64,000 bases of DNA from an uncultured Planctomycetota bacterium (GTDB taxonomy: Bacteria; Planctomycetota; PLA2; JAEUHO01), in the NCBI GenBank assembly GCA_963752285.1, contig CAVVXN010000004.1, positions 1-64,000 of the forward strand, written 5' to 3'. Positions 1 through 64,000 of the stretch are shown piece after piece. The notes below the pieces were generated by a model. That model had not been told where the DNA came from. It saw nothing but the letters and a program-made list of their open reading frames with translations, and did no database searches. Numbering within the stretch: the stretch's first letter is position 1; the number at the start of each line of letters is the position of its first letter. The translations under genes and the position numbers were made by a program.

Positions 1-115
1 ACGCGGAGAGGCCGGCTTCGGCGAGGCGCCCGCAGAGGCAGGAACTTTCGCGGGTTCGCGGCCCTCGGCCGCCGAGGCCCGCACGCGACGCGACCCGCCG
101 CTCAACACACCGACT

Positions 116-538
116 CTACGCGCTCCTCTCAGACTCTCGGTCTCGGGGCGAGAGGACCCGGACGTTTAACTCAGCGTGTATGCGAATGGGGTCCATTCCA
201 CATTCGAAATGGAGTGCTGTCTTCCTCGCCCGTGTGGCGCGCCACTCGCGAAGCGTCCCGAAGAGGGCACGCTCCTCGGGCGCGAGGTCGGCCGTCACAT
301 CGGAGGGCGGGGGCCGGCCCGCGATTCGAGGCGCGCTCGCTTCGCCGGAGGCCGTGGCCATCGGGAGCGGCGACTCCTGGTAGGTGATCAGGCAGGCGAG
401 GTGCGGGAGGTCGTGTACCGAGAAGAAGTGCTCGCGCACCGCGAGCACCTCCTTGTCGCGCACGAAGTCGGCGAGCGGGCGCTCGTCAAAGCCCCCGAGC
501 GACGGCGCGTATTGGAGCGTGACCACCCTCACGCGCAT
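116..538 (-). pseudogene. HRDC-domain protein of the type found as a DGR accessory gene, truncated at the C-terminus
   Basis: N-terminus MRVRVVTLQYAPSLGGFDERPLADFVRDKEVLAVREHFF..PHLACLITY and the HRDC start ERALFGTLREWRATRARK resemble DGR-associated HRDC proteins. After about position 220 the sequence becomes unrelated (TALHFECG...). Confidence 0.7.
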
Positions 539-707
539 GGCGCGCTCGCGGGCGGGGAATGGGGGTGTCCATACCTCCGCCCCCCCCTACACATCCTTCC
601 CGCCTGCCTGCCAGAAAACCCGGCAGGAGCATCCCACGCCGCGGGGACGCCGCCCACGGCCGGCTTCGCACGGCCGGAGCGGCGGGACAAGAGGTGAAGC
701 GGTGAAG

Positions 708-3700
708 TCAATCCGGGGTGACGGGCCTGGCGGGGCGGACGCCGAGGTTGCCGTCGCGGTACCCCGGATCGTCCCCGCCGCGGTCGGCCGAGCGCGCGTA
801 CCTGGCGGCGTCGTTCCACGACCCGCCGCGGATCACGCGGAGGCCGGGGCCTTCGACCGTGGGATCCGTGGCGGCCTCTGCGCCGTAGGCGCGGTAGACG
901 TCGGGCACCACTCGTAGACGTTCCCGTGCACGTCGTAGAGTCCGAACGCGTTCGGCGCGAACGACCCGACGGGTGCGTGGACCGTGTGCCCGTCGTCCAC
1001 CTCGTCGGTGTACTGCCACGACGGCGGTCCGCCGTGTTCCTTGCAGTACTTGTCCGCGATGTTGGCGACGCTTGCCCAGCGCCGCGACCTCCCGCCCGGT
1101 GATCCAGGGCTGTCCGTCCCCGCCCGGCACGCGTACTCCCACTGCGCTTCCGTGGGCAGCACGAGGCGGTTGCGCGAGAGCCAGCGGTCGCAGTCCTCCC
1201 ACGAGACTTGCTCGACCGGGTTGCGAGGCGTCAAGGGCTTGTCGCCGGGCGTCTGCCCCGCCTTGTACGTGCTCGGGTCCAGCCCCTCGGTCATCGCCGC
1301 CACTGCGGCCTGCGTGCACTCGTGCTTCGCTAGGAAGTACGGCGAGAGCGTCACCTCGTGCACCGGCGACTCGTCGTCCTCGGCCTCGGGGTCGTAGTTG
1401 GGCGCGTCCATCGGTCCTCCTTCTGCGCACCCATCCGGAACGTCCCGCCGGGGATCAGCACGAGCACGATCGCTGCGTCGTCCTCGTAGACCAGTTGCTT
1501 CGTCTCGGGATCGCGGGTCGGCGAGCGAACCCGACCCCAGATGTGCGAACTCGAAGAGCCCGAGTCGGGATCGGGCCCCAGCGGGACGAGGCCCAACTGC
1601 GGCGTGATCCGCAGCCCGCCGTACTTCGGCGAGGCGGCAATCGCCTCGATCGTCTCCTTCCACGCAGCCTCGTGCTCCTTCAGCGAACGCTCCTCCAGCA
1701 GCGTCACGAATGCGTGGCGGCGCTCGACCTTGGAAACGGCCCCTTCGCCGCGTCCCCCGCCGTCCAACGCGTCCAGCCCCGCCAGCAGATCCACCAGCAC
1801 CTGGTGCTGCCACGCCACCTGGGGGTCGTCGAACGTCCACGTCCGACGCTCTTCCAGGGCCGCCTCGAGCTTCTCGATCTGCTCGCGAACCTGGGCCGCC
1901 TGCTCGCCAGGGCCTTTCGCTTCGCCTCGGCGTCCTCGCCTTCGACCTTCGCTGCTTCGGCGTCGATCTCCTCCAGGCGCTTCCTGCCCGACTCGATCCG
2001 GCTGCGCTCCTCGCCGTGGTCCCGCTCCCGTTCGTCGTCGGTGTAGGGCAGCGCACCCTCGCGGATCGTGGCCAGACGCTTCTGGTGGTCCTCGCGGTTG
2101 CCGAGCACCTCCTGCGCGCCTTGGGTCCAGGCCGCCATCGCCCCGGCCCGCGAGGGCTCCAGCGGCCAGAGCCGCTCCACCTCGTCCACCAAGTCCCGCA
2201 CCCGCTTCGAGTCCGCCAGCCGCAGCACGTCGTCCAGTGCCTTGGCCTTCTCGTTCCGCTCGCGCTCGGCCGCCTCGAGCGCCGCGGCCTTCGCGTTGCG
2301 CTCCCGCTCGACCTGCTCGAGCGCCACTCCCTTGGCATCCCGCTCGCGCTCCGCGTCCGCCAGCGCGTCGGCCTTCTCTCCGAGCGCGACCTGCGTGGCG
2401 GCCCTGGCCTGCTCCGCCTCCTTGCGCTTGCCCTCCACGATCGTCACCACCACGAACGCAGCGACGGCCGCCACCGCCAGCGCGAGGACCCCGACGCGCC
2501 GAAGCGTGCGCCGCGTGCTCGCCTGCTCCCGTTCCCGGATCGCCGTCTCCCGCAGTGCCTGCGCGCGCTCGGTGAGCGCCCTGGCCCGCCTGCCGCCCGG
2601 CCGCTTGCGCTCCGCCTGGGCCAGCGCCGCCACAGCCCGGTCCACCTGCTGGAGCCTCGCCTCCCCCGTGAGGCCCTCGGCCGACTCGATGGCCGTCCGG
2701 GCGTCGCGCAGCAACCCCTCCCGCTCCCGCTCCGCCGCATCCTCGACCTGCCACGCGCGCACGGCTTTCGCCATCTCCTCGGCTGAGGCCGGCCGCGCCC
2801 CTCTCTCCCGCGCCAGCGCCCGGGCGCACAGCGCCGAGAGCGCCTCGGGCACCGAGGGCTCGACCTCGCGGGCCGGGGGTGGGTCCTTCCGCAAGAGGAG
2901 CGCCGCGTACTCCGCGTAGGAGCGGAACTCGTAGGGGAGCCGCCCCGTCAGCACCTCGAAGAGCATCACCCCCAGGCTGTAGACATCGCTGCGCTGGTCC
3001 ACCTCCGCCAGATGACCCAGCGCCGCTTCCGGCGCCATGTAGCCCGCCGTCCCCATGGCGCCGCCTTCCAGCGTGTGGAAGCCCGCGTCCTTGCGCATCA
3101 CCTCCACTTGTTCCTGCCAGGCCGACGACGCAACGTCCTCCTTGCCCTCGAGCCGCGCCAGGCCCCAGTCCAGCAACACCACCTCGCCGTAGTGACCCAG
3201 CGCCACGTTGGCGGGCTTGAGGTCCCGGTGCACCACCCCCTTGTCGTGCGCGTAGCGCAGCGTGTCGCAGACCTTCAAGAAGGGCTCCAGCAGTGCGAGC
3301 CGCTCCTCGAAGGGCGCGCCCTTCTTCTCCTGGATCGCGTCGGCCAGCGTGCGCTCGCCCCTGACGTAGCGCATCGTGTAGTAGGGGATGCCGGTCGGTG
3401 TCTGCCCGATCTCGTAGACCGGCACGATCCCCGGGTGCTCCAATCCCCCCGTCACCCATGCCTCCTGCACCAGCCGGGCCTTCAACTGCTCGAACACCTC
3501 GGACTCGGGCGTGTCCTTCCCCGGTCGACTCGCCTCGAGCGGATGCGAGGGCGTCTCCTCGGAGGCCCCCCGCTCCGCGTGTGGACGCACCATCTTGAAC
3601 GCCACGCGCCGGTTCATCTCCGTGTCCAGCGCCGCGTACACGACGCCCATGCCGCCGATGCCCGCAGCCTCGAACCCCACGTAGCGGTCCTCGGGCAACT

Positions 3701-4058
3701 CGCGCAGCGGCGCGCGGATCGGCACCCCCAGCACCGAGAGCGCGCGCGTGAGCTTCGCCCCGTCCTGGCCCAGCGCCACGTGGACCCTGCGGTCCAGGCC
3801 CCCGTGACGGGTGAGCGCCACCTGCGCGTCGCCCCCCGCCTCGCCCAGCAGCCGCTCGACCTCGGTATGGATGCGAGCGAGCGCGTCGTCGGACAGTCGC
3901 GCGATGTGGGCGAGCTCGGACACGAAGGTCACGCCCGGCTGATCGCGCCGGTCCCAGTAGCGCTGCAGCGCCGCCGCGACGTCACGCGCCTCCGCAACTC
4001 CCAGCATCAACGCCGCGTCGGCCGCCAGCAGCTCCCGGAACTCCCTGCCTGCGTCCAT
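708..4058 (-). pseudogene. Ser/Thr kinase - TM - coiled coil - FGE-sulfatase (C-type lectin fold) protein, multiply frameshifted
   Basis: Kinase motifs GIGGMG, VAFK, HRDLKPAN, DWG, GTAGYMAPE and DVYSLG, then a TM segment (VGVLALAVAAVAAFVVVTIV). FGE motifs IPGGTFRMG, PVEQVSWED, LPTEAQWEYACRAG, NAFGLYDVHGNVYEWC and RVIRGGSW...NLGVRPAR are spread over three frames, about 7 shifts between ~900 and ~1920. Confidence 0.85.
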
Positions 4059-4097
4059 CCCATACCCTCCGAAGCCACAGGAGGATACCGACCGGGC

Positions 4098-4511
4098 CTA
4101 CGGGTTGGCGACGCCCCGCAACCCGGAGTCCCAGGCACGCCTCTGATCGGTCCAGAGGGGGATGGCGGCGAGGGCGCGGAGCGCCTTCTCCCCACGCCCT
4201 GGACCCTGCCCTCCGTCGAGCACGCATGCCTGGATCCCGGGAGCGAGATCCAGCAGTCTCATCACCTGCGTCACCCGCGCCCGCGACACCCCGACGAGCC
4301 GGGCGAGGTCGGCCTGGTCGCGGACGGCGCCCGAGCGCAGGATGCCCTGCCAATGGTGGGCGAGGGCGAGCAACCGGGCCACGCGGGGGACCTTTGCAGG
4401 CGCGGGGGGCGGCGCCTCCGCGGGCGCCTCGACGTGCGGGACCGCCAGGAGGTGCCGCCGCCCCCGGTTCCCGTTCGTCTCGCGGACGTGGAGCCGGACG
4501 GTCCCACTCAC
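4098..4511 (-). CDS. Small HTH-containing protein typically encoded downstream of large serine recombinases
   Basis: PRVARLLALAHHWQ..DQADLARLVGVSRARVTQVMRLLDLAPGIQ...W..QRR. Its GTG start overlaps the stop of a recombinase C-terminal remnant. Confidence 0.75.
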   Translation of the reverse strand: MSGTVRLHVRETNGNRGRRHLLAVPHVEAPAEAPPPAPAKVPRVARLLALAHHWQGILRSGAVRDQADLARLVGVSRARVTQVMRLLDLAPGIQACVLDGGQGPGRGEKALRALAAIPLWTDQRRAWDSGLRGVANP

Positions 4512-4570
4512 AGCTCGACCTCCCGCGCCAGGAGGGCCGGGATTCCGGCGGGTCGGAACGTCACGTCCAC
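4508..4570 (-). pseudogene. Extreme C-terminal remnant of a serine recombinase
   Basis: Translates VDVTFRPAGIPALLAREVEL*, similar to VVAFRATGIQGLSAELAP* at the end of the 7547 remnant, with the same GTGA coupling to the HTH gene. Confidence 0.55.
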
Positions 4571-4711
4571 AGATCGAGTGGCTCCGTTGTGCATGGGCTT
4601 GCGCGAGCCCTCAGTGACAAACCCCGAGCCGAGTGTCTCCTGGCACGTCCTACCCTGCTCCTGTCGGTGGGACGCGTAGTCTGGGAGGCGGCCCCGGGCG
4701 CGGAGTTTGTC

Positions 4712-5618
4712 ATGCCCAAACGGCTGAAGATGGAGTTCAACGGCCTGGTGATTATGGACTCGCTACCCGCTACGGAAGCGAACACAGCCCGAGTTCTTGA
4801 GGAGAGGCTTCAACAAGTCCTACCCGCGCCCTACCCGGTGTGGCGCGTGCCGGTGCCAGATCGGAGGCTTCTCCTGAGTGCATTGGCTCATTTTGCGGCG
4901 AGTGCCAGCGCGGTTCGTGCCTGTCCTCCACTTCGAGGTGCACGGTACACGTGAGGGCCTCCAACTCGCCAGCGGCGAGCAAGTGGAGTGGGAGGATCTA
5001 CGAGCCGCCTTGACCGAGATCAACGTCGCTACAGGCGACCGGGTTCTCCTGTGTCTAGCCGCATGCCACGGAGCTCACGCCATTGGCCTGATCGACGTTA
5101 CGCAGCCCGCACCATTCTGTTTTCTCCTCGCCCCAGTAGATGAGGTATGGAACCTCCCAACGCTCAGAGGATTCGAAGCGTTCTACCTGCGCCTGCTGGA
5201 AACACATAGCGCCAATGAGGCGATGCGGGCAATGCGCGACTCCCATGCGCCTGACGAGTGTGAGTTCGAGGCTATCTCCAGCAAGCGATTCTTCATCAAG
5301 GTCATGGCGCGTGAGCTTCGGGAGTCGTGGGACTCCGCAGCCAAGGAGGCTCGAATTCACCGAATCATGGAGAAGGTGGCCGAGCGTTCTCCTGGCCATC
5401 GCTACGACGTCAGCATGAGAGCGAAAGCACGCGAAGCGCTGTCCTTCTCCGAGATCGAGAGACGCTGCAAGGGGTCTGCGCGTATCTTCTTCATGGTGGG
5501 TCGCATACCTGACGTCTACGAGGTGGACGCGATCTGGCCTGAAGTGCTCGAGGCGGCACTACAACCGAATGCACGACTGCCTCGTTCCCAGGGCAGGGAG
5601 CCGACACAGCCGGGGTAA
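4712..5618 (+). CDS. Caspase/CHAT-like (His-Cys dyad) hypothetical protein, one apparent frameshift near 4880
   Basis: ATG 4712 with a GGAG RBS. PVLHFEVHG and LLCLAACHG motifs lie in the 4878-5618 frame. GC is lower than in the flanks. Confidence 0.55.
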
Positions 5619-6019
5619 CCAGAGGTCGCATCAACACCCCTGGGAGTCAGTCCGAGCGCGCATTGGGCCAACGCCGCCGCTGCGCGATCCAGAGCGGGAG
5701 CATCGCGACGGGGAGCAGTTCCCGGTGCAACGGTCTGCCCCGATCCCCGCCCCCCTCCAGGACAGAATCTCCTCCTGTATGTCCGGCGCCAGCCAGAGCG
5801 GGCTCATCACCTGCGCCACCCTGGCCCGCGACACCCCAACGAGCCGCGCGAGGTCGGCCTGGTCGCGGACGGCGCCGGATCGGAAGCCCCTGCCAGACAC
5901 GATGGCCGCCGCCTTGGCAGGGGTCGTAGCGGCTGAGCCCCCAGCGGTCTGGGGTTGCCAGGGCGTAAACCGAGGCCGTTCCCGAATGCGACGTGCCGTC
6001 GCAAGCCGGAGGCCCAGCC

Positions 6020-7138
6020 ATGCGTCAGCGTACCCAGTTCATCGGAATCGACCTCCACCTCCACAGCGTCACCCTTGCGGTCCTGCCCGAGGACGCTGCG
6101 GCGTGCAGCCAGGTCCAGACGATGCTCCCCGAGCCGGCCCGCATGCGGCGGTTCTTCCAGAGGGTCTTGAAGGAGGGACCCGTGCGGGCCTGCTACGAAG
6201 CCGGCGGGTGCGGGTACGTCCTGCAGCGAACGCTCGCCACGTGGGGCGTGCCGTGCGAGGTCGTCGCCCCGAGTCTGATCCCCCGTCGCGCGGGCGATCG
6301 CATCAAGACCGATCGTCGGGACGCCGAGAAGCTCGCCCGATACTACCGCGCCGGCGAGCTCACGGCGGTGCGCGTGCCCACCGAGGAGGAGGAACGTACT
6401 CGATCCCTCATCCGCTGCCGGTGGGCGCTGACGCGCGAGATCCTCGCCTCGCGGCACTACATCCTCAAGCTGCTCCAGTCGCGCGGACATCGCTTCTCCG
6501 GCGGCAAGAACTGGAGCGACGCCTTCTGGAAGTGGTTGCGCGGGCTCGCGCTCGTGGGGGACGACGCGCTCACGCTCGGCCTCTACATCGAGCTCCTCGA
6601 GCACAAGCTCGCTCTGCGCACTCGCATCGACGACCGCCTGCAGAAGATCGCCGGCGAACCCCGATGGCGAGAGGTGGTCGGGCGGCTGCGGTGCCTGCGG
6701 GGCATCGAGACCCTCAGTGCGCTCACCCTGGCCAGTGAAATCGCCGACGCCAAGCGCTTCGCCCGCCCCCGCCATCTCATGGCGTACCTGGGCCTGAACG
6801 TCAGCGAGTACTCCTCCGGCAGCTCGGAGCGTCGCGGCGGAATCACGAAGGCGGGCAACTCCCACTGCCGCCATGTGCTTGTCGAGGCTGCATGGCACTA
6901 CCGCCACCCGCCTCGGTTGGGCACGGCCCTGGCGGCGCGCATGGCGGGTCAGACCGAGAGCGTGCGGCTCCACGCCATGCGCGCCCAGCGTCGTCTGCAC
7001 CGGCGGTTCAAGGAGCTCGAGATCCGGATGGCCTCCACGAAGGCCGTGGTCGCCGTGGCTCGCGAGCTCGTCGGGTTCGTGTGGGCGCTCATGCAAGGCG
7101 AGGAGCGTTTCCTGGCCGCGCGAGGGCCGCAGAAGTAG
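6020..7138 (+). CDS. IS110-family DEDD transposase/recombinase
   Basis: FIGIDLH, CYEAGGCG, IKTDRRDA, YLGL..SEYSSG and GGITKAGN motifs; GGAGG RBS before ATG 6020. Confidence 0.95.
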   Translation: MRQRTQFIGIDLHLHSVTLAVLPEDAAACSQVQTMLPEPARMRRFFQRVLKEGPVRACYEAGGCGYVLQRTLATWGVPCEVVAPSLIPRRAGDRIKTDRRDAEKLARYYRAGELTAVRVPTEEEERTRSLIRCRWALTREILASRHYILKLLQSRGHRFSGGKNWSDAFWKWLRGLALVGDDALTLGLYIELLEHKLALRTRIDDRLQKIAGEPRWREVVGRLRCLRGIETLSALTLASEIADAKRFARPRHLMAYLGLNVSEYSSGSSERRGGITKAGNSHCRHVLVEAAWHYRHPPRLGTALAARMAGQTESVRLHAMRAQRRLHRRFKELEIRMASTKAVVAVARELVGFVWALMQGEERFLAARGPQK

Positions 7139-7370
7139 TTTCGGTCGGGGAGGCACGTCGCGAGGGAACCCTCGTCACCACTGTGCGAGCCCGGGGGCGG
7201 AGCCTCTGTGCATTCGCGGTGCCAGAGAGAGGTCACCTCGACGGACAACGTTCCATGCGGTTTCGATCCGCGAACATCAGACTGTCACGACGTCGAAGCG
7301 TCCTCCCCGGCCCTCTCCCCTTCCTGCCCGCCCCGTAGGGTCCCCCGGGCTCGGACAGGTCGGTCACCGC
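7139..7370 (+). ncRNA. Putative IS1111 bridge RNA / seekRNA
   Basis: Contains CACCACTG (7176-7183) and TGCCAG (7220-7225), which match the two strands of the pre-insertion target, and ACATCAGAC (7274-7282), which matches the circle junction. Boundaries are approximate. Confidence 0.75.
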
Positions 7371-7546
7371 TTGACGGCGGCGGCCACATCAGTGGTGCGC
7401 GAGGGCGAGGACGCGGGCCACGCGGGGAATCCGCTCCGGGGTGGTGGCCGGGGCCGCGTCGGGGGCGCCGGGCGCTACGTCGTCGCCCACGGCGGGCGCA
7501 CTCCGTCCCCCGCGCCGGGCCGGCAGGCGGATGGTCACCCGCCCGC

Positions 7547-8010
7547 TCACGGTGCGAGCTCCGCGGAGAGCCCCTGGATCCCGGTCGCCCGGAAGGCCAC
7601 CACCGCCGTCCCCGCGGCCCCGTCGTAGTCGATCCCCTCGACCAGTAGCCGCATGACCCGGGCCTGCTCCTCGGCGTGGAGAACCTCCCACACGGGGTCG
7701 AACAGCGTGAGCGCGCGCCGCAGGTCAACGGGATCGACCTCGGCACCCTGCTCACGCACCGCCTCGAGCACCCGCGCCTGTAGGCCCGCGTCTCGCCCGA
7801 CGGCCCGGATCTGCGCGACGACCAGCGACTCGATCGTGTGCACCGGGGCGGTCGGGTGCGGGCAGGCCTTCCACCCGTCCTTCTGCGTGCGGCGGCAGAG
7901 GTAGTAGCGGTAGACGCGGCTGCCTCGCCGAGTCCACGCCGCGCCCATCGTTGCCCGCCACGGCGCGGAGCGGAGCAACCCCGAGAGGAGCGACGTCCCG
8001 CGGCGGCCGC
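7547..8010 (-). pseudogene. Large serine recombinase remnant (zinc-ribbon and C-terminal part only)
   Basis: LLSGLLR..M....RVYRYYLC.....GWKACP...IESLVV..I...FDPVWEVL..EQARVMRLLVEGIDYDG; no catalytic N-terminal domain. Confidence 0.8.
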
Positions 8011-8212
8011 CCCGGCGCTTCTCCTGTGGCCCCGAGCGGGGGCCATGCTGTCTCTGCCTGCACCCCCGCGAACGAGCCTGGAGGCGACCGCAAGCTCGTC
8101 GGACCATCTTCTGAGGGAGGGTGCTCGACCACCAAGCCGGCCCCGGCGGCACGGGGACCTGTTCTCTGGAGCGAGGGGCCACCGCCACGACTGGGGTGCG
8201 GGCTCGAGCGTC

Positions 8213-9241
8213 CTAACGCGCGAGGACCTTCAGGTCATCGCCAATGGACTCCCATCGCTCCCGGAAGGCAGCAAGCAGCGCATCGTGGTCCATGGCGCGC
8301 GCAGCTGCTTCTGTCGCCATGCCCTCGCGAACGAGCTGGGGTGGCTCCGGCTGCGCTTCGTCGCGGACGACAATGCGTACCCGTATGGGCTCGGCTTCCG
8401 CCTCCTCCGGCGCGGCGTGCGCGGGGTCGCCCAAGGCCCGCCGCGAGATCTCGACGCTCACGTGGAATCGCGCCAGCACGTCAGCCTCAGCCGCATCACG
8501 TTGCATCCAGCGACCGTACCACTCGTCGGCGGTGCCTTCGTCGCCATCAGTCCACCGCCAAATCTCGGCGCGGACGCGCTGGAGGAGCGTGTCCGCAACG
8601 GCCGCGACGACACGCATGCGGATCTCGTAGTCAAAACGCAGGTACCAGGCCACACCGCTCTCGAAGGCCGCGACTGCGTCCTTGAGTGTTACCGGGGATA
8701 CCGACCGCGGGACCCCTTCACGCCGACCCCACGCCACGAAGAGAAGGAGGTTGTCGTAGAGCGCAGACGTGGCATCGACCGCATGAGCGTAGGCTTCTCC
8801 GGATGAGACAAGGAGAACCTGTTCGACGCCGGAGCCCGCGAGCAAGTGCTGGACCCGTACTGCCTGGAGGTCCGGGGCGTCGCTCAGAGTCCGCGCTCGG
8901 TCCTGTGCGCTGCCCTCCGGCGCTCGCGCAACCAGGAGCCGCAGCGAGCCGGTGGCGTGACGTCCTTCACGCGCCGATGTAGAGGTGTCGAACAGCTCCC
9001 GTCCCGGCCCCCACATCTTCTGGTCGATTCGGGCGGTTGCTGGGGAACTGAGCCTGTACTCGAAGTTCCACCCTTGGGCTCCGCGAACGTTGGCGCCCAT
9101 ACCGTCCACGAGCGGAATCTGCTTGACTCCGTCAACCCAGCCTGGTTCGTCGGACGTCGAAACGCGACCAGGCGAGCTGACCCTATCGCCGCATCCGATG
9201 GCTGCCCCGACCAGCACCACGATTGCGATCAGCCGCAACAT
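8213..9241 (-). CDS. Hypothetical lipoprotein
   Basis: Signal peptide and lipobox MLRLIAIVVLVGAAIG-C; lower-GC island cargo. Confidence 0.6.
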   Translation of the reverse strand: MLRLIAIVVLVGAAIGCGDRVSSPGRVSTSDEPGWVDGVKQIPLVDGMGANVRGAQGWNFEYRLSSPATARIDQKMWGPGRELFDTSTSAREGRHATGSLRLLVARAPEGSAQDRARTLSDAPDLQAVRVQHLLAGSGVEQVLLVSSGEAYAHAVDATSALYDNLLLFVAWGRREGVPRSVSPVTLKDAVAAFESGVAWYLRFDYEIRMRVVAAVADTLLQRVRAEIWRWTDGDEGTADEWYGRWMQRDAAEADVLARFHVSVEISRRALGDPAHAAPEEAEAEPIRVRIVVRDEAQPEPPQLVREGMATEAAARAMDHDALLAAFRERWESIGDDLKVLAR

Positions 9242-9438
9242 GCCTTGACTCCGAGGGTGCCTTGCCCGGTCGGGAGGCAGTGTACAGTGCGTTTGTCGAT
9301 CCCGCGTCGTGCAGCCTCTCGGGATCACGCCGGCGAGGGCCTGACGGATACGCGGCCAGCGGTTCGGGCCATGCTGGCATCGCCGGCGGCCCCGCGGGTG
9401 GCTCGTGGGGATGACTCTAGGCCAAGTGCGAGGCGAGA

Positions 9439-9590
9439 GTGCTCGACGGCGTAGGCTCAGTGGGGACTCTTTGCATGCACGTGCGCGAACATGTCCGCGG
9501 GTGACCGCACGTCGAGGGCTCACCGAGAGGAGATGGTGCTCGACGGTGCGAAGTCGGCGGGGACTTGCTGCATGCACGTGTGCGAATCTG
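9439..9590. repeat. Imperfect ~55-bp direct repeat, two copies, period 97 bp
   Basis: GTGCTCGACGG...GGGGACT...TGCATGCACGTG(C/T)GCGAA at 9439-9493 and 9536-9590; an extra TGCATGCACG at 9589-9598. Confidence 0.65.
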
Positions 9591-9807
9591 CATGCACGCG
9601 GCTGCGGGAGCCGATCCAATCGGGAGTGTAGGATGGTCCGGGCGTGTGATCGTGACGGCGGGCGTCGGCGGTCGGCTGTGCCGTCGCCCCGTGCAGGGGA
9701 TGGCCGCGGGAGTCCTCAGCCAGCGTCGCAGGTGTGCAGGGTGCAGGAGATGATCCGGCGTTGCCGAGACCACCGGGGCGTCGCGGCGGCGGGAGGAGAG
9801 GAGCGAA

Positions 9808-10380
9808 TTGACTCATCCGATCGACCACGTGGCCCTGCTGGTGCCGCGGATCGAGCTCGTGCTCGAGAAGCTCGGCGGCCTGGCCACCGAGGCTGGCGAC
9901 ATCGAGGAGTTCCCCTCCGAGGGGACCCGGGAGCTCTACGTCGGCGGGGAAGGGCGTCAGGCCAGGCTCCTCTTGATGGAGGCGCGGGGAGACCAGGGCC
10001 CTTACGCCAGAGCGTTGGCGAAGCGGGGGCCGGGTTTGCACCACCTGGCGCTGGACGTTTTGGACCTGGATGCCTTCCTGGTCGGGCTCCGGGGCTGGCT
10101 GGTCCACCCGGCCGGCCTGCCGGAGCTGGCCGTTTCGCGCACCGTCTGGCTCGCCAGGCCAGGGATCCCCACGCTGCTGGAGATTCACGAGGCAAAGCCC
10201 GGCTCCGGGGAGCCCGTGGTGGAGGGCCTCGAGGTCCCAGTACCTGCGGGGCTCGCCGAGCTCCTGCATCTCCGGGTGGGGGAGGAGCCGGTGGCGGGGC
10301 TTCTCCCCTCTCCTGACGACGCCTGCTGGCTGCGCCTGGGCGGGCGGCGGCTTTCGGTGGAGGAGCTCCTGGACGTCTGA
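9808..10380 (+). CDS. VOC/glyoxalase family protein (methylmalonyl-CoA epimerase-like)
   Basis: IDHVALLV, EEFPSEGTRELYV and KRGPGLHHLALDV motifs. Confidence 0.8.
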   Translation: MTHPIDHVALLVPRIELVLEKLGGLATEAGDIEEFPSEGTRELYVGGEGRQARLLLMEARGDQGPYARALAKRGPGLHHLALDVLDLDAFLVGLRGWLVHPAGLPELAVSRTVWLARPGIPTLLEIHEAKPGSGEPVVEGLEVPVPAGLAELLHLRVGEEPVAGLLPSPDDACWLRLGGRRLSVEELLDV

Positions 10381-10661
10381 GCGCGGGGGACGCGGCGCGG
10401 CCGAGGAGAGGAACCTCCCCCGGGTGCCGGGAGCGCGGGAGATCCGCATCGACGGGGATCCGAACGGCAATCTGATCTCCCGCGCCGGCATCTCGCGCCT
10501 CGGCTCTTGTCGCCGGGGCGTTCCGGGCGCTGCTTCGGGCCCACGGCGCGATCGGCTCGCCTTCGGCCGGATGGCGACGCCCCGTCCGGTGGCTCGGGCG
10601 CGCGGGATCGGCGCACCGTGCGGGTGCGAGGCGTGCGGCGGGCGGCGCGCGGGGGGCGCCG

Positions 10662-11147
10662 TCAGAGATCCGCCGGCGGGTGTCCGAGCAGTCGGCGAAT
10701 CATGCCCGTCTGCCCCGTGTGATACGCGTCGTGAAGGCCAAGGAAGCCCACCATTTCCTCGACCGTCTCGACGGGGACCGGGAGTCCGGGCGGGAGCTTC
10801 TCGGCGAGTCGCTCCGGTGTGAGCGCTCCGAGGGTCGCCAGGAGGCGCTGCTGGGAGAGATCGTAGGCGCGCCAGATGTCGTCGAGCGGCTTCGCGGCCG
10901 CCGCGTCGAGCAGCGGCGCGGCGTGCCGGTCGTAGGCCCGGCCTTCCTCCTTGGACCACACGGGCTCGGCCCCCAGGCCCTCGAGGAACGCGCTCCGCGT
11001 GGTCACCAGGTGCCCGAGCACCCAGTTGAGACAGTTGCCCGCCGGGGCGAACGACCGGAGGCTCTCTTCGTGGGTCGCGTCGCCCACGTTCGTCTTGACG
11101 ACCTGGTGGCACATGCGGATCTGGAGCAACGCCATCTCGCGGCTCAT
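10662..11147 (-). CDS. DinB/YfiT-family protein
   Basis: GNCLNWVLGHL and HDAYHTGQ His motifs. Confidence 0.85.
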   Translation of the reverse strand: MSREMALLQIRMCHQVVKTNVGDATHEESLRSFAPAGNCLNWVLGHLVTTRSAFLEGLGAEPVWSKEEGRAYDRHAAPLLDAAAAKPLDDIWRAYDLSQQRLLATLGALTPERLAEKLPPGLPVPVETVEEMVGFLGLHDAYHTGQTGMIRRLLGHPPADL

Positions 11148-11453
11148 GACTTCCTCTCCTTGCGGCGGTCCGACGACGGCCGTGGTCCCACGCCGGCCGG
11201 GGCACAGCCTCGACTCTCCTATCCTGGGGAGGCGGACCCGACCGCCGGCCGCGCGGTACCCACGCGCCGCCGGCCCGCTCTGCGGGGTGGGCGTCCAGGG
11301 ACTCCGGGCCCTCCTTGCCGTCGCCGATCCCGGGCCGCCGCGCGGGGCGCACCCGTCGGCACCGCGCTCGACGGCAAGGGCCGACGTCGGTTCGTCGGCT
11401 GCCGTGGGCGCGCCTCGCCACGGGGCCCCGCGCGGTCCACCACGACGACCGGC

Positions 11454-13526
11454 TCACTGCGCGGGATGGACGCCCAGCGAACCCAGGCCCTCCTCCCCGG
11501 CCAGGACCACCAGGCGGTCGCCGCGGCGGAGCACGTCGTGGGGGGAGGGGACGAAGCGCCGCACCGTGCCGTCGGTCTCGAGCCGCGAGACGGCGAGCAC
11601 CGTGATCCCGTGTTGCTCCCGGAGCCGGCTCTGCGCGAGCGTCCGCCCCTCGAGCTCGAGGGGGACGTCGATGTTCGCGAGCCGGTGGCGCTCGGGCATC
11701 TCGAAGTAGTCCACCTCCTCGGCGCCGCGCGCGAGGTGGGAGACCCGGGCGAAGAGCGCGCTCCGGCCGAGGATCTCGCGGTCCATCGCGCCGAGGATGT
11801 CCCGGCGCGTGATGATCCCGAGGAACCGGCACGTGTCGCGTCCGTCCACGACCGGGAGCTGGTCGAAGTCGCGGAGCCAGATCTTCCGATTGACGTCGGC
11901 GATCGACTCGTCGCGCAGGACGAATGGGATGCTCCGGAGGACGTCGCCGGCGATCACGGGCAGGGAGACGTCGCCGGTGCGCATCACGTCCTTCAGGTCG
12001 TGGAGGTCCACCACGCCGAGGTACCGCCCTTCGTCGTCGCCGACGAAGAGCACGGTGTTGCGCGTCTGGAGGAACGCATCGACCATCGCCTCCAGGGAGA
12101 GCGTCTGCGGCACGAGGGGGACGTCCCCCCGCATCAGGTCGCCCGCGCGGAGCTGCGTGAGCGCCGTCGCCTGGGGCGTGCCCTGCCAGTGGACGCCCGC
12201 CTCCCTCAGCTCCTCGACGTAGATCGACTCCCGCTCGAAGATGCGCGCGCCGGCGATCGCGACCGCCGACACGATCATCATCGGGAGGACGATCGACGGC
12301 TCGTCGGTCAGCTCGAACATCATGATGACGGCGAGGATCGGCGCGCGCGTGGTGGCGGCGAGGAGCCCGCCCATGCCGAGGAGGCCGTAGCAGTAGACGG
12401 GCGCGGTGAGGTGGGGGAAGAGCGCCTGGGCCCCGTGGCCGACGAGGCAGCCGAGGGTCGCCCCGACCATCAGGGCCGGGGTGAACACGCCGCCCACCCC
12501 GCCGGAGCCGATCGTGAGGCTCGTCGCGGCGATCTTCGCCACGCAGAGGGCCGCGATCGTGCCCACCGTCACCTTGCCGGCGAGGACGAGGTTCGTGCCT
12601 TCGAATCCGTTGCCCCAGACCTCGGGGAACCAGATCCCGATCGCGCCGACGCCGGCGCCCGCGACGAGCATGCGGAACTCGTCGCGCCATCCTGTCGCGT
12701 GGAACCAGCGCTTGGCCTGGCGCAGCATGCGCATGAAGAACACGGCGCCGATGCCCGCCGCGAGCCCGAGCGGGATGTACGGCAGGAACTCGAGCGCGGA
12801 CGTGATGCTGAACGGTTCCACCAGGTAGAGCGGAGCGTTTCCGAGCACCGCGCGCGTCGTCACGGACGACACGGCGGCCGAGACCACGACGGGGCCGAAC
12901 AGGGACATCGAGAACGATCCGACGATCAGCTCCATCACGAAGAGCGTCGCCGAGATGGGCGTGTTGTAGGCGCCCGCGACGCCCGCGGCCATGCCGCAGG
13001 CCACGAGGATCTGCCCGCGCTCGGGTGAGACCTTGACCTGCCGGGCGACGCCCGAGGCCGACGCGGCCGCCATCTGGATGATCGGGCCCTCGCGGCCCTC
13101 CGAGCCGCCCGTCGCGATCACGAGGAGCGACGAGAAGGTCCGGGCCAACGACTGTCGGAAGCGCACCGTGCGCCGGCCGACCGCCACGACCTCCATGATC
13201 TGCGCGATGCCCATCGTGCCGTAGATCCGGACGAAGCGACGCGCGATCCATCCCCCCGCGAACGCGCCCGTTGCGGGGAGCAGGATCGTCCACACGGGCG
13301 GCAGGCTGCGCCCGCCCTCGACGATGTCCTCGTGGCCCGTGAAGCCCTCCGTCAGGAGGTGGGTCAGCTCGCGGAAGACGATCGCGCCCACCGCGCCGAG
13401 GAGGCCGACGAGCACCGCGAGCGCGAAGAAGCTCGTGTTGGGGTCGCGCCAGTGGAGGCGGGCGAGACGCGGGACGGCGTCGTCCGCCGCGTCGGCCGGG
13501 GGGGCGGGGGACGCCGACGGGGTCAT
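11454..13526 (-). CDS. ClC-family chloride channel/antiporter with CBS pair and TrkA-C (RCK_C) domain
   Basis: GREGP and GGVFTP motifs, many TM helices, a CBS pair and a C-terminal GRTLAQSRLREQHGITVLAV. Confidence 0.92.
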   Translation of the reverse strand: MTPSASPAPPADAADDAVPRLARLHWRDPNTSFFALAVLVGLLGAVGAIVFRELTHLLTEGFTGHEDIVEGGRSLPPVWTILLPATGAFAGGWIARRFVRIYGTMGIAQIMEVVAVGRRTVRFRQSLARTFSSLLVIATGGSEGREGPIIQMAAASASGVARQVKVSPERGQILVACGMAAGVAGAYNTPISATLFVMELIVGSFSMSLFGPVVVSAAVSSVTTRAVLGNAPLYLVEPFSITSALEFLPYIPLGLAAGIGAVFFMRMLRQAKRWFHATGWRDEFRMLVAGAGVGAIGIWFPEVWGNGFEGTNLVLAGKVTVGTIAALCVAKIAATSLTIGSGGVGGVFTPALMVGATLGCLVGHGAQALFPHLTAPVYCYGLLGMGGLLAATTRAPILAVIMMFELTDEPSIVLPMMIVSAVAIAGARIFERESIYVEELREAGVHWQGTPQATALTQLRAGDLMRGDVPLVPQTLSLEAMVDAFLQTRNTVLFVGDDEGRYLGVVDLHDLKDVMRTGDVSLPVIAGDVLRSIPFVLRDESIADVNRKIWLRDFDQLPVVDGRDTCRFLGIITRRDILGAMDREILGRSALFARVSHLARGAEEVDYFEMPERHRLANIDVPLELEGRTLAQSRLREQHGITVLAVSRLETDGTVRRFVPSPHDVLRRGDRLVVLAGEEGLGSLGVHPAQ

Positions 13527-13656
13527 CGCGCGCCGCTCCCCGGGCGCGGCCGCCGGCGCGGGGCGCCGGCCCGGCTCGAGATCGATTCGTGCGGGTCCTG
13601 GCCGGCGATGGCTCGCTCCTGCGGCTCCTCCGCCAGGGTAGCCCGGCGGGGGCCCG

Positions 13657-15477
13657 TCACCCCGCGAGCGCGACCGCCGCCGCGATCTGCGACAGGTGGG
13701 TCAGCCCCTGGGGGAAGTTCCCGAGCATGGCCCCGGACGCAAGATCGACCTCCTCCGAGAAGAGGCCGAGGTCGTTGGCCGTCGCCAGGGCCCGCGCGTA
13801 GACCTCGCGCGCCTCGTCGAGGCGGCCCTGCCGGGCCAGCACCTCGGCGAGCCAGAACGTGCAGGCGATGAACGACCCCTCCAGCCCATCGAGCTGGTCC
13901 GAGCCCGCGCCGTACCGGCGGAGGAGACCGTCCTCCTCGAGCTCCTCGCGGATCGCGTCCGTGGTGCGGACCATGCGTGGGTCGTCGTAGCCCACGAACC
14001 CGAACACGGGCAGCAAGAGCAGCGCGGCGTCCATCGCCTCGCCCCCGAGGGTCTGCACGAACACGCCGCGGTCCGCGTCGTAGCCCTCGTCCTCGATCGC
14101 CTCGCGGATCGCCGCGCACTCCTGTTTCCAGGCGTCCACCGGGCCGTCCCGTCCGAGCGCCTCGGCCAGCCGGACCCCCCGGTCGAAGGCCGTCCAGCAC
14201 ATGGCCTTCGAGTGCACGAAGTGGCGTCGCTCTCCCCGGACCTCCCAGATGCCGTGGTCGGCCAGGCGCCAGCACTTCCGGGCCTCCTCGACCAGATCGC
14301 AGAGGAACGCCCAGTACTCGTCGTCGGGCGAGGCGCCGCGCTCGTGGCGGCGCCAGGCGAGGTCGAGCAGCTCGCCGTAGACGTCGTGCTGTCGCTGTGT
14401 CTCCGCGGCGTTGCCGATTCGGACCGGGCTCGACCCCCGGTAGCCGGAGAGCTCGGGTACCTCGTGCTCGGGCAGGCGACGCTCGCCACCCACGCCGAAG
14501 AGAACCTGCACCTCGCGCGCGCTGCCCGCGGCGCTCCGCGTCACGAATCGCGAGAAGCCGTCCGCCTCCTTCTCGTAGCCGAGCTGCCCGAGCGCACGCA
14601 TGGCGAACACGGAGTCGCGGATCCACGTGAACCGGTAGTCCCAGTTGCGGGAGCCTCCCAGCACCTCCGGGAGGGAGGTCGTGGCCGCCGCCGCCATCGC
14701 GCCGGTCGGCGCGTTCGTGAGGCCCTTCAGGACGACGGCCGATCGGCGTGTGTGCTCGTCCGACACGAGGTCGTGGTCGCCTTGATCGCTCCAGGCGCGC
14801 CACCAGTCGCGCGTCTCCTCGAGGCGCTCGTCGATCTCCTCGGACGTCGAGGGCCGCGCCACGCCGCGGTCGAGCTCCTCGGGGCGCCGGTGCTCGATCG
14901 CGAGGCGGAGACGTTCTCCCTCCCTGACGACCGCCTTCCCTCGGAGCGCGTGGCGTTCGTGGCGTTCGAGAGGGAGGTCACCGCTCACGAGGAGGCCCGA
15001 GCTCCCGCCCATCAGGCAGAAGTACGAGTCGTCCTCGGCGGCCCGGACCCACGGCGCCACCGCGCCGTAGTCGAAGCGCGGCCGGGCGTCCAGCTCGAGC
15101 TCGACCTCCCCCCGGACGCCCTCGACGACGCGGAGGAGCTGGCGGTAGGGGGCGTGCCGTCCGCCGCGGCGCATCGCGAAGAAGTCGAGGAGTCGCGCCT
15201 CGCCCTCGTCCGTCCGGAACGTGGTCTCGAGGACCAGGGAGGGACCCTCGTACCGACGCGTCGTGTCGAACGCTCCCGTGGGCTTGAGGGCCAGGAACCC
15301 GCCCTTTCGAGGGTCCAGGAGCGCGGCGAAGCACGAGGCGGAGTCGATGCGCGGCATGGCGCACCAGACGATGGTCCCGTCCCGGGCGACGAGCGCGGCC
15401 GCGTGACAATCCGAGAGGTATCCGCAGTCCGCGATGGAGGGGCCGGGGCCGTCGTGCTGGTCCTTCGCTCCCGCCAT
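13657..15477 (-). CDS. Glycoside hydrolase family 15 (trehalase/glucoamylase-like)
   Basis: AAATTSLPE, RNWDYRFTWIRD, GIWEVR, NDLGLFSEE and GNFPQGLTH motifs. Confidence 0.95.
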   Translation of the reverse strand: MAGAKDQHDGPGPSIADCGYLSDCHAAALVARDGTIVWCAMPRIDSASCFAALLDPRKGGFLALKPTGAFDTTRRYEGPSLVLETTFRTDEGEARLLDFFAMRRGGRHAPYRQLLRVVEGVRGEVELELDARPRFDYGAVAPWVRAAEDDSYFCLMGGSSGLLVSGDLPLERHERHALRGKAVVREGERLRLAIEHRRPEELDRGVARPSTSEEIDERLEETRDWWRAWSDQGDHDLVSDEHTRRSAVVLKGLTNAPTGAMAAAATTSLPEVLGGSRNWDYRFTWIRDSVFAMRALGQLGYEKEADGFSRFVTRSAAGSAREVQVLFGVGGERRLPEHEVPELSGYRGSSPVRIGNAAETQRQHDVYGELLDLAWRRHERGASPDDEYWAFLCDLVEEARKCWRLADHGIWEVRGERRHFVHSKAMCWTAFDRGVRLAEALGRDGPVDAWKQECAAIREAIEDEGYDADRGVFVQTLGGEAMDAALLLLPVFGFVGYDDPRMVRTTDAIREELEEDGLLRRYGAGSDQLDGLEGSFIACTFWLAEVLARQGRLDEAREVYARALATANDLGLFSEEVDLASGAMLGNFPQGLTHLSQIAAAVALAG

Positions 15478-15978
15478 CGTCCGCCTGCCCGTCCGTCACC
15501 GGCCCCGCGCCACGCGCGCGGGCGCCGGCCCCTCACGAGGTCCCGTTGCGGCCTGGCCGGCGCCCGCACATCGTACGTGACACGACGAGGCACCGCACCG
15601 CCCGCGGGGCCGGACCCCGGAGGTCGCCGCGCGCGCGGCTCCCCGGAACACGGCGTGACGCAGGGACCGCGGTCGGTCGGGCCCGGCGCGCGTGCGGTCC
15701 ACGCGCGTCCCCGGGGACACCCTCACGCGGCCAAGATGCGGCGCACACCCGTGAACGGTACGGTTTCCCATCCGTCTACGGACGGGGCGCACCCGCTGTG
15801 AGCGTGCGCGCGACTCGGGCGTGTCTCCGTCCGCGGGGACAGAGGACCCGCGTCTTCATGAGCCCGCTCTTCGTGCGCGCACGGAGGCCGGCGCGGTGGC
15901 ATGATGGATGGTGTCTCTCGGCGGCGCGAGCGAGGGGCACATGACTCCTGTCGGCTTCGCGTCGATGAGGAGACGGCC

Positions 15979-16749
15979 ATGGCCATCACGTTTCGTGGAA
16001 GGGCGGCGTGGGGTCCGGTGTCCATGGGAGAGCCCGCAGGTTCCGATCCCTGCGCGTGCCTGGGCGACATCGAGACGCGTCTTCGCAGCCGGCTCGGTGC
16101 CGCCTCGCCGCTGCTCGGCGACCTCGCCCGCTTTGGCGACTGCGTGAACCTCTCCGACCGGCACTTCCTCCTCGATCGTTGCGAGCACGACGCCGGCGGG
16201 CGGTTCGCGCTCGCCGTCCACGTCCTCGGCGCACGGGCGGAGGCGGCTCCGTACGACGAGTACCTCGGCGGCGTGTGGGTGCTCGGCGACACGCGAACCG
16301 GTCGCCTTTGCGTCTCGCCTCGCATCCTCCGGCTCGTCTCGCGACTCGGCGCGATCGTGCCCGTGATCGGGCGCTTCCCGACCGAGGAGTACGTCCGTAC
16401 CACCGCCCACGACGTGCACGGCGACCTCGACGCCGTCGTGCATGCGGCCTTCTCGGCGCGCGTGGTCGAGGCGGCGGCGCACGCGCTCCGCGCCGCGATG
16501 CGGATCCCCGCGCGCGACCCCGTGGAGGCGCTCCTCCGGCGCGGGATCCGCCTCGCGCGGTCCGAGCGGGAGACGCTGGCCACGACCTTCGGCGACGAGG
16601 GCGAACCCACGCTCTACGGCGTCTTCCTCGCGCTCCTCGGGGCCGCCCAGCGCGCCCTGGATCTCGCGGACCGCGATCGACTCGAGCGACTGGCGGGCAC
16701 GATCGTCGAGGCGCTGACCTTGGCGGGGCCCGTGCTCGCGCGGGGCTGA
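15979..16749 (+). CDS. Hypothetical protein (weak DUF932-like resemblance)
   Basis: GAGGAG RBS before ATG 15979; typical codon usage; LCVSPRILRLVSRLGAI motif. Confidence 0.6.
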   Translation: MAITFRGRAAWGPVSMGEPAGSDPCACLGDIETRLRSRLGAASPLLGDLARFGDCVNLSDRHFLLDRCEHDAGGRFALAVHVLGARAEAAPYDEYLGGVWVLGDTRTGRLCVSPRILRLVSRLGAIVPVIGRFPTEEYVRTTAHDVHGDLDAVVHAAFSARVVEAAAHALRAAMRIPARDPVEALLRRGIRLARSERETLATTFGDEGEPTLYGVFLALLGAAQRALDLADRDRLERLAGTIVEALTLAGPVLARG

Positions 16750-16866
16750 ACTCCGGACCGTCCTCCGGCGCCCCGGAGGACCGGCCGTCTTGCGTCCCGG
16801 AAGGCCGGGACCACGCCTCATGGCAAGACCGTACTGGCACTCATCGAAACGAGGGGGACGAGACCG

Positions 16867-17352
16867 ATGCGCGTAGAACAGATCATGACCCGCGACCCCG
16901 TCGCCTGCCGGCCCGAGGACGGCCTGGACCTCGTGGCCCAACGTCTGTGGGACGGGGACTGCGGCGCGATGCCCGTTCGCGCCGCCGACGGCCGACCGAT
17001 CGCGATGATCACGGACCGGGACGTCTGCATGTGCTCGCTCTTCCGCGGCCGGCCGCTCCGGGAGCTCCGCGTCGTGGACGCGGTCCGTGGGAAGGGCGCG
17101 GTGGCGTATTGCCGCGCCGACGCGTCGCTCGCCGACGCGATGCGGACGCTTCGGGAGGCGCGCGTGCGCCGTCTTCCCGTCGTGGACGACGCGGGCGCCC
17201 TGGTCGGCGTGCTCTCGCTCGCGGACCTCGCGCGCGAGGCTTCGCGGCAGCGGCGCCGGAAGCACCCCGACGTGAGCGAGGCGAAGGTGGGCCAGACGCT
17301 CGCTGCGATCTGCGAACCGGCGGAGCGCCTCGAGCCCGCGTCCGCGCCGTGA
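16867..17352 (+). CDS. CBS-domain protein
   Basis: IMTRDPV, MITDRDV and VRRLPVVD..LVGVLSLADL motifs. Confidence 0.92.
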   Translation: MRVEQIMTRDPVACRPEDGLDLVAQRLWDGDCGAMPVRAADGRPIAMITDRDVCMCSLFRGRPLRELRVVDAVRGKGAVAYCRADASLADAMRTLREARVRRLPVVDDAGALVGVLSLADLAREASRQRRRKHPDVSEAKVGQTLAAICEPAERLEPASAP

Positions 17353-17367
17353 GGCGGGGGGCGTCCG

Positions 17368-18714
17368 ATGCAGTTCCACGTCCTCTCGTTCGAGGGTCCC
17401 GACCCGTACGCCCGCGCGGGCGGCCTCGCGAGCCGCGTGGAGGGGCTCTCCGACGCGCTCGCGACGCTGGGCCACGAGACCCACCTCTGGTACGTCGGGG
17501 ACTCCGGTCTGCCGGGGCACGAGCGGCTCGGCAACCTGAATCGCCATCGCTGGTGCCAGTGGATCAGCCGCTACCACCCGGCCGGCGTGTACGACGGCGA
17601 GTGGGGGAAGCAGGCCGACTTCGCGTCCTCCCTCCCGCCGTATCTCGTCGAGGAGGTGCTGACGCCGTACCTCGCGACCGGTGGGCGGGCCGTCGTGATG
17701 GCCGAGGAGTGGCACACGGCGCACGCGGTCCTCCACTTGGACCACCTGCTCCGCGCGCGCGGCCTTCGGGACCGCGTCGAGATCCTGTGGAACGCCAACA
17801 ACACCTACGGGTTCGAGCACGTCCCCTGGCCGAAGCTCCTGGCGGCCAGCCGCATCACCACCGTGAGCCGCTACATGAAACAGCGTATGTGGGCGGTGGG
17901 CGTGGACCCGCTGGTCGTTCCCAACGGCCTTCCCACCGACGCCTTCGACGACCCCGACCCCCTGGCCGTCCAGGCGCTCCGCGCCCGGCTCCGGGACCGG
18001 ACGATCCTCGCGAAGCTCGCGCGGTGGCATCCCGACAAGCGCTGGAGCACCGCGATCGCCACCGTGGCCGAGCTGAAGGCGCAGGGATGGCGCCCGCTGC
18101 TCGTGGCGCGGGGCGGCAGCGAGCCGTACGGGGGCGAGATGCGCCTCCTGGCGCGTCGCGCCGGCCTGGTCTGGCGCGAGCGCACGCTTCGCTCGGTCGC
18201 CGTCGAGGACCTCCTGGCCGCCGTGGAGGGTCTCGAGGACGTGGACGTCGTGCACCTCGCGACGCACGTCGCGCCGACGCCGCGGCGCCTGCTCTTCGCC
18301 GGCGCCGACGCCGTGCTCGCGAACAGCGTGCACGAACCCTTCGGCCTCGTCGGACTCGAGGCGATGGCGGTCGGGGGCGTCGCGTGTACGGGGTGCTCCG
18401 GCGAGGACTACGTCCTCCCCGGCCAGAACGCATTGATGCTCGAGACCGACGACCCCGGCGAGTTCCGACAGCTCTATGGCGCGCTCCGCTCCGATCCGGG
18501 CGCCGAGGCCGCGCTCCGGCGCGCCGCGCGGTGGACCGCGCGCCGCTTCACCTGGGCCACCGTGCTCCGGCACGCCTTCCTGCCGCGGCTCGCGGCGCGC
18601 CCCGAGGGACGCCCGGCGCCGGATCTCCCCCCGCGGCGTCGCCGGACCGTGCTTCGTACGGAGCGCCCGGACCTCGCCGTCCGCCGCCCGCCGCCGGCGC
18701 TCTCCCTGCGGTGA
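17368..18714 (+). CDS. Glycosyltransferase family 4 (GT-B)
   Basis: AGGL near the N-terminus, VVPNGL and NSVHEPFGLVGLEAMAVG motifs. Confidence 0.9.
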   Translation: MQFHVLSFEGPDPYARAGGLASRVEGLSDALATLGHETHLWYVGDSGLPGHERLGNLNRHRWCQWISRYHPAGVYDGEWGKQADFASSLPPYLVEEVLTPYLATGGRAVVMAEEWHTAHAVLHLDHLLRARGLRDRVEILWNANNTYGFEHVPWPKLLAASRITTVSRYMKQRMWAVGVDPLVVPNGLPTDAFDDPDPLAVQALRARLRDRTILAKLARWHPDKRWSTAIATVAELKAQGWRPLLVARGGSEPYGGEMRLLARRAGLVWRERTLRSVAVEDLLAAVEGLEDVDVVHLATHVAPTPRRLLFAGADAVLANSVHEPFGLVGLEAMAVGGVACTGCSGEDYVLPGQNALMLETDDPGEFRQLYGALRSDPGAEAALRRAARWTARRFTWATVLRHAFLPRLAARPEGRPAPDLPPRRRRTVLRTERPDLAVRRPPPALSLR

Positions 18715-18795
18715 CGGGGCCGCGCGTCGCCGCGCGGCCCCCGCTCCTGCCGCCTGCCCTTCCGGCCTCGCGGCGGGCGCCGGACCGCTCGGAGG

Positions 18796-20214
18796 TCAGG
18801 CGGGCGCCACGTTCGGGTTCTGCCGGAAGAGGTTTCCCGGGTCGTACGCCTGCTTCACCCGGCGGAGGCGTGCGTAATTGGGGCCGTACGCCGCGGGAAC
18901 GCGCGCCGCCTCGTCCGCGGGCATGAAGTTCACGTACGCCCCGCCCGTCGCGAAGGGAGCGGCCGCGTCGAACATGCGCCGCGCCCAGGCGATCATCTCG
19001 GCGTCCTGCTTCGGGTCCTCCCAGCGCGTGTGCACGTTCATGACGAACTGGGCGTCGCGGTCGGCGTAGGCCGTGGCATCGGCGGGCACGCGTGCGATCG
19101 CGCCGCCGAGCTGGCCGATGAACACCTCGGACAGCGGGGACGGCAGTGTCGATGCGGCCTCGAGGACCACGTCGATGAACCCGTCCGACAGGTCGGCGAA
19201 GTCGTGCGACTTCCAGTAGTTCCTCGCGCCGGGCGTGAGGAGCGGGTCGAACGCCGTCTGGAACCCCGCGTAGGGACTCACCCCGACCACGTCGGCGATG
19301 GGCTCGCCGAGCGCGCGGTACGGGCGGGCCACGTCCTCGCCCTTCGCCGGGTCGCCCGCGTAGAGCATCGCGAAGACGAGCACGAGGCGTCCGTGCCACG
19401 CCTCGGGGAGGAACGGGAGGGGCGGCGCGTGGCGGAGGACCGACCACACCGCCAGCTCGTCGGGCGCCGCCTTCGCGAGCGTGCGGTACGTGCGGAGCAG
19501 GTCTCGGGCGGCCTCGATCGGGTGGACGACGAGCCCGCACAGCACGTCGGGCCCCACGGGGTGGAGCTCGAGCTCGAACTCGGTGACCACGCCGAAGTTG
19601 CCGCCTCCGCCCCGGAGCGCCCAGAAGAGGTCGGCATGCTCCTGCTCCGAGGCGCGGAGCGTCTTCCCGTCGGCCGTGACCACCTCCGCGGAGCGGAGGT
19701 TGTCGATCGTCAAGCCGAGGCTCCGGCTGAGCCAGCCGAAGCCGCCCCCGAGGGTCAGCCCGGCGAGCCCCGTCGTGGAGTTGATGCCGACGGGGACGGC
19801 GAGGCCGTGCGCCTGGGTGGCGCGGTCGAGGTCGGCGAGCGTTGCGCCCGGCCCCGCGTACGCGCGCCGCTTCACGGCGTTCACGCGGACGTCCTTCATC
19901 TGCGAGAGGTCGATCATGAGACCGCCCTCGCAGACGGCGTGCCCCGCGATGTTGTGACCGCCGCCGCGGACGGAGAGGCGCAGCCGGTGCTCGCGAGCGA
20001 GGCCCACGGCCCTCGCGACGCCCGCGGCGTTCCTGCACCGCGCGACGAGGCCGGGCCGGCGGTCGATCATCGCGTTCCAGATCGATCGGGCCTCGTCGTA
20101 GCCGGGGGCGCCCGGGAGCAACGCCTCGGCCCCGCCGTCGGCCCCCAGGGCCTTCACGGCGGCGTCGGGGACCTCGGTCTTCGTGCCGTCCTGTCGTACG
20201 AGCGAGAGTGCCAT
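18796..20214 (-). CDS. FAD-linked oxidoreductase (BBE-like)
   Basis: VRGGGHN, LFWALRGGGGNFGVVT and YVNF...KQAYDPGNLF motifs. Confidence 0.95.
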   Translation of the reverse strand: MALSLVRQDGTKTEVPDAAVKALGADGGAEALLPGAPGYDEARSIWNAMIDRRPGLVARCRNAAGVARAVGLAREHRLRLSVRGGGHNIAGHAVCEGGLMIDLSQMKDVRVNAVKRRAYAGPGATLADLDRATQAHGLAVPVGINSTTGLAGLTLGGGFGWLSRSLGLTIDNLRSAEVVTADGKTLRASEQEHADLFWALRGGGGNFGVVTEFELELHPVGPDVLCGLVVHPIEAARDLLRTYRTLAKAAPDELAVWSVLRHAPPLPFLPEAWHGRLVLVFAMLYAGDPAKGEDVARPYRALGEPIADVVGVSPYAGFQTAFDPLLTPGARNYWKSHDFADLSDGFIDVVLEAASTLPSPLSEVFIGQLGGAIARVPADATAYADRDAQFVMNVHTRWEDPKQDAEMIAWARRMFDAAAPFATGGAYVNFMPADEAARVPAAYGPNYARLRRVKQAYDPGNLFRQNPNVAPA

Positions 20215-20357
20215 CTCGTGTCCTCCCCGGGCCCGGCCACCCGCCGAGTCCCCGTCCCCGCCAGGCTAGGCCGTGCGAGCAGGGAGACGCGAGGGTGGCG
20301 CGGAGGACGCCTCGGACTTTGGGCCCGCCCGGGGACCCGCCGGCCCACCCCGTCCCG

Positions 20358-21308
20358 CTAGGGCCTGAAGCCGCCGGGGTGTGTCAGCGCGCTCAGGACG
20401 ACCGCGGCCATCACCACCAGCGCGTACGCGTTGATCCGGAGGAACAGGCGGACGGCGGTCTTGCGGTCGTCGGGCCGCCGGAGGATGGCGAGGGCGTGCA
20501 GCGCGAGGGACACGGACGCGACGAGGATCAGGAGATTCCACGGCACCCCGAAGCCCCGCCCCGCGGCGAGGGCGAGCCCCGTCATGACGGTGGCCGCGAC
20601 CCACGCGTACGTCATGCGGCCGAGCTGGGGCGGCGAGACGCGCGCCGTCAGCGTCGGCATGCCGGCGGTCCCGTACTCGCGACCGAAGAGAACGAGGAGC
20701 AGCCAGAAGTGGGGGATCTGCCAGATGAAGAAGAAGGCGGCGACCTCGAGGATGCGTCCGTCCGTGAGGATGCCGCCGGCCGAGCACCACCCGATCACGG
20801 GGGGGATCGCGCCCACCAGCGAGCCGGGCACCACCGCGAAGGGCGTCCGGCGCTTCAGGACGTAGTAGACGCCGTTGTACCAGACGAGCGACGCCAGCCC
20901 GAGCAGCACGACCGTGCCGGCGAAGCGGTCCACCGACCCGAGCAGGTAGAGTCCCGTGCACGTGAGCACGAGCGCGATGAAGAGCGCCGTGTCGCGGCGG
21001 ATCCGTCCCGAGGGGATGGGACGGTTCCGCGTGCGGGCCATCTGCCCGTCGAGCCGCACCTCTTGCACCTGGTTCAAGACCGCCGAGCCGCACGCGAGAA
21101 CGAACACCCCGAGCACGGGGAGGAGGAGGTCCACGCCCAGTCGGTGCTTGAAGGCGATCCAGCCCGTCGCCACGGAGAGCGTGACGAAGAGGGTGATGCG
21201 GACCTTCGCGAGCTCGAAGAGCAGCGCGAGGTACCGCACGGCGGCCGGCCGCGCACGAGGGCTCTTCGGCTCGGCGACCGGCAGCGGGGAGACCGCGGCG
21301 GACGGCAT
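20358..21308 (-). CDS. ctaB: Protoheme IX farnesyltransferase (heme O synthase)
   Basis: D..MARTRNRPIPSGR, GAIPPVIGW and WQIPHF motifs; last gene of the oxidase operon. Confidence 0.93.
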   Translation of the reverse strand: MPSAAVSPLPVAEPKSPRARPAAVRYLALLFELAKVRITLFVTLSVATGWIAFKHRLGVDLLLPVLGVFVLACGSAVLNQVQEVRLDGQMARTRNRPIPSGRIRRDTALFIALVLTCTGLYLLGSVDRFAGTVVLLGLASLVWYNGVYYVLKRRTPFAVVPGSLVGAIPPVIGWCSAGGILTDGRILEVAAFFFIWQIPHFWLLLVLFGREYGTAGMPTLTARVSPPQLGRMTYAWVAATVMTGLALAAGRGFGVPWNLLILVASVSLALHALAILRRPDDRKTAVRLFLRINAYALVVMAAVVLSALTHPGGFRP

Positions 21309-21312
21309 ACGG

Positions 21313-22374
21313 CTAGTCGTGCTCCCCCGACGAGAGCTTGTCGATGGCGGCCTCGACGGGGAAGTCCAGGCTGACGGAGCGCTGTTCGTCGAGCTTGTAC
21401 GTCTCGACGAGCTTCTTCCACTCGTCCTCGGTGCTCTTGGGCTGGTCGGGGCCCTGGTAGAACTTCCGCACGAACCAGGCGAGCGCGAGCTTCTCGCGCG
21501 TCGTCAGGTTGGGGAACGGTCGCATCTGCGTCCCGGGCGAGCCCTCGCTGAGGGTGCGGAAGATGTCCACCGCCTTCGGGGAGCGCGTCCATCCCTCGAT
21601 CTTGTGGAAGTTCCGCGCCTTCTCGACGAGACCGCCCTCCCCGTTCGGGCCGTGACAGGAGATGCAGTACGTGTTGAACAGCGCGTGGGCGTCCACCTCC
21701 TTGACGCTCGGCGTCTCGGGGTTCATCGCGTCTTCCATCGTGATGGGGCGGTAGCGGAGCTCGACCTGGTTCTTCAGCCACTTCTGGTAGTCCGCCTCGG
21801 AGACCACGTGGAGCTTCGTGATCATGCGCGAGTGGTCCTTGCCACAGTACTCGGCGCAGAAGATGTCGTACGTGTCGATGCGGTCGGGCTTGAACCACAG
21901 GAAGGTGTCGTAGCCGGGAACCGCGTCCTCCTTCACCCGGAACGCGGGGAGGTAGAGGCTGTGGATCACGTCGTCCGACCGGAGATTCAGCTTCACGGCC
22001 CGGTTGACGGGCACCCAGAGCTCTCCGGAGGCGACGTCTACTTCGGGGTACGTGAAGGTCCAGAGCCACTGGTGCCCGCGGACGTTGATCTCCATCGCGT
22101 CGGGCGGCGGGTTCCGCAGCAGCTCGAATCCCTCGTACCCGCGCCAGAACATGTACAGCACGATGAACGTGGGGATGACGATCCAGGACACCTCGAGGAG
22201 CGTGTTCTTCTCGACCTGTTCGGCCTTCGGGTGGCGCTTCCGGCTGTACCGGATCGTGAAGTAGATCATGAGGCCGGTGATGCCGACGAGGAAGACGGCC
22301 GTGATCGCGCCCATCATGTAGAACACGGCGTCGGTGTTGGCTACGGTCTCGGGCGTGGCGAGCAGGGGGGGCAT
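21313..22374 (-). CDS. coxB: Cytochrome c oxidase subunit II with fused cytochrome c (caa3 type)
   Basis: LEVSWIVIP, DVIHS, the CuA site CAEYCGKDHSRM and a C-terminal CISCH. The start could be 22386. Confidence 0.95.
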   Translation of the reverse strand: MPPLLATPETVANTDAVFYMMGAITAVFLVGITGLMIYFTIRYSRKRHPKAEQVEKNTLLEVSWIVIPTFIVLYMFWRGYEGFELLRNPPPDAMEINVRGHQWLWTFTYPEVDVASGELWVPVNRAVKLNLRSDDVIHSLYLPAFRVKEDAVPGYDTFLWFKPDRIDTYDIFCAEYCGKDHSRMITKLHVVSEADYQKWLKNQVELRYRPITMEDAMNPETPSVKEVDAHALFNTYCISCHGPNGEGGLVEKARNFHKIEGWTRSPKAVDIFRTLSEGSPGTQMRPFPNLTTREKLALAWFVRKFYQGPDQPKSTEDEWKKLVETYKLDEQRSVSLDFPVEAAIDKLSSGEHD

Positions 22375-22391
22375 GACGGCTTCCATCGGGA

Positions 22392-22739
22392 TCACCGGTA
22401 CGAGTAGTCGGCGAAGGTGAGGATGATGAAGATGGCGTAGGCGCCCAGCGCGGACAGGAACATCCACGCGAAGACGCGCTTCTCGAAGCGGAGGTGCATG
22501 AAGTAGAGGAGCACGAGACTCGACTTGACGACCGCGATCAGGATGGCCACGAGCGTGGCGAGGTGCCGGAGGTTGGCGTACGAGGCGAGGACCGTCAGCG
22601 TGGTCAGCCCGATCAGGGACGCCCAGATGCGGACGTACGTCGCGTAGCCGACGTGGTCGGGGTTGTCGGCGTGCGCGACGGCCTCCTCTGCCGGTGCGGC
22701 GCCCTCGGCGGGCAGGTCGTCGGGAGACGTGGTCGTCAT
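22392..22739 (-). CDS. coxD: Cytochrome c oxidase subunit IV
   Basis: KSSLVLLYFMHLRFE motif, three TM helices. Confidence 0.9.
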   Translation of the reverse strand: MTTTSPDDLPAEGAAPAEEAVAHADNPDHVGYATYVRIWASLIGLTTLTVLASYANLRHLATLVAILIAVVKSSLVLLYFMHLRFEKRVFAWMFLSALGAYAIFIILTFADYSYR

Positions 22740-22743
22740 GACG

Positions 22744-23409
22744 CTACCTCTTGATCAGGTAGAAGAGGGGGAAGAGGAAGATCCAGACCATGTCCACCAG
22801 GTGCCAGTAGAGGCCGACGTTCTCGAGCAGGGCGGACCGCGCCGCGTTCACCGTGCCGGCCTTGACCTTGGCCCGCGCCCACAGGATCACGACCATGCCG
22901 ACGATCACGTGGAGCGCGTGAAGGCCGGTCATCGTGAAGTACAGGTTGAAGTAGGCGCCCTCGCCGGCCGTCATGTCCATCACGTGCGGGGACGCGGGCC
23001 AGATGCCGTGCTGGAACTTCGTGCCCCACTCGAAGGCCTTGATGAGCAGGAAGACCACGGCGAAGAGGAGGGTCACGTTCAGCATGCGGAGCGAGAACCG
23101 CTTGTCCGACCGGACCAGGGCGGCGATCGAGAGGGCCATCGTCAACGAGCTCGTGAGGAGAACGGCCGTGTTCGTGGCGCCGAGGGGCACACTCAGCTCC
23201 TCGGCGGCCTGGCCGAACTGCCAGCTCCAGCGTCCGAGCATCACCCCGTAGATGATGAACAGCGCGCCGAAGAGGAGGATTTCGGTGAAGAGGAACAGCC
23301 ACATCCCGAGCTTCGCGCTCGTGGCGTCGTAGGGCACCGCCTCCTCGGCGCGCGCGCGCGCCGGGACGTGCTCGGAGCCGGATACGGCGATCGCCTCACC
23401 GTGCGACAT
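22744..23409 (-). CDS. coxC: Cytochrome c oxidase subunit III
   Basis: LGMWLFLFTE, TGLHALHV and GLYWHLVD motifs. Confidence 0.95.
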   Translation of the reverse strand: MSHGEAIAVSGSEHVPARARAEEAVPYDATSAKLGMWLFLFTEILLFGALFIIYGVMLGRWSWQFGQAAEELSVPLGATNTAVLLTSSLTMALSIAALVRSDKRFSLRMLNVTLLFAVVFLLIKAFEWGTKFQHGIWPASPHVMDMTAGEGAYFNLYFTMTGLHALHVIVGMVVILWARAKVKAGTVNAARSALLENVGLYWHLVDMVWIFLFPLFYLIKR

Positions 23410-25042
23410 CGGACCTCACAACCTCGTCCTCGGGGACGATGCCCGCGTAGTCGTACGGGCCGTGCAGGATCTCGGGGGGCTCGGGGAACTGGTGCGTCGG
23501 CGGGGGAGAGGCGATCGACCACTCGAGCGTCGCGCCACCCCACGGGTTGGCCGTCGCGCGCCGTCCCTTCTTCAGGGACACCAAGAGGTTCACGAGCATG
23601 ATCAGGATGCCCGTGACCATGATCCACGAGCCGACCGTGGAGACGGCGTGGTAGGGCTGGTACTTCGGTAGGTAGTCCTGGTACCGGCGCGGCATCCCCG
23701 CGAGGCCGGCGAGGAAGAGCGGGAAGTACAGGATGTTGAAGCCGACGAACCAGAATCCGAACCCGATCCACGACGGTTTCTTGAAGTACTGGCGCCCGAA
23801 CATCTTCGCGAACCAGTAGTGGATCCCGCCGAAGAACATGGCTCCGGTCCCGCCGAACATCGTGTAGTGGAAGTGCGCGACGATGAACGCCGTGTCGTGG
23901 ATGTGGATGTCGGCGTTGAGGGCCCCCTGGATCAGGCCGGTGAAGCCACCGATCGTGAAGAGGAAGATGAACGCCAGCGAGAAGAGCATCGGCGTGTCGA
24001 GGCGGATCGACCCCTTGTACATGGTCGCCAGCCAGTTGAAGACCTTGATCGCCGATGGGATGGACACCAGGAAGGTCAGGAACGAGAAGATCACCCGCCC
24101 CTCGTCGGCCATGCCCGACGTGAACATGTGGTGGCCCCACACCAGCGAGCCGATGGCCGCGATGAGCATGGAGGAGAGCGCGATGAACTTGTAGCCGAAG
24201 ATCTTCTTCCGGCTGAACACCGGGATGATCTCGGACACGATCCCCATGGCGGGCAGCACCATCACGTACACGGCCGGGTGCGAGTAGATCCAGAAGAGGT
24301 GCTGGAACAGAACGGGGTCGCCGCCCAGGCCCGCGTCGAAGATCGGGATGTGGAGGAAACGCTCGAGGAGCACGAGCACGAGCGTGATGCCCACCACGGG
24401 CGTCGCGATCACGAGGATCCAGGAGGTCGCGTACATGCCCCAGACGAACAGCGGCAGCTTTCCCCACGTCATCCCCGGCGCGCGCATCCGGTGGATGGTC
24501 GCGATGAAGTTGATGCCGGTCAGGATCGAAGACCAGCCCAGGATGAACGCCGCGAGGATCGGGAAGAGGACGTTGGCGTTGGTGGTCGCGCTGTACGGGA
24601 CGTAGAACGTCCACCCGGTGTCCGGCCCCCCGAACGCGATCGAGATCAGGGCGAAGAGGCCGCCCGTCATGTAGAGGTACCAGGAGGCCAGGTTCAGCCG
24701 CGGGAACTGGACGTCGTTCGCGCCGATGTGGATGGGGATCAGGAAGTTCCCGAAGATGGCCGGGATGCTCGGGATGATGAACAGGAAGATCATCGTGATC
24801 CCGTGCAGCGTCAGCACCCGGTTGTAGGTCGGGCCGTCGAGGAACTGGGTGCCCGGCCGGAGCAGCTCCAGCCGGATCATCACCCCCAGGCTCACGGCGA
24901 AGAGGAAGAAGGTCGAGATCGCGATCAGGTACATGACCGCGATCCGCTTGTGGTCGATGGTGGTCAACCACGACCAGATGCCCTTCTCCGCGTGGAGATA
25001 GTCTTTGGGCGGTTTGTCGGAGACGGCGTCGCTCGCGGTCAT
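23396..25042 (-). CDS. coxA: Cytochrome c oxidase subunit I, A2-type
   Basis: DHKRI, YSHPAVY (A2 YS motif), WGHHMF and VAHFHY motifs. Confidence 0.97.
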   Translation of the reverse strand: MTASDAVSDKPPKDYLHAEKGIWSWLTTIDHKRIAVMYLIAISTFFLFAVSLGVMIRLELLRPGTQFLDGPTYNRVLTLHGITMIFLFIIPSIPAIFGNFLIPIHIGANDVQFPRLNLASWYLYMTGGLFALISIAFGGPDTGWTFYVPYSATTNANVLFPILAAFILGWSSILTGINFIATIHRMRAPGMTWGKLPLFVWGMYATSWILVIATPVVGITLVLVLLERFLHIPIFDAGLGGDPVLFQHLFWIYSHPAVYVMVLPAMGIVSEIIPVFSRKKIFGYKFIALSSMLIAAIGSLVWGHHMFTSGMADEGRVIFSFLTFLVSIPSAIKVFNWLATMYKGSIRLDTPMLFSLAFIFLFTIGGFTGLIQGALNADIHIHDTAFIVAHFHYTMFGGTGAMFFGGIHYWFAKMFGRQYFKKPSWIGFGFWFVGFNILYFPLFLAGLAGMPRRYQDYLPKYQPYHAVSTVGSWIMVTGILIMLVNLLVSLKKGRRATANPWGGATLEWSIASPPPTHQFPEPPEILHGPYDYAGIVPEDEVVRSDVAR

Positions 25043-25926
25043 TGGTCGGAGCCTTGCGCAGGAGTGGGGATGGGACCTTCGAGCTGCGCGCCGTGCGCGT
25101 CGCGCCGGCGCTTGATCAGCAGGTACACGAGGAAGAGGATCACCAGGACGATGCTCACGCCCAGGATGATCCGGTTCACCATGAGCACGTACGTCTTGCC
25201 CTTCGGGTCGTAGGCGTAGCAGAGCTGCTGGATCCGCTGCATCAGGGTGCGCGGGCGGCCCTTCGCCGCGTCGAGGACGGCCATCTGGACGTCCATCGGG
25301 AGCAGCTTCAGGCCGCCGAGGTAGCGGACGATCTCGCCGCCCTTCGTGAGGAAGATCACCGTGCCCGCGTGGACGAAGTCTTCCTTGTCCTTGCGGAACC
25401 GGAACCCGACGGCGTTCGCAAGGCGCATGATCTGCGGCGCCGTTCCGGTCAGGAAGTGCCAGCTCTCGGGTGGAACCTTCGTCTTCATCTCGCCGAGCAG
25501 GTTGCTCTTGGCGCGCCGCGCGAGCTCCGGGCCCTCGCGGTCGTCGAAGCTCACGGTGACGAGGTCGTAGTCGATGCCCGGGACGAGGTCCTTGACCTCG
25601 TCCACGGTGCGGGCGAGCTCGTGCAGGAGCGGGCTGCAGATTCCGGGGCAGCGGAAGTAGACCAGGGTCAGGATCGTCGGGCGGTGGAGGAGGGAACCGA
25701 GGCGGACGTCGTGGCCGTCTTCGTCGAGGAAGGTCACGTCCATGGGGATCGTGGCGCCGAGGTGCTCGTCGATGCCGACCTTCGTGTCCTGCCCGTAGGC
25801 GGGGCCGCTGTCGGGCGCGGCGCCGGCCGGCGGTGCCACGGCCCACGCGATGGCCAGCAGCGAGAGCGAGAGGAGCAGGGTACGACCGAGGGCGAACGAC
25901 CTGGGTCGAGGACGCGGCGCGGACAT
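25039..25926 (-). CDS. SCO1/SenC copper chaperone
   Basis: YFRCPGICS (CxxxC) and FVHAG; N-terminal signal and C-terminal TM. Confidence 0.92.
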   Translation of the reverse strand: MSAPRPRPRSFALGRTLLLSLSLLAIAWAVAPPAGAAPDSGPAYGQDTKVGIDEHLGATIPMDVTFLDEDGHDVRLGSLLHRPTILTLVYFRCPGICSPLLHELARTVDEVKDLVPGIDYDLVTVSFDDREGPELARRAKSNLLGEMKTKVPPESWHFLTGTAPQIMRLANAVGFRFRKDKEDFVHAGTVIFLTKGGEIVRYLGGLKLLPMDVQMAVLDAAKGRPRTLMQRIQQLCYAYDPKGKTYVLMVNRIILGVSIVLVILFLVYLLIKRRRDAHGAQLEGPIPTPAQGSDQ

Positions 25927-25958
25927 GAGGCACTCCATTCGAGGTTCGGGAGTTCGGG

Positions 25959-27176
25959 TCAGAGGTGGAACCGACGTGATTTCTCGAGCTTGGGGTCGCC
26001 CACCGCCACGACGCGGTGGCGCCGCAGGAACCCGGCCCAGGCCAGCCCCAGCACTCCCACGAGGAGGAGGGACGGGCCCCAGACCGCGGGCCCGATCGGC
26101 TGCGTGTCCACGTGGTGGGTGGGGAAGATGATCCAGTAGAGGTCCACGAGCTGGCCGAGGATCACGAGGACGCTCGCCACGGCGAGCGGCTTCGGCTCCG
26201 CCTTCGCGGACCGGGGGAGGAGGAGGAAAAAGGGGATGACGAAGCGTAGGAAGGCGAGCAGGACCGTGACGCCCGCCCACCCGTTCCGGGTCCGAACGAC
26301 GAGATAGAACGTCTCGTCGGGCAGGTTCCCGTACCAGATCAGCATGTACTGGCTGAAGGCGATGTAGGCCCAGAAGCACGTGAAGGCGAAGAGCAGCCCG
26401 CCGAGGTTGTACAGGTGGTCGGTGCGGACGAGGTCCTTCCCGAGCCACCCCCGGGCCCGCATCCAGAGCACGGCCAGGGTGATCGCCGCCAGGCCGGTCA
26501 GGGTCATGCCCGAGAACACGTACGTGCCGAAGATCGTGCTGTACCACCTCGGGGCCAGGCTCATCAGCCAGTCGAACGACGCGAACGTCACCGTGAACGC
26601 GAAGATCACGAGGAACGGTCCGGAGTACTTCCGCATCCGGCCGGCCGCCCTCTCGACGCCCTCGCCCGTGTCCTGCCGGAGCGAGCCGCGGACGAAGAGC
26701 AGCGTGAACCCGATCCAGATCACGAAGAACACGACGTTTCGGACCACGAAGAAGGTCGTGTCGAGGTAGGGGGCCTTCGGCGCGATGTCCTGGCTCGCGT
26801 GGGCGGCGGTCCACGGGAAGAGCGTCTCGCCCTGCGGCAAGAAGGCGAGGCCGAGCAGCGGCACGAAGAGGAGCGCGATCAGCCACATCGGCGCGGCGAG
26901 CATCTCGGCTGCGCGGCGGAGCACCACCGACCAGACGGACGAGGTGACGTGCTGGAGCGCCACGAAGAAGAGGCTCCCGAGCACCACCGACCAGCAGAAG
27001 GTGAAGGCCAGCAGGTACCCCGTCGCGATGCCGCTCCACCCGGAGACGAACCACGCGACGGTCGTCGCGACGGCGCCGAGGACCACCAGGAGGAAGGAGA
27101 CGCGGTAGAGCGACGCGCCCCGGCTCGGCTCGGCCGCGACGATCGGCTCGAGGGCCTCGGTCGCCGGCGCGCTCAC
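25959..27176 (-). CDS. actF: Alternative complex III subunit ActF
   Basis: Polytopic; FDWLMSL.P.WYSTIFG and SQYMLIWYGNLPDET motifs; operon position. Confidence 0.92.
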   Translation of the reverse strand: MSAPATEALEPIVAAEPSRGASLYRVSFLLVVLGAVATTVAWFVSGWSGIATGYLLAFTFCWSVVLGSLFFVALQHVTSSVWSVVLRRAAEMLAAPMWLIALLFVPLLGLAFLPQGETLFPWTAAHASQDIAPKAPYLDTTFFVVRNVVFFVIWIGFTLLFVRGSLRQDTGEGVERAAGRMRKYSGPFLVIFAFTVTFASFDWLMSLAPRWYSTIFGTYVFSGMTLTGLAAITLAVLWMRARGWLGKDLVRTDHLYNLGGLLFAFTCFWAYIAFSQYMLIWYGNLPDETFYLVVRTRNGWAGVTVLLAFLRFVIPFFLLLPRSAKAEPKPLAVASVLVILGQLVDLYWIIFPTHHVDTQPIGPAVWGPSLLLVGVLGLAWAGFLRRHRVVAVGDPKLEKSRRFHL

Positions 27177-27808
27177 TTGTCCTCCTCCGCCATCTGCTTG
27201 GCGAGCTGGAGCGCGCGGACGTACAGGACCACGGCCCACCGCTCGCGGGGCTCGAGCTTGTCCGCGTAGCTCGGCATCTTGTTCTGGCCCTTCGTGATGA
27301 CGTGGAAGATGCGCCCGTCCGGGAACTCGCGGGCCTGCTTCGTGTGCAGGGAGGGCGGCGCCGGGAACACGCCCGCGAGCAGGCCGTTGCCTTCCGCGTG
27401 CGGGCCGTGGCAGACGATGCACAGGTTCTCGAACCAGTGCTTGCCCAGCTCGATGTTCTCGCGCGTGCTCGGCAGCGGGTTCTTCAGGATCTTCCCGGCG
27501 AGCTCGCGGGCCGCGTCGTCGTTGCCCTCGATGGGGTACGGGTCGTAGCCGTCCATTGGCATGGTCCCTGCGACGGGCGGGCGTGCGGCGATGAGGTGCT
27601 GGCCGCTGAACCAGCCGTAGTAGCCCTGGGACTTGCCCTTCGGCTGCACGGCCATGTCGTTCAGGAGGTCGGTGTAGGGGATCGCGAGGATGGCGAGGGG
27701 GATCACGATCGCCGCGACCACGAGGCCGACGAGCGTGGCCTGGAACCGGCCGGGCCGCCAGATGGGCGACCACGAGCGGAGCTTGTCCTGGAGCTTCTTC
27801 CCGATCAT
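27173..27808 (-). CDS. actE: ACIII monoheme cytochrome c ActE
   Basis: DMAVQPK, CIVCHG, DGRIFHVIT.G..KMPSY and ERWAVVLYVRALQ motifs. Confidence 0.9.
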   Translation of the reverse strand: MIGKKLQDKLRSWSPIWRPGRFQATLVGLVVAAIVIPLAILAIPYTDLLNDMAVQPKGKSQGYYGWFSGQHLIAARPPVAGTMPMDGYDPYPIEGNDDAARELAGKILKNPLPSTRENIELGKHWFENLCIVCHGPHAEGNGLLAGVFPAPPSLHTKQAREFPDGRIFHVITKGQNKMPSYADKLEPRERWAVVLYVRALQLAKQMAEEDK

Positions 27809-28434
27809 AGGAACGAATCGTCCTCTTCCAGCGTCTCTACGAGCGGCAGGATCTCCTGGCACCCGGCCCGGGAGAGGACGTCGTGCGCGTCCGCCTCCTC
27901 GAAGATCGGGTCGGTGGCGGAGAGCACGACGGCGAACCGGGTGCTCATCACCTCGCCGAGGAAGCCCGTGTCACGGAGCGGCGAGTGCCACCGGCCCAGC
28001 CGACACAGGAGGATCATCGCGCCGAAGGTCGAGACCGCGGCCAGCAGCACGAAGAGCTCGAACGTGATCGGCACGAAGGCCGGCCACGAGAAGAGCGGTT
28101 TCCCGCCGATGACGATGGGAAAGTCGACCGCGCTCATCCACCACTGCATGAGCATCGCGAGGCCGCCGCCCACGAAACCGGCGCCGAGGCAGATGTACGG
28201 GACCGGCGAGGTCTTGAGCCCCATCGCGCGTTCGAGGCCGTGGACGGGGTACGGCGTGTGACAGTCCCACCGCGTCCAGCCGGCGTCGCGCACGCGGGCC
28301 GCGGCCCGAACGAGGGCGTCGGGGTCGTCGAAGAGGCCGGCGACGCCGACCACCTTCGTATCGGGCCTCTCGGGGGCGACCGCCGTGGCCGAACCCCCGT
28401 CGAGTCCGGGATCGGTGCGTTCCGACTCAGCCAT
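27805..28434 (-). CDS. actD: ACIII subunit ActD (DUF3341)
   Basis: TPYPVHGL and [18 protein letters not shown] motifs. Confidence 0.93.
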
Positions 28435-29800
28435 GGGCGGCTCCCGAGGGCTGGCTTCCCGGCAGCACGGCCTTCGCCTCGGAGATCGAGACCGAGGGGA
28501 GGAACCGGCAGAAGAGGAGCATCAACGTCAGGAATAGGCCGAAGCTCCCGAGCAGGAGCGAGGCGTCGATCCACGTCGGCTTGAAGTAGTCCCACGCCGA
28601 CGGGAGGAAGTCGCGGTGGAGGCTCGACGCGATGATCAGGAACCGCTCGAACCACATGCCCACGTTGACGAGGATCACGACCGGGTAGAGCAGGGCCACC
28701 GTCCGCCGGATCTTCTTGAACCAGAGGAGCTGCGGGGCGGCGACGTTGCAGCCGACCGTGATCCAGTACGCCCACGCGTAGGGGCCGAACGCGCGGTTCA
28801 TCATCATGAACCGCTCGAAGAGGACGCCGCTGTACCAGGCCATGAAGGCCTCGATCACGTACGCGTAGCCCACCATGAGCGACGTCGCGATGATGATGCG
28901 GTTCATCACATCGAGGTGGTCGCGCGTGACGATGTGCTCGAGACGGAAGAACTTCCGCATGATCACGATCAGCGTCGCCACCATGGCGAACCCGCTGAAG
29001 ATGGCGCCCGCCACGAAGTAGGGGGGGAAGATCGTGCTGTGCCACCCGGGCAGGACGGCGACCGCGAAGTCGAACGACACGACGCTGTGCACGCTGAGCA
29101 CGAGCGGCGTCGCGAGGCCTGCGAAGAGGAGATACGCCTTCTCGTAGTGGTTCCAGGCGCGCGTGCTCCCGTTCCAGCCGAGGCTGAGGAGCCCGTACAC
29201 GAGCTTCCGCACCTTGTGCGTCGCGCGCTCGCGTGCCAGCGCGAGGTCCGGAAGCAGGCCCGTGTACCAGAAGAGGAGCGACACCAGACCGTACGTGGAG
29301 ACGGCGAAGACGTCCCACACGAGCGGCGAACGGAAGTTGATCCAGATGTGGTTCGAGTTCGGGAGCGGCAGCAGCCAGTAGCACGCCAGCCACGGCCGTC
29401 CCGTGTGGAACAGGGGGAACTGCAGCGCCACGATCACCGCGAACAGCGTCATCGCCTCGGCGAAGCGCGAGATCGCCGTGCGCCATCTCTGGCGGAGCAG
29501 GTACAGGATGGCGCTGATGAGGGTGCCGGCGTGTCCGATCCCGATCCAGAACACGAAGTTCGTGATCGCCCAGCCCCATCCGATCGTCTGGTTGTTGCCC
29601 CACGTGCCGATGCCGGTGGAGACCGTGATGAACACGCCGATCCCGCCGATGAGGAGCATCGCTCCCGTCACGGAGATCGCCGCCCACCACCGGCCGGTGG
29701 GGAACCCCTCGATCGGCCCTAGGACGTCGTCGTCGAGGCCGCGGGGCGTGATGTCGCCGCGGATCGGCAGGTCGTTGCCGTAGGGGTCCTTCTCGCTCAC
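28427..29800 (-). CDS. actC: ACIII quinol-oxidising NrfD-family subunit ActC
   Basis: [39 protein letters not shown] and [18 protein letters not shown] motifs; GTG start overlapping the actB stop. Confidence 0.96.
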
Positions 29801-32766
29801 TGGTGAGCCTCCGAGGTCCCGCTCTCGGCGAGGCGCGGATGCGGGTTCCGCACGCGCGCGAGGTAGGTGACGTTCGGCCGCACGTTCAGCTCCTCCAGGA
29901 CGCGGTAGCCGAGGGGAGAGGACTCGAGACGGTGCACGACGCTCGCCTTGTCGTTCCGGTCGCCGAAGAAGATCGACCGGGTCGGGCAGGCCTGCTGGCA
30001 GGCCGTCTGGATGCTCCCGTCCGGGATCGGCGTGCCCGCGTTCTCCGCGACGAACTTCACCGCGTTGATGCGCTGGATGCAGAAGGTGCACTTCTCCATC
30101 ACCCCGCGCGACCGGACGGTCACCTGGGGGTTGTAGCGCAGCTCCTGGACCGGCGCCTCGAGGTTTCGCTTCGTGAAGTTGTAGAAGTTGAAGCGCCGCA
30201 CCTTGAACGGGCAGTTGTTCTCGCAGTACCGCGTGCCGACGCAGCGGTTGTAGACCTGCTCGTTCAGGCCTTCGGGGCCGTGCACGCTGGCGTTGACCGG
30301 GCAGACGTTCTCGCAGGGCGCGTTGTCGCACTGCTGGCAGAGCATCGGTTGATGCGAGACCTTCGGGTTCGCCGGGTCGCCCGCCTCGTACCGGTCGATG
30401 CGGAGCCACATCATCTCGCGGTTCCGCTCGACCTCGTCCTTCCCGACGAAGGCCACGTTGTTCTCGACCTCGCAGGCCACCGCGCAGACCCCGCAGCCGA
30501 TGCAGGTCGCCAGGTCGATGGCCATGATCCACTTGTGGCCCTTCTCGTAGTCGTAGGGCGACGTGTACATCTCGGCGAGCGAGGGCCGCTCGCGGCCCTC
30601 CTTCACGAACTCGGGGTTCCGCTCGAGGTCGGCCTTCGTGCCGTCGATCACGATCTCGCGGTGCTCCTGCTCGAACGCCTTCTGCGTTCGCGAGAGGAGG
30701 TAGGGGTCGCCGCCCTGCGGCGAGAGCTTCGCCCCGTGGGCGATCCAGGGCGTCGGACCGAGGCCGGCGAGCGGGGTCACGTCGAAGCCGGCGCCGTTCC
30801 CGAGCCCCGCCCCGACGCGCCGGCCGAGGCCCATCGAGACGACGACGGTGTCGGGCGCCGTGCCAGGCACCGCGATGGCCGGGAGATCGACGTGCGCGTC
30901 GTTCACCGCGACGCGTACCCAGGCGCCCTTGGTGAGGCCGAGTCGCGCCGCGGTCGAGGGCGCGAGCGCGGCGTAGTTGTCCCAGACGACCTTGGTCGCC
31001 GGCTCGGGCAGCTCGAGGAGCCAGGGGGCGCTCGCGAAGCGCCCGTCGTGGACGGTGTGGTGGGGCTGCAGGACCAGGTCGAAGCCCTCGGACGGCGCCG
31101 CGGGCGCCTGCCGGATCGTCTCCTCGGCGCGCGCGCGGGAGAGCGACGGCGGCGCGGCGCGGACGGCTTCGCCGACCCAGCCGACGCGGAGCGCGTCGTT
31201 CCAGGTCCGGACCGCGCCGCCGCCCGCGCCGATCACCTCGCGCTCCCATCGCTCGCGGACCAGGTCGTGGAAGTCCTGGGCGTCCTTGACCGCCGGGTCG
31301 TCGGGGCGCAGTGCGCGCGTCCAGGCGAGCAGCGAATCGGCCTCCTGCCGCCCCTCGAAGAGGGGCGCGATGAGCGGCTGACAGATCGAGTGGAGGCCGG
31401 CGCCGGGGGCCCGGTCGTTCCACGACTCGAGATTGTGGGCGCTCGGGAGCGCGAACGTGGCCGCGGAGAGTGTCTCGTCCTTCGTGAGCCCGTGGGCCAC
31501 GGTCAGCTTCGCCTTCGCGAGGTGCGCCTCGAAACCCGTGCCGGGCGCGTCGTAGACGGGGTTCACGCCGAGGAGGATCGCGACGTCGGGCGCCGCGTCG
31601 AAGGCGCTCGCGAGCGCGGCGGCGTCCGCCGACGGGAGCTGGGGGGGGGCGGTCTCGAAGCGCAGGGTCTTGCCCGGCGCTCCCAGCGCGTCGTTCAGGA
31701 GCGCGACCGCGGCGTGCACGGCCGGGGGCAGGTGCGGGCCCGCCAGCACGACGGCGTCGCCCCGGCGGGCGTGGTCGTGCAGGTCCTCGGCGAGCGCGAG
31801 CAAGACCCGCTCGTCGAGGCCCGACGTCTTCGCCCACGTGGCGGCGGCGCCCGTGTCGCCGCCGACCGCCTTCGTGAGCGCCTGGGCGAGCCCCAGCGCC
31901 AGGCCGGGACGCATCGGGATCCGGTGGTCGGCGTTCGACCCCGTGATCGTCATGCCGCTCTCGGCCACCCAGAGGCGGGAGAGCCGCTCGGCCTTCGGGT
32001 CGTCCAGGACCCGCCGCCGGGCGGCGAATCCGCGGGTGTTCGAGAGGAAGTCGCCGTCCGAGCCGAGGAAGTCGGAGTCGATCGAGAGGACGACCGCGGC
32101 CTCCTCGAAGTCCGGCACCCACACGCCGTCCCGCCCGTAGAGGGCCTTCCACGTCGAGCGGCGCGGGCCGTCGTGGATGCTCTCCCACACGACGTGCTGG
32201 CCGCCGCGCACCGACGAGAGGAAGCGCTTCACCAGGTCCTGCTCGGTCGGACCCAGGGTCGAGCGCGTGACGAGGAGGACGGACGACGCCTCGCGTAGCG
32301 CCTTCACCACCTCCTGGTCCGCCGCCTTCCACTCGACCCGCTTCCCCTGGCGCTCGGGCGCCGCGAGCCGGTCGGGGTCGTAGAGCGTCCACGTGGACGC
32401 CTGCATCGACGACGTGCTCTTGCCGCGGCTCAGGGGATGCGTCGGGAGGCCTTCCACCTTCACGGGCCGGCCGTCCATCGCCTCGACCATCATTCCGTAC
32501 GGCCAGAGGCCGTCCGTGTACGTGGTGGCGTACTCGAGGGACCGGCCGGGCCGCTCGTACTCGGGCATGTCGGACCGCGCCACGATGTGCCGCATCGGCT
32601 TTCGTGTGCAGCCCGCGCCCATCGCCAGCAGCGACGTCGCCGAGAGGAACTTCAACGCGGTCCTCCGCGTGAGCTCGGTGTCCGCGGGAGGGCCCTGGCC
32701 TTCCTCGCGGATGGTCAGCTGCGGCCGCGCCGTTCCAGGGCGGTCATCGGGAGACGGAGGCGTCAT
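29797..32766 (-). CDS. actB: ACIII subunit ActB (molybdopterin-oxidoreductase-like + Fe-S)
   Basis: Tat motif TRRTALK followed by a lipobox Cys; [45 protein letters not shown] and KCTFC motifs. Confidence 0.96.
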
Positions 32767-32854
32767 CGCGTACGGATCCTCGACCGGGAGTGTTTCGGTT
32801 CGAATGGCGTCGCGCGGGGGGAGCGGACCGGACGGTGGGTCGCTCCTTGGGGCG

Positions 32855-33448
32855 TCATCGGTGGCACGTGTAGCAGTGGATCGGCGCCCGCGTCTTCTGC
32901 TCGGGCGGCGAGCCGGGCGGCGGCGGCTGCTTGTGGCAGTCGAGGCACCAGCCCATCTTCAAGGAGTGGACCCGGACGACCCGGTCCATCTTCTCGACCT
33001 CGCCGTGGCAGTCCACGCAGCTGAGGCCAGTCTTCGGGTTCAGGTGACGGCTGTGGTCGAAGTACACGAAGTCGGCGAGGTCGTGGACCTTTACCCACGG
33101 GATCGGCTCGTGCTTCGCGTCGTAGTCGAGGAGCTGCTGGACGTTCTCCTTGATCTCGCCGTTGGAGCCCTTGGGCTGGACCTCCTTGTGGCACTTCATG
33201 CACGTGGAAACCGGGGGGATGCCCGCGTGCGCGCCCTTCTCGGCGTTCGTGTGGCAGTAGAGACACGGGATCCGGTACTTCCCCGCCATCACCGAGTGCG
33301 GGAAGTACAGGGGCTGCGCGGGCTGGTAGCCCTCCTCCATGTTCGCCTGCCACAGCGCGTAGGTGCCGAAGGAGCCACCGAGGAGGAGCGAGAAGACGGC
33401 GGTGCCCAGGAAGACTTTGACCCGCCGATCGAACTTGCGCGTGAACAT
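32855..33448 (-). CDS. actA: ACIII pentaheme cytochrome c ActA
   Basis: Five CxxCH motifs (CLYCH, CMKCH, CVDCH, CLDCH, CYTCH) and an N-terminal TM. Confidence 0.95.
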   Translation of the reverse strand: MFTRKFDRRVKVFLGTAVFSLLLGGSFGTYALWQANMEEGYQPAQPLYFPHSVMAGKYRIPCLYCHTNAEKGAHAGIPPVSTCMKCHKEVQPKGSNGEIKENVQQLLDYDAKHEPIPWVKVHDLADFVYFDHSRHLNPKTGLSCVDCHGEVEKMDRVVRVHSLKMGWCLDCHKQPPPPGSPPEQKTRAPIHCYTCHR

Positions 33449-33729
33449 GGTCGCTTGGTCCGCCTCCGCCCGGGGTGCGTGTCGGTCGGTCGGGGCGAGA
33501 GTCCCGGCCGCCCGAGGGTTGGTCCGCGAGCCCTGCCGCGAACGCGCCCCACGAGCCCACCTCGTCCGGTCCCTGCAACCGGAGTGCGGATGGTACGGGT
33601 CGAGGAGGGGCGCGAAACACGAGCCCCCCGTCCGACCGGCCGCGCCCGGTCGGGGGGGGCGCCGCCGACCTCGCCCCCGTCCCGGACGCGGCCCTCCGAG
33701 GACCCGCGGTCCGGTGCGAAACTCCACGA

Positions 33730-34107
33730 ATGCGCACGCTCCTCGCGACTCCGCTCCTCCTCCTGTCCCTCGCGCTCCTCCCCCTGGCGCTCCTCGCCGG
33801 GGGCCTCGGCGGCTGCTCCTCCCGATCGGACGGGCCCGGCGACGCGGCCTGGCACCCGAAGGGCGACCACCTCGAGGTGAGCGTCTGGAAGACGTACTGC
33901 GAGGGCTGCCAGATCGAGCTCGAGAAGGAGATCGGGAAGGTGGCGGGGGTGCGCGAGGTGCACGCGGACTGGAAGAAGGGGCTCGTCTCGATCGACCTCG
34001 TCGCCGGCACGGACCGCGCGGCGGTCCTCCCCGAGCTCCGCGAGGCGGTCCACCGGTGCGGGAAGCGCGTGGTGGGGGAGGAAGAGATCCCCAAGACCGA
34101 GGGCTAG
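33730..34107 (+). CDS. Lipoprotein with heavy-metal-associated (HMA/CopZ-like) domain
   Basis: Lipobox LGG-C; YCEGC...EKEIGKVAGV..V.AD motif. Confidence 0.75.
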   Translation: MRTLLATPLLLLSLALLPLALLAGGLGGCSSRSDGPGDAAWHPKGDHLEVSVWKTYCEGCQIELEKEIGKVAGVREVHADWKKGLVSIDLVAGTDRAAVLPELREAVHRCGKRVVGEEEIPKTEG

Positions 34108-34118
34108 CGCCCGTCGGC

Positions 34119-35213
34119 CTACACGACCTCGCGCAGGACCGCGCCCGACGCGAAGCCCGCGCCGAACGCGACGTCCAGCTCCAGGCGCGGGCGCGGGAGC
34201 GCCCCGTTTCGCGACGCGAGGTCCGCGTACGCCAGCGGGATCGAGGCCGCGGACGTGTTCCCGTAGCGGACGATCCCGTCCGCGTACACGCGCCCGGAGG
34301 GGACGCCGAGCCGCTTCGCCACCCGCTCGATGATCCTCAGGTTCGCCTGGTGGGGGATCACGAGGTCCACGTCGCCGATCCCGTACCGGCGACCCGTCGC
34401 GGCCTCGGCCCGGTCGAGCACGGCACGGACCTCGAAGACCATCGCGTCCACCGCGGCCTGGAACACGCGCCGCCCGTCCATGCGCAGGACCTGGACCGCG
34501 CGCCGGCCGCGGCCGGGCCCGTCGAGCGGCCGCGGGCCGTCCGGTCCCGCCTCGGTGTAGAGGAGGTCGCCGTGTCGCCCGTCCGCGCCGGTGTGCGCGG
34601 CGAGGATCCCGCCCGCCGCCACGTCGCCGAGGACCACGGCGCCGGCTCCGTCCCCGAAGAGGACGCACGTGGAGCGGTCGGTCCAGTCGGCGATGTGCGA
34701 GAGCGCGTCGGCCCCGACCACGAGCGCCGCGCGGCCCTCACCGTAGCGGTGCCGCTCGAGCCACATACGGCTCCACACGTCCTCGATCGCGTACACGAAG
34801 CCCGCGCAGCCCGCCTCCACGTCCGCCGCGGCCGAGCCCGCGATCCCGAGGGCGCGCTGCACCTGCGACGCCAGGCTCGGGAGCCGGTTCCACGTGCACG
34901 TGGCCACCCGGACCTCGCCCACGTCCTTCGGAGCCACGCCCGCCGCCGCGAGCGCCTGGCGGGAGGCCTCGACCGCCATCCCGAGGATGCTCTCGTCCTC
35001 GCCGAGTACCCGGCGCGACCGGATGCCCGTGCGCCGGCGCACCCAGGCGTCGTCCGACGGCACGAAGCGCGCGAGGTCGGCGTTGCTCCAGGCCGTCGCC
35101 GGGAGGCAGGCGCCCGTGCCGAGGATGCCGATCCGGAACGCGCCGGCCGCGCCGCTGCGGGCGGGACGGGCGGGTCGGACCGCGACCCGGTCGCTCTTGC
35201 CCCGAGAGACCAT
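34119..35213 (-). CDS. fabH: 3-oxoacyl-ACP synthase III (FabH family)
   Basis: Catalytic AGCAGF, PHQAN and GNTSAAS; RTGIRSRR; LFGDGAGA. Confidence 0.9.
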   Translation of the reverse strand: MVSRGKSDRVAVRPARPARSGAAGAFRIGILGTGACLPATAWSNADLARFVPSDDAWVRRRTGIRSRRVLGEDESILGMAVEASRQALAAAGVAPKDVGEVRVATCTWNRLPSLASQVQRALGIAGSAAADVEAGCAGFVYAIEDVWSRMWLERHRYGEGRAALVVGADALSHIADWTDRSTCVLFGDGAGAVVLGDVAAGGILAAHTGADGRHGDLLYTEAGPDGPRPLDGPGRGRRAVQVLRMDGRRVFQAAVDAMVFEVRAVLDRAEAATGRRYGIGDVDLVIPHQANLRIIERVAKRLGVPSGRVYADGIVRYGNTSAASIPLAYADLASRNGALPRPRLELDVAFGAGFASGAVLREVV

Positions 35214-35307
35214 GGGGGGATTCTCTCCGAAGGGGGGGCCACGAAGGCCGGCCCGGTCGCGACCGGACGCGTTCGGCCGACGCCCCCCCCGGGTAACCTC
35301 GGTCGGC

Positions 35308-36783
35308 GTGGAGCACCACCTGAGCACGCTCGGGGGCGCCTTGAACGTCCTCGTTCGCGAGGTCTTCGACGAGCTCGACCCGCAGCTCGAGGCCACGGCG
35401 CTCCTCGCCGCCCTCCCCGGGGACGAGGACGCGGGGCCCTCGTACCTGGTGACGTCCGGCGCGACGACGCGCGACCCCGAGGTCCTTCGCCCGCTCGCCG
35501 GCGCCGACGGGGCGGAGCCCGAAGGCGGGTCGGTGGTCCCGGGCGACGGGCCCGCGCGCGAGTGGGTCGCGGCCGACCGGCTGCGGCGCACGGTCGAGGA
35601 GGGGCTGCGGCGCGGCGAGGGTCCGGACGCGCTCCAGACGTTCGTCGGCGCGCCGCGCGGCCTCGGCCCGTACCTCGTCGCGCCCGCGCTCGAGCTCAAG
35701 GCCGGCATCTACCAGGCGTACTACGCGCTCCGCCGGCGGCAGGGCGAGGACGGGGCGCCGCTCGCGTCGTCGCTCCTCGACGCGGCGGTCACGGAAACGC
35801 TCCAGGCGGCCTCCGCGGCGATCTCCGACTACCGCCCGCGCGCCGACGAGTCCACCTCCGCGACCGCCGACGAGATCCTGCGCGCGGCGGGCCGCCGCCT
35901 CATGTGCGTTCCCGCGCACGCCGCGGGCTGCGTGGACGCGTCGCGGTTCTTCCAGGCGTGCGACCTGATCGCGAGCATGCGCTACGAGGGCGGCGAGGGC
36001 CACGGCCGCCTGATCGTCGCCGCGCGCGGCCACCCCGACGTCGAGGTCGTGCTGGAGTTCCACCAGCCGATCGACCTCGAGGACCGTCGCGGCGTGCGCA
36101 AGGTGCTCGAGCTCACCGGCGGCGACCTCTGCCTCCTGACGGACGCCGCGCGCGTGTTCGGGCTCGGGCGCACGACGGGTGCGTACGAGCGGCACGCGGA
36201 GAGCCTCTTCGAGGTCGAGGTGCTGGGGCACGCCACGTGGGAGCTCTCGCACGCCGATGCCGTCCTGATGCGGGTGCAGAACGGGCGCCCGCGCCTCGCG
36301 CGGAGCGAGATCGACGAGGACGAGTTTCGTGGGGGCCTCTCGCGGGCCTTCGGGCACGTCGAGCCGCGGCGCTTCGAGCGCCTGCTCGCGATCGCGATCC
36401 TGGCGATCCACCAGCGCCGCGGGACGACGGTGGTCGTGTCGGACGGCGCCCAGGCGGAGGCGCTCCGCCTCGGGAGCCAGGCCCTCAGGATCCGGCCCGT
36501 GCCGCTCTCGCCCGACACCGTCCCGCTCGTCACGGGCATCGACGGCGCCGTGCTCGTCGATCCCGAGGGCGTCTGCCACGCGATCGGCGTGATCCTCGAC
36601 GGCCGCGCGTCGCGCCGCGGCGACCCCGCCCGGGGCGCACGCTTCAACTCCGCCGTGCGGTACGTGGACGGGAGCGAGCACCGCGCGCTCGCCATCGTGA
36701 TCTCGGAGGAGGGCGGCGTGGACCTCATCGGTCCCGCCGTCGCGGCGCGGGCCCCGCCCGCCGCGAGCCCGGACACGGCGTGA
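35308..36783 (+). CDS. DisA_N/DAC (diadenylate cyclase-like) domain protein with N-terminal sensor region
   Basis: IDGAVL and GDPARGARFNSA...VISEEG motifs; start uncertain. Confidence 0.8.
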   Translation: MEHHLSTLGGALNVLVREVFDELDPQLEATALLAALPGDEDAGPSYLVTSGATTRDPEVLRPLAGADGAEPEGGSVVPGDGPAREWVAADRLRRTVEEGLRRGEGPDALQTFVGAPRGLGPYLVAPALELKAGIYQAYYALRRRQGEDGAPLASSLLDAAVTETLQAASAAISDYRPRADESTSATADEILRAAGRRLMCVPAHAAGCVDASRFFQACDLIASMRYEGGEGHGRLIVAARGHPDVEVVLEFHQPIDLEDRRGVRKVLELTGGDLCLLTDAARVFGLGRTTGAYERHAESLFEVEVLGHATWELSHADAVLMRVQNGRPRLARSEIDEDEFRGGLSRAFGHVEPRRFERLLAIAILAIHQRRGTTVVVSDGAQAEALRLGSQALRIRPVPLSPDTVPLVTGIDGAVLVDPEGVCHAIGVILDGRASRRGDPARGARFNSAVRYVDGSEHRALAIVISEEGGVDLIGPAVAARAPPAASPDTA

Positions 36784-36897
36784 CGCTCGGGGGGACGCTC
36801 CTGGACCTCGCGGACGGGGCCCGCTTCGCGATCAGGCTCGCGCCCGCGGGCGGCGGAACGCCGCGCCGCGGGCACGGCCGCGCGCAGGACGGGGTTC

Positions 36898-37950
36898 CTA
36901 CCCGTTCGCGTGCGGACAGGAGGGGCAACCGCCCTCCTTCTTCGCCGGCCTGTCCGAGGGGCACGCACCGCCGGGGCAGCCACCCGAGTTCGGGCAGCCC
37001 CCCGACTTCGGGCAGTCGCCCGACTTCGGGCAGTCGCCGCAACCGCCGCCGTCGCCGCAGTGCCCGCCGCAGTGTCCGTCGCAGTGCCCGGCGCAGCCGC
37101 CGCACGCCCCGTCGCAGCCGCCGGCGCAGGGGCAGCCCGCGCACGCGGCCTCGGCGCGCTTCGCGGCGGTCGCCATCACCTTCTCGAAGCCGTCCGTGCC
37201 GACGAGCTTGGCGAAGTCGGGGCTCGCCTTCGTGCGGGCGAGGAGCGAGGCGAGGGCGCGGGGCGGGCAGGCCTGGAAGGCCGTTTCGAGCGTGCCGTTC
37301 GCCGCGACCCCGTCGCCGAGCCGCGCGTGCACGCGCGCGAGCTCGTAGCCGAGCGCGACGTCCTTCGCGTCCGTCTCGGGGAGCGTCGCGAGGTCCGCCT
37401 TCACCGCGTCCGACTTCCCGAGCCGTGCCCACGCGAGGTCCAGCTCCACCCGGACGGACGTGTCCTTCTGGCCCTCGCGAAGGCCGTCGAGGAAGGCCGC
37501 GGCCTCCTGGTCCTTCCCCATCTCGAGCAGCGTGTCGCCCACGAACGCGGCCGTGGACGCGGTGTCGGCCTTCTCGAAGGCGGCGCGGTCGAGCGCGAGC
37601 GCGTTGTTCCAGAGCTTCGCGTGGTGATAGAAGCCGTGGAGCTGGCCCACCTCGTTCTGCCAGGCGCAGCTCGGCTCGTCGTCCCGGACGGCCTTCTCCA
37701 GGTCGAGGACGTGGCCGAGCATCTTCGCCTGCCGCGTGATCGCGGCGTCGTCCGGATGGGCGGCGGCGAGGGCCACGTACGCGTCGTGCGCCTCGACGAT
37801 CTTGCCCTGTTCGAAGAGCGCGCGCGCCTGGGCGGCCGGGTCGGTCGGCGGCGGCGAGGCCGTGTCGGCGGCGAGCAGGCTCCGGGCGCCGAGGCCCACG
37901 GCGAGCACGGCGACGAGCGCAGCGGCGAGAACGGCGAGGCGTCGGGACAT
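36898..37950 (-). CDS. Secreted TPR-like protein with Cys/Gly-rich tail
   Basis: Signal peptide, helical repeats, and 17 Cys in the last ~82 aa; GGAG RBS. Confidence 0.8.
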   Translation of the reverse strand: MSRRLAVLAAALVAVLAVGLGARSLLAADTASPPPTDPAAQARALFEQGKIVEAHDAYVALAAAHPDDAAITRQAKMLGHVLDLEKAVRDDEPSCAWQNEVGQLHGFYHHAKLWNNALALDRAAFEKADTASTAAFVGDTLLEMGKDQEAAAFLDGLREGQKDTSVRVELDLAWARLGKSDAVKADLATLPETDAKDVALGYELARVHARLGDGVAANGTLETAFQACPPRALASLLARTKASPDFAKLVGTDGFEKVMATAAKRAEAACAGCPCAGGCDGACGGCAGHCDGHCGGHCGDGGGCGDCPKSGDCPKSGGCPNSGGCPGGACPSDRPAKKEGGCPSCPHANG

Positions 37951-38142
37951 GGGGTCTCCTCCCTGGGTCTTGGACGGGTTCGGGACCGACGGAGTCTACG
38001 AGGGGAGGCGGCAGCCGACGTCACGACCGGGGGGACGTCGGCCCCGCCCCCCCTCGCGCCTATGCTCCGCATCGTGAACGCCGATCCGGCCGATCCGTGC
38101 GATGTCGCCGCGGCGGCCCCCCGGGGGGACCCGACCGCGTGG

Positions 38143-38952
38143 GTGACCCACGTGGACACCCTCTTCGTCGTCGGCGCGCCCCGCAGCGGGACGACGTGGG
38201 TCCGGCGCCTGCTCCTCGACCTTCCGGGGGTCGTGGGCGGCGTCGAGTCCCACTTCTTCACCGCGCTCGGCCCGGCGCTCGTGAGCTACGACCTGACCGC
38301 GGCCTCCACACGTCGGATCGGACTCTCCCAGTACGTCCCGCGCGACGAGCTCGTGGGCGAGATCCGCCGGCTGTGGGGGCGCTGGATGGGCCCACTCGTG
38401 ACGGCCGCGCCGGACGCGCGCGTCCTCGTCGAGAAGACGCCCGGGCACGCGCTCCTCCTCGATCAGATCGTGGACGTCCTGCCCCGTTCGCGCTTCGTGC
38501 ACGTCGTTCGCGACGGACGGGCGGTCGTCGCGTCGCTCCTCGCGGCGGCCGAGGGGTGGGGGAAGGAGTGGGCGCCTCGTCGCACGCGGCACGCCGCGCG
38601 GCTCTGGGTGAAGCACGTCGAGGCCGCCCGCGCGGCGGGCGCCCGCCTCGGGCCCGAGCGGTATCTCGAGGTGCGCTACGAGTCGCTCCACGCCGACGCC
38701 GCGGCGCGGCTCCGGGAGATCGCGCGCTTCGCGGGGATCGAGGCCTCGGACGAGCAGGTCGCCCTGGCCGTCCGTCGCCACGACGCCGAGAACGTGCGCG
38801 CGGGGCAGGGGGGGGACGACTGGGCGGCCGAGCCGAAGGGGTTCCTCGGCGGGGCGACCCCGGAGGGCTGGCGTCGCCAGCTCACCTGGAGCCAGCGCGC
38901 GACCGTGTGGCGGCACGCGCGCCACGTGCTCCGGTCCCTGGGCTACCGGTGA
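38143..38952 (+). CDS. Sulfotransferase family protein
   Basis: PAPS-binding GAPRSGTT, EKTP, HVVRDGRAVVAS and VRYESL motifs; start uncertain. Confidence 0.9.
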   Translation: MTHVDTLFVVGAPRSGTTWVRRLLLDLPGVVGGVESHFFTALGPALVSYDLTAASTRRIGLSQYVPRDELVGEIRRLWGRWMGPLVTAAPDARVLVEKTPGHALLLDQIVDVLPRSRFVHVVRDGRAVVASLLAAAEGWGKEWAPRRTRHAARLWVKHVEAARAAGARLGPERYLEVRYESLHADAAARLREIARFAGIEASDEQVALAVRRHDAENVRAGQGGDDWAAEPKGFLGGATPEGWRRQLTWSQRATVWRHARHVLRSLGYR

Positions 38953-40757
38953 GCGCCGTGCCGAATCCCCGCGTCGGCGTTCCCAGACTCGTGCGTACCC
39001 GAATTCGCCTCGGCCTCCTCGTCGTCACCGGACTGCTCCTCGTTTCCGTGGACCTGTGGGCCGGGGACGAGCCCCCTTCGCCCGCGTCGCGGGTCTACGA
39101 CGTGGGCGCGCTCCTCGAGAGCCGGCCGGAAGGCGTGACGGGGCCGCTCGGGATCTTCCCGCGGGGCCAGGCGGCCGTGGAGCTGATCGACGAGGCGACG
39201 GGGACCGGGCTCTCGAACGGGGCCGTGCCGCCCGTCCCCTTCCTCGACGCGGCGACGCTCACCGAGCTCGTGCACACCTTCGTGACCGACCACGAGGGCT
39301 CGGCCTCGCTCGACGGGAGGTGGCTCCACGTCGAGGGACCGCCAGAGGTCCAGGCGCGCGCCGGGGCGTTCCTCGCCGGGCTCTGGCGTCTGGCGTCGCG
39401 GCGGGTGGACGTCGAAGCGGAGCTCCTCCGCGTGCCCGCGGAGGCGGTCGCGAAGCTCGACCCTGCGCTCCTCGCCGCCGTGCTCCGGGGGCGGCTCGAT
39501 CCCGACGAGGCGGCGGCGCTCCGCCGCGCCGCGAGCGCGCCGCGCCGCGGCACCGCCCGCGTGGCGCCGGGTCGCGTCGCGGTGGTCGGCGAGGTGGAAC
39601 GCGTCCGGTACGTCGCGGACTACAGCGTGGAGATCGCGCAGGCGTCGATCGTCGGGGACCCGGACGTCGAGGACCTCGATACCGGGTGGCGCGTCGAGGC
39701 GCGACCGCTTCCGCTCCTCGACGGGCGCGTGCTCTTGGAGGCCCACGTCGAGGCCGCGTCCCGCGACGGCCCGATGCGACGACTCGACCTCGGGGTCGCG
39801 CCCTTCGGAACGCTCGACATGCCGTCCTGCCGCGTCCTCCGCGCGTCGTGCCGCACGGTCACGGACGGCGTCGCGAGCCGCGTCCTCGCGCTCCGCGAGG
39901 CGTCCGGCGACCTGGTCGCGTTCCTCCTCCGCGCGACGCCGACGCCCGCCCCCGCCCCGACGACCGCGGGGTCCGCGCTGCCGTTCGATCGTCTGGACCT
40001 CCTCGCGCTCACGAGCGACCCGCGCGCGCTCGTCTTCGTGACCGTGCCCGACGACGGCTTCGCGCCGCGCCTCCTCTTGCGTGCGCCGGACCTCCTCGCG
40101 CCCGCGTCGGCGGACGGCCTCGCGTCGCGCCTCGAGGCGGCCGCGCCGGAGGCGTTCTCGGACGACGAGAGCGGCGTCGAGGCGCTGGGCGACGCCGTCT
40201 ACGTGCGCGGGAGCCCGGCGGCCCGCGCCGCGGCGCGCGCGCGCGCCCAGGAGCTCGAGGGGCGGGCGACGGGCGGCGCGCGGGTGACGCTCCGCCTCCG
40301 CGCCCGGAGCGCCGACGGCGCGCCCACGCTCCTCGCGGAGGCGGGCGCCGACCTCGCCGACGGGATCCCCGCGTCCCTCGTCCTCGGCCGCGAGCGCGCG
40401 TACCTCGCGGACTGGGACGTGGAGGTGGCGCAGGAGGCCCGGGTGGGCGACCCGATCGTGAAGACTCTCTTCGACGGCCTCGAGGTGGGCCTTCGCGCGA
40501 CCGCGACGCCGATCGAGGGAACGCACGCGCTGTCGCTCGAGCTGCGTTTCGTCACGGCATCGGACGCGCTCGCGGCCCGACCGACGGAGAACGAGTGCAC
40601 GGGCGACGTCGAGGTCCCCGACGCGCGGGAGGCGTTCGTCAGCGACGACCTCGTCCTGGAAGCGGGCCGGCCGACCGTGCGCGACGTAGGCACCCTCGCC
40701 GATGGCCGGCGACTGGAGCTCGAGATCGCGGTCACGCCGGAGCCGGAAGCACGTTGA
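38949..40757 (+). CDS. Secreted secretin-like protein with two internal repeats
   Basis: Signal peptide and RVYDV..L; two copies of YxADxxVExAQ....GDP.V..L..G; GTGA-coupled to the sulfotransferase. Confidence 0.65.
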   Translation: MSAVPNPRVGVPRLVRTRIRLGLLVVTGLLLVSVDLWAGDEPPSPASRVYDVGALLESRPEGVTGPLGIFPRGQAAVELIDEATGTGLSNGAVPPVPFLDAATLTELVHTFVTDHEGSASLDGRWLHVEGPPEVQARAGAFLAGLWRLASRRVDVEAELLRVPAEAVAKLDPALLAAVLRGRLDPDEAAALRRAASAPRRGTARVAPGRVAVVGEVERVRYVADYSVEIAQASIVGDPDVEDLDTGWRVEARPLPLLDGRVLLEAHVEAASRDGPMRRLDLGVAPFGTLDMPSCRVLRASCRTVTDGVASRVLALREASGDLVAFLLRATPTPAPAPTTAGSALPFDRLDLLALTSDPRALVFVTVPDDGFAPRLLLRAPDLLAPASADGLASRLEAAAPEAFSDDESGVEALGDAVYVRGSPAARAAARARAQELEGRATGGARVTLRLRARSADGAPTLLAEAGADLADGIPASLVLGRERAYLADWDVEVAQEARVGDPIVKTLFDGLEVGLRATATPIEGTHALSLELRFVTASDALAARPTENECTGDVEVPDAREAFVSDDLVLEAGRPTVRDVGTLADGRRLELEIAVTPEPEAR

Positions 40758-42316
40758 CGCGCGGGCGCGCGATGGCGGGGATCTTCCTCCTCGGGGCGGG
40801 CTTCGCCCTCGGGCCGCGGACCCTGCGTGCCGACGACGCGCCCGACCTGGCCCCGTGGCGCACGCTCGCGAGCGAGCCGCTCGACGTGGACCTCGACGCC
40901 GGGGACCTCGCGGAACGGACGAGCCTCGGCTACGCGGAGGCGTTCGCCCCGCCCGACCCCCTCCGGGACCCGGACGGGAGCCGCGCGGCGTGGGCACGTC
41001 CCTTCGCGACCGCCGTCGAGGCCTGGATCGAGGACCGGGTCCCCGCGGTGGACGACGCGGCGCGCCGGCGTCTGGCAGCCGACCTCCTGACCCGGATCGA
41101 CGTGGACGTGGAGGTCGAGGGCGCCGGCGTCCGCTGGCGGGGGACCGCGTCGGCGGCGCCGGGCCACGGGGTGGCCCTCGCGACCACCACGCGGCGGGCC
41201 TTCGTGACCGACGTCGACCCGGAGCTCGCGTGCGACAACTCCGGCGGGTTCGCCCCGTCCGCGCTGGGGAATCCCGTGGTGCGTCCGCTCGAGGACGGTG
41301 TGCGGGTCTTCGTGTGCCCGCACCTCGTCGCGGGCGGCCGGGTCCTCTTGGAGGCCGTCGTGGCGGCCGGCCGCTTCGAGCGACCCGTCCCCGCCGTCCC
41401 GACGGAGGCGCGCTTCCTCGGCACGCTCGACCTCGCGCGTTACGAGGGCGCGCTCGCGCGGATGTCCGGGACCGTCGGTCCCCGCGAGGCGCTCGAGACG
41501 AGCTTCTCCGCGGGGGCGCGGCGCCTCGCCGTCCACGTGACGGCCCGCGTCCGCGCGCCGGATCCCGGTGTTCCCGACGGTCCGCTCCGCGCGCTCGACG
41601 CGAGCGCGCTGGCCGCCTCCCCCATGGACGCGGTCCTCCTCCCCGCGACCCGGGGAGGGCTCACGCCGCGGCCGGGGACGGTCTCGTGGGAGCCGACGCC
41701 GCCGGCATGGCCGCCGGAGCGGCTGCTCGCCGCGCTTCGGCGCGCGCTCCCGGACGCGGACCTGGAGGTCTCGGCGCGCGGCCGCGTGTTCGTCGCGGGC
41801 GACGAGGCGACGATCGGGCGCGCGCGCGCCGCGCTCGCGGCGTGGGAGTCCCCGATCCTCCGAGGCGCCACGGTGCGCCTCGCGCTGCGCGCGGGAGACG
41901 ACGTCGTGGGCCGGGGCACGCTCGCGGCGCGCTCGGGCGACGTGGCGGTTCTCCGTCTGGGCGCCGATCGCGCGGCGATCGTGGACAGCGACCCCGAGGT
42001 GGGGTGAAGCATCCATATCGCGGACCCCCGGGTCGGGGTCCTCTTCGACGGCTGGCGGATCGTCGCGCGTCCCGAGGTCGGGCCGGACGCGCGCACGGTC
42101 CGCCTCGGGCTCGACGTCGAGCGACGCGCGATCCGGGCGGTGGAGACGCGGCGCGGGAACGGCGCGGCGCACGGCGTCCTCCACCTCCCGGACGAACGAG
42201 TCCTCTCCCGGCGCGCGGACGCGGTGCTCGCCCGAGACGACGTCCTCTCGTTGGAGCTCGGTTCGGACGAGGAGGGGCGTCCCCTCCGTCTCGAGGTCCG
42301 CGCGGGAGTCCGCTGA
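40754..42316 (+). CDS. Second secretin-like paralogue with in-frame UGA (putative selenocysteine) at 42005-42007
   Basis: Homology to the upstream paralogue continues in frame for 102 aa after the TGA (DSDPEVG-U-SIHIADPRVGVLFDGWRIVARP...LRLEVRAGVR*); SECIS-like hairpin at 42022-42041. Confidence 0.7.
42022..42041 (+). promoter_or_regulatory. Putative bacterial SECIS element
   Basis: GGACCCC-CGGGTC-GGGGTCC, a 7-bp stem starting 14 nt after the TGA. Confidence 0.65.
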
Positions 42317-42420
42317 GCCCGAGCGGCGTCGCGCGGCGCGTCCGTTCGCCTCGCCTCGCGCCGGCCCGTGGCACCGGCGCCGCGAGGTACCATCCCCCGA
42401 CCTCGCGAGGTGACGAGCGG

Positions 42421-43341
42421 ATGGCCGACCCCGAACGACCCAGCCCGGAGGACGAGCCGTGGGATCCCACGCGCACGGTCCGCATGCGGCCGGAGCGCCC
42501 GAGCGCGCCTCGTCGGGCCCGCGGCTCGCTGATCGTGATCCACGGCGGGGGACACGACCTCGGGCTCCACGCCGTGGTCGAGAGCGAGCTCGTCGTGGGG
42601 CGCGCGCCCGAGGCGGGCCTCCGGCTCCAGGACCTCGGCGTCTCGTGGCGCCACCTCCGGGTGCGGCGCGGCGCGGGCGAGGGCTACCTCGTCGAGGATC
42701 TCGGCTCCACGAACGGGACGCGGCTCGGCGACGACGACCTCCACGAGGCGCGCCCGCTCGCCGACGGGGACAAGATCTTCGTGGGGCAGACCGTCCTCCG
42801 GTTCGACCTGGCCGACGACCTGGACCTCGGCTACCAGACCGAGGTGGCGGAGATCGTGGGGACGGACCCGCTGACCGGGCTCGAGTCGAAACGCCGCTTC
42901 GACGACGCCCTCGCGAACGCGACCGACCTCGCGCGCCGCTCGAAGCACGACGTCGCCGTCCTGATGATGGACATGGACGGCGTGAAGCGGATCAACGACA
43001 CCCACGGCCACTTCTTTGGAGCGCACGCGATCGGCGAGACCGGACGACTGATCGCCGGGGTGCTCGGCGCCGCGGGACAGGCGTGCCGGTTCGGCGGCGA
43101 CGAGTTCTGCGCCTTCCTGGCGCCGTCCGACCTCCCGTCCGCCTGCGCCGTGGCGGAGCAGATCCGCACGACCCTGGAGGCGGCGGTGATCCAGAAGGAG
43201 GGGATCCGCCTCGCGCCGACGATCAGCATCGGCGTCGCCGCCGGGCCGACGGGGAACGAGGGCCCGGAGGACCTCGTCGCGCGCGCCGACGCCGCGCTGT
43301 ACCGCGCGAAGCGCGCCGGGAAGAACCGCGTCTCGGTCTGA
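42421..43341 (+). CDS. FHA-GGDEF diguanylate cyclase
   Basis: FHA motifs VGR, VSWRH and DLGSTNGT; DPLTGL, RFGGDEF, SIGVA and ADAALYRAK..GKNR. Confidence 0.95.
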   Translation: MADPERPSPEDEPWDPTRTVRMRPERPSAPRRARGSLIVIHGGGHDLGLHAVVESELVVGRAPEAGLRLQDLGVSWRHLRVRRGAGEGYLVEDLGSTNGTRLGDDDLHEARPLADGDKIFVGQTVLRFDLADDLDLGYQTEVAEIVGTDPLTGLESKRRFDDALANATDLARRSKHDVAVLMMDMDGVKRINDTHGHFFGAHAIGETGRLIAGVLGAAGQACRFGGDEFCAFLAPSDLPSACAVAEQIRTTLEAAVIQKEGIRLAPTISIGVAAGPTGNEGPEDLVARADAALYRAKRAGKNRVSV

Positions 43342-43355
43342 CGACGCGCTCCCCG

Positions 43356-44048
43356 TCACTCCTTCTTGATGTCGGCGGCGAGCTCCTGCAGCCGCTGGCG
43401 CGCGCCGAGGAGCAGCATCGTGTCGCCCGCGGCGAACCGCGTGTCCGGCGGGGGCGCGACGAGCACGTCCTTCGGCTCGCCCTGGCCGGTGCTCCGCTTG
43501 ATCGCGATCACGTAGATGCCGTAGCGCGCGCGGATCTGGAGCTCGGTGAGCGTGCGACCCAGGTACTCGTCGGGCGCGGGGAGCTCCACGATCGCCTCGC
43601 TCGGCCCGAGCAGGATCTGCTCCACCAGGTCGGGCGTGAGCAGGCGCTGCACCGTACGGTCGGCCGTGTCGCTCTCGGGGAAGACCACCAGATCGACGCC
43701 GATCAGCTTGAGCGCCTCGGCCTTCTCGTCGGTGTCCACCTGCGCGACGATCCGCTTCACCTTCGTCTTGAGCCGGACGTGGTAGGCGAGGAGGACGGCG
43801 GCGTCGAACGCGCTCCGGAACGCGATGACGACCGTGTCCACGTCGAAGGCGCCGACGTGCTGCATCACGTCGAGGTCCGTGGCGTCGGCCTGGATGGCCT
43901 TCGTCACGCGCTGCGAGATCTTCTGGATGAGGCGCTCGTCCTTGTCCACCGCGACCACGCGCGCGCCGCGTTCGAACAGGCCCACGGCGGTGCGGAAGCC
44001 GAACTTGGAGAGCCCGAGGATCGCGAAGGTCTCGTGGGTCGTGGGCAT
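43356..44048 (-). CDS. ktrA: KtrA/TrkA potassium uptake regulatory subunit
   Basis: ILGLSKFG Rossmann RCK_N domain plus RCK_C domain. Confidence 0.9.
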   Translation of the reverse strand: MPTTHETFAILGLSKFGFRTAVGLFERGARVVAVDKDERLIQKISQRVTKAIQADATDLDVMQHVGAFDVDTVVIAFRSAFDAAVLLAYHVRLKTKVKRIVAQVDTDEKAEALKLIGVDLVVFPESDTADRTVQRLLTPDLVEQILLGPSEAIVELPAPDEYLGRTLTELQIRARYGIYVIAIKRSTGQGEPKDVLVAPPPDTRFAAGDTMLLLGARQRLQELAADIKKE

Positions 44049-44061
44049 GCGCTACCTCCCT

Positions 44062-45411
44062 CTACCCGACCATGACGTCGCCCTCGGGATGAGCGTACGC
44101 CAGACGCCGGCGCTCGCCGATGACCGACGCGGCGAGCACCAGCGGCCCGACCCTCCCGATGAACATGCAGGCCATGATGATCTCGAGGCCACGGTCCGAG
44201 AGGGTCGTCGTGACGCCCGTGGAGAGCCCGACGGTGCTGAGGGCGCTGACCACCTCGAAGAGGTGCTCCAGGAAGAGCCCCCGCGCGAGGTCGTGTGGGA
44301 CGTCGCCGAACTCCGTCGCCTGGAGGGAGAGCAACGCCAGGATCACCACGATCCCGTAGATCATGAAGATGGCCATGGCCTTCGCCGCGACGGCGCGCGG
44401 GACGCTCCGGCCCAGCATCTCCGTGTCGGGCCGGTTCAGGACGTGGCTCCACACGCGGGCCGAGATGATCGCGATGGTGCTCGTCTTGATGCCGCCGCCG
44501 GTCGAGCCCGGCGAGGCGCCGACCGCCATCAACAGCACGAGCACGAGCAGGCTCATGTTCGTGAGGTGCCCCGTGTCCACCGTGTTGAAGCCGGCGGTGC
44601 GCGCCGTGACCGAGAGGAAGAGCGAGTCAACGACGCTCGCCCCCTGCCCCCCGGGCTCGAGCTGGCTCGTAGACTCGAAGACGTAGAAGAGGACGGCGCC
44701 CGCCACGATCAACACGATGCTCGTGACGAGGACGACCCGCGTGTGGAAGTGGAGGCGATGCCGCTGGCGGCGCACGCGCCGGCCGAACCAGTGGACGACG
44801 TCCGCGGCCGCCACGAAGCCGATGCCGCCCGCGAAGATCAGGGCCATGATCACGACGTTCACCACGGTGTCGCCGCGGTACGCGGACAGGCTCGTGGAGA
44901 AGAGCGAGAAGCCCGCGTTGCAGAACGCCGAGACCGCGTGGAAGACGGCCTGCCAGAGCGCGGTCCCGAAGGGCGCCTTGCCCATGAAGCGCACCAGGAG
45001 CAGGGCGGCGCCGAGGGCCTCCGTCACGAACGTGAACACCACGATGTGGCCCAGGAGCTCGGTCGGCGTCACGCGCGGGAGGCCGCCGTACGTCTCCCGG
45101 GTCAGGACCGCGCCGCCGAGGTCGAGCCGGCGGCGGAGCGTCAGCATCACCCAGTTCGAGAGGGTGAGGACGCCGAGGCCGCCGACCTGGAGCAGGATCA
45201 GCACGAGGAGCTGTCCGGTGAAGGGCATTTCCTTCTGCAGGTCCACGACCGTGAGGCCCGTGACGCACACCGCCGAGGTGGAGGTGAAGGCGGCGTGCAG
45301 GAAGCCGTGCCCGGAACCGGGGGCGAAGCCGAAGAGGTCGAGCGCGACCGTCCCGACCGTGATCAGGCCGAGGAAGGTCAGCACCGTGAGGAGCGCGGGG
45401 CGGTTTCGCAT
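44062..45411 (-). CDS. ktrB: KtrB/TrkH potassium uptake membrane subunit
   Basis: SAVCVTGL, SAFCNAGF, RTAGFN, STGGGIK, STVGLS and MFIGRVG motifs. Confidence 0.95.
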   Translation of the reverse strand: MRNRPALLTVLTFLGLITVGTVALDLFGFAPGSGHGFLHAAFTSTSAVCVTGLTVVDLQKEMPFTGQLLVLILLQVGGLGVLTLSNWVMLTLRRRLDLGGAVLTRETYGGLPRVTPTELLGHIVVFTFVTEALGAALLLVRFMGKAPFGTALWQAVFHAVSAFCNAGFSLFSTSLSAYRGDTVVNVVIMALIFAGGIGFVAAADVVHWFGRRVRRQRHRLHFHTRVVLVTSIVLIVAGAVLFYVFESTSQLEPGGQGASVVDSLFLSVTARTAGFNTVDTGHLTNMSLLVLVLLMAVGASPGSTGGGIKTSTIAIISARVWSHVLNRPDTEMLGRSVPRAVAAKAMAIFMIYGIVVILALLSLQATEFGDVPHDLARGLFLEHLFEVVSALSTVGLSTGVTTTLSDRGLEIIMACMFIGRVGPLVLAASVIGERRRLAYAHPEGDVMVG

Positions 45412-45670
45412 CGCGTCCCTGGCTACGCCGACCACGCGCCGCGGCGCGCCGGGCCTCCTCGGGGCCGCGCGATCGGGAAGCGAACGAGCGGGGACACGCC
45501 GGGCGCGCGCATGACGGCCGGACGATACCGCGTCCGGGCCCGAAAGGCCCGCATTTCGACGTGGCGCGGTCGGCGCGTGCCGCGCCGCGGCGCGCACCGG
45601 TCGGAAGATCGCCCGCTCCGCGGCCCCGAAGCCTCGCGTCCGCGGGTACGATCCGCCCGCCGGAGGTCCC

Positions 45671-45907
45671 ATGAAGATCCGCATCGAGTACTGCGCCGTC
45701 TGAGGCTACGAGCCGAAGGCCGTCGGTCTGACGGCCGTGCTCCTCGAGAACTTGAAGCAGCGGGTCGCGTCGCTGGAGCTGGTCCCCTCCGGTGGAGGGT
45801 GTTTCGAGGTCACGGTGGACGGCGAGCGGATCTGGTCGAAGCTCGAGACGGGCGAGTTTCCCGAGGAGAACGCGATCCTCGACGACGTGGCCGCGCGGGC
45901 CCGATGA
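45671..45907 (+). CDS. Rdx (SelT/SelW/SelH-like) selenoprotein, CxxU
   Basis: GGAGG RBS; MKIRIEYCAV-U(TGA 45701)-GYEPKAVGL...LVPSGGGCFEVTVDGERIWSKLETGEFPEE. Absent from the ORF track. Confidence 0.93.
45718..45736 (+). promoter_or_regulatory. SECIS element of the Rdx gene
   Basis: GGCCGTC-GGTCT-GACGGCC, 14 nt after the TGA. Confidence 0.8.
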
Positions 45908-46296
45908 CCACGCGGGCCCCGGCCGTCGTCCCCGGACCGACCACCTCGACCGTGCCCTGGGGGCGCGTGGGGCTCGTGCTCGGGGTGATCGCGTTGGCCC
46001 ACCTGGGGCTCTACCTCCTCCTGACGGCCTCGCCGCGGAAGGAGGCCGCCGTCCTCGAGACGCGGTACGGCCGCGCGGCGCTCGTCGCCGCGACCGCGCC
46101 CGGGGACCGGCCGTCCGACCCCTCGGCGTTCTCCCGCTGGCTCCGCGACCAGGACCTGTGGGAGGCGCGAGGCGTCTGGTCGGACCGGCGGCACCTGGCG
46201 GCGGTTCTCGGCTACGCGCTCCTCGCGTCGTTCCTGCTCCAGGTGGGGATCACGGGGTGGCTGCTGGCGCGCGCGCCGCGCCGGCCGGTGCGGTGA
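45904..46296 (+). CDS. Hypothetical membrane protein (2 TM)
   Basis: ATGA overlap with the Rdx stop; two hydrophobic segments. Confidence 0.7.
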   Translation: MTTRAPAVVPGPTTSTVPWGRVGLVLGVIALAHLGLYLLLTASPRKEAAVLETRYGRAALVAATAPGDRPSDPSAFSRWLRDQDLWEARGVWSDRRHLAAVLGYALLASFLLQVGITGWLLARAPRRPVR

Positions 46297-46339
46297 GTGC
46301 GGACCGCGCGCTTCGGCGCGCTGCTTCGGGGGGCTGGTC

Positions 46340-47266
46340 GTGAGCACGAAGCCGTCTCCGTCCGACGTCGCCGAGGTCCATCGCCTCGGTCCCGAGGGCG
46401 CGCGGGACGGAGCGCCGCCGCACCTCCTCCTCGAGGTGCCGCACGGGGCGACGCGCGGCGCCGACTTCGCCGCGGTTCGCCGCCGGCTCGCCGGGGCGTT
46501 CGCCGACGACCTCCTCGACTACTTCTTCGTGAACACGGACGCGGGGGCGCCGGAGCTCGCGGCGGCGATCGCGCGGCACGTGCGCGCCGACAGGCCCGAC
46601 GCGCGGGTCGAGCTGATCCGATGCCTCGTCCCGCGGACCTTCGTGGACTGCAATCGCGTGATCGACGCGGCCACCGTGCCGAGCTCGTCCACGGCGGGCG
46701 ACGTGACGCCGGGCATCGCCAGCTACGTGAAGGAGCCCGGCGACGTCGCGTACCTCTTCGCCTGCTACGAGGCGTATCGGACGCTCACCACCGCGGCGTA
46801 CGAACGCTGCATCGACGCGGGCGGTCTCGCCTGGATGGTGCACAGCTATGCGCCGCGGACGGTCGAGTTGGACGTGGACGAGCGCATCGTCGAGCGCCTC
46901 CACGAGGCGTACCGGCCCGAGCGGATCACGCGCTTTCGGCTGCGCCCGGAGGTGGACCTGATCTCTCGCGACCCCGAGGGCGTGACGCTCGCCGACGAGG
47001 GGCTCGTGGCGGCGGTCTCGGAGGCGCTCGGGCGCGCCGGGTACGACCACGCCCAGTGCGCGACGTACGAGCTCCACCCCCTCACGCAGGGACACCGCTT
47101 CGCGAGCCGCTGGCCGGGCCGGACGCTCTGCCTCGAGGCCCGGCGCGACCTCCTCGCCGGGGCGTTCGTTCCGTTTTGCGAGCAGGTGAACGACCCCGTC
47201 GCCACCGACCGCCTCGCCGGCGTGCTCGCGGAGGCGCTCGGGCCCCGGCTTCCGTCGTTTCCCTGA
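46340..47266 (+). CDS. N-formylglutamate amidohydrolase-like protein
   Basis: LLLEVPHG, NTD.G, PRTFVDCNR, VHSY and CLEAR motifs. Confidence 0.7.
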   Translation: MSTKPSPSDVAEVHRLGPEGARDGAPPHLLLEVPHGATRGADFAAVRRRLAGAFADDLLDYFFVNTDAGAPELAAAIARHVRADRPDARVELIRCLVPRTFVDCNRVIDAATVPSSSTAGDVTPGIASYVKEPGDVAYLFACYEAYRTLTTAAYERCIDAGGLAWMVHSYAPRTVELDVDERIVERLHEAYRPERITRFRLRPEVDLISRDPEGVTLADEGLVAAVSEALGRAGYDHAQCATYELHPLTQGHRFASRWPGRTLCLEARRDLLAGAFVPFCEQVNDPVATDRLAGVLAEALGPRLPSFP

Positions 47267-47451
47267 CGCCGCGGGCCGCGGCCCGCGCGGAGGGGGCGAG
47301 ACGGACGACCCGGACCCGAACGGGGTCGCGCCGTTGGGAGACGCGCGCGTCCCGTGGGGGTACGGTCATGACCCGACAGAGGTGCCGGCGTGTCCGACCC
47401 CGGGGGGTCTTCCGGGGGGCCCGGAGACCCGGCGGCAGAGGACGGTAGCCC

Positions 47452-47763
47452 GTGTCCCAGAACAGGCTCTACGTGGGGAATCTCCCCTTTTCTTGCACCG
47501 AGGCTGAGCTGGAGGAGGCGTTCGCCGCCCACGGCTCCGTGCGCGCGGTCAACATCGTCACCGATCGAGAGACGGGCCGCCCCCGCGGCTTCGCCTTCGT
47601 CGAGATGGCGACCGACGCCGAGGCCGAGGCCGCGATCCAGGCCCTCGACGGCCAGGATTTCGGCGGGCGGAACCTCAAGGTGAACGTCGCCCGGCCCCGC
47701 GAGGGCGGTGGCGGCGGCCGCGGGGGCGGCGGCGGCTACGGCGGCCGACGCGACCGCTGGTAG
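47452..47763 (+). CDS. RRM RNA-binding protein with Gly-rich tail
   Basis: RNP2 LYVGNL and RNP1 RGFAFVEM. Confidence 0.96.
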
Positions 47764-47972
47764 GGCGTACCCCCCGGGCCACGACGCGCCCGCCGCTCGG
47801 CGTTCCGGGCGCGTCCCCCGAGGCGCCGGTTCCCGGTCCCGCGTTGCGGGGGCGCCGGGGCGGACGGCGGTACGCGAACCGGCGTACGCGCGCGGCGGCG
47901 GGCGGCGTTGCCCGCCGCCCGGGCCCCGTGTCGAATGAGCCGCGCCGCCTTGGCCCGGAGCCCGAGCTCACC

Positions 47973-48533
47973 GTGACCCGTTCGATCGCTTTCGCCCTCG
48001 TGGTCGGCTTCGCCCTCGCCGCGTGCGGGGGCGGAGGTGGAGGCGGGAGCGGAGGAGGCGGGCTCCCGACCGAGGTCGTCGCGGACTTCCACCTCCCGGA
48101 CGTCAACCCGAACAGCGCGACTTTCGGCGGGGAGGTATCGCCGCGCGATCACCTCGGGCGCGTGTCGGCCTGGTACTTCGGGCACGCGACCTGAAGCTAC
48201 TGTTCGAGCCAGTTCGGCTACCTGGACCAGATGGCGCAGGAGCTCGCGGCGGAGACGCCGCCGGCCCGCGTGGACCTTCTCGGCGTGAACGCGGTCGGGG
48301 AGGAGAGCGGGAACGCCTCGATCACCGACGGGCGGTCCATCCCCTGGCTCCAGGACGCGTCGTCGGAGAACGTGTGGACGTCGTGGGACGTCACGTACCG
48401 CGACGTCGTGATCCTCGGCGGCGCGAATCGACGGAACACGGTCTACAACCTGACCGAGCACGACCTCTCCGACCCCGCGAGCTACGCCGAGCTGAAGGCG
48501 CTCCTCCACGCCGCGGCCGCGGCGCTCCCCTGA
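47973..48533 (+). CDS. Thioredoxin-fold (AhpC/TSA/redoxin-like) lipoprotein selenoprotein, UxxC
   Basis: Lipobox LAA-C; DFHLPDVN..VSP......WYFGHAT-U(TGA 48192)-SYC. The two ORF-track pieces (47844-48194 and 48231-48533) are in the same frame. Confidence 0.88.
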
Positions 48534-48709
48534 CGGTCGGCCGCGCAGGCCCCGGGTCTTTCGGCCCGGCGGTCGGGAGCGCGTCGGGTGTCCGCCCGGC
48601 GCACCGCGGTAGGGTCCCGCGGACCGGCGCCGATCCCCCCCGATCGGCTCCTTCGGCCGCGGACGGGCGCCTGGCCCCGCGGCCACCTGTCGGGGAGGGA
48701 GGGTGGCCG

Positions 48710-49315
48710 ATGCGGCGCAGATCTTTTCAGTCGCTCCTGGGGCTCGCGCTCGGTGTGGCCGTGATCGCGGCCTGTGGCGGGGCGAGCATCCCGTTCCAGA
48801 ACCGCGTGGACGAGCTCGCCGCCGACGTGGCCGCGCTCACGACACGCGTTCAGACGCTCGAGACGGAGAACGCGACCCTGGCGGGCGAGGTCCAGACGCT
48901 CTCGCAGGACCTGCAGCAGCACGAGGCCGATCCCGACGCGCACCACCCCGCCGACGCGGGCGGCGTCTCCGGGCTCGGGCTCAACTACATCATCGCGCTG
49001 CAGGGCATCTTCCCCTCCCGCGCCCTGGAGGCCCCGGCCGAGGGATCGAGCGACCTCCAGATCCCGCCGCCGCAGACGTCGTTCCTCGACCCGTACCTGG
49101 GCGGGATCGTCCTCTTCGCCGGGAACTTCGCGCCGCAGGGGTGGGCCTTCTGCGACGGGCAGATCCTGTCCATCGCGGCGAACCAGGCGCTCTTCTCGCT
49201 CCTCGGCACCACGTACGGCGGGAACGGGCAGACCACGTTCGCGCTGCCGGACCTCCGCGGCCTCACGCCGGTCCACCCCTCCGCCACGGTGCCGCTCGGT
49301 GGCCACACCCCCTGA
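48710..49315 (+). CDS. Lipoprotein with coiled coil and phage tail-collar domain
   Basis: Lipobox IAA-C; heptad repeat; YLGGIVLFAGNFAPQGWAFCDGQIL..NQALFSLLGTTYGGNGQTTFALPDLRG. Confidence 0.85.
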   Translation: MRRRSFQSLLGLALGVAVIAACGGASIPFQNRVDELAADVAALTTRVQTLETENATLAGEVQTLSQDLQQHEADPDAHHPADAGGVSGLGLNYIIALQGIFPSRALEAPAEGSSDLQIPPPQTSFLDPYLGGIVLFAGNFAPQGWAFCDGQILSIAANQALFSLLGTTYGGNGQTTFALPDLRGLTPVHPSATVPLGGHTP

Positions 49316-50119
49316 TCAGCTCCCGGTCGAACGGTAGTGACGCACGCCGACGCGCCACGCGGCCAGCGACACCGCGAGGAACACCGGTCCGGCGAGCGGC
49401 GACAGCCAGGCGACGACCGCGGGCGTGCCGAGCGGGTCCTCGACGTTCGCGATCGCGAGGTGCGGGAAGTAGTTGAGGCACGCGAGCGGGACCACGAAGG
49501 TGAAGAAGTCCCGGAACCAGCGGTCGTAGATCGGAAGTGGGTACTGGGCGGTCTCGACGCCGCCGTAGGTGAGCGTGTTCATGATCTCCAGGCTCTCGAC
49601 CGTCCAGAACGCGAGCGTCGCCTGGAGCACGAAGAGGCCCGACAAGAGACACGCCCCGCCGAGGACCGCGGCCACCAGGAGCGCTGCCGGCCCGATCGAC
49701 CAGACGACGTCGAGACGCGACGTCGCCCACGCGAGCACCACGAGGCCCTGCGCGAGGCGCCCCAGCCGGAGGAGCTGCAGGTCCTGCGCCACCACCTGGA
49801 ACGCGGTGCCCCGCGGGCGGAGCAGCAGCCGGTCGAACTCGCCCGACTTCACGAGCTGGTCGAAGTGGTCGAATCCGCGCGTGAACGCCTCGGCGAGCGC
49901 CATGGAGACGTTCGCCATCCCGTAGAGGAGCGCGACCTCGGGCAGCGAGAAGCCCTGGATCCGCCCGAACCGATCGAAGAGCGCCCAGAGCCCGAGGAAC
50001 TCCACGCCCGTCACCACCAGGTTGCCCAGCGCGAGCAGGACGGTGGACGCGCGGTACTGGAGCTGGCTCCGGACCGAGAGCGAGACGTAGCCGAGATAGA
50101 GGGAGAGGCTCTCGCGCAC
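49316..50119 (-). CDS. ABC-2 type transporter permease
   Basis: SQLQYRAS, GEFDRLLLRP and QYPLPIY motifs. Confidence 0.9.
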   Translation of the reverse strand: MRESLSLYLGYVSLSVRSQLQYRASTVLLALGNLVVTGVEFLGLWALFDRFGRIQGFSLPEVALLYGMANVSMALAEAFTRGFDHFDQLVKSGEFDRLLLRPRGTAFQVVAQDLQLLRLGRLAQGLVVLAWATSRLDVVWSIGPAALLVAAVLGGACLLSGLFVLQATLAFWTVESLEIMNTLTYGGVETAQYPLPIYDRWFRDFFTFVVPLACLNYFPHLAIANVEDPLGTPAVVAWLSPLAGPVFLAVSLAAWRVGVRHYRSTGS

Positions 50120-50124
50120 CGCGG

Positions 50125-50934
50125 CTATCCCCCCTGGATCACGAGACGCCGGCGGAAGCGCGCGAGGAGCGCGCGGCCTGCACCGACGAGGAGGAGCGTC
50201 CATACGAGCTGGTGGACCACGACCGGAAGCGCGCCCGCGGGCGGGATGTGGCCGAGGTAGAGGCGGAACGGAGCGTCCATGAGCCCCCGGAAGGGCAGCA
50301 CCGCGAGGACCGGCTGCGCCCAGTCGGGGAACAGCGGCAACGGAAGGATCATCCCCGAGAAGATCCACAGGAGCCCGGTCAGGAGCGACACGGCGCCCCG
50401 CCCCGAGACCGTCCGCACGACCACGATCGTGGCGATGGTCGAGAAGGCGGCCGAGAGCAGCACCGCGCAGCAGAGCGCACCCGCGAACGCGACGAGCGAG
50501 GCGGGCGAGGCCGGCGGGCCGAGACCGAAGAAGAGATACGCGAGGGCCAGGAGCGGGATCGCCCGTAGCAAGGTCGGTGCGACGCGCGCGGCGACTTCGC
50601 GCGCGTACCACAGTCCGTACAGGTCCACCGGCTTCAAGAGCTCGTAGGCGACGTTCCCCGTGCGCCCCATCTGGACGAGGTCGGGCTCCGGGCGCCAGAG
50701 GATGAGCATGAGCAGCGCCTGCCCGAGCCAGACGTAGCTCACGACGTCGGGCAGCGCCATCGGCGCGGCCGCGCCGGCCGCCGCGCCCGCCGGCGCCGAC
50801 CGGTAGAACGCCGTGAAGATCATCACGCGGATGAAGCCCCAGAACACCTGCGTCACCAGTCCGGCAAGCGCGGCGACGCGGTACTGGAGCAGCGCCTGGA
50901 AACGCACGCTGAACACCGCGAGGTACGGCGTCAC
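50125..50934 (-). CDS. ABC-2 type transporter permease
   Basis: LQYR, GNVAYELLKPVD and FSGMILPLPLFP motifs. Confidence 0.9.
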   Translation of the reverse strand: MTPYLAVFSVRFQALLQYRVAALAGLVTQVFWGFIRVMIFTAFYRSAPAGAAAGAAAPMALPDVVSYVWLGQALLMLILWRPEPDLVQMGRTGNVAYELLKPVDLYGLWYAREVAARVAPTLLRAIPLLALAYLFFGLGPPASPASLVAFAGALCCAVLLSAAFSTIATIVVVRTVSGRGAVSLLTGLLWIFSGMILPLPLFPDWAQPVLAVLPFRGLMDAPFRLYLGHIPPAGALPVVVHQLVWTLLLVGAGRALLARFRRRLVIQGG

Positions 50935-51917
50935 GGTCGCGCCTCCTCCGCATAGAGCCGGGCCACGATCTCCTCGATGGGGGGGTTCTCGACGAAGAGG
51001 TCCAGGACCTCGTGCCGCGCGGCCACGCGCGCGATGAGCTCGGCCGGCGAGACGCGTCTCGGGTCGAAGGCCAGGGTCAGGCGGTGCCCGGCGCGTTCCA
51101 CGACGCGCACGCCCGGCTCGTCCACCTCGGCCGTGGGGTCGCGGAGGTCCACGAGGAGGCGCCGCTCCGACGAGACCCGCTCCCGCAGCGCCGCGAGGGG
51201 GCCGTCGGAGAAGATCCGTCCCTTCGAGATCACCAGCACGCGGTTCGCGAGGGCCTCGACGTCGTCGAGGTCGTGCGTGGTGAGGATGACCGTCACCGCG
51301 CGCTCGCGGTTCAGCGTGAGCACGAAGTCGCGAACGGCGAGCTTCGCCGCGGCGTCGAGCCCGATCGTCGGTTCGTCGAGGAAGACGATCCCGGGTTCGT
51401 GGAGGAGGGAGGCTGCCAGATCGCACCGCATGCGTTCACCGAGCGAGAGCTGGCGTACCGGCACGGAGAGGAGCCGGCCGATCCCCAGCACTTCGACCAG
51501 CTCGTCTTGCGTGCGGCGGTGGCGTTCTGCGGGGACGCGGTAGAGCCGCCCGAGCATCTCGAACGAGTCCAGGACCGGCAGGTCCCACCAGAGCTGCGTC
51601 CGCTGGCCGAAGACCACGCCGATCTGCGCCACGTGCGCCCGCCGCTGGCGCCACGGGACGCGGCCGAGCACCTCCACACGTCCCCTGTCGGGGAGGAGGA
51701 TGCCCCCGAGGATCTTGATCGTGGTGGACTTGCCCGCGCCGTTCGGGCCGATGTACCCCACGAGCTCGCCCGTCTCGATCGAGAAGGAGACGCCGTCGAG
51801 CGCGTGGACCTCGCGGTTCCGGCGCCGGACCAGGCCGGCGATCGCGCCGGCGATCCCGGGCGTACGCTCCGCGACCCGGAAGGTCTTGACCAGGTCCTCC
51901 ACGACGATCTGCGGCAC
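50931..51917 (-). CDS. ABC transporter ATP-binding protein
   Basis: GPNGAGKST, LSLGERM, FLDEPTIGLD and TTHD motifs. Confidence 0.96.
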   Translation of the reverse strand: MPQIVVEDLVKTFRVAERTPGIAGAIAGLVRRRNREVHALDGVSFSIETGELVGYIGPNGAGKSTTIKILGGILLPDRGRVEVLGRVPWRQRRAHVAQIGVVFGQRTQLWWDLPVLDSFEMLGRLYRVPAERHRRTQDELVEVLGIGRLLSVPVRQLSLGERMRCDLAASLLHEPGIVFLDEPTIGLDAAAKLAVRDFVLTLNRERAVTVILTTHDLDDVEALANRVLVISKGRIFSDGPLAALRERVSSERRLLVDLRDPTAEVDEPGVRVVERAGHRLTLAFDPRRVSPAELIARVAARHEVLDLFVENPPIEEIVARLYAEEARP

Positions 51918-51971
51918 GGTCGGCTCCCCCCGGGGGGCGCGGATTCTACGACCGCGGCCGATCGCGAGGGG

Positions 51972-52562
51972 CTACTCCCAGACCTCCGTCGCGTCCACGA
52001 AGCGCAGCCACGCGCTCTTGAGCAGTCGCCGCGCGGTGCGTCGCTCGAGACCCGCGACCGTGCTCGCCGTCGCGTGGACGAGCGCGACGAAGCCCGGTCG
52101 TGGCGCCTCGATGCGGATCCCGGGTCGTGTCGCGCGCGCCGCGCGGAGGATGCGCCGAACCATCCCCGGGAGCTTCCACTCGGGTGCGAGCAGTGCACGG
52201 TACTCCTGCGGCGTCACGAGCGCGGCGCACCAGTCCGTCCCGACTTCGCCCGGGACCTGGATCTCCGAGAGGTCCGACGCCGTGCCCCGCCAACCGGTCA
52301 CGACGCCCCCGTCGGCGCAGGCGGGACACTCCCACTGCACCTGCTCGTTCGTGGCCGAGAGGATCTCCACGTAGCCCGGGCACGGGCGGTTCTTCGGGCG
52401 GCGGCGGCAGGCGAGCGCGGTGGTGCGCGGCTCGAGCGCCCTCCAGGACGCGCTCGCGCACTCCGCGATCGACGTGAACGTCTCCCAGAGGATCTCGGCG
52501 CTCCGCGGCAGCGACGCGACGTGCCCGCGCGGATCGTGGCTGAGGTCGATGACGTAGATCAC
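51972..52562 (-). CDS. Hypothetical Cys-containing (putative Zn-binding) protein
   Basis: CRRRP...PCPG...WECPAC..G.V.GW.GT motif; start uncertain (52562 or 52610). Confidence 0.65.
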   Translation of the reverse strand: MIYVIDLSHDPRGHVASLPRSAEILWETFTSIAECASASWRALEPRTTALACRRRPKNRPCPGYVEILSATNEQVQWECPACADGGVVTGWRGTASDLSEIQVPGEVGTDWCAALVTPQEYRALLAPEWKLPGMVRRILRAARATRPGIRIEAPRPGFVALVHATASTVAGLERRTARRLLKSAWLRFVDATEVWE

Positions 52563-52707
52563 GCGCGCCAGGATAGCCAGGTCCGTCGCGCCCACCGAGG
52601 CCGGCCGCATGCCCGCCCGGTCCGTTCGGCCCGCCCCGCGGTCCGCGACGCCCCGCGTGCCGCCAACGCGTCCTCGCCCGTCGCCTCTGCGTGGTTCGCG
52701 GCCCCCG

Positions 52708-53283
52708 CTACCCCTGCGGGGCGGGCCGCGCGCCACGGAGCCGACGGACCTCGACCGCTGGCCGGCCCCGTTCGACCCTCAGGATCGCCACGCTGCCGAG
52801 GTCGTCCTCGCCCTCGGCGTCGGAGGGGAGCGTCGGGCTCCCGGGGTTGAACACCACGACCCCGTCGATGCTCGTCCGCATCGCGCGGTGGGTGCCGCCG
52901 AAGGCCATGGCGTGGACGGGTCCGCCGAACCGACTCGCGAGGACGTCCTCGAACGCGTTCCCGAGCAGGTCGAGCCCCGAGTCCGTGACCGCGATCTTCG
53001 TCCCTGGCTTGGTCGCGTCGAACGTGAGCCCGATCCGAACCGGGCCCGCCTCGAGCACCATGGGCTCGCCCCGCTTCGGCGTGAGCACCGGGGCGATCTC
53101 GCGGAGCCGGTCGAGCACGCCCTTCTGTCCCACGTCGCCGAGGTGCACGAGGAGCCCGCACCCGCGGAAGGCCTCGCGCGCCGCGTCGGGCAGGTCGCTT
53201 CCGTCGGGACGCCGGCAGTGCGTGTCGGCCAGGAAGCCGATCCGCCGCGCGTCGGTCGTCTCGATCGATACGGACTTCGCCAT
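52708..53283 (-). CDS. YfcE-like metallophosphoesterase (degenerate)
   Basis: ADTH, HLGD, FGGTH and FNPGS motifs; the GNxD motif is absent. Confidence 0.75.
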   Translation of the reverse strand: MAKSVSIETTDARRIGFLADTHCRRPDGSDLPDAAREAFRGCGLLVHLGDVGQKGVLDRLREIAPVLTPKRGEPMVLEAGPVRIGLTFDATKPGTKIAVTDSGLDLLGNAFEDVLASRFGGPVHAMAFGGTHRAMRTSIDGVVVFNPGSPTLPSDAEGEDDLGSVAILRVERGRPAVEVRRLRGARPAPQG

Positions 53284-53367
53284 GGAGGGTGCGTGTAGCA
53301 CGCGCGTCCTCGGCAGACAACGCCCCGACGTCGATCCGGCAGGGCCTCCGCGCACCCGCCCGCGGGG

Positions 53368-53999
53368 CGGGCCCCAGGCGCACGCCGGACACCCTGCGGT
53401 CCGAACGCGAGGCTCCCGTCCCTCGGTGCGTGCACTTGTCGCGCCACGTGCTCGCGTCCCGACGCACGATTCGCAAAGAGGCCGGGCCCGGCCCCCCTAC
53501 GGCATGGGTGTGCTGTCGCACACCCGAGCCTACCCCCCAACCCGGTCGCTGGGGCGCCTCTTCATGAGGTCGCCTGCTGAGAACGGGAGGGCAACGTGAA
53601 AATGGTCGGGGCGACTGGATTCGAACCAACGGCCCACCCGCCGCTTCGCGTCGGGCGTGCCGTTGGGAACCAGCGACGCCGCCACTTCAGGGGGGCCTTG
53701 ACGGCCCGACCTACGCGCGACTCGCGCGGTCCGGCGCACGCCTGGAACCCGATGCCTGCGTTGCTCGTCGTCCACGACCCCTTCGGGGTCGCCTCCTCCT
53801 CGCGCCTTGGCCTCGGGCCCCAGGCGCACGCCGGACACCCTGCGGTCCGAACGCGAGGCTCCCGTCCCTCGGTGCGTGCGCGTGTCGCGTCGCGTGCTCG
53901 CGTCCCGACGCACGATTCGCACGCAGGCCGGGCCCGGCCCCCCTACGGCATGGGTGTGCTGTCGCACACCCGAGCCTACCCCCCAACCCGGTCGCTGGG
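53368..53999 (-). repeat. tRNA-linked ~186-bp direct repeat, two copies (53368-53553, 53814-53999)
   Basis: Near-identical copies offset by 446 bp; each contains the hairpin GGGTGTGC-N4-GCACACCC. Confidence 0.93.
53603..53628 (-). repeat. Duplicated 26-bp 3' end of tRNA-Pro (att-like)
   Basis: TGGTCGGGGCGACTGGATTCGAACCA is identical to 54047-54072. Confidence 0.92.
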
Positions 54000-54046
54000 T
54001 GCTTCTCCGTGCGGTCGCGTCGTGCCAACGGGCGGGAGACGAGAGT

Positions 54047-54124
54047 TGGTCGGGGCGACTGGATTCGAACCAGCGACCTCCTGAACCCCATTCAGGCGCG
54101 CTACCAAATCTGCGCCACGCCCCG
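54047..54124 (-). tRNA. tRNA-Pro (GGG)
   Basis: CGGGGCG acceptor stem, anticodon arm CCTGA-ATGGGGT-TCAGG, GGTTCGAATCC T-arm, encoded CCA. Confidence 0.97.
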
Positions 54125-54297
54125 ACGCAGGGGGGAGAGCATACGCGGGCGGGCCAGGGGGAGAGCCGTTTGGATCGACCGGGGGGTGGACGGCGGCGCG
54201 TGCGCGTTCGCGCCCGGGCTTGCCTCCGGGGCGGGGCCCCACGTACCCTCGTCCGCGCGCCAGAGACCAGCGGTGCGGCAGGCCTGGGAGGCGACGA

Positions 54298-55668
<1,371 letters not shown>

Positions 55669-55867
55669 GCGACCGCCACGCCGCGCGCGTCCGCGTATCC
55701 CTCGCGACACGTCGTTCCTGATCGCGCCCGGCGCTACCCGTTCGCCACGCGCGCGGCGCCTCGGACGCGGTGAGCCGCCGGCGATCGACGAAGCGTGTCC
55801 CTCGCACGGGCCGATTCTGCGCCGCCTCGAGAACGCGCGTCTCCCGGAGGGAACGCCGCGTCACCTT

Positions 55868-55884
55868 CGGGCACGTCCGCTGCG
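55868..55884 (+). promoter_or_regulatory. Possible sigma-54 (-24/-12) promoter
   Basis: CGGGCACGTCCGCTGCG: GG(55870-71)-N10-GC(55882-83), upstream of the HEAT gene and next to an enhancer-binding protein gene. Confidence 0.35.
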
Positions 55885-55943
55885 AGAGCAAGCGTCGAAC
55901 GCCGCGGATCGGCCACGCCGCGCGCGAAGAAGGAGATCCTGCC

Positions 55944-58043
55944 ATGCGCGTCCCGTTCCTCTCGTCGTCGATCGCGTGCGTCCTCGCGTCGCTCTTCCTC
56001 TCGCTCGGCGCCGCCGAGGCGTTCGCGCACGGCGGTCAGTTCCGCGGACCCGGCGACGGGGTCCCACCGAACCTCAGGGCGCCCACGGACCCGACGCCGC
56101 CTCCGCCGCCGACCCCGAGCGGCGGGCCGACGCCGACAAGCGGTCCCTCGCCCACGCCCGTCACGCCGCCGACGGGGCCGACCGCTCCGACCACCACGCC
56201 CCCCGTCGGGACGCCGAGCCTGCCCTCGACTCCGGGGCGACGCACGACCCCCGTCACGCCCGACGACTGGCGCTTCTGGTACCACCAGAACAAGGATCAG
56301 CTCGAGAACCTGAAGCGCGCCATCTACGGGCTCCACGCGAGCGGCGGGGGGATCTTCCAGCACGGCGGAGAGGCCCCCACGAACCAGGATGCCGCGACGC
56401 GCCTCACGCAGCGGAAGGTGGTCGAGATGATCGTCCCGACGCTGCTCTGGGCGATGGATCCCACGCACGGCCTCGACGACGACACGCGCTCCGGCGCCTA
56501 CCTCGCGCTCGCGAAGGTGACGCGGGACGTCGCGCACGTGGACCTGATCGCGGCGGCGATCGATCGGGAGAAGAAGCAGCCCGTGCTGGTGAGCGGCTCC
56601 GCGGCGCTGGCCCTGGGGATGCTCCGCCGCGAGCGCCCCGAGGACCAGCTCCCCGCGAAGGACGTCGATCGCGCACGCGAGATCCTGTTCCAAAGCTTCG
56701 AGGACGACGAGCAGCCGACCCGCGTGCGGGCCTTCGCAGCCGCGGCGATCGGCCTGCTCGGCGACCAGCCGACGGGATCGGGCGCCTACGCGGGCGACCG
56801 TGCGGCGGCGGCGCACGCGACCACGAAACACCTCTTCGACCTCCTCGATCGCCCGTGGCCCGACGCCGACCTGTCGATCTCGCTGGCTCTCGCCGTCGGC
56901 CTCCAGCCGCCCGCCTCCCTGGACGCTTCCGAGCTCGACGTCCTCACGCGGATCGCGGTGCTCGGGCGGCTGTCGAGCCGCCGCCTCGGCGAGCTCGAGC
57001 GTGCGTACGCCGCCCTGGCCCTCGGTCGGATCGGCACGTCCGCCCAGATCCCCGTGCTCTCGAACCTGGTGGTCGCGCGCCGCGGCGTGAGCGACTCCGT
57101 GCGGCGGAGTGCGACGATCGGCCTCGGGCTCCTCGCGCGGCACACGGACGGGTCGGGGCGCGTCGAGCTCGCGAGGACCCTCGTCCACGCGATCGATCGG
57201 ACCCGCGACCCGACCACCCGCGACTTCGCGCTGATCAGCCTGGCGCACGTGCTCGTCGCCGAGGTCGGTGCGGGATCGACCGACGTTCTCGAGGGCACGA
57301 AGGCCACGGAGACCCTGCTCGCGCGCTCCGACCGGCGCGCGTCCATCGAACAGCCCTTCGCGTCGCTCGCGTTGGGCCTGGTCGCCGGGGCGGTGCCGGA
57401 CGAGCTCGAGGTAGACGCCTGGCAGGCCCTCCGTGAGCGCACGGTCCAGTCGCTCCGACTCGGTCTCGCCGACCGGAGCCGCGGTCCCCGGGCCCGCGCA
57501 GCCTGCGCCACCGCGCTCGGCATCGCGCGGGACCGGGGCAGCGTGAAGACGCTCGTCGAGGTGCTCGGTGGACGCGACGACGACCCCGAGCTCCGCGCGT
57601 ACGCGGGGCTCGCGATCGGGCTGATCGGCGTTCCGGCCAACGAGGCCGTACGGGCGCTCGGCGAGGCCGTACGCGAGCGGTCGTCCGAGGTGCTGCGCCG
57701 TGAGTGCGCGGTCGGGCTCGGGCTGCTCGGGAACCCCGCGATCCCCGGCACGAATCAAAACGCGCTCGACCTGCTCCTCCACGAGCTCGAGAACGCGCGG
57801 ACCGAGGCGCACAAGGCCGAGGTCGTGACCGCGATCGCGCGCATCGGCGACCACCGCGCCGTGGACCGCCTCGTGGCGCTCCTTCGAGACCCGCACGAGC
57901 AGGACGCGACGCGTGCGATGGCCTGCGTGGGGCTGGGGCAGATCGGGGACCTCGAGTGGATCCCGTCGCTGGCCCGCCTCACCAAGGACCACAACTACCG
58001 CGCGTCCACCGACTTCGTACGGGAGCTGATGAGCGTCCTCTGA
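55944..58043 (+). CDS. Secreted HEAT/PBS-lyase repeat protein with Pro/Thr-rich N-terminal linker
   Basis: AAGGAG RBS; signal peptide ending AFA-HGGQFRGP; many A.ALG repeats. Confidence 0.88.
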   Translation: MRVPFLSSSIACVLASLFLSLGAAEAFAHGGQFRGPGDGVPPNLRAPTDPTPPPPPTPSGGPTPTSGPSPTPVTPPTGPTAPTTTPPVGTPSLPSTPGRRTTPVTPDDWRFWYHQNKDQLENLKRAIYGLHASGGGIFQHGGEAPTNQDAATRLTQRKVVEMIVPTLLWAMDPTHGLDDDTRSGAYLALAKVTRDVAHVDLIAAAIDREKKQPVLVSGSAALALGMLRRERPEDQLPAKDVDRAREILFQSFEDDEQPTRVRAFAAAAIGLLGDQPTGSGAYAGDRAAAAHATTKHLFDLLDRPWPDADLSISLALAVGLQPPASLDASELDVLTRIAVLGRLSSRRLGELERAYAALALGRIGTSAQIPVLSNLVVARRGVSDSVRRSATIGLGLLARHTDGSGRVELARTLVHAIDRTRDPTTRDFALISLAHVLVAEVGAGSTDVLEGTKATETLLARSDRRASIEQPFASLALGLVAGAVPDELEVDAWQALRERTVQSLRLGLADRSRGPRARAACATALGIARDRGSVKTLVEVLGGRDDDPELRAYAGLAIGLIGVPANEAVRALGEAVRERSSEVLRRECAVGLGLLGNPAIPGTNQNALDLLLHELENARTEAHKAEVVTAIARIGDHRAVDRLVALLRDPHEQDATRAMACVGLGQIGDLEWIPSLARLTKDHNYRASTDFVRELMSVL

Positions 58044-58084
58044 CGGCGCCCCGACCGCCGTCACCGACCCCGTTCGTCCGGTCT

Positions 58085-59550
58085 CAAGGGAGAATGCGTG
58101 GAAACCTCGTAGACGGGGGACGGGAACCGGAGTTCCCGAACTCCTCCAGACCGTTCCCACCGCCGAAGTGCCGGTGACCACACGACTTGCGGCGACTCTC
58201 CACCGACTCTCCACCCTGAGGGCGGGAATGCGGGTTCCCGACCCCCGGTCGTACGCATTGTGGAGCCGCGGGCCGAAGGCCCCGTCCGGACGCCGCAAGT
58301 CCTTGCCGCCCAACGCCCGCATCCCCGCCCGTGGGTTCTCGTCGGCGTGGAGACTGACTGGCCCGGCGCTTGCCTTCCCTCTCTCGCCCCCAATGAGGGG
58401 CAGACGCTCTGTGAAAGACAAGCACTGACGAACGGACGACGTGTTCAGTCGAGCACCGAGGGACGGTGGCGCCGGGTCGCGAGCCTAGGAACCGCGACTG
58501 CATCACCGCCGAGGGGGCAAAGAGCGCAGTCGGGATCGCCTGTCAAGCGATCGCCTGCGCGAGGCGAAGCCATGAGCCCGCCCCCCGGCGTGATGAACGG
58601 AGCGCCACGACGGTCGAAAGGTGCGAAATCCCAGGAGAGCCGGCAGCCCGGAAACGGGCCAGGCCGACCCATCCGATCCGCAAAGCCCTGAGGTCCAAGC
58701 AGGTAGGGACGTCACCCTGCCCGAGGGCGAGAGGGCCGGCCCCGCGACTACAAGCGGGCGCCCGGACGGATGGGGGGAACGCTCTGGAGGGACGAAGCCC
58801 AGGAAGGCATCGTCGGTCGGGCGGCTTCGGCCGTCCGACGACAGCACGGACTCGCCGCGGGAAGGAAGCCTTGAAGGCGACCGCGCGTTCCTCGGTCTCC
58901 CCCGGGAGACCTGGAGCCGCGGGAACGTCAGGAGGGCAGGGGCCCCGAGAGGGGTACCGACCGTGGGCGAGGGGAAAGCCTTGGAGGGCGAAGCCCGAGG
59001 ACGCTCCGGCGCTTCGGCGCCGGGAGGATCGGTGGTTTCAGGCCGCGAGGGGGGTAGCCAAACCCCGGACGCGGCACGCGGCGGCGGGGGGACCCGCCGT
59101 CATCCCCAGCGGATCCGCCGGTCCGGCATGTGTCGTAGGGCAAGAGAAGCTCAGGAGAGGCAGCACTGCGTGACAGGTTCCGCGCCGGCTTCGGCCGGCG
59201 GGCGGGGACGACGCGGTGCGGGGCTCGGAGGGCACGTCTCTGAAGGGGCGCGAAAGCGCAAGGAGGGCCTCCGGCGACCTCGGTCACCGGATGGCCGCGA
59301 GGATGAACTCCCCGATGGGCGTCGAAACGCCGTACGGGGTGGGCGGAACCCATGACCGCCCGTGGCCTCGCGGTCCGCGTCCTCGGAGCGCCACGAAACC
59401 CCACGAGAGGCAGCCGAGGCAACGTGTTCACGAGGCGCTCGGCAACCTTCCCAGCCCTCACTCCTCTGGAGGGCCCGATCGACGCTCGAATGCGAACTCC
59501 CTCGTCAGGCTTTGTTGAGCCCGGGGTGTGGGCAACCACGCCCCGGGCTC
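58085..59550 (+). ncRNA. Candidate large structured non-coding RNA, family unassigned
   Basis: About 1.5 kb between convergent genes with no credible ORF; recurring A-rich motifs; several UUCG/GNRA-capped hairpins on the + strand; terminator at the end. Confidence 0.65.
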
Positions 59551-59560
59551 TCTCCATTTC
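59517..59560 (+). terminator. Strong hairpin / intrinsic terminator
   Basis: GAGCCCGGGGTGTGG-GCAA-CCACGCCCCGGGCTC, a 15-bp stem with one G-U pair, followed by a pyrimidine-rich tail. Confidence 0.75.
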
Positions 59561-59628
59561 CAGGGCGCGGACCGCCGGTGTGGACCGCGCGTCGCACGTC
59601 TCTGGGGCCGCCCACGGGCCGGCCCCGG

Positions 59629-60642
59629 CTACAGCAGGTCCTCGGCCTCGTCCTTCGGGCCGCGCAGCATCAGCGAGCGCACGACCTCCTTCGGCGGCTT
59701 CCCTTCGTGGACCGCGTAGTAGACCTGCTCCGAGATCGGGAGCGCGAGTCCGTGCTCGTGCATCAGCTCGTGCACGGGCCGCGACGTCTTGATGCCCTCC
59801 GCGACCATGCTGGTGCTCGCCGCGATGTCCTCGGCGCGCTCGCCGCGCCCGAGGCGTTCGCCGAACGTGCGATTGCGGCTCGCGCGCGAGTAGCACGTCG
59901 TCAGGAGGTCCCCGAGCCCGGACATGCCGAAGAAGGTCCTTCGCCGTCCACCGAGGCGCTCGCCGAGGCGGGCCATCTCCACGACCCCGCGCTGCACCAG
60001 CGCCGCCTTCGCGTTCTCGCCGAGCTTCAGCCCGTCGCACATGCCGGCGGCGATCGCGATGACGTTCTTCAGCACGCCGCCGAGCTCCACGCCGAGGACG
60101 TCGGAGTTCGAGTAGACGCGGAAGCGCTCGCCCGCGAAGGTGTGCTGGACCCCACGGAGCACGGCGGCGTCCGGGCACGCGACGACCGTGGCCGCGGGAA
60201 GTCCGTGCGCGATCTCGCGGGCGATGTTGGGACCCGACAGGACCGCGATCGGCCGCCCGCCCGCGAGCTCCTCGAGGATCTGCGTCGGCCGCTTGAGCGT
60301 GCCGTCCTCGAGACCCTTCGTCACCGAGACGATGGGGACGCCCGGCGGGAGCACGCGCGCGTGCGCGGACCACACCTCACGGAGGTACGTCGTGGGGACC
60401 GCCGAGACGATGAGGTCCACGCCTTCGAGGACCTCCTCGAGCCGACTCGAGACCGCGATCGACCGCGGGATCTCGAAGCCCGGGAGGTACCGCGGGTTCG
60501 TTCGCGTCTCGGCCATGTGCGTGGCGTACTCGGGGTCGTACCCCCACAGCGCCACCCGCTCGACGCGGCTCGCGAGGTACGTCGCGAGCGCCGTGCCCCA
60601 GCCCCCGTCACCCACGACCACGACGCTTCGAGCCTGGTCCAT
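59629..60642 (-). CDS. gpsA: NAD(P)H-dependent glycerol-3-phosphate dehydrogenase
   Basis: GDGGWGTALA, TKGLE, LSGPN.A.E, ELGGVLKNVIAIA, GLGDLLTTC and SRNR motifs. Confidence 0.97.
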   Translation of the reverse strand: MDQARSVVVVGDGGWGTALATYLASRVERVALWGYDPEYATHMAETRTNPRYLPGFEIPRSIAVSSRLEEVLEGVDLIVSAVPTTYLREVWSAHARVLPPGVPIVSVTKGLEDGTLKRPTQILEELAGGRPIAVLSGPNIAREIAHGLPAATVVACPDAAVLRGVQHTFAGERFRVYSNSDVLGVELGGVLKNVIAIAAGMCDGLKLGENAKAALVQRGVVEMARLGERLGGRRRTFFGMSGLGDLLTTCYSRASRNRTFGERLGRGERAEDIAASTSMVAEGIKTSRPVHELMHEHGLALPISEQVYYAVHEGKPPKEVVRSLMLRGPKDEAEDLL

Positions 60643-60755
60643 CCTGCCTCCGGGGGCCACCGGCCCGCCCACGCCGGGATTGTGCCCCGAAACCAGGCGG
60701 GCTCGCCGGGTCCGTAGACTGACCGCCTCGCCTTCGTGTCGATCGGGAGGTCCGG

Positions 60756-61583
<828 letters not shown>

Positions 61584-61641
61584 GCCGGTCCCCCGCGTGG
61601 CCCGGTCCGCGGGGACCCGCGCGGCCCCGCGTGCCGACGAC

Positions 61642-62409
61642 TCAGATCTGGTCGGTGGTTCCGACCTTGCGCTCGCTGCCGCTGAGGATGCGCAGGATGT
61701 TCTCGCGGTGGCGCCAGACCACCATCGCGGCGAGCAGCACGAAGAAGACGAAGCTCGCGAGCCGACTCCGGAAGGTCTCGCCCCCGTGGCTCGCGTAGTA
61801 CGTGATCGGGATCGCGAGCATCGCGCCGATCGATCCGAGCGACATGTACCGGGTGGCGGCGACCAGGATCCCCCAGATGCCGAGCGCTGCGAGCGACGAC
61901 CACGGCGCGAGCGCCGTGACGACGCCGAACGCGGTCGCGACGCCCTTGCCGCCGCGGAAGTGGAGGTACGGCGTGAACACGTGGCCGAGGATCGCGGACG
62001 CGCCGCAGATGAGGCCGAGGGTCTCCCCCGGCGGGTCGGAGCCCAGCCAGTGGCCGAGACGGTGCGCGAACGAGACGGCCGCGAACCCCTTCGCGAAGTC
62101 GAGCGCGAACACGATCACGAACACCATGATCGAGACGGTGCCCGGCCACAGCCGCGACGCGTTCGTCGCGCCGATGTTGCCGCTGCCGATGCGCCGCAGG
62201 TCCTGGCCCTTCGCGATGCGGACGGCGAGCCAGCCGAAGGGAACCCCGCCGATCAGGTAGGCGAGGAGCCCGGCCAGGATCTCGGCGAGGGGGCTTCCGA
62301 CGTCGATGGCGCGCTCCGCGGGGGCAAACCCCCATGCTACCGCCGCCGAGGCGCGTCCCCGCCCGGGAGGGGGGGCGCGACTGGCCTCGGCGGGACGGCC
62401 GGGTTCCAA
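61642..62409 (-). CDS. plsY: Glycerol-3-phosphate acyltransferase PlsY
   Basis: GSGNIGATN, DFAKG, GH.F...F.GGKGVAT and RHRENI.R motifs. The true start is probably nearer 62300-62340 (no clean in-frame ATG). Confidence 0.93.
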   Translation of the reverse strand: MEPGRPAEASRAPPPGRGRASAAVAWGFAPAERAIDVGSPLAEILAGLLAYLIGGVPFGWLAVRIAKGQDLRRIGSGNIGATNASRLWPGTVSIMVFVIVFALDFAKGFAAVSFAHRLGHWLGSDPPGETLGLICGASAILGHVFTPYLHFRGGKGVATAFGVVTALAPWSSLAALGIWGILVAATRYMSLGSIGAMLAIPITYYASHGGETFRSRLASFVFFVLLAAMVVWRHRENILRILSGSERKVGTTDQI

Positions 62410-62420
62410 TGCGCCGGCAC

Positions 62421-64000
62421 ATGGTCGGCGCCTCGTCCCTACGCATCGGCATCGACACGGGGGGTACCTTTACCGACGGCGTCCTCGTCGAGGGGCGGCG
62501 GCGCGCGTCCGTGAAGGTGCCGTCCACGCCCGACGACCCCGCGCGGGCCGTTCTCGCGGCCGTGGAGGCCCTCCTGGGGCGTCGGCGGGGCCTTCCCCGC
62601 GATGTCCGGGTCCACCACGGCTCGACGGTCGCCACGAACACCGTCTTGACAAGTCGGGGCGCCCGGGTCGTGTTCGTCACGACCACCGGGTTCGAGGACG
62701 TGCTGCACCTCGCGCGGGGCACGCGCTCGGACCTCCACGCGCTCTGGCCGTCGAGGCCCGCCCCGCTCGTGCCGCGGGACCGCCTCGTGGGCGTCCCGGA
62801 GCGCACCGGCGCCGACGGGCGCGCGGTCCTCGCGCTGACCGACCCGGCGCTGAGCGAGGTCGCCCGCCGGGTGGTCGCCCTGGGGCCCGAGGCGGTCGCG
62901 GTTTCGCTCCTCCACGCGGTCCGCGCGCCGCGGCACGAGCGCCGCGTCGTCCGCCGGCTCGTCGCGGCCCTGGCGGGGAGCGGGGTGAGCGTGCACGCGG
63001 GCACGGACGTGTCGGCGGACCCCCGTGAGGCGGAGCGCGGCGCGACCGCGGTTCTCGACGCGTACGTGGCGCCGGCGATCCGGTCGTATGTCGCGCGCCT
63101 CTCGCGCGCGCTCCCCCGGGGCGCGCTCACGATCATGCGGTCGGACGGCGGCCGGATGGGAGCCCGGGAGGCGTGCCGGCATCCCGTCCGGACGCTCCTC
63201 TCGGGACCGGCGGGCGGCGTGGCCGCGGCCGCCCGCGTCGCCGCGCGGCTCGGACTCCAACGCGCCCTGTCGTTCGACGTGGGCGGGACGAGCACCGACG
63301 CGTGCTGGATCGAGGGCGAGGACCTGCCCGTCGGCGGCACGGTCCGGGTCGGCGACCACGAGGCGTCGGTCCCCGGGCTCCCGCTCGAGACGGTCGGAGC
63401 CGGCGGGGGGAGCGAGGTCTGGATCGACCCGGGCGGGGCCCTCCGGGTCGGACCCGGCAGCGCCGGCGCCGACCCGGGCCCCGCCTGCTACGGCCGGGGC
63501 GGGCCCTTCACGTTGACCGACGCATGGCTCGTGCTCGGCCGTCTTCCTCCGGCGCTCCTCGGCGGCGCGTTCCCCCTCGACGCCGCCGCCGCCCACCGGG
63601 CGGCCGACGCCCTGGCGCGCCGCGCCGGGGTCCCGGTCCGGACGCTGGCTCGCGGGGCGGTCGAGGTCGCGGCGACGACGACGGCGCGCCTCCTCTCCCG
63701 GGCGTCGGTCGCGCGGGGAAAGGACCCGCGCGGCGCCCACCTCGTCGCGTTCGGCGGCGCGGGGCCGACGCTCGCCGCCGAGACCGCGGAGCGTCTGGAT
63801 CTCCGGGGCGTGGTCGTCCCGCCCGAGCCGGGCGCGCTCGCCGCGTGGGGCGCGCTCGTGGCGCCGCTTTGCGCCGACCAGAGCGCGGTGGTCCTGGGCA
63901 AGGACGTGGGACGCTTCGCGGGTCTCGCGAGGCCGCTGGCGCGCGCGGTCCGCGCCGCCCTCGCGAAGCAGGGAGCGCGTCGTCCGACGGTCCGGGCCGA
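62421..64000 (+). CDS. Hydantoinase/5-oxoprolinase subunit A family, runs off the window end
   Basis: MVGASSLRIGIDTGGTFTD, HGSTVATN, LLSGPAGG, DVGGTSTD, GAGGGS, SAGADPGPACYG and FGGAG motifs. Not in the ORF track because it is incomplete. Confidence 0.93.
   Translation, partial: MVGASSLRIGIDTGGTFTDGVLVEGRRRASVKVPSTPDDPARAVLAAVEALLGRRRGLPRDVRVHHGSTVATNTVLTSRGARVVFVTTTGFEDVLHLARGTRSDLHALWPSRPAPLVPRDRLVGVPERTGADGRAVLALTDPALSEVARRVVALGPEAVAVSLLHAVRAPRHERRVVRRLVAALAGSGVSVHAGTDVSADPREAERGATAVLDAYVAPAIRSYVARLSRALPRGALTIMRSDGGRMGAREACRHPVRTLLSGPAGGVAAAARVAARLGLQRALSFDVGGTSTDACWIEGEDLPVGGTVRVGDHEASVPGLPLETVGAGGGSEVWIDPGGALRVGPGSAGADPGPACYGRGGPFTLTDAWLVLGRLPPALLGGAFPLDAAAAHRAADALARRAGVPVRTLARGAVEVAATTTARLLSRASVARGKDPRGAHLVAFGGAGPTLAAETAERLDLRGVVVPPEPGALAAWGALVAPLCADQSAVVLGKDVGRFAGLARPLARAVRAALAKQGARRPTVRA

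Follow-up and report, generated by a model that had tools for sequence, protein, structure and literature searches.

The window, the whole 64,000-nucleotide stretch of DNA that was analysed, contains one copy of a 1,496-bp element, which is located at 5897–7392 on the + strand and is inserted within a small HTH gene. Judged from its sequence, this element very probably adds a new member to the known class of bridge/seekRNA recombinases, with an IS1111-type architecture and an RNA of ~170 nt in its right non-coding end. The mechanism is already known, and the element leaves the current understanding of it unchanged. The initial annotation had proposed an IS110/IS1111-type element with readable target and donor guides in a 3′ non-coding RNA, and this central reading is supported by the covariation of the guides with the flanking DNA among relatives. 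One copy of an uncharacterised bridge/seekRNA element is enough to read its specificity, once a family alignment fixes the loop columns. A covariance model is now available for this soil-bacterial clade, which includes ISSso6 and gave no match to Rfam in the scanned region. Pairs of naturally retargeted elements, together with a recombinase of 372 aa whose 11-bp code is predicted, could guide tests of reprogrammable insertion.

The left junction of the element reads ...CCCCTGC-CAG|ACACGA, with CAG at 5894–5896, and the right junction reads ...CCACAT-CAG|TGGTGCG, with CAG at 7390–7392. The core had been taken as CAG; the shared core is AG (left copy, 5895–5896), and the C just before it closes the left target at the left junction and the right end at the right junction. 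Because AG is common to both junctions, 5897–7392 is equivalent to 5895–7390. Outside the core lie the left target half TGCC (LT-4 to LT-1, 5891–5894) and the right target half TGGTG (RT+1 to RT+5, 7393–7397). Parsed by eye, the left end consists of an extension, ACACGA (5897–5902), followed by the subterminal inverted repeat TGGCCGCCGCC (5903–5913), which pairs perfectly over 11 bp with the right repeat (7376–7386); the right end closes with the extension CATC and the second AG (7387–7392). The extensions outside the repeats are therefore 6 nt on the left and 4 nt on the right, and a left extension 2 nt longer than the right one was found in 37/37 elements whose ends were parsed in this way. 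The non-coding DNA measures 123 nt 5′ of the transposase gene versus 251 nt 3′ of it.

Translation and family alignment identified the two pieces of the interrupted HTH gene on the − strand, namely an upstream piece (7393–7550) ending in ...LALAHHW-Q and a downstream piece (5647–5894) with two frameshifts relative to the family. A paralogue at 4098–4511 (− strand) is uninterrupted, as had been noted, and its corresponding site (4347–4358) differs by one mismatch, A for G in the core. When this paralogue was aligned to the flanks of the element, homology extended up to 5895 (86%, 101 nt) and resumed from 7393 (74%, 77 nt), with exactly one dinucleotide between the flanks, thereby indicating that there is no target duplication beyond the short core and bearing out the empty site reconstructed in the initial annotation. 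The further proposal that the element targets conserved codons of a gene carried by recombinase islands fared less evenly. The codons hit are conserved (LALAHHW in 18 of 34 relatives); the gene here, however, is a doubly frameshifted pseudogene, and its neighbour is only a truncated serine-recombinase fragment. The idea of hitch-hiking therefore rests on one insertion, and that the element may specialise in hitch-hiking on mobile elements is a speculation from this single case. The target HTH protein had no match in plasmids and none in the loci of 80 relatives.

The transposase/recombinase gene (6020–7138, + strand) encodes 372 aa, which is also the commonest length among relatives. Its product contains, in this order, an N-terminal DEDD/RuvC-like domain (DEDD_Tnp_IS110, PF01548, 4.1e-11) and a C-terminal Tnp domain (Transposase_20, PF02371, 2e-19), both above the Pfam cut-offs, and it scored 216 bits against NCBIfam NF033542 (IS110 family RNA-guided transposase; cut-off, 140). 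In a 26-sequence alignment with the window protein as the first row, E60, D98, D101, S265 and S266 were invariant and D11 was nearly so; these residues were equated with D11/E60/D102/D105/S241 of IS621 by position and motif rather than by structural alignment. The GL-x-x----SG motif appears as GLNVSEYSSG in the alignment consensus. Among solved structures, the best match was ISCro4 (PDB 9t56, E = 1.9e-7); IS621 (8wt6) matched at E = 2e-5, and both matches are distant. The earlier description of the recombinase as intact holds in the sense that its 372-aa frame is open and the catalytic residues are conserved.

Relatives were collected for comparison of the RNA and the ends. Among the matches listed, those in genomes span 36–56% aa identity, the closest relative with available DNA being at 56%, and nothing in plasmids exceeded 44%. 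Elements with mapped ends were picked by eye before any guide counting (36 of the 54 loci examined), and the RNA alignment comprises the window and 32 relatives with 36–56% aa identity. The conserved architecture is a closing stem and two arms with one internal loop per arm. The predicted long-form bridge/seekRNA gene occupies 7143–7312 (+ strand), where the covariance model, R1, matched at 7146–7303 with 89.3 bits. R1 also matched 75 of 80 relatives' loci, 43 of them outside the seed; all matches were on the transposase strand, and those whose coordinates were checked lay 3′ of the transposase stop. The closing stem (7143–7153 with 7302–7312) is found family-wide, its longest run averaging 12.4 within loci versus 6.5 in cross-locus pairs (n = 55). 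The target arm ends in an inner hairpin (7184–7218; stem 7184–7188 with 7214–7218), corresponding to helix 3, which is 97% paired with double changes in 4/5 pairs. The donor arm (7240–7294), placed by the cmsearch alignment, has an outer stem, 7240–7243 with 7291–7294, and an inner stem, 7257–7260 with 7268–7271 (helices 4 and 5).

Across 33 sequences, 91.8% of the cells were paired, versus 79.7% in shuffles (0/500 as high), and double changes occurred in 17 pairs versus 8.5 in shuffles; controls in which the pairing was slid gave 26–44%. On 76 distinct sequences fitted to the model, pairing was 93.7% versus 78.3%. The fold stability of 7139–7392 was unremarkable (z = -1.53). The single-sequence minimum free energy (MFE) structure, at -81.4 kcal/mol, pairs part of guide 1 and is more favourable than the consensus structure, which has -53.0 kcal/mol, or -68.6 kcal/mol with the guides forced open. 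The expectation that the guides lie in internal loops therefore holds for the consensus structure supported by covariation, whereas the single-sequence MFE displays these loops only partly.

The strings quoted in the initial annotation are all present in the RNA: CACCACTG at 7176–7183, TGCCAG at 7220–7225 and ACATCAGAC at 7274–7282. As bare matches they carry little weight. When the 3′ non-coding region was dinucleotide-shuffled 2000 times, an 8-mer match to the 40-nt target arose in 748 shuffles (37%), a 9-mer match to the 43-nt junction in 210/2000 (10.5%), and both together in 61/2000, so unanchored k-mer matches were rejected as evidence, being not beyond chance. A second TGCCAG is found in the 5′ non-coding region (5956–5961). 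The significance of the three strings comes from their position, because they occupy exactly the columns that covary with the relatives' own flanks.

The 5′ side of the target loop (7175–7183), which includes CACCACTG, is the right-target guide and is complementary to C-AG-TGGTG of the + strand, with 7176–7180 opposite the right target half. It matches the window's own flank at 8/9 family positions, better than the flanks of any of 31 other loci, and alignment columns 44–47 track RT+4 to RT+1 in 27–30 of 32 loci. The 3′ side of the same loop (7219–7228) contains the left-target guide TGCC-AG-A (7220–7226), which has the same sense as the target, 7220–7223 repeating the letters of the left target half; its last base matches the left end in a handshake-like manner. 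Seven of nine positions match in the window. Columns 103, 104 and 106 track LT-3 to LT-1 in 18/31, 29/32 and 30/32 loci, and columns 109 and 110 track LE+1 and LE+2 in 33/33 and 23/33. Together, the two target-loop guides specify an 11-bp site, TGCC-AG-TGGTG, which is where the element sits.

In the donor loop, the 3′ side (7272–7290) carries the right-end guide ACATC-AG (7274–7280), in the same sense as the right end. Columns 181–184 track RE-4 to RE-1 in 33, 33, 33 and 32 of 33 loci, and the window's C at 7275 agrees with its own ACAT end, ATAT being the usual form among relatives. Of the junction string proposed earlier, the ACATCAG portion is this guide; the trailing AC stands where the bases of relatives track the right target instead of the left end. 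The 5′ side (7244–7256) is the expected guide for the core and left end and is weak in the window copy, matching at 3/5 family positions with the two mismatches adjoining the core. Three of the four guides are thus convincing in this copy.

Matches were more frequent with own flanks than across loci for every guide (G1, 77 versus 39%; G2, 73 versus 54%; G3, 85 versus 74%; G4, 72 versus 54%), and the guide–flank covariation was significant by permutation at the RT, LT, RE and LE positions. The window's target guides agreed with its own flanks at 10 of 12 variable positions, versus at most 7/12 for the flanks of any other locus. No family signal for guides was seen in the 5′ non-coding region (own mean 4.9, cross mean 4.8). 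Natural retargeting was apparent between L036 and L037, which differ at one guide base and the corresponding target base, and targets likewise track their own guides in L011/L016/L015 and in L020 versus L022/L026. The G1 register fitted poorly in 3 of 33 relatives, among which L046 matches after a one-base shift and L062 and L079 do not. Because the guide segments covary with targets among homologues, the initial inference of a readable specificity survives the refuting comparison that was proposed with it. Automated end-finding at non-seed loci was noisy, giving 18 proposals of which ~10 had evidently wrong ends, and these loci were given no weight in the statistics; at the eight with family-like ends (L003, L009, L050, L054, L065, L069, L072 and L077), guide 3 matched at 7–8 of 8 positions and, in seven of the eight, guide 1 at 6–9 of 9.

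These data bear on three other readings of the region. That the k-mer matches are a coincidence of GC-rich DNA and the 3′ region encodes no guide RNA would accord with how often unanchored matches of equal length arise in shuffles and with the Rfam scan of 5600–7700, which at E values up to 10 returned two chance viral-motif matches and nothing else. We regard it as extremely improbable, given that the strings occupy precisely those loop columns whose bases change with the flanks across 32 relatives, and that compensatory changes back the structure. A fossil with an open frame and a decayed RNA–donor match, which no longer moves, is a more serious proposal and still rather unlikely. It fits the two mismatches of the fourth guide by the core, the single copy in 64 kb, the decay of the surrounding gene and recombinase, and the occurrence of the exact protein on one contig only (relatives 60–85% identical were seen as proteins). 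Against it stand the full-length reading frame with all family-invariant residues, the perfect inverted repeats and the three guides that match at 7–8 of 9 positions. The fourth guide may also sit in another register here, because the left extension is 6 nt versus 3–4 nt in most relatives; this excuse is weakened by L027, which has the same extension length and keeps the family register.

The remaining alternative concerns the label, the mechanism being the same: the element could belong to an IS110-type branch with a downstream non-coding region rather than to IS1111 proper. As given in the available text of Siddiquee et al. 2024 (PMC11187229), IS1111 transposases have 330–350 aa and those of the ISEc21 cluster 345–385 aa, so that 372 aa lies outside the former range and inside the latter; the same text mentions that a 3′ non-coding region occurs in some IS110-type elements, and ISSso6 and ISEc45, the relatives with element names, bear just the label "IS110-like". 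We nevertheless consider this assignment quite unlikely. The 11-bp subterminal repeat falls within the IS1111 range of 7–17 bp, the extensions are short, and the RNA sits in the right end, within the longer, 3′ non-coding region. The GL-x-x----SG motif is present. The guide complementary to the + strand (7176–7183) also lies 5′ of the + sense guide (7220–7226), as in the family columns, and this top-strand-first arrangement is the IS1111 order and the reverse of that described for ISEc21 in the part of PMC11187229 available. Length appears there as a soft feature of the group; the IS1111-type assignment was made on architecture.

With the IS1111-family seekRNA elements ISEc11, ISPa11, ISKpn4 and ISPst6, as the available text of PMC11187229 presents them, the element shares a DEDD transposase, subterminal inverted repeats, a long downstream non-coding region, a long-form RNA (145–170 nt there) with short matches to both target strands, top-strand 5′, and the lack of target duplication. 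A target in other mobile DNA, which is frequent there, would be a further likeness. Compared by description only, it differs from ISEc11-type elements (~340 aa) in its 372-aa transposase and in its new target, the codons of a small HTH gene. It resembles IS621, to which its protein is distantly related, in having target and donor internal loops in which each strand around the dinucleotide core has its own guide (Durrant et al. 2024, PMC11208160, available text) and 3′-side guides that reach handshake-like into partner sequence (Hiraizumi et al. 2024, PMC11208158, available text). Unlike IS621 as described in the accessible portion of PMC11208160, it has the RNA in the right end, 3′ of the gene (left end, 5′ of the gene, in IS621), AG as the gene-strand core (CT on the other strand) and inverted repeats of 11 bp (2–3 bp in IS621), and the target and donor of its relatives may differ in their second core base. 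ISCro4 aligns in its DEDD and Tnp domains, very distantly and over partial stretches only.

The sole element-named relatives among 85 of the 695 plasmid matches were ISSso6 and ISEc45, from Shigella and E. coli plasmids, which are distant (38.4% and 38.0–38.3% aa identity, respectively, over >94% of the length). R1 matched 3′ of the ISSso6 gene at 74.4 bits and weakly 3′ of that of ISEc45 at 27.1 bits. The ends of ISEc45 fit the family geometry and its target guides are unclear; those of the ISSso6 copy were sought and could not be resolved. The ISfinder group of the two was not found in the readable literature supplements searched.

If it behaves like IS621, ISEc11 and their kin, the element would excise as a circle in which the right end meets the left end with AG between them. 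The transposase and the RNA could then be driven from this junction, to which the right end would contribute a −35 box and the left end a −10-like hexamer; a recombinase tetramer would hold both loops, and strand exchange would take place at the core between circle junction and target, without duplication. The putative −35 hexamer, TTGACG (7371–7376, + strand), faces outward over the right end; TTGAC occurs in 30/35 right ends, 16–19 nt from the junction, and left ends supply −10-like hexamers at 16–18 nt, the predicted circle of the window having CACGAT 17 nt downstream of TTGACG.

The core is AG on the gene strand, and the guides with handshake positions read like the gene strand. On the 3′ side of each loop, the guide begins with the target or donor bases, continues through the core and finishes with one or two handshake bases of the partner. 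Turning the DNA over, so that the core reads CT, yields precisely the loop layout of IS621, the RNA gene staying beside the same end and being transcribed in the opposite direction. We tentatively raise the possibility, against which we would lean at present, that the recombination site in this clade is the mirror image of that of IS621 relative to the cargo, and that the IS1111 type arose by inversion of an RNA–transposase module between the ends. If true, the type did not originate by relocation of the RNA to the opposite end. The left junction carried AG in this geometric position in 37/37 elements with mapped ends, and the right junction carried the target's own second base (AA in 8, AC in 2, TG in 1 and GG in 1); the opposite arrangement was never seen. 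Of the two core bases, the A alone is always shared. The pattern hints that strands are exchanged to one side of the dinucleotide, or that resolution is biased.

In the window, which has a G+C content of 72%, an insert of about 1.5 kb (5894–7392) splits a small minus-strand gene, with ...CCCCTGC-CAG|ACACGA at the left junction and ...CCACAT-CAG|TGGTGCG at the right. Alignment to an intact paralogue of the gene (4098–4511) covered the left flank as far as 5895 (86% over 101 nt) and restarted at 7393 (74% over 77 nt), a single dinucleotide separating the two parts, which supports the empty site reconstructed in the initial annotation and indicates that nothing was duplicated at insertion except the shared bases. 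The element is present once in the window, and carries a perfect 11-bp inverted repeat, set back from the left end by 6 nt and from the right end by 4 nt. Its ORF (6020–7138, 372 aa) has a GGAGG sequence 7 nt 5′ of the start codon, and leaves 123 nt of non-coding DNA upstream and 251 nt downstream. The ORF contains the Pfam domains DEDD_Tnp_IS110 and Transposase_20, and scored 216 bits with the NCBIfam model NF033542 (“IS110 family RNA-guided transposase”). The solved transposases of ISCro4 and IS621 were distant matches only, and the nearest named elements among the plasmid matches listed were ISSso6 and ISEc45 (38% identity). Judged from its sequence, with these protein matches, the 11-bp repeats and the covarying 3′ RNA guides described below, the element is of the bridge/seekRNA type with IS1111-type architecture, as originally proposed, although its transposase is longer than the 330–350 aa that PMC11187229 gives for IS1111 proteins. 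It adds to an already known class of RNA-guided elements.

The initial annotation read three k-mers in the 3′ region as target and donor guides. All three were found as quoted, and in isolation they prove little. When the 3′ region was shuffled 2000 times with its dinucleotides preserved, an 8-mer match to the 40-nt target arose in 748 shuffles, a 9-mer match to the junction in 210, and both jointly in 61; TGCCAG was found in the 5′ region too. The stability of the fold of 7139–7392 was unremarkable (z = −1.53), and no Rfam family matched in the element region.

A protein search returned many relatives, the nearest 85% identical, nearly all on short metagenome contigs. A scan of species-representative genomes yielded at least 80 loci (36–56% identity among the matches listed), of which 54 had sufficient flank to be searched for inverted repeats shared by the sequences on either side of the gene. 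Ahead of the guide analysis, 36 of these were accepted by eye because the repeat was consistently placed, and the 18 without a clear inverted repeat were left out; the consensus repeat of the accepted loci was (A)TATGGAAnGACC. In all 37 elements, the window copy included, the left extension equalled the right extension plus 2 nt.

The downstream regions of the relatives aligned as one conserved scaffold, for which we propose a structure of 25 pairs. Tested on 33 sequences, 91.8% of cells were paired, compared with 79.7% in shuffles (0 of 500 equalled it), double-sided changes occurred at 17 pairs against 8.5 expected, and sliding the partners as a control reduced pairing to 26–44%. From this alignment we constructed a covariance model, which matched 75 of 80 loci, 43 of them non-seed, as well as the window, always on the transposase strand and downstream of the transposase stop in the loci checked by coordinates. 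On 76 distinct model-matched sequences pairing was 93.7% versus 78.3%, in an alignment that is model-fitted and hence biased toward the structure. A closing stem, which lies outside the model, likewise occurs across the family, the longest complementary run averaging 12.4 with own flanks and 6.5 with other-locus flanks (n = 55). The model also matched downstream of ISSso6 (74.4 bits) and, weakly, of ISEc45 (27.1 bits).

In the window, the closing stem pairs 7143–7153 with 7302–7312. The target arm has an outer stem (7162–7165 with 7236–7239, and 7172–7173 with 7229–7230), an inner stem (7184–7188 with 7214–7218) and loop strands at 7175–7183 and 7219–7228; the donor arm has an outer stem (7240–7243 with 7291–7294), an inner stem (7257–7260 with 7268–7271) and loop strands at 7244–7256 and 7272–7290. 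The expectation that the guides lie in internal loops is thus borne out by the comparative structure, but not by the single-sequence minimum free energy (MFE) fold, which differs from it (−81.4 kcal/mol versus −53.0 for the consensus structure, or −68.6 with the guides kept open) and has some of the first guide base-paired. Support for the internal loops therefore comes from comparison and not from thermodynamics.

Three further features of the RNA were observed. Positions 7181–7197, comprising the end of the first guide and the inner target-arm stem, are complementary over 17 nt with 1 mismatch to 7342–7358, a segment past the RNA and ahead of the right inverted repeat; a run of 17 was reached in 1 of 500 shuffles, no value above 11 occurred among 34 relatives, and the MFE fold does not use the pairing. 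In long transcripts this segment could keep the target loop sequestered, or the match could be due to chance. The conserved 5′ motif GGCACGA (alignment A2, columns 10–16) can pair with the 3′ strand of the donor-arm outer stem (columns 196–201) in competition with the 5′ strand CGACG, and may represent an alternative RNA conformation. Two relatives carry several RNA copies spaced within ~1–5 kb, L028 at 3911–4081 and 4781–4951, and L074 at 1323–1473, 3984–4129 and 6138–6289, which might be elements in tandem, nested elements or stand-alone RNA modules.

We compared each RNA column with each flank position in 33 elements, with permuted locus labels as reference. The 5′ side of the target loop (first guide) was complementary to right-target positions +4 to +1 (27, 29, 29 and 30 of 32), to the second core base at the right junction (27/33) and to left-target position −1 (28/32). 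The 3′ side of the same loop (second guide) had the same sense as left-target positions −3 to −1 (18/31, 29/32 and 30/32), followed by the core and left-end positions +1 and +2 (33/33 and 23/33). In the donor loop, the 3′ side (third guide) had the same sense as right-end positions −4 to −1 (33, 33, 33 and 32 of 33), followed by the core and right-target +1 (18/32), and the 5′ side (fourth guide) was complementary to left-end +2 and +3 (27 and 23 of 33). Own-flank and cross-locus matches for the four guides were 77 and 39%, 73 and 54%, 85 and 74%, and 72 and 54%, respectively. Guide columns thus track their own flanks among homologues, in keeping with the initial annotation. Natural retargeting was also seen: loci L036 and L037 differ by one first-guide base and the matching right-target base, the targets of L011, L016 and L015 track their own guides, as do those of L020 versus L022 and L026, and L066, L069 and L072 are three insertions of one element at a common site, as its guide predicts. 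In L046 the register is shifted by one base with the match kept, and L062 and L079 fit the pattern poorly.

These alignments redefine the core. The dinucleotide preceding the left extension was AG in 37/37 elements, and that following the right extension was AG in 25, AA in 8, AC in 2, TG in 1 and GG in 1. The preceding base was in most cases T where it belongs to the target and C where it belongs to the element, so that the shared core is at most AG, not CAG as first claimed. Given the invariant left and mixed right junctions, and a first guide that tracks the right base, the second bases of target and donor may differ; the target's second “core” base need not match the donor's, and both versions always segregate alike.

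In the window copy, CACCACTG (7176–7183) lies in the right-target guide columns and matches at 8/9 positions, the flanks of other loci all scoring lower, and TGCCAG with the next A (7220–7226) forms the left-target guide and one handshake position (7/9); both strings keep their initially assigned roles. Of the proposed junction string, ACATCAG (7274–7280) stands as the right-end guide: the C at 7275 agrees with the ACAT end of this element, guide and end alike being ATAT in most relatives. The following AC is given no weight despite its left-end match, because that column tracks the right target in the family. Over 12 variable target positions the window flanks matched 10 and those of any other locus at most 7. 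Least convincing is the fourth guide, with 3/5 family positions and both mismatches adjoining the core. The predicted target site is TGCC-AG-TGGTG, for which no second exact copy was found within the window; the paralogue has A in place of the core G, which fits its uninterrupted state without proving the cause. Separately, TGGCAGGGG (5915–5923), just within the left inverted repeat, is the reverse complement of the left target CCCCTGCCA (5886–5894), and can pair with a second TGCCAG (5956–5961) 40 nt inward; relatives had no comparable match of at least 7 nt, and matches of at least 9 nt occurred in 0.12% of cross-locus pairs.

To the demonstrated anatomy, conserved RNA structure and guide–flank covariation, the IS621 and IS1111 seekRNA work (PMC11208160, PMC11208158, PMC11187229) would add, by analogy, that the element forms a circle, that expression is driven from a circle-junction promoter, and that a recombinase tetramer holding both loops exchanges strands at the core. 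TTGAC(A/G) is kept in 30/35 right ends, 16–19 nt from the junction, and the left end would supply an nAnnAT-like, −10-like hexamer at 16–18 nt spacing in the circle; the predicted window junction reads TTGACG (7371–7376), 17 nt, then CACGAT. This putative promoter resembles the junction promoter described for ISEc11. The layout is that of IS621 when the element DNA is viewed on the CT-core strand, and the 3′-side guides combine target or donor, core and partner bases like the IS621 RTG and RDG with handshake guides; in that view the RNA and gene of our element lie on the opposite strand.

The gene split by the element encodes a member of a small-HTH-protein family (355 matches, with a weak HTH_ParB match), and the insertion falls at the LALAHHW-Q/R codons, of which A-L-A is invariant in the family alignment, HHW occurs in 18/34 aligned relatives and HHWQ in 7. 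With the element removed in silico, the gene (5647–5894 plus 7393–7550, minus strand) has two compensating frameshifts: compared with 34 members of its family, the HTH segment is shifted out of frame, and the frame is regained near the end; it is therefore a pseudogene, unless the assembly is wrong. Its start is overlapped by the stop of an upstream ORF (7547–8188, minus strand), whose sole domain is a recombinase zinc-ribbon (the zinc beta-ribbon of large serine recombinases). No resolvase or recombinase catalytic domain was found upstream of this ORF in any frame to 10.2 kb, and from its sequence the ORF is a truncated integrase remnant; at the paralogue, a mere trace of the recombinase gene's end is left. 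IS110/IS1111-type elements are described in PMC11187229 as habitually targeting other mobile DNA, and for the window element a single insertion suggests such targeting. Other neighbours, namely a 784-aa Ser/Thr protein kinase (1704–4058, minus), an FGE-sulfatase-domain protein (833–2338, minus) and a GH15 glycosyl hydrolase (13657–15477), are ordinary chromosomal context.

Follow-up and report, generated by a model that had tools for sequence, protein, structure and literature searches.

A probable selenoprotein with tandem secretin-related modules encoded by an uncultured Planctomycetota bacterium

Organization of the locus

The window analysed here is a stretch of 64,000 nucleotides (64 kb) from an uncultured Planctomycetota bacterium. 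On its forward strand, a gene for a tandem secretin-like protein is directly followed by a paralogous gene whose frame contains a TGA, and a SelT/SelW/SelH (Rdx) selenoprotein gene lies further downstream. The features are listed below, with the evidence for each in brackets.

38949..40757, + strand, upstream paralogue P0007, 602 aa (translation, alignment, GC3)
40754..42316, + strand, putative selenoprotein gene, hereafter the target gene (translation, GC3, BLASTP)
41003..41641, + strand, secretin-like module 1, about residues 78-290 in ATG numbering (AF2 model, profile match to BfpB)
41231..41233, + strand, site 1, codon TGC of Cys154 in the loop 'ELACDNSGG' (tip of the long hairpin of module 1, strands 134-153 and 163-185)
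41714..42313, + strand, secretin-like module 2, about residues 315-514, containing the UGA (AF2 secondary structure, internal repeat alignments)
42005..42007, + strand, site 2, in-frame UGA predicted to be read as Sec, U412 from the ATG or U418 from the TTG (aligned Cys, TGA in L001, proteins ending there)
42008..42316, + strand, the 102 codons after the UGA and the terminal TGA (encoding the four long strands that end module 2; GC3 0.90)
42022..42041, + strand, SECIS-like hairpin (5' arm 42022-42028 GGACCCC, loop 42029-42034 CGGGUC, 3' arm 42035-42041 GGGGUCC)
45671..45907, + strand, SelT/SelW/SelH (Rdx) selenoprotein gene with the motif CAVU (UGA 45701-45703, hairpin 45718-45736, TIGR02174)

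Two starts can be considered for the target gene, TTG 40754, which is the probable coupled start, and ATG 40772, which is the start of database entry P0003; the product is 520 aa long from the former and 514 aa from the latter. P0003 itself gives the gene as a 411-aa protein. The initial annotation had described a frame stopping at TGA 42005-42007 and staying open for 102 codons more, and translation and GC3 (third-position G+C) agreed with this description: the 102 codons (42008-42313) are closed by a terminal TGA (42314-42316), and GC3 was 0.90-0.96 before the in-frame TGA, 0.90 in the 300-nt interval from 42000 and 0.83 in that from 42150, until the GC3 signal switched to a different frame at about 42300. 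TGA is also used as an ordinary stop elsewhere in the window, where it terminates the target gene, its upstream paralogue and the Rdx gene. The N-terminus of the target protein is a hydrophobic stretch, MTRGRAMAGIFLLGAGFALGPRTLRA, that by inspection looks like a signal peptide, and the protein is for this reason probably exported.

The upstream paralogue, P0007, is likewise a tandem secretin-like protein, 30% identical to the target protein; the residue at each of its two gate-apex sites is Gln (DYSVEIAQ and DWDVEVAQ). The TTGA at the junction of the two genes contains both the stop codon of P0007, TGA 40755-40757, and the TTG start of the target gene, which overlap. P0007 is included in a sister family that is far larger and consists of proteins of about 570-620 aa with two tandem modules and Gln at both apices. 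The order of a paralogue followed by a C/U-type gene was also found in L001, a 21-kb locus from another Planctomycetota organism (a MAG), and the paralogue is the sole neighbour conserved between the two loci. No genes for type II or type III secretion, for type IV pili or for filamentous phages were detected by Pfam among all ORFs with coding signal in the 64-kb window or in L001. The peptides on which an internal repeat had been proposed, DSDPEVG-U-SIHIADPRVGVLFDGW and DVDPELA-C-DNS in the target protein and DWDVEVA-Q-EARVGDPIVKTLFDGL in the paralogue, are present in the translations as quoted, and the repeat itself was recovered by secondary BLASTP alignments pairing the site of the second repeat with the Cys of the first.

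Conservation across the in-frame UGA

An uninterrupted homologue of 520 aa, P0004, could be aligned with the target by BLASTP across the UGA up to residue 517 (E=3e-43), with a Cys opposite the U. In an alignment of 150 rows, the column of site 2 was occupied by Q in 93 rows, C in 14 (13 Cys, and the U of the query, which was read as C), E in 11 and other residues in 22, and the protein ended there in the remaining 10. The orthologue from L001, 36% identical to the target, carries TGA (10931-10933) at the identical codon, followed by 102 codons and a TAG, and the parts of the two proteins located after the UGA are 35% identical (E=3e-10), on par with the 36% found before it. The search for orthologues with TGA or a Cys codon at this site, which had been put forward as a check, thus returned TGA in L001 and Cys in P0004 and 12 other relatives. 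Additionally, 10 other representatives of 50%-identity clusters, as well as P0156 and P0157, terminate exactly before the site-2 codon (...EVG or ...EVA); the TGA is established from DNA for two of the 13 proteins ending at site 2, the other 11 being known as protein only. On the tree, the 11 representatives ending at site 2 need one state change and have terminal branches of 0.3-1.0 substitutions per site.

These data bear on a first alternative, namely that the TGA is a plain stop, whether created by a nonsense mutation, by misassembly or by decay of the gene into a pseudogene, and that the 102 codons are an untranslated remnant. The TGA is indeed one base away from the TGC/TGT codons of the Cys homologues, and the database calls a protein of 411 aa. 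However, a plain stop appears extremely unlikely when the same codon is TGA in another organism at 36% identity, when 10 further representatives end at that column and form one group with long branches, when conservation after the UGA equals that before it at a GC3 of 0.90, and when the offset of the downstream hairpin is kept although both halves of the stem have changed.

A second alternative is a split gene, in which the 411-aa protein would be completed in trans by a separately translated small subunit of 102 codons. Such an arrangement is suggested by L001, where an ATG is found two codons past the TGA and the downstream piece is annotated as a 101-aa protein. In the window, however, the first in-frame ATG, GTG or TTG after the UGA is GTG 42140, 45 codons on, and a separate product would therefore miss the second strand of the gate hairpin. 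The Cys homologues are moreover single-chain proteins with the Cys precisely at the break, and the conserved hairpin suits Sec decoding and not re-initiation, which leaves a split gene highly improbable.

The SECIS-like hairpin and neighbouring selenoprotein genes

The 7-bp hairpin announced by the initial annotation 14 nt past the UGA is present at 42022-42041. It is separated from the UGA by a 14-nt spacer (42008-42021), which brings the distance from UGA to loop to 21 nt, and has a dG of -13.5 kcal/mol. In the bSECIS model, as given in the legend of Fig. 2 of PMC13188914, the loop has 3-9 nt with a G in its first two bases, the stem 4-16 bp, the distance from UGA to loop is 16-37 nt and the MFE is at most -7.5; the target hairpin lies within every constraint of the model as stated in that legend. 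The target, the L001 orthologue and the Rdx gene (three of three) all have a hairpin of 7-8 bp that begins 14 nt past the UGA (dG from -12.8 to -13.5), whereas the best stems at six homologous sites devoid of UGA (Cys, Gly and four Gln) had 4-7 bp, other offsets and dG from -2.3 to -8.6. In the L001 orthologue the stem has 7 bp and its offset is identical to that of the target, although pair 3 is A-U in the window and C-G in L001 and pair 4 is C-G and G-C, respectively, with both sides changed. Since the loop has 6 nt in the window and 5 nt in L001, the 3' arms are in different codon registers.

The hairpin alone represents a modest signal, because 16 of the 936 TGAs of the window carry a 7-bp hairpin at 11-17 nt downstream (6 of the 936 at exactly 14 nt), counting TGA trinucleotides in any frame on both strands and accepting at most one G-U pair and a G in the first two loop bases; the weight rests on the comparative data. 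The hairpin criterion by itself retains 1.2-1.7% of all TGAs of the window and L001. Combining a hairpin at 13-15 nt with a locally dominant frame, which was judged by eye against GC3 and without a fixed cut-off, reduced the 936 + 410 TGAs to the selenoprotein candidates named here. When the 60 nt following the UGA were compared with shuffled sequences, z was +1.14, 176 of 200 shuffles being equally or more stable. A search of Rfam gave no match for the target hairpin and likewise none for that of the Rdx gene, used as a positive control.

The Rdx gene matched TIGR02174 (CXXU_selWTH) with 69.4 bits for a cut-off of 34.2. Its UGA, at 45701, is 3696 nt away from that of the target, and its hairpin (GGCCGUC / GGUCU / GACGGCC) starts 14 nt after this UGA, in keeping with the Rdx gene of matching geometry that had been placed 3.7 kb away. 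The presence of this gene and its CAVU motif indicates that the organism decodes UGA as Sec. Likewise, locus L001 contains the motif WUPGC in a gene for an AhpC/TSA redoxin, where read-through extends the domain match from half to full, and an ArsC/Spx-like gene with USDC, which begins 10 nt past the stop codon of the orthologue. The neighbouring selenoprotein genes of both loci have spacers of 13-14 nt and hairpins of 7-8 bp like those of the target. As canonical CxxU and UxxC genes, they indirectly suggest that selA, selB, selC and selD are encoded in the two genomes.

Hairpins located downstream of a stop codon can in general stimulate read-through of that codon. It could thus be proposed that the UGA is decoded as Trp, Cys or Arg by a near-cognate tRNA, with the help of the hairpin and independently of selenium, the resulting mix of truncated and full-length protein serving as regulation. 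This general property of hairpins is in line with such a proposal, as is the result of the search for selA, selB, selD and tRNA-Sec, none of which was found within the 64-kb window or the 21-kb L001 locus. On the other hand, both loci contain textbook CxxU/UxxC selenoprotein genes with the 13-14-nt spacer and hairpin, the homologous residue is Cys in 13 relatives and never Trp or Arg, and the hairpin conforms to the bSECIS model; read-through of this kind is accordingly given very little probability. The comparison of homologous sequences strongly supports decoding of UGA 42005-42007 as selenocysteine.

Two secretin-like modules

Secretins (PF00263) are homo-multimeric rings of 12-17 subunits in the outer membrane. 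Each chain has a single C-terminal secretin domain, and the genes belong to systems for type II or type III secretion, type IV pili or filamentous phages. To our knowledge, no solved secretin shows a duplicated architecture.

The AF2 model of the target protein (pLDDT 87.1, pTM 0.86) displays, in module 1, helices followed by the strand 'RIDVDVEVEG' and then by long beta-hairpins. Positions 90-283 of the family profile matched the secretin BfpB (9u5s, chain 252-487; E=2.2e-15). The matched region takes in gate 1 as well as the N3 helix, the first barrel strand and a conserved motif, G-x-x-L-x-V-x-P. The part of the profile corresponding to module 2 weakly matched PilQ (6w6m; E=0.0034). Among the 13 Foldseek matches at E<=0.001, 11 were secretins with probabilities of 0.96-1.0, including the best matches in the PDB, but TM-scores were low (0.17-0.28). 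The search of the ESM Atlas returned Secretin clusters at 0.91. No Pfam family, Secretin included, matched the target protein itself, and PF00263 was touched by 3 of 60 relatives (best E=1.7e-4). The profile and fold searches back the label 'secretin-like' that the protein had received initially.

The resemblance to secretins (BfpB, GspD/PulD/XcpQ, PilQ, InvG and phage pIV) consists of profile and Foldseek matches, of probable export and of the four long strands per module, which fit a barrel plan with four strands per subunit. In contrast, the target chain holds two tandem modules instead of one C-terminal domain, lacks an N0 domain as well as a secretion-system or pilus operon, is encoded next to a paralogue in both loci (two of two) and bears Sec or Cys at the gate-1 apex.

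In the AF2 model, U412 occupies the turn of the long hairpin of module 2 (strands 392-410 and 415-436). Site 1 and the Q/C/U column aligned with Q401 of the BfpB chain (UniProt 418), a residue in the middle of gate 1, which is delimited as 406-430 in the legend of Fig. 4 of PMC12114550. By alignment, the predicted Sec and the conserved Cys consequently fall at the apex of the hairpin that forms gate 1 in secretins. The best explanation for the locus is that 40754-42316 very probably encodes an exported tandem secretin-related protein, the UGA being read as Sec via the downstream SECIS hairpin. The core of the initial annotation, a true Sec codon in a secretin-like envelope protein forming a new selenoprotein family, is supported in this respect by homologues, orthologue, hairpin and profile.

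Covariation of the two sites and a possible gate

Site 1 is Cys in 17 of the 18 sequences of the C/U subfamily that cover it (15 sequences, for two of which the printed segments were read, and in addition P0156 and P0157), the exception being L001 with Gly. When both sites were present, Cys at site 1 was never combined with Gln at site 2: its partner there was always Cys (8 sequences, one of them that of the window with U taken as Cys) or a stop (7). Conversely, Cys or a stop at site 2 was accompanied by Cys at site 1 in 15 of 16 cases, a count that includes two pairs read from printed segments in which the pattern script had missed the Cys. A Cys-Sec pair is not universal, since L001 has Gly at site 1.

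A mechanism can be proposed from these observations. Each module is probably a remote homologue of the N3-plus-secretin domain found in secretins of the outer membrane. The hairpin located 14 nt past the UGA would act as a bacterial SECIS and recruit SelB with Sec-tRNA(Sec), Sec would be inserted at codon 412, and translation would continue for 102 codons and complete module 2. The Sec would then stand at the gate-1-type apex of module 2, and the conserved Cys in the enlarged loop ACDNSGG at the apex of module 1. The protein may assemble into a secretin-like ring, probably jointly with its Gln/Gln paralogue, in which Cys and Sec apices would alternate round the central constriction. There, they may be joined by reversible selenylsulfide links or serve as a binding site for a soft metal or metalloid, and the gate would thereby respond to redox state or to a ligand. 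The location of both residues at the gate-1 apex by alignment and the occurrence of Cys at site 1 only with Cys or a stop at site 2 favour a Cys-Sec redox gate, and the Gly of L001 speaks against it.

Another possible explanation is that the protein is a real selenoprotein but not a gate, the Sec/Cys apices forming a catalytic or metal-binding site in a monomeric or periplasmic beta-sandwich that shares only ancestry with secretins. Low TM-scores to secretins, a duplicated architecture not known from any solved secretin, the lack of secretion-system or pilus genes in both loci and the lack of the site-1 Cys in L001 are all compatible with this explanation. However, the BfpB match includes gate 1 together with the N3 helix, the first barrel strand and the G-x-x-L-x-V-x-P motif, each module has four long strands in agreement with the barrel plan of secretins, and sites 1 and 2 strictly co-vary. 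A site of this type outside any gate is a possibility to be taken seriously, albeit an unlikely one. A new class of outer-membrane pore, built from tandem modules and from a pair of Gln/Gln and Cys/Sec paralogues, with a ring of Se-S links or a soft-metal/metalloid site at the pore axis, is proposed tentatively and is itself rather doubtful. If the pore proposal is true, it would be the first example of channel gating by selenium chemistry, and also of a selenoprotein using Sec for gating and not for enzyme catalysis.

Relation to known selenoproteins

The read-through protein, its Cys homologue and the L001 orthologue matched no family of Pfam and NCBIfam release 20.0 at E<=0.01, the scan taking in the selenoprotein families that have a Pfam or NCBIfam model and not just a cd or PTHR identifier. 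Likewise, none of the 119 prokaryotic selenoprotein families in Table 1 of a 2026 review (PMC13188914) is secretin-like. The target is a member of a protein family absent from current bacterial selenoprotein lists; the claim of a new family thus agrees with both the model searches and the 119 families of that review.

The decoding signal (UGA, spacer of 13-14 nt, GC-rich hairpin of 7-8 bp with a G in the first two loop bases) and the exchange of Cys and Sec among homologues are shared with SelW/Rdx, Prx-like and ArsC-like selenoproteins of thioredoxin fold. Unlike these, the target has neither a thioredoxin fold nor a CxxU/UxxC motif, and its motif EVG-U is found at the turn of a long beta-hairpin. 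Predicted selenoproteins of the outer membrane are listed in Table 1 of PMC13188914, namely a TonB-dependent receptor of the FCYXU type (NF049945) and a beta-barrel of the GSU2204 MtrB/PioB family (NF041027), which offer a precedent for Sec in exported barrel proteins. They resemble the target as envelope beta-barrel proteins with a predicted Sec. However, their folds and families are unrelated to those of the target, whose Sec would be placed in a hairpin of gate type within a family of multimeric pores and would probably be paired with a Cys of the duplicated module, 258 residues away, and not with one in a local CxxU. In the parts of the literature consulted, the only secretin-type domain found in a selenoprotein was, according to the figure legend, a Secretin_N-like domain fused to a Prx-like selenoprotein, in which the Sec would belong to the Prx-like part and not to a secretin gate.

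Continuity of the coding frame across the UGA codon

The target protein is very probably a true selenoprotein. Decoding of its in-frame UGA is supported by a codon that is conserved and has coding sequence on both sides, by Cys in homologues, by a retained SECIS-type hairpin and by the presence of other selenoprotein genes. Three genes of the window are involved:

40754-42316 (+), target gene, starting at TTG 40754 or ATG 40772; in-frame UGA at 42005-42007
38949-40757 (+), upstream paralogue
45671-45907 (+), Rdx gene, of the SelT/SelW/SelH type with a CAVU motif; UGA at 45701, hairpin at 45718-45736, 14 nt past the UGA

Since the window has a G+C content of 72%, open frames alone were uninformative and true frames were picked by G+C at the third codon position (GC3). 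From about 40750 to about 42300, the target frame on the + strand showed a GC3 of 0.91-0.96, with GC1 of about 0.8 and GC2 of about 0.55-0.65. The initial annotation had described an ORF stopping at TGA 42005-42007 and a frame running on for 102 codons, and both translation and GC3 bore this out: the coding signal crossed the TGA uninterrupted (GC3 of 0.90 in the 300-nt window from 42000) and stopped near the next in-frame stop, TGA 42314-42316. The repeat peptides that it had quoted and the Cys of the first repeat were present exactly as written. Reassignment of TGA (codes 4 or 25) was discarded because TGA is otherwise a normal stop in the window, ending the Rdx gene as well as the target and its paralogue. 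Promoters and terminators were searched for in region 38700-42700 and none was found.

Conservation of the UGA position among homologues

A word-indexed protein search with the read-through protein returned two matches only, the target's own database entry (P0003, 411 aa, ending at the UGA) and an uninterrupted homologue of 520 aa (P0004). BLASTP gave one unbroken alignment of P0004 to read-through residues 105-517 (35% identity, E=3e-43) and placed a Cys opposite the U (DHDVEVG-C-FVQIADPEV in P0004 versus DSDPEVG-U-SIHIADPRV in the target). A genome scan, in which 430 pattern matches were examined, confirmed one locus, a 21-kb stretch of a Planctomycetota MAG (L001). In its orthologue, 36% identical to the target, the homologous codon itself is a TGA (DVDAEVA-U-GMTISAPWMGVYFDGW), after which the frame continues for 102 codons to a TAG with its coding signal retained. 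The post-UGA pieces of the two proteins share 35% identity (E=3e-10), a conservation equal to that of the part preceding the UGA. The orthologues with TGA or Cys at this codon that the initial annotation had proposed to look for thus exist, TGA being found in L001 and Cys in P0004 and other relatives.

An exhaustive profile search yielded 1008 cluster representatives at E≤0.001; where taxa are known, the family is commonest in Planctomycetota. The best 150 of these 1008 were taken, and the query was aligned with 149 of them, the window's own UGA-ended entry being left out. Among these 150 rows, the UGA position (site 2, U412 in ATG numbering, second module) was occupied by Gln in 93, Glu in 11 and Cys in 14 (13 Cys and the query's U read as C), with 22 other, gapped or short rows; in the remaining 10, the protein ended directly before site 2, in ...EVG or ...EVA. 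A profile of the forms ending at this position gave four matches, of which two were new (P0156 and P0157), both ending at site 2; judged by sequence, both seem closely related to representatives that had been counted before. In the subfamily carrying Cys or U (C/U), no fewer than 13 database entries appear to be truncated at the UGA, the TGA being confirmed from DNA in 2 of the 13 proteins ending at site 2. The sole match of a profile of the post-UGA piece, in a word-indexed search, was the 101-aa ORF of L001 itself; for the other orthologues, that search revealed no separate C-terminal ORF.

A simple nonsense mutation would also end a protein at this position. In a maximum-likelihood tree built from the part common to all forms, the 11 site-ending representatives were accounted for by one state change (branch support 65/74, recovered in 61% of bootstrap trees) and had terminal branches of 0.3-1.0 substitutions per site. 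A stop held at one codon across that divergence is no recent accident, the more so as conserved coding sequence follows the stop wherever DNA is available.

A SECIS-like hairpin downstream of the UGA

According to the legend of Fig. 2 in a 2026 review (PMC13188914), the bSECIS consensus comprises an apical loop of 3-9 nt on a stem of 4-16 bp, a G as the first or second base of the loop, a UGA-loop distance of 16-37 nt and an MFE ≤ -7.5 kcal/mol. The target hairpin (GGACCCC/CGGGUC/GGGGUCC) has a 7-bp stem beginning 14 nt past the UGA, a UGA-loop distance of 21 nt and a dG of -13.5, and that of the orthologue (GGCGCCC/UGGAU/GGGCGUC) has a 7-bp stem with one G-U pair, the same distance of 21 nt and a dG of -12.8; both agree with all four features of the consensus. 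The position and Rdx-like geometry initially reported for a 7-bp hairpin with a GGUC-containing loop were correct.

The two stems were compared pair by pair from their arms. Between target and L001, pair 2 was altered on one side only (G-C to G-U), and pairs 3 and 4 on both sides (A-U to C-G and C-G to G-C, respectively). The loop has 6 nt in the target and 5 nt in L001, and this difference of one base shifts the codon register of the 3' arm; the residues encoded at the hairpin are ADPRVGVL in the target and SAPWMGVY in L001. The structure was thus kept while nucleotides and residues differ. With RNAalifold on the two orthologous stretches and MAFFT on the hairpins, no gap was placed in the loops, which left the 3' arms out of register and the consensus structure meaningless.

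Six homologous non-UGA positions served as internal controls, namely Cys154 of the target, the Gly of L001 and the four Gln codons in the paralogues upstream of the target and of its L001 orthologue. No hairpin of this kind was present at the same offset in any of them; their best stems were of 4-7 bp at 8-12 nt with dG from -2.3 to -8.6. The background is low though not negligible: a hairpin at 11-17 nt was found for 16 of 936 TGAs of the window, and one at 13-15 nt for 11 of these 936 and for 5 of 410 in L001. Only five of the hits at 13-15 nt fall in the frame that dominates coding locally and stays open and coding to either side of the TGA, as judged by eye against GC3 with no fixed cut-off: the target and the Rdx gene in the window, and the orthologue, an AhpC/TSA redoxin gene and an ArsC/Spx gene in L001. 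Energy z-scores of 60-nt windows were unremarkable in this sequence of 72% G+C and were given no weight. The Rfam scan of the window at gathering thresholds gave a tRNA-Pro only, and E-value scans of 41950-42120 and 45650-45820 gave chance-level matches only; Rfam is uninformative on these hairpins, because the Rdx positive control was unmatched as well.

Other selenoprotein genes and the search for Sec machinery

The Rdx gene was assigned by TIGR02174 (CXXU_selWTH, 69.4 bits for a cut-off of 34.2) and lies 3696 nt downstream with the same hairpin geometry, consistent with the Rdx selenoprotein gene initially placed 3.7 kb away. The further two genes of L001 are:

18282-19346 (+), exported AhpC/TSA redoxin; in-frame TGA at 18486 (W-U-P-G-C), hairpin 13 nt downstream
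11253-11618 (+), ArsC/Spx-family gene; in-frame TGA at 11292, 8-bp hairpin 14 nt downstream

When its UGA is read through, the redoxin gains a Pfam match to the entire domain, in place of one to the C-terminal half. The ArsC/Spx gene has U-S-D-C at the N-terminal redox-Cys position and scores below the curated NCBIfam cut-offs. It starts 10 nt past the stop of the target's orthologue, with which it possibly forms a 'selenoprotein neighbourhood'. From these other in-frame UGA genes in both loci, both organisms appear to use Sec, with SECIS elements sharing one geometry. No selA, selB, selD or tRNA-Sec gene was found in the 64 kb of the window or the 21 kb of L001.

Two other stops of the window were considered as Sec codons and rejected. 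TGA 16747 (+) is an ordinary stop, followed at 11-12 nt by an intergenic, terminator-like hairpin (GTCCTCCGG..CCGGAGGAC; 16747-16790, +) within the gap that precedes a CBS-domain gene. As for the in-frame stop at 4098-4100 (-), it is not a TGA; the ORFs on either side of it differ in their Pfam domains and are most likely separate neighbouring genes.

A probable tandem branch of the secretin superfamily

No Pfam or NCBIfam family was found for the target protein, the Cys homologue, the paralogue or the L001 orthologue. A confident AlphaFold2 model (mean pLDDT 87.1, pTM 0.86), computed from the alignment of 150 rows with C in place of U, showed two similar modules, in each of which helices precede a short hairpin and several strands of about 20 residues. 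In this model, strands 134-153 and 163-185 are joined by the turn that holds Cys154 (site 1, first module), and strands 392-410 and 415-436 by the turn that holds U412. Secretins made up 11 of the 13 Foldseek matches against the PDB at E≤0.001 (BfpB, GspD, InvG, ExeD, XcpQ and pIV), with PilQ next at E=0.001; the secretin matches had probabilities of 0.96-1.0 and TM-scores of only 0.17-0.28. The family sequence profile matched secretin BfpB with E=2.2e-15 (profile positions 90-283 versus chain 252-487), its second module matched PilQ weakly (E=0.0034), and PF00263 was touched by 3 of 60 relatives (best E=1.7e-4). In the ESM Atlas, the query P0004 retrieved Secretin clusters in second and third place (0.91), after an unnamed, mainly planctomycetal cluster. 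On the basis of these matches, the family is probably a remote branch of the secretin superfamily with a tandem duplication, and the 'secretin-like' label of the initial annotation is backed by both profile and fold searches. Unlike ordinary secretins, its members carry two modules per chain, neither locus contains secretion or pilus genes, and in both a paralogue lies directly upstream. A large uncharacterised family of tandem secretin-like proteins is thereby exposed.

Table 1 of PMC13188914 covers 119 families and subfamilies of prokaryotic selenoproteins, with a domain identifier for each, and contains none that is secretin-like; the nearest by cellular location are the TonB-dependent receptor type and the MtrB/PioB-type barrel. 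In the available text of the deep-Sep and BSepDB papers, neither 'secretin' nor 'Planctomyc' occurs, and a literature search on selenocysteine and selenoprotein in Planctomycetota gave unrelated papers only; these searches do not establish absence from print. The proposal of a new selenoprotein family agrees with these data and with the lack of a Pfam or NCBIfam model. We rate the decoding mechanism as standard, but not the carrier family, the Sec position or the long-range Cys partner.

Probable position of Sec and covariation with a distant Cys

In the family profile alignment, the Q/C/U column falls on residue Q401 of the BfpB chain. The deposited chain has 535 residues, BfpB is lipidated at Cys18, and the domain boundary E305 of the paper is chain E288; with this offset of 17, the aligned residue is UniProt 418. 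The legends of Figs 4 and 5 in the BfpB cryo-EM report (PMC12114550) place gate 1 at 406-430 and its flexible tip at 411-426. Since residue 418 is within both ranges, the module-2 Sec and the module-1 Cys correspond by alignment to the apex of the gate-1 hairpin.

The two sites covary. Among sequences with both sites, a Cys at site 1 was paired with Cys (8, the window's U included) or a stop (7) at site 2, never with Gln; two of the Cys/stop pairs, missed by the search pattern, were read by eye from the segments. The sister family had Gln/Gln in 73 rows, and the upstream paralogue (P0007) has Gln at both sites. The sole exception in the C/U group was the L001 orthologue, with Gly at site 1, so that a Cys partner in the same chain is not obligatory. 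The likely partner Cys of the Sec is 258 residues away, in the internal duplicate. In another relative (P0133, 632 aa), which sits on a long branch apart from the main C/U group, the two Cys motifs are swapped between modules (DHDTEVGC in module 1, DYDVELAC in module 2).

SelB-dependent Sec insertion would yield a full-length protein of 514-520 aa. This protein would be exported, as the N termini of all three orthologues were signal-peptide-like by reading, and may form a secretin-like ring, perhaps mixed with the upstream paralogue. In such a ring, gate-1 apices would converge on the axis and those of modules 1 and 2 of the tandem protein would alternate, bringing Cys beside Sec. The strictly coupled Cys/Sec(Cys) pair, which replaces Gln/Gln, is most economically read as a reversible selenylsulfide lock or as a site for a soft metal or metalloid; that it would act in gating is a speculative suggestion, to which we give rather low credence. 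In bacteria, almost every selenoprotein known so far is either an oxidoreductase of the thiol type or a metal-centre enzyme, with a local CxxU or UxxC motif. A turn in a long beta-hairpin of a secretin-related, putatively exported protein would be a new context for Sec. Its confirmation would widen the known selenoprotein range and would permit a test of whether redox state or a bound metal can lock or open a gate of the secretin type.

Genetic environment

Three genes are chained by 4-nt overlaps at 36910-42316 (+):

ending at 38952 (+), Sulfotransfer_3 gene
starting at GTG 38949 (+), upstream paralogue, overlap GTGA
starting at TTG 40754 (+), target gene, overlap TTGA

These overlaps suggest translational coupling of the three genes. 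No sulfotransferase gene lies upstream of the paralogue/orthologue pair of L001. The pair of the window is flanked by second-messenger genes, encoding upstream a DAC protein (c-di-AMP synthase) with DACNG/DACNH sensor domains (34747-36780, +) and, directly downstream of the target, an FHA-GGDEF protein (42409-43341, +). A respiratory cluster at 21300-33000 (-) contains cytochrome c oxidase genes (COX1, COX2, COX3, COX4_pro, SCO1), alternative complex III-like genes (ActD, NrfD and a molybdopterin/4Fe-4S subunit) and multihaem cytochromes. The window also carries an IS110-family transposase gene at 5969-7135 (+; DEDD_Tnp_IS110 and Transposase_20) and, at 47939-49312 (+), a gene whose product has a C-terminal phage tail collar domain (PF07484, E=1.6e-28) after a coiled-coil-like region.

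Follow-up and report, generated by a model that had tools for sequence, protein, structure and literature searches.

A candidate large structured RNA with eight copies of a purine-loop module and a sigma-54-type promoter-like element in Planctomycetota

Positions 58420-59513 of the 64-kb stretch of planctomycete DNA analysed here (the window), together with a hairpin at 59517-59550, very probably constitute the gene of an uncatalogued family of conserved structured non-coding RNAs. The sequence-only reading of this DNA had proposed a large, modular, structured RNA of no known family on the plus strand, and this proposal is supported because no Rfam family matches the region, because conservation lies at the nucleotide level with frame-shifting indels (71 of 73 relatives, compared with 0 of 30 homologues of a neighbouring gene), and because compensatory changes exceed two controls and G-U pairs exceed A-C pairs on the plus strand. 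The whole reading, in which a new sigma-54-driven large structured RNA would act as a multivalent scaffold, is one that we favour with moderate confidence. To our knowledge, very few bacterial non-coding RNAs besides ribosomal RNA are longer than 500 nt, and the window RNA would rank among the largest bacterial non-ribosomal RNAs.

Extent of the unit and its coding potential

In the window, the unit is chromosomal DNA located between a HEAT gene, which stops at 58041-58043, and gpsA, which stops at 59629-59631. Both stops had been placed correctly in the sequence-only reading, and its 13 motif strings (six of a motif A and seven of a motif B) and six hairpins were all recovered to the nucleotide. 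The size of ~1.45 kb that it gave has to be reduced, since the conserved unit is ~1.1 kb: it comprises ~1,094 nt on the plus strand (58420-59513; MFE -640.2 kcal/mol), plus the hairpin at 59517-59550, and the stretch covered by 73 homologues in frame-aware alignments is 58421-59554. The purine richness claimed for the plus strand of the whole gap holds from ~58420, the left end of the conserved unit, where the purine skew starts (0.569 in 58420-59513), and does not hold for the left part (0.478 in 58085-58419). No second copy of the unit was found in the window, where blastn against the remaining sequence gave short chance matches only. When the flanks were aligned locally to the unit, the scores were no better than those of shuffles, with no significant repeat and no flanking duplication. 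Scans of 57950-59750 for sigma-70 promoters and intrinsic terminators found nothing.

Three plus-strand ORFs of 235, 244, and 100 amino acids are open in the region. The first (58466-59173), present in the protein database as P0121, has no Pfam match and no GC3 periodicity; it is spurious, as are the two overlapping ORFs (58621-59355 and 59216-59518), and homologues switch among three frames. A search with ORF 58466-59173 yielded three relatives (E = 1.7e-40 to 4.6e-8), a search with ORF 58621-59355, in another frame, yielded 42 cluster representatives at E <= 1e-3, and a profile search yielded 45 relatives. Taken at face value, the open frames, the database entry, and the low E-values of the relatives could mean that at least one genuine protein is encoded here, as predicted by gene callers under the name 'hypothetical protein', but we consider this extremely unlikely. 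GC content is similar in all three codon phases across 58060-59560, although third-position GC is 0.88-1.00 in the flanking genes and reaches 0.9-1.0 in the real genes of this genome. Two overlapping frames find the relatives alike, and a Pfam search of four ORFs in the region returned no family. In frame-aware alignments with the window, 71 of the 73 database proteins need at least two frames and 48 need all three, whereas the same procedure applied to the neighbouring HEAT gene found no frame switch in 30 homologues at similar identity. Since the relatives of the spurious ORFs switch frame, the conservation is at the nucleotide level. The ORFs had been called low-quality from the outset, and the missing periodicity and the frame switching bear this out; region 58420-59513 is not protein-coding.

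Relatives, genomic context, and known RNA families

Judged by sequence similarity, conserved relatives of the unit are present in many public assemblies, and at least 73 distinct ones lie unnoticed in protein databases under the name 'hypothetical protein'. Frame-switching relatives of spurious ORFs thus offer a practical way to find conserved RNAs in high-GC genomes. Related genomes were sampled with a profile built on the HEAT protein encoded next to the unit, which gave 33 Planctomycetota loci. The RNA was found in none of these, blastn giving one 42-nt match (locus L026, E = 0.001) and nhmmer none, and tblastn with 74 family proteins gave no match at E <= 1e-4 in the same loci.

This sampling bears on the possibility that the region is a cis-acting UTR, which would either extend the HEAT transcript as a long 3' UTR or act on gpsA as a leader or an antisense regulator. 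The unit does lie directly between both genes and shares the strand of the HEAT gene, and the scan placed no terminator-like site from the HEAT stop to the unit. Against this, gpsA adjoins the HEAT gene in 0 of the 33 loci, so that synteny is not conserved, and a comparable region, a long non-periodic purine-rich stretch after the HEAT gene, occurs in 0 of the 30 loci with downstream sequence. In addition, the family is found alone on unit-length contigs, one relative (P0150) continues into an unrelated 3' flank, and the unit has a promoter-like element of its own 47 nt upstream. A UTR is therefore a very unlikely explanation.

The contigs that carry the relatives suggest a discrete unit: most of them (32 of 45) are 1030-1170 nt long, four more are 1206-1371 nt, and only three exceed 1400 nt. 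Together with the promoter-like element and the 3' hairpin, these lengths are indirect signs that the unit may be expressed as a discrete, stable RNA. In two of the 73 homologues, the predicted protein runs on without a break from the 3' end of the unit to its 5' start: P0140 joins 59554 to 58421, and P0178, a 1206-nt contig, joins 59513 to 58422, at the end of the predicted closing helix. Circular or tandem templates assemble in this way, and the ends of the unit are predicted to pair together, as would suit a selfish or replicating non-coding element with an integrated copy in the window, be it a circular RNA of ~1.1 kb, similar to a viroid or an Obelisk, or a small DNA element that is circular or tandem. 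The window copy, however, sits in a 249,703-nt chromosomal contig among ordinary neighbour genes of the same GC, and its flanks hold no significant unit repeat or duplication. The Rfam search, self-cleaving ribozymes included, gave no match, the fold is multi-branched and not a rod, and, as there is no conserved reading frame, an Oblin-like protein is missing. Moreover, P0150 leaves the unit for unrelated sequence, P0158 sits on a 13.8-kb contig, plasmid and phage collections gave no match to the family, and abundant transcripts or collapsed conserved repeats also yield unit-length contigs. We regard a selfish element as decidedly unlikely.

Obelisks are described as apparently circular, rod-like RNAs of ~1 kb that encode Oblins (10.1101/2024.01.20.576352). 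The window family resembles them in its size of ~1 kb, in its unit-length assemblies, and in the two assemblies reading end to start, and differs from them in having a chromosomal DNA copy, no ribozyme match, no conserved ORF or Pfam match, and branched models in place of a rod-like fold. Two non-coding 'rods' from tundra have ORFs of less than 95 amino acids, and a term search of the text of that paper found neither GGAGGGC nor CTTCGG (10.64898/2026.07.27.740603). A reading that joins both kinds of evidence, a giant RNA class with a chromosomal gene and a circular, permuted, or tandem 1.1-kb form, seems to us unlikely. Such an RNA would be either a self-assembling, sigma-54-induced circular particle, in which the eight purine loops and the GNRA loops would assemble a higher-order RNA or RNA-protein body, or a domesticated viroid-like replicon.

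Returning to a stand-alone structured RNA, the sequence-only reading had found no match to a known RNA, and in Rfam 15 no family matches the region; across all 64 kb of the window, a single tRNA (54050-54124) is matched and nothing else. With E-values up to 10, region 57900-59800 gave five sub-threshold matches, the best scoring 22.1 bits where the gathering score is 50, and four of the five correspond to the 3' hairpin alone. There was no Rfam match, even sub-threshold, to GOLLD, ROOL, OLE, HEARO, RNase P, tmRNA, or rRNA, nor to group I or group II introns, self-cleaving ribozymes, or CsrB/Rsm. A search of the literature open without subscription found no such RNA and no large non-coding RNA family from Planctomycetota.

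OLE, GOLLD, and ROOL each opened new biology, the latest being RNA-only cages. At ~1.1 kb, the window RNA is longer than all three. Like them, it is a long, stand-alone, conserved RNA of intricate fold, without coding capacity or obvious target, that was first noticed by sequence analysis alone and in which GNRA loops and conserved internal loops are plentiful. It differs in matching none of their Rfam models, in carrying eight repeats of one internal-loop module, in the sigma-54-type promoter-like element upstream, and in its host phylum, Planctomycetota. OLE, of ~600 nt, is reported to be part of a ribonucleoprotein (PMC12054373), and GOLLD, ROOL, and OLE are reported to form homo-oligomeric complexes (PMC12286853).

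Fold, covariation, and the eight-copy module

Folding of 58580-59560 gave -555 kcal/mol for the plus strand (z = -4.45) and -506 kcal/mol for the minus strand (z = -2.74), with 20 shuffles. In the supported helices, G-U/U-G outnumber A-C/C-A by 121 to 24 on the plus strand; the RNA strand is the plus strand. Both the MFE and the constrained models are multi-branched with four domains. Covariation was assessed on nucleotides inferred from amino acids, so that only code-fixed positions count, in an alignment that is protein-level and unreliable in the variable hairpins. Against the thermodynamic MFE structure of the window sequence alone, 172 of the 2188 informative cells are double changes keeping pairing and 392 are unpaired (broken). 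Shifting the partners by ±1-3 positions reduced the double changes to 50-73, and 1000 row shuffles gave 123±5.1, none reaching 172, although the shuffle control overstates significance because the sequences are related to each other. Several MFE helices are contradicted, namely 58791-99/58806-14, 59005-12/59017-24, and 59129-36/59155-62, with 41, 31, and 25 broken cells, respectively. The best covarying helices were recovered by a de novo scan, and the code-inferred nucleotides of these related sequences suggest that the pairing of several helices is maintained by compensatory changes.

The best covarying helix, also ranked top in the de novo scan, is a variable hairpin with a UUCG loop at 58816-58839; of its 92 cells, 37 are double changes, spread over 6 pairs, and 9 are broken. 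A helix at 59163-59171/59211-59219, which encloses the third UUCG hairpin, has 12 double changes at 6 pairs (11 at 5 pairs in the de novo scan) and 2 broken cells. The 12-bp helix 58668-58680/58763-58774, which closes a sub-domain with module 2 (see below), is mostly invariant, with 87 of 99 cells unchanged, 9 one-sided changes, 3 double changes, and none broken. The ends of the unit are predicted to form a closing helix, present in the MFE and constrained models, between 58420-58452 and 59479-59512, for which there are 14 informative cells only. Beyond it lies a 15-bp hairpin with a GCAA loop at 59517-59550, followed by UCUCCAUUUCC, a candidate terminator or 3' end structure that went uncalled in the terminator scan. 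P0140 has this hairpin, and the P0178 junction lacks it. This hairpin was also compared with group II intron domain V, which it resembles in size, GAGC start, and GNRA loop, and this identity was rejected, as the bulge, domain VI, 5' GUGYG, and an Rfam match are all missing. An integron attC site was rejected as well, there being one core-like site only, wrongly placed with respect to the consensus. The tetraloop hairpins listed in the sequence-only reading are thus correctly positioned, but they differ in kind: the three UUCG hairpins are variable decorations, and the conserved parts are the GNRA and internal loops.

The most distinctive element is a module that occurs in eight copies, each consisting of a helix of 4-6 bp, a 3x3 purine loop (5'-A-N-G / 5'-G-R-A), and a second helix of 4-6 bp, in which the loop bases are nearly invariant across homologues. 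Motifs A and B had been described as recurring elements, often paired; both recurrence and pairing stand, but the motifs are not independent, being the two strands of this one module, and by comparison of coordinates 12 of their 13 instances are module strands. The eight modules fit one nested fold, and enforcing all of them costs 6.9 of 640 kcal/mol. There are 5 copies of the heptamer GGAGGGC in 58450-59560, where the rest of the window would predict 0.24. For the paired-module pattern the count is 11, a value that none of 300 dinucleotide shuffles reached (2.09±1.47). In a sliding scan, two unrelated GC-rich places equal or exceed the raw module count of the region, so that module count alone is weak evidence. 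The 3x3 loops do not appear to fit a kink-turn or a sarcin-ricin motif cleanly.

All modules are on the plus strand. Module 1 (58629-58792) pairs 5'-UCCC AGG AGAGC (58629-58640) with 5'-GCUCU GGA GGGA (58781-58792); its helices have 57 informative cells with 9 double changes and none broken, and its loop positions are conserved as A in 14/15, G in 15/15, G in 38/38, and A in 11/12. Module 2 (58685-58736), 5'-GCCCU GAG GUCC (58685-58696) with 5'-GGGC GAG AGGGC (58725-58736), has 70 cells, of which 11 are double changes, 25 are one-sided changes with pairing preserved, and 6 are broken. Module 5 (58797-58989), 5'-GCCC AGG AAGGC (58797-58808) with 5'-GCCUU GGA GGGC (58978-58989), has 125 cells, with 7 double changes, 4 one-sided changes, and 4 broken, and its inner helix also appears in the de novo scan. 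For module 3 (58868-58937), 5'-GCCUU GAA GGCG (58868-58879) with 5'-CGUC AGG AGGGC (58926-58937), the 113 cells include 2 double changes, 14 one-sided changes, and 4 broken. Module 8 (59042-59075) is a hairpin, 5'-GCCGCG AGG GGGGU AGCCAA ACCCC GGA CGCGGC, whose helix 59042-47/59070-75 shows 38 one-sided changes with the pair kept, 1 double change, and 2-3 broken cells, and whose helix 59051-55/59062-66 has 92-96 cells, all unchanged.

The remaining copies have fewer informative cells. Module 4 (59236-59411), 5'-GUCUCU GAA GGGG (59236-59248) with 5'-CCCC ACG AGAGGC (59399-59411), has only 34, with no double change, 2 one-sided changes, and 3 broken. Module 6 (59149-59474), 5'-GCUC AGG AGAGG (59149-59160) with 5'-CCUCU GGA GGGC (59463-59474), is supported by complementarity alone, because there are only 6 informative cells (none broken). 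Module 7 (59256-59391), 5'-GCGC AAG GAGGGC (59256-59268) with 5'-GUCCUC GGA GCGC (59379-59391), has 36 cells, with 3 double changes, 2 one-sided changes, and 1 broken. A competing pairing is the MFE helix 58993-59004/59377-59389, whose 50 cells include 4 double changes and 4 broken. In the model, module 7 stacks on module 4 in the opposite orientation, giving a near two-fold symmetric duplex.

The upstream region and a possible mode of action

The 335 nt at 58085-58419 are not conserved as far as visible and fold no better than shuffles; in sequence, they look like a regulatory region with an enhancer and a sigma-54 promoter. The promoter-like element is TGGCCCGGCGCTTGC (GG-N10-GC) at 58359-58373 on the plus strand, which resembles the sigma-54-type -24/-12 consensus. 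It is the only match to TGGC-N7-TTGC on either strand of the window (0.90 expected), has exact GG/GC spacing, and precedes the conserved unit by 47 nt on the strand of the RNA; it has 2 mismatches to the full 16-nt consensus, and such matches occur at chance frequency (5 against 5.02 expected). Farther upstream are two palindromes, to which no strand is assigned: GGGAAC-N4-GTTCCC at 58122-58137 (candidate activator site 1), ~231 bp upstream of the -24 element, and GGGAAT-N4-GTTCCC at 58224-58239 (candidate activator site 2), ~129 bp upstream of the -24 element and 102 bp away from the first site. These are the only places in the 64-kb window with GGGAAY-N4-GTTCCC (4 strand matches against 0.62±1.04 expected, with 1 of 100 shuffles reaching 4), and we infer that they may be enhancer sites. 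A gene at 54220-55668 encodes Sigma54_activat, AAA lid, and HTH_8 domains. These elements suggest that the RNA is probably under sigma-54 control.

Transcription would start near 58385, from the putative sigma-54 promoter at 58359-58373, after activation by an enhancer-binding protein at the palindromes, which, going by proximity, may be the product of 54220-55668. The 5' and 3' ends of the transcript would then pair in the closing helix. The RNA could act in trans as a multivalent scaffold that presents eight nearly identical purine loops along with four GNRA loops that are conserved, and the idea that it scaffolds a ligand present in several copies, be it protein or RNA, is a tentative proposal drawn from the model. 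Several molecules of a single protein might bind to the loops, and this protein would probably be dimeric, because modules 4 and 7 form a two-fold symmetric pair; alternatively, the loops might dock on each other to give a compact or oligomeric RNA particle. As there are eight copies of one internal loop, these binding and assembly hypotheses are directly testable. A repeated short purine motif with GGA along one RNA, suggesting multivalent binding of one protein, is also a feature of CsrB/RsmZ. In CsrB-type RNAs, GGA stands in hairpin loops or single strands, whereas in the model of the window RNA, GGA, GAA, or GAG stands in helix-flanked 3x3 internal loops opposite ANG.

Qrr with LuxO and GlmY with GlrR are examples of regulatory RNAs that depend on sigma-54 and have their activator gene next to them, and the window locus resembles these systems in its -24/-12 element, its upstream palindromes, and an NtrC-family activator gene close by. 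RNAs of the Qrr and GlmY type, roughly 100-200 nt long, work through base pairing or by serving as decoys for proteins; the window RNA differs from them in its length of ~1.1 kb and in that its tie to the nearby activator is suggested by proximity alone. A plausible sigma-54 switch would provide a route to the condition in which the RNA acts.

Non-coding character of the conserved sequence

The gap proposed by the sequence-only reading is real, being bounded by the stop codons of the HEAT-repeat gene (58041-58043) and gpsA (59629-59631), and all 13 motif strings and all six hairpins that had been listed in it were recovered at their positions. The genome, from the Planctomycetota, has a GC content of about 72%, and its flanking genes show codon-position GC values of 0.88-1.00 (third) and 0.33-0.60 (second); in 58060-59560, GC is similar in all three codon phases. 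The purine excess claimed for the + strand holds from about 58420 (0.569) and not to the left of it (0.478), and GGAGGGC occurs five times in 58450-59560, compared with 0.24 expected. Three more stretches of 600-1000 nt in the window, 7051-7650, 8821-9840, and 15331-16170, also lack codon-position GC periodicity and gave no match in the whole-window Rfam scan.

A protein is one rival reading of the conserved unit (58420-59513, +), and one of its ORFs, 58466-59173, is present in the protein database (P0121), with three relatives (E = 1.7e-40, 2.8e-19, and 4.6e-8). The ORF 58621-59355, which lies in another frame, yielded 42 cluster representatives at E ≤ 1e-3, a profile search yielded 45 proteins, and 73 distinct relatives (P0122-P0194) were gathered overall. 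High-GC non-coding DNA carries long open frames, and gene callers list these as proteins. Alignments showed single relatives following one window frame, switching to another, and then going back. Protein-to-DNA alignment was performed with a dynamic programme permitting frameshifts at a penalty of 12, and frame use was counted from ungapped blocks with a minimum of 6 residues and of 45% identity. At least two window frames were needed by 71 of the 73 relatives, and all three by 48, whereas for the real HEAT gene the same programme placed all 30 homologues (43-51% identity) in a single frame. The similarity is therefore at the nucleotide level, broken by indels of any length. Judged from these alignments, what is conserved in the unit is non-coding sequence rather than a protein.

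The unit matched no known RNA family, as had been supposed: with Rfam 15 at gathering thresholds, the whole window gave just a tRNA, and a permissive scan of 57900-59800 added only chance matches below threshold, five in all, of which four fell on the terminal hairpin (59517-59550). A synteny search covered 33 Planctomycetota loci around HEAT-protein homologues, and none of them contained gpsA, a counterpart of the region, or sequence similar to the gap. The sole blastn match of the gap among the fetched loci (L026, 1908-1946, against window 59194-59235; 42 nt, 83% identity, E = 0.001) sits about 90 nt past a HEAT homologue's stop, is followed by coding-like sequence, and is probably due to chance.

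All nine HEAT-protein homologues with a source name are called 'HEAT repeat domain-containing protein' (six Planctomycetota, one Planctomycetes, two 'bacterium'), and the nearest relatives are just 49-51% identical. Paralogue pairs of this gene, tandem or close, are frequent in other Planctomycetota (L006, L008, L009, L012, L015, L020-L024, L027, L033), and the window holds one HEAT-repeat gene of this often-paired family. Its true start is likely 55944, not 55770; in the database, the protein (P0001) is 699 aa long.

Extent and physical form of the unit

The RNA had been put at 1.45 kb, which we correct to about 1.1 kb because two relatives share a left boundary and the left part of the proposed interval (58044-58419) is no more stably folded than shuffled sequence (z = -0.34 and -1.06). 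The frame-aware alignments span 58421-59554. Relative P0140 includes the terminal hairpin, reading as far as 59554, and resumes at 58421, and P0178, in which this hairpin is absent at the junction, jumps from 59513 to 58422; the left junction is thus common (58421/58422) and the right junctions differ (59554, 59513). The purine skew starts at this left boundary, where the MFE fold also places the 5' strand of a predicted closing helix (58420-58452 with 59479-59512, +). These end-to-start reads suggest that copies elsewhere are tandem, circular, or permuted.

The contigs bearing the 45 profile-search proteins were mostly unit-sized, with 32 of 1030-1170 nt, six of 911-983 nt, four of 1206-1371 nt, and three larger ones of 1929, 2638, and 13802 nt; the contigs of P0121's three relatives measure 1102, 1064, and up to 1144 nt. 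Such a peak could come from an abundant discrete transcript in assemblies of RNA libraries, from a template that is circular or tandem, or from the collapse of a conserved repeat. Among the rival readings of the unit is a selfish element, circular or tandem; in the plasmid and phage collections, no sequence resembling the unit was found. The contigs also bunch near 1100-1109 nt (11) and 1206-1211 nt (3), an offset of about 100 nt, as might arise if circular assemblies carried terminal overlaps of different k-mer sizes; as it stands, this is numerology. Downstream of the terminal hairpin, 59576-59604 is an imperfect 29-nt repeat of 59214-59242 (72%, with the exact 11-mer GCACGTCTCTG), whose alignment score of 27 is inside the shuffle range (maximum 31).

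Compensatory changes and the repeated module

Folding of 58580-59560 gave -555 kcal/mol (z = -4.45) for the + strand and -506 (z = -2.74) for the - strand. The MFE fold of the window sequence alone has 386 pairs (-640.2 kcal/mol). Homologue nucleotides were deduced from aligned amino acids via allowed codons, using only fully determined positions, which gave data for 303 of the 386 pairs, or 2188 informative cells. Pairing was retained in 1388 unchanged cells, in 236 with a one-sided change, and in 172 with double changes, and it was lost in 392. Sliding the 3' partner by ±1-3 left 50-73 double changes, and shuffling partners among sequences gave 123±5.1, with 0 of 1000 shuffles reaching 172, and 1722.7±7.6 paired cells compared with 1796 observed. 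By covariation counts, the best helices (all +) are 58816-25/58830-39 (37 double changes, 6 pairs), 59163-71/59211-19 (12, 6 pairs), 58685-89/58732-36, 59026-35/59115-24, and 58942-46/58951-55; a de novo scan of all position pairs passed nine stacks, including all five of these. Several MFE helices were contradicted, some of them in length-variable hairpins where the protein-level alignment is untrustworthy. Coming from related sequences and covering no more than two thirds of the positions, the covariation counts are supportive, not conclusive. In supported helices, G-U exceeds A-C (121 vs 24), so the RNA strand is +.

With the covariation counts as soft constraints, the fold paired motif A (…GCYYU-GRA-GGNN) and motif B (NNCC-ANG-ARRGC) with each other. 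The strings noted as recurring, often in pairs, are the two strands of one module rather than separate elements: a 4-bp helix, a 3x3 internal loop, and a 5-6 bp helix. Seven long- or medium-range pairs and an eighth in the local hairpin 59042-59075 account for 12 of the 13 motif instances; the remaining one (58990) either pairs with 59377-59389 as a fully Watson-Crick version or competes with module 7. Loop bases 1 and 3 are nearly invariant among homologues (A, G on the B strand; G, A on the A strand, or G, G in module 2), whereas those in the middle are variable. The helices on either side of the loop stay paired, with nine double changes and none broken in 57 cells for module 1, and seven and four in 125 cells for module 5. 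One nested fold holds all eight modules (-633.3 vs -640.2 kcal/mol unconstrained), and in it modules 4 and 7 are predicted to stack head-to-head as a duplex of near two-fold symmetry. Among the RNA-type tetraloops, GNRA loops are conserved at 58651, 58947, 59089, and 59252; the UUCG loops are present but not conserved. The + strand has 11 occurrences of the strict module pattern and the - strand two (shuffles, 2.09±1.47), and because raw counts are comparable at two unrelated GC-rich places, the case for the module rests on conservation, not on count.

Support for the proposed large modular structured RNA comes from the Rfam result, the frame switching, the compensatory changes, and the G-U excess. 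The evidence also favours placing this RNA, as a + strand transcript, in a new family of large structured non-coding RNAs. Its regular design, with eight near-identical purine loops on four arms and conserved GNRA loops, points to a multivalent scaffold; we infer only that the RNA might hold several protein copies or act through RNA-RNA docking and assembly, which would resemble a feature of other large bacterial RNAs.

Upstream elements and neighbouring repeats

A -24/-12-like element, TGGCCCGGCGCTTGC (58359-58373, +), lies 47 nt 5' of the unit and is the sole instance of TGGC-N7-TTGC on either strand of the 64 kb (0.90 expected per window). The only two GGGAAY-N4-GTTCCC palindromes of the window, at 58122 and 58224, are 102 bp apart and lie 231 and 129 bp upstream of the -24 element. 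Such an arrangement is the textbook one for sigma-54 promoters that carry upstream activator sites, and a gene at 54220-55668 encodes a sigma-54 activator (Sigma54_activat, AAA lid, and HTH_8 domains). From these elements, the unit's RNA is probably under sigma-54 control; counting against it, the -24/-12-like element has two mismatches to the full consensus, and matches that good are not enriched. A UTR is a further rival reading of the unit.

Between the palindromes, 58193-58214 is an exact tandem 11-mer (CGACTCTCCAC twice), whose CTCTCC is complementary to GGAGAG of motif B. Further upstream, a stretch of about 1 kb (53240-54350) lacks codon periodicity and gave no Rfam match other than tRNA. 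Within it lies a 32-nt partial copy of tRNA-Pro(GGG) (53603-53634), 94% identical to the gene's 3' part and 444 nt from tRNA-Pro itself (54047-54124, -). A direct repeat of 186 nt (53368-53553 and 53814-53999) is 96% identical, with its copies 446 nt apart, and together with the tRNA-Pro copy it looks like a duplication or integration scar at a tRNA.
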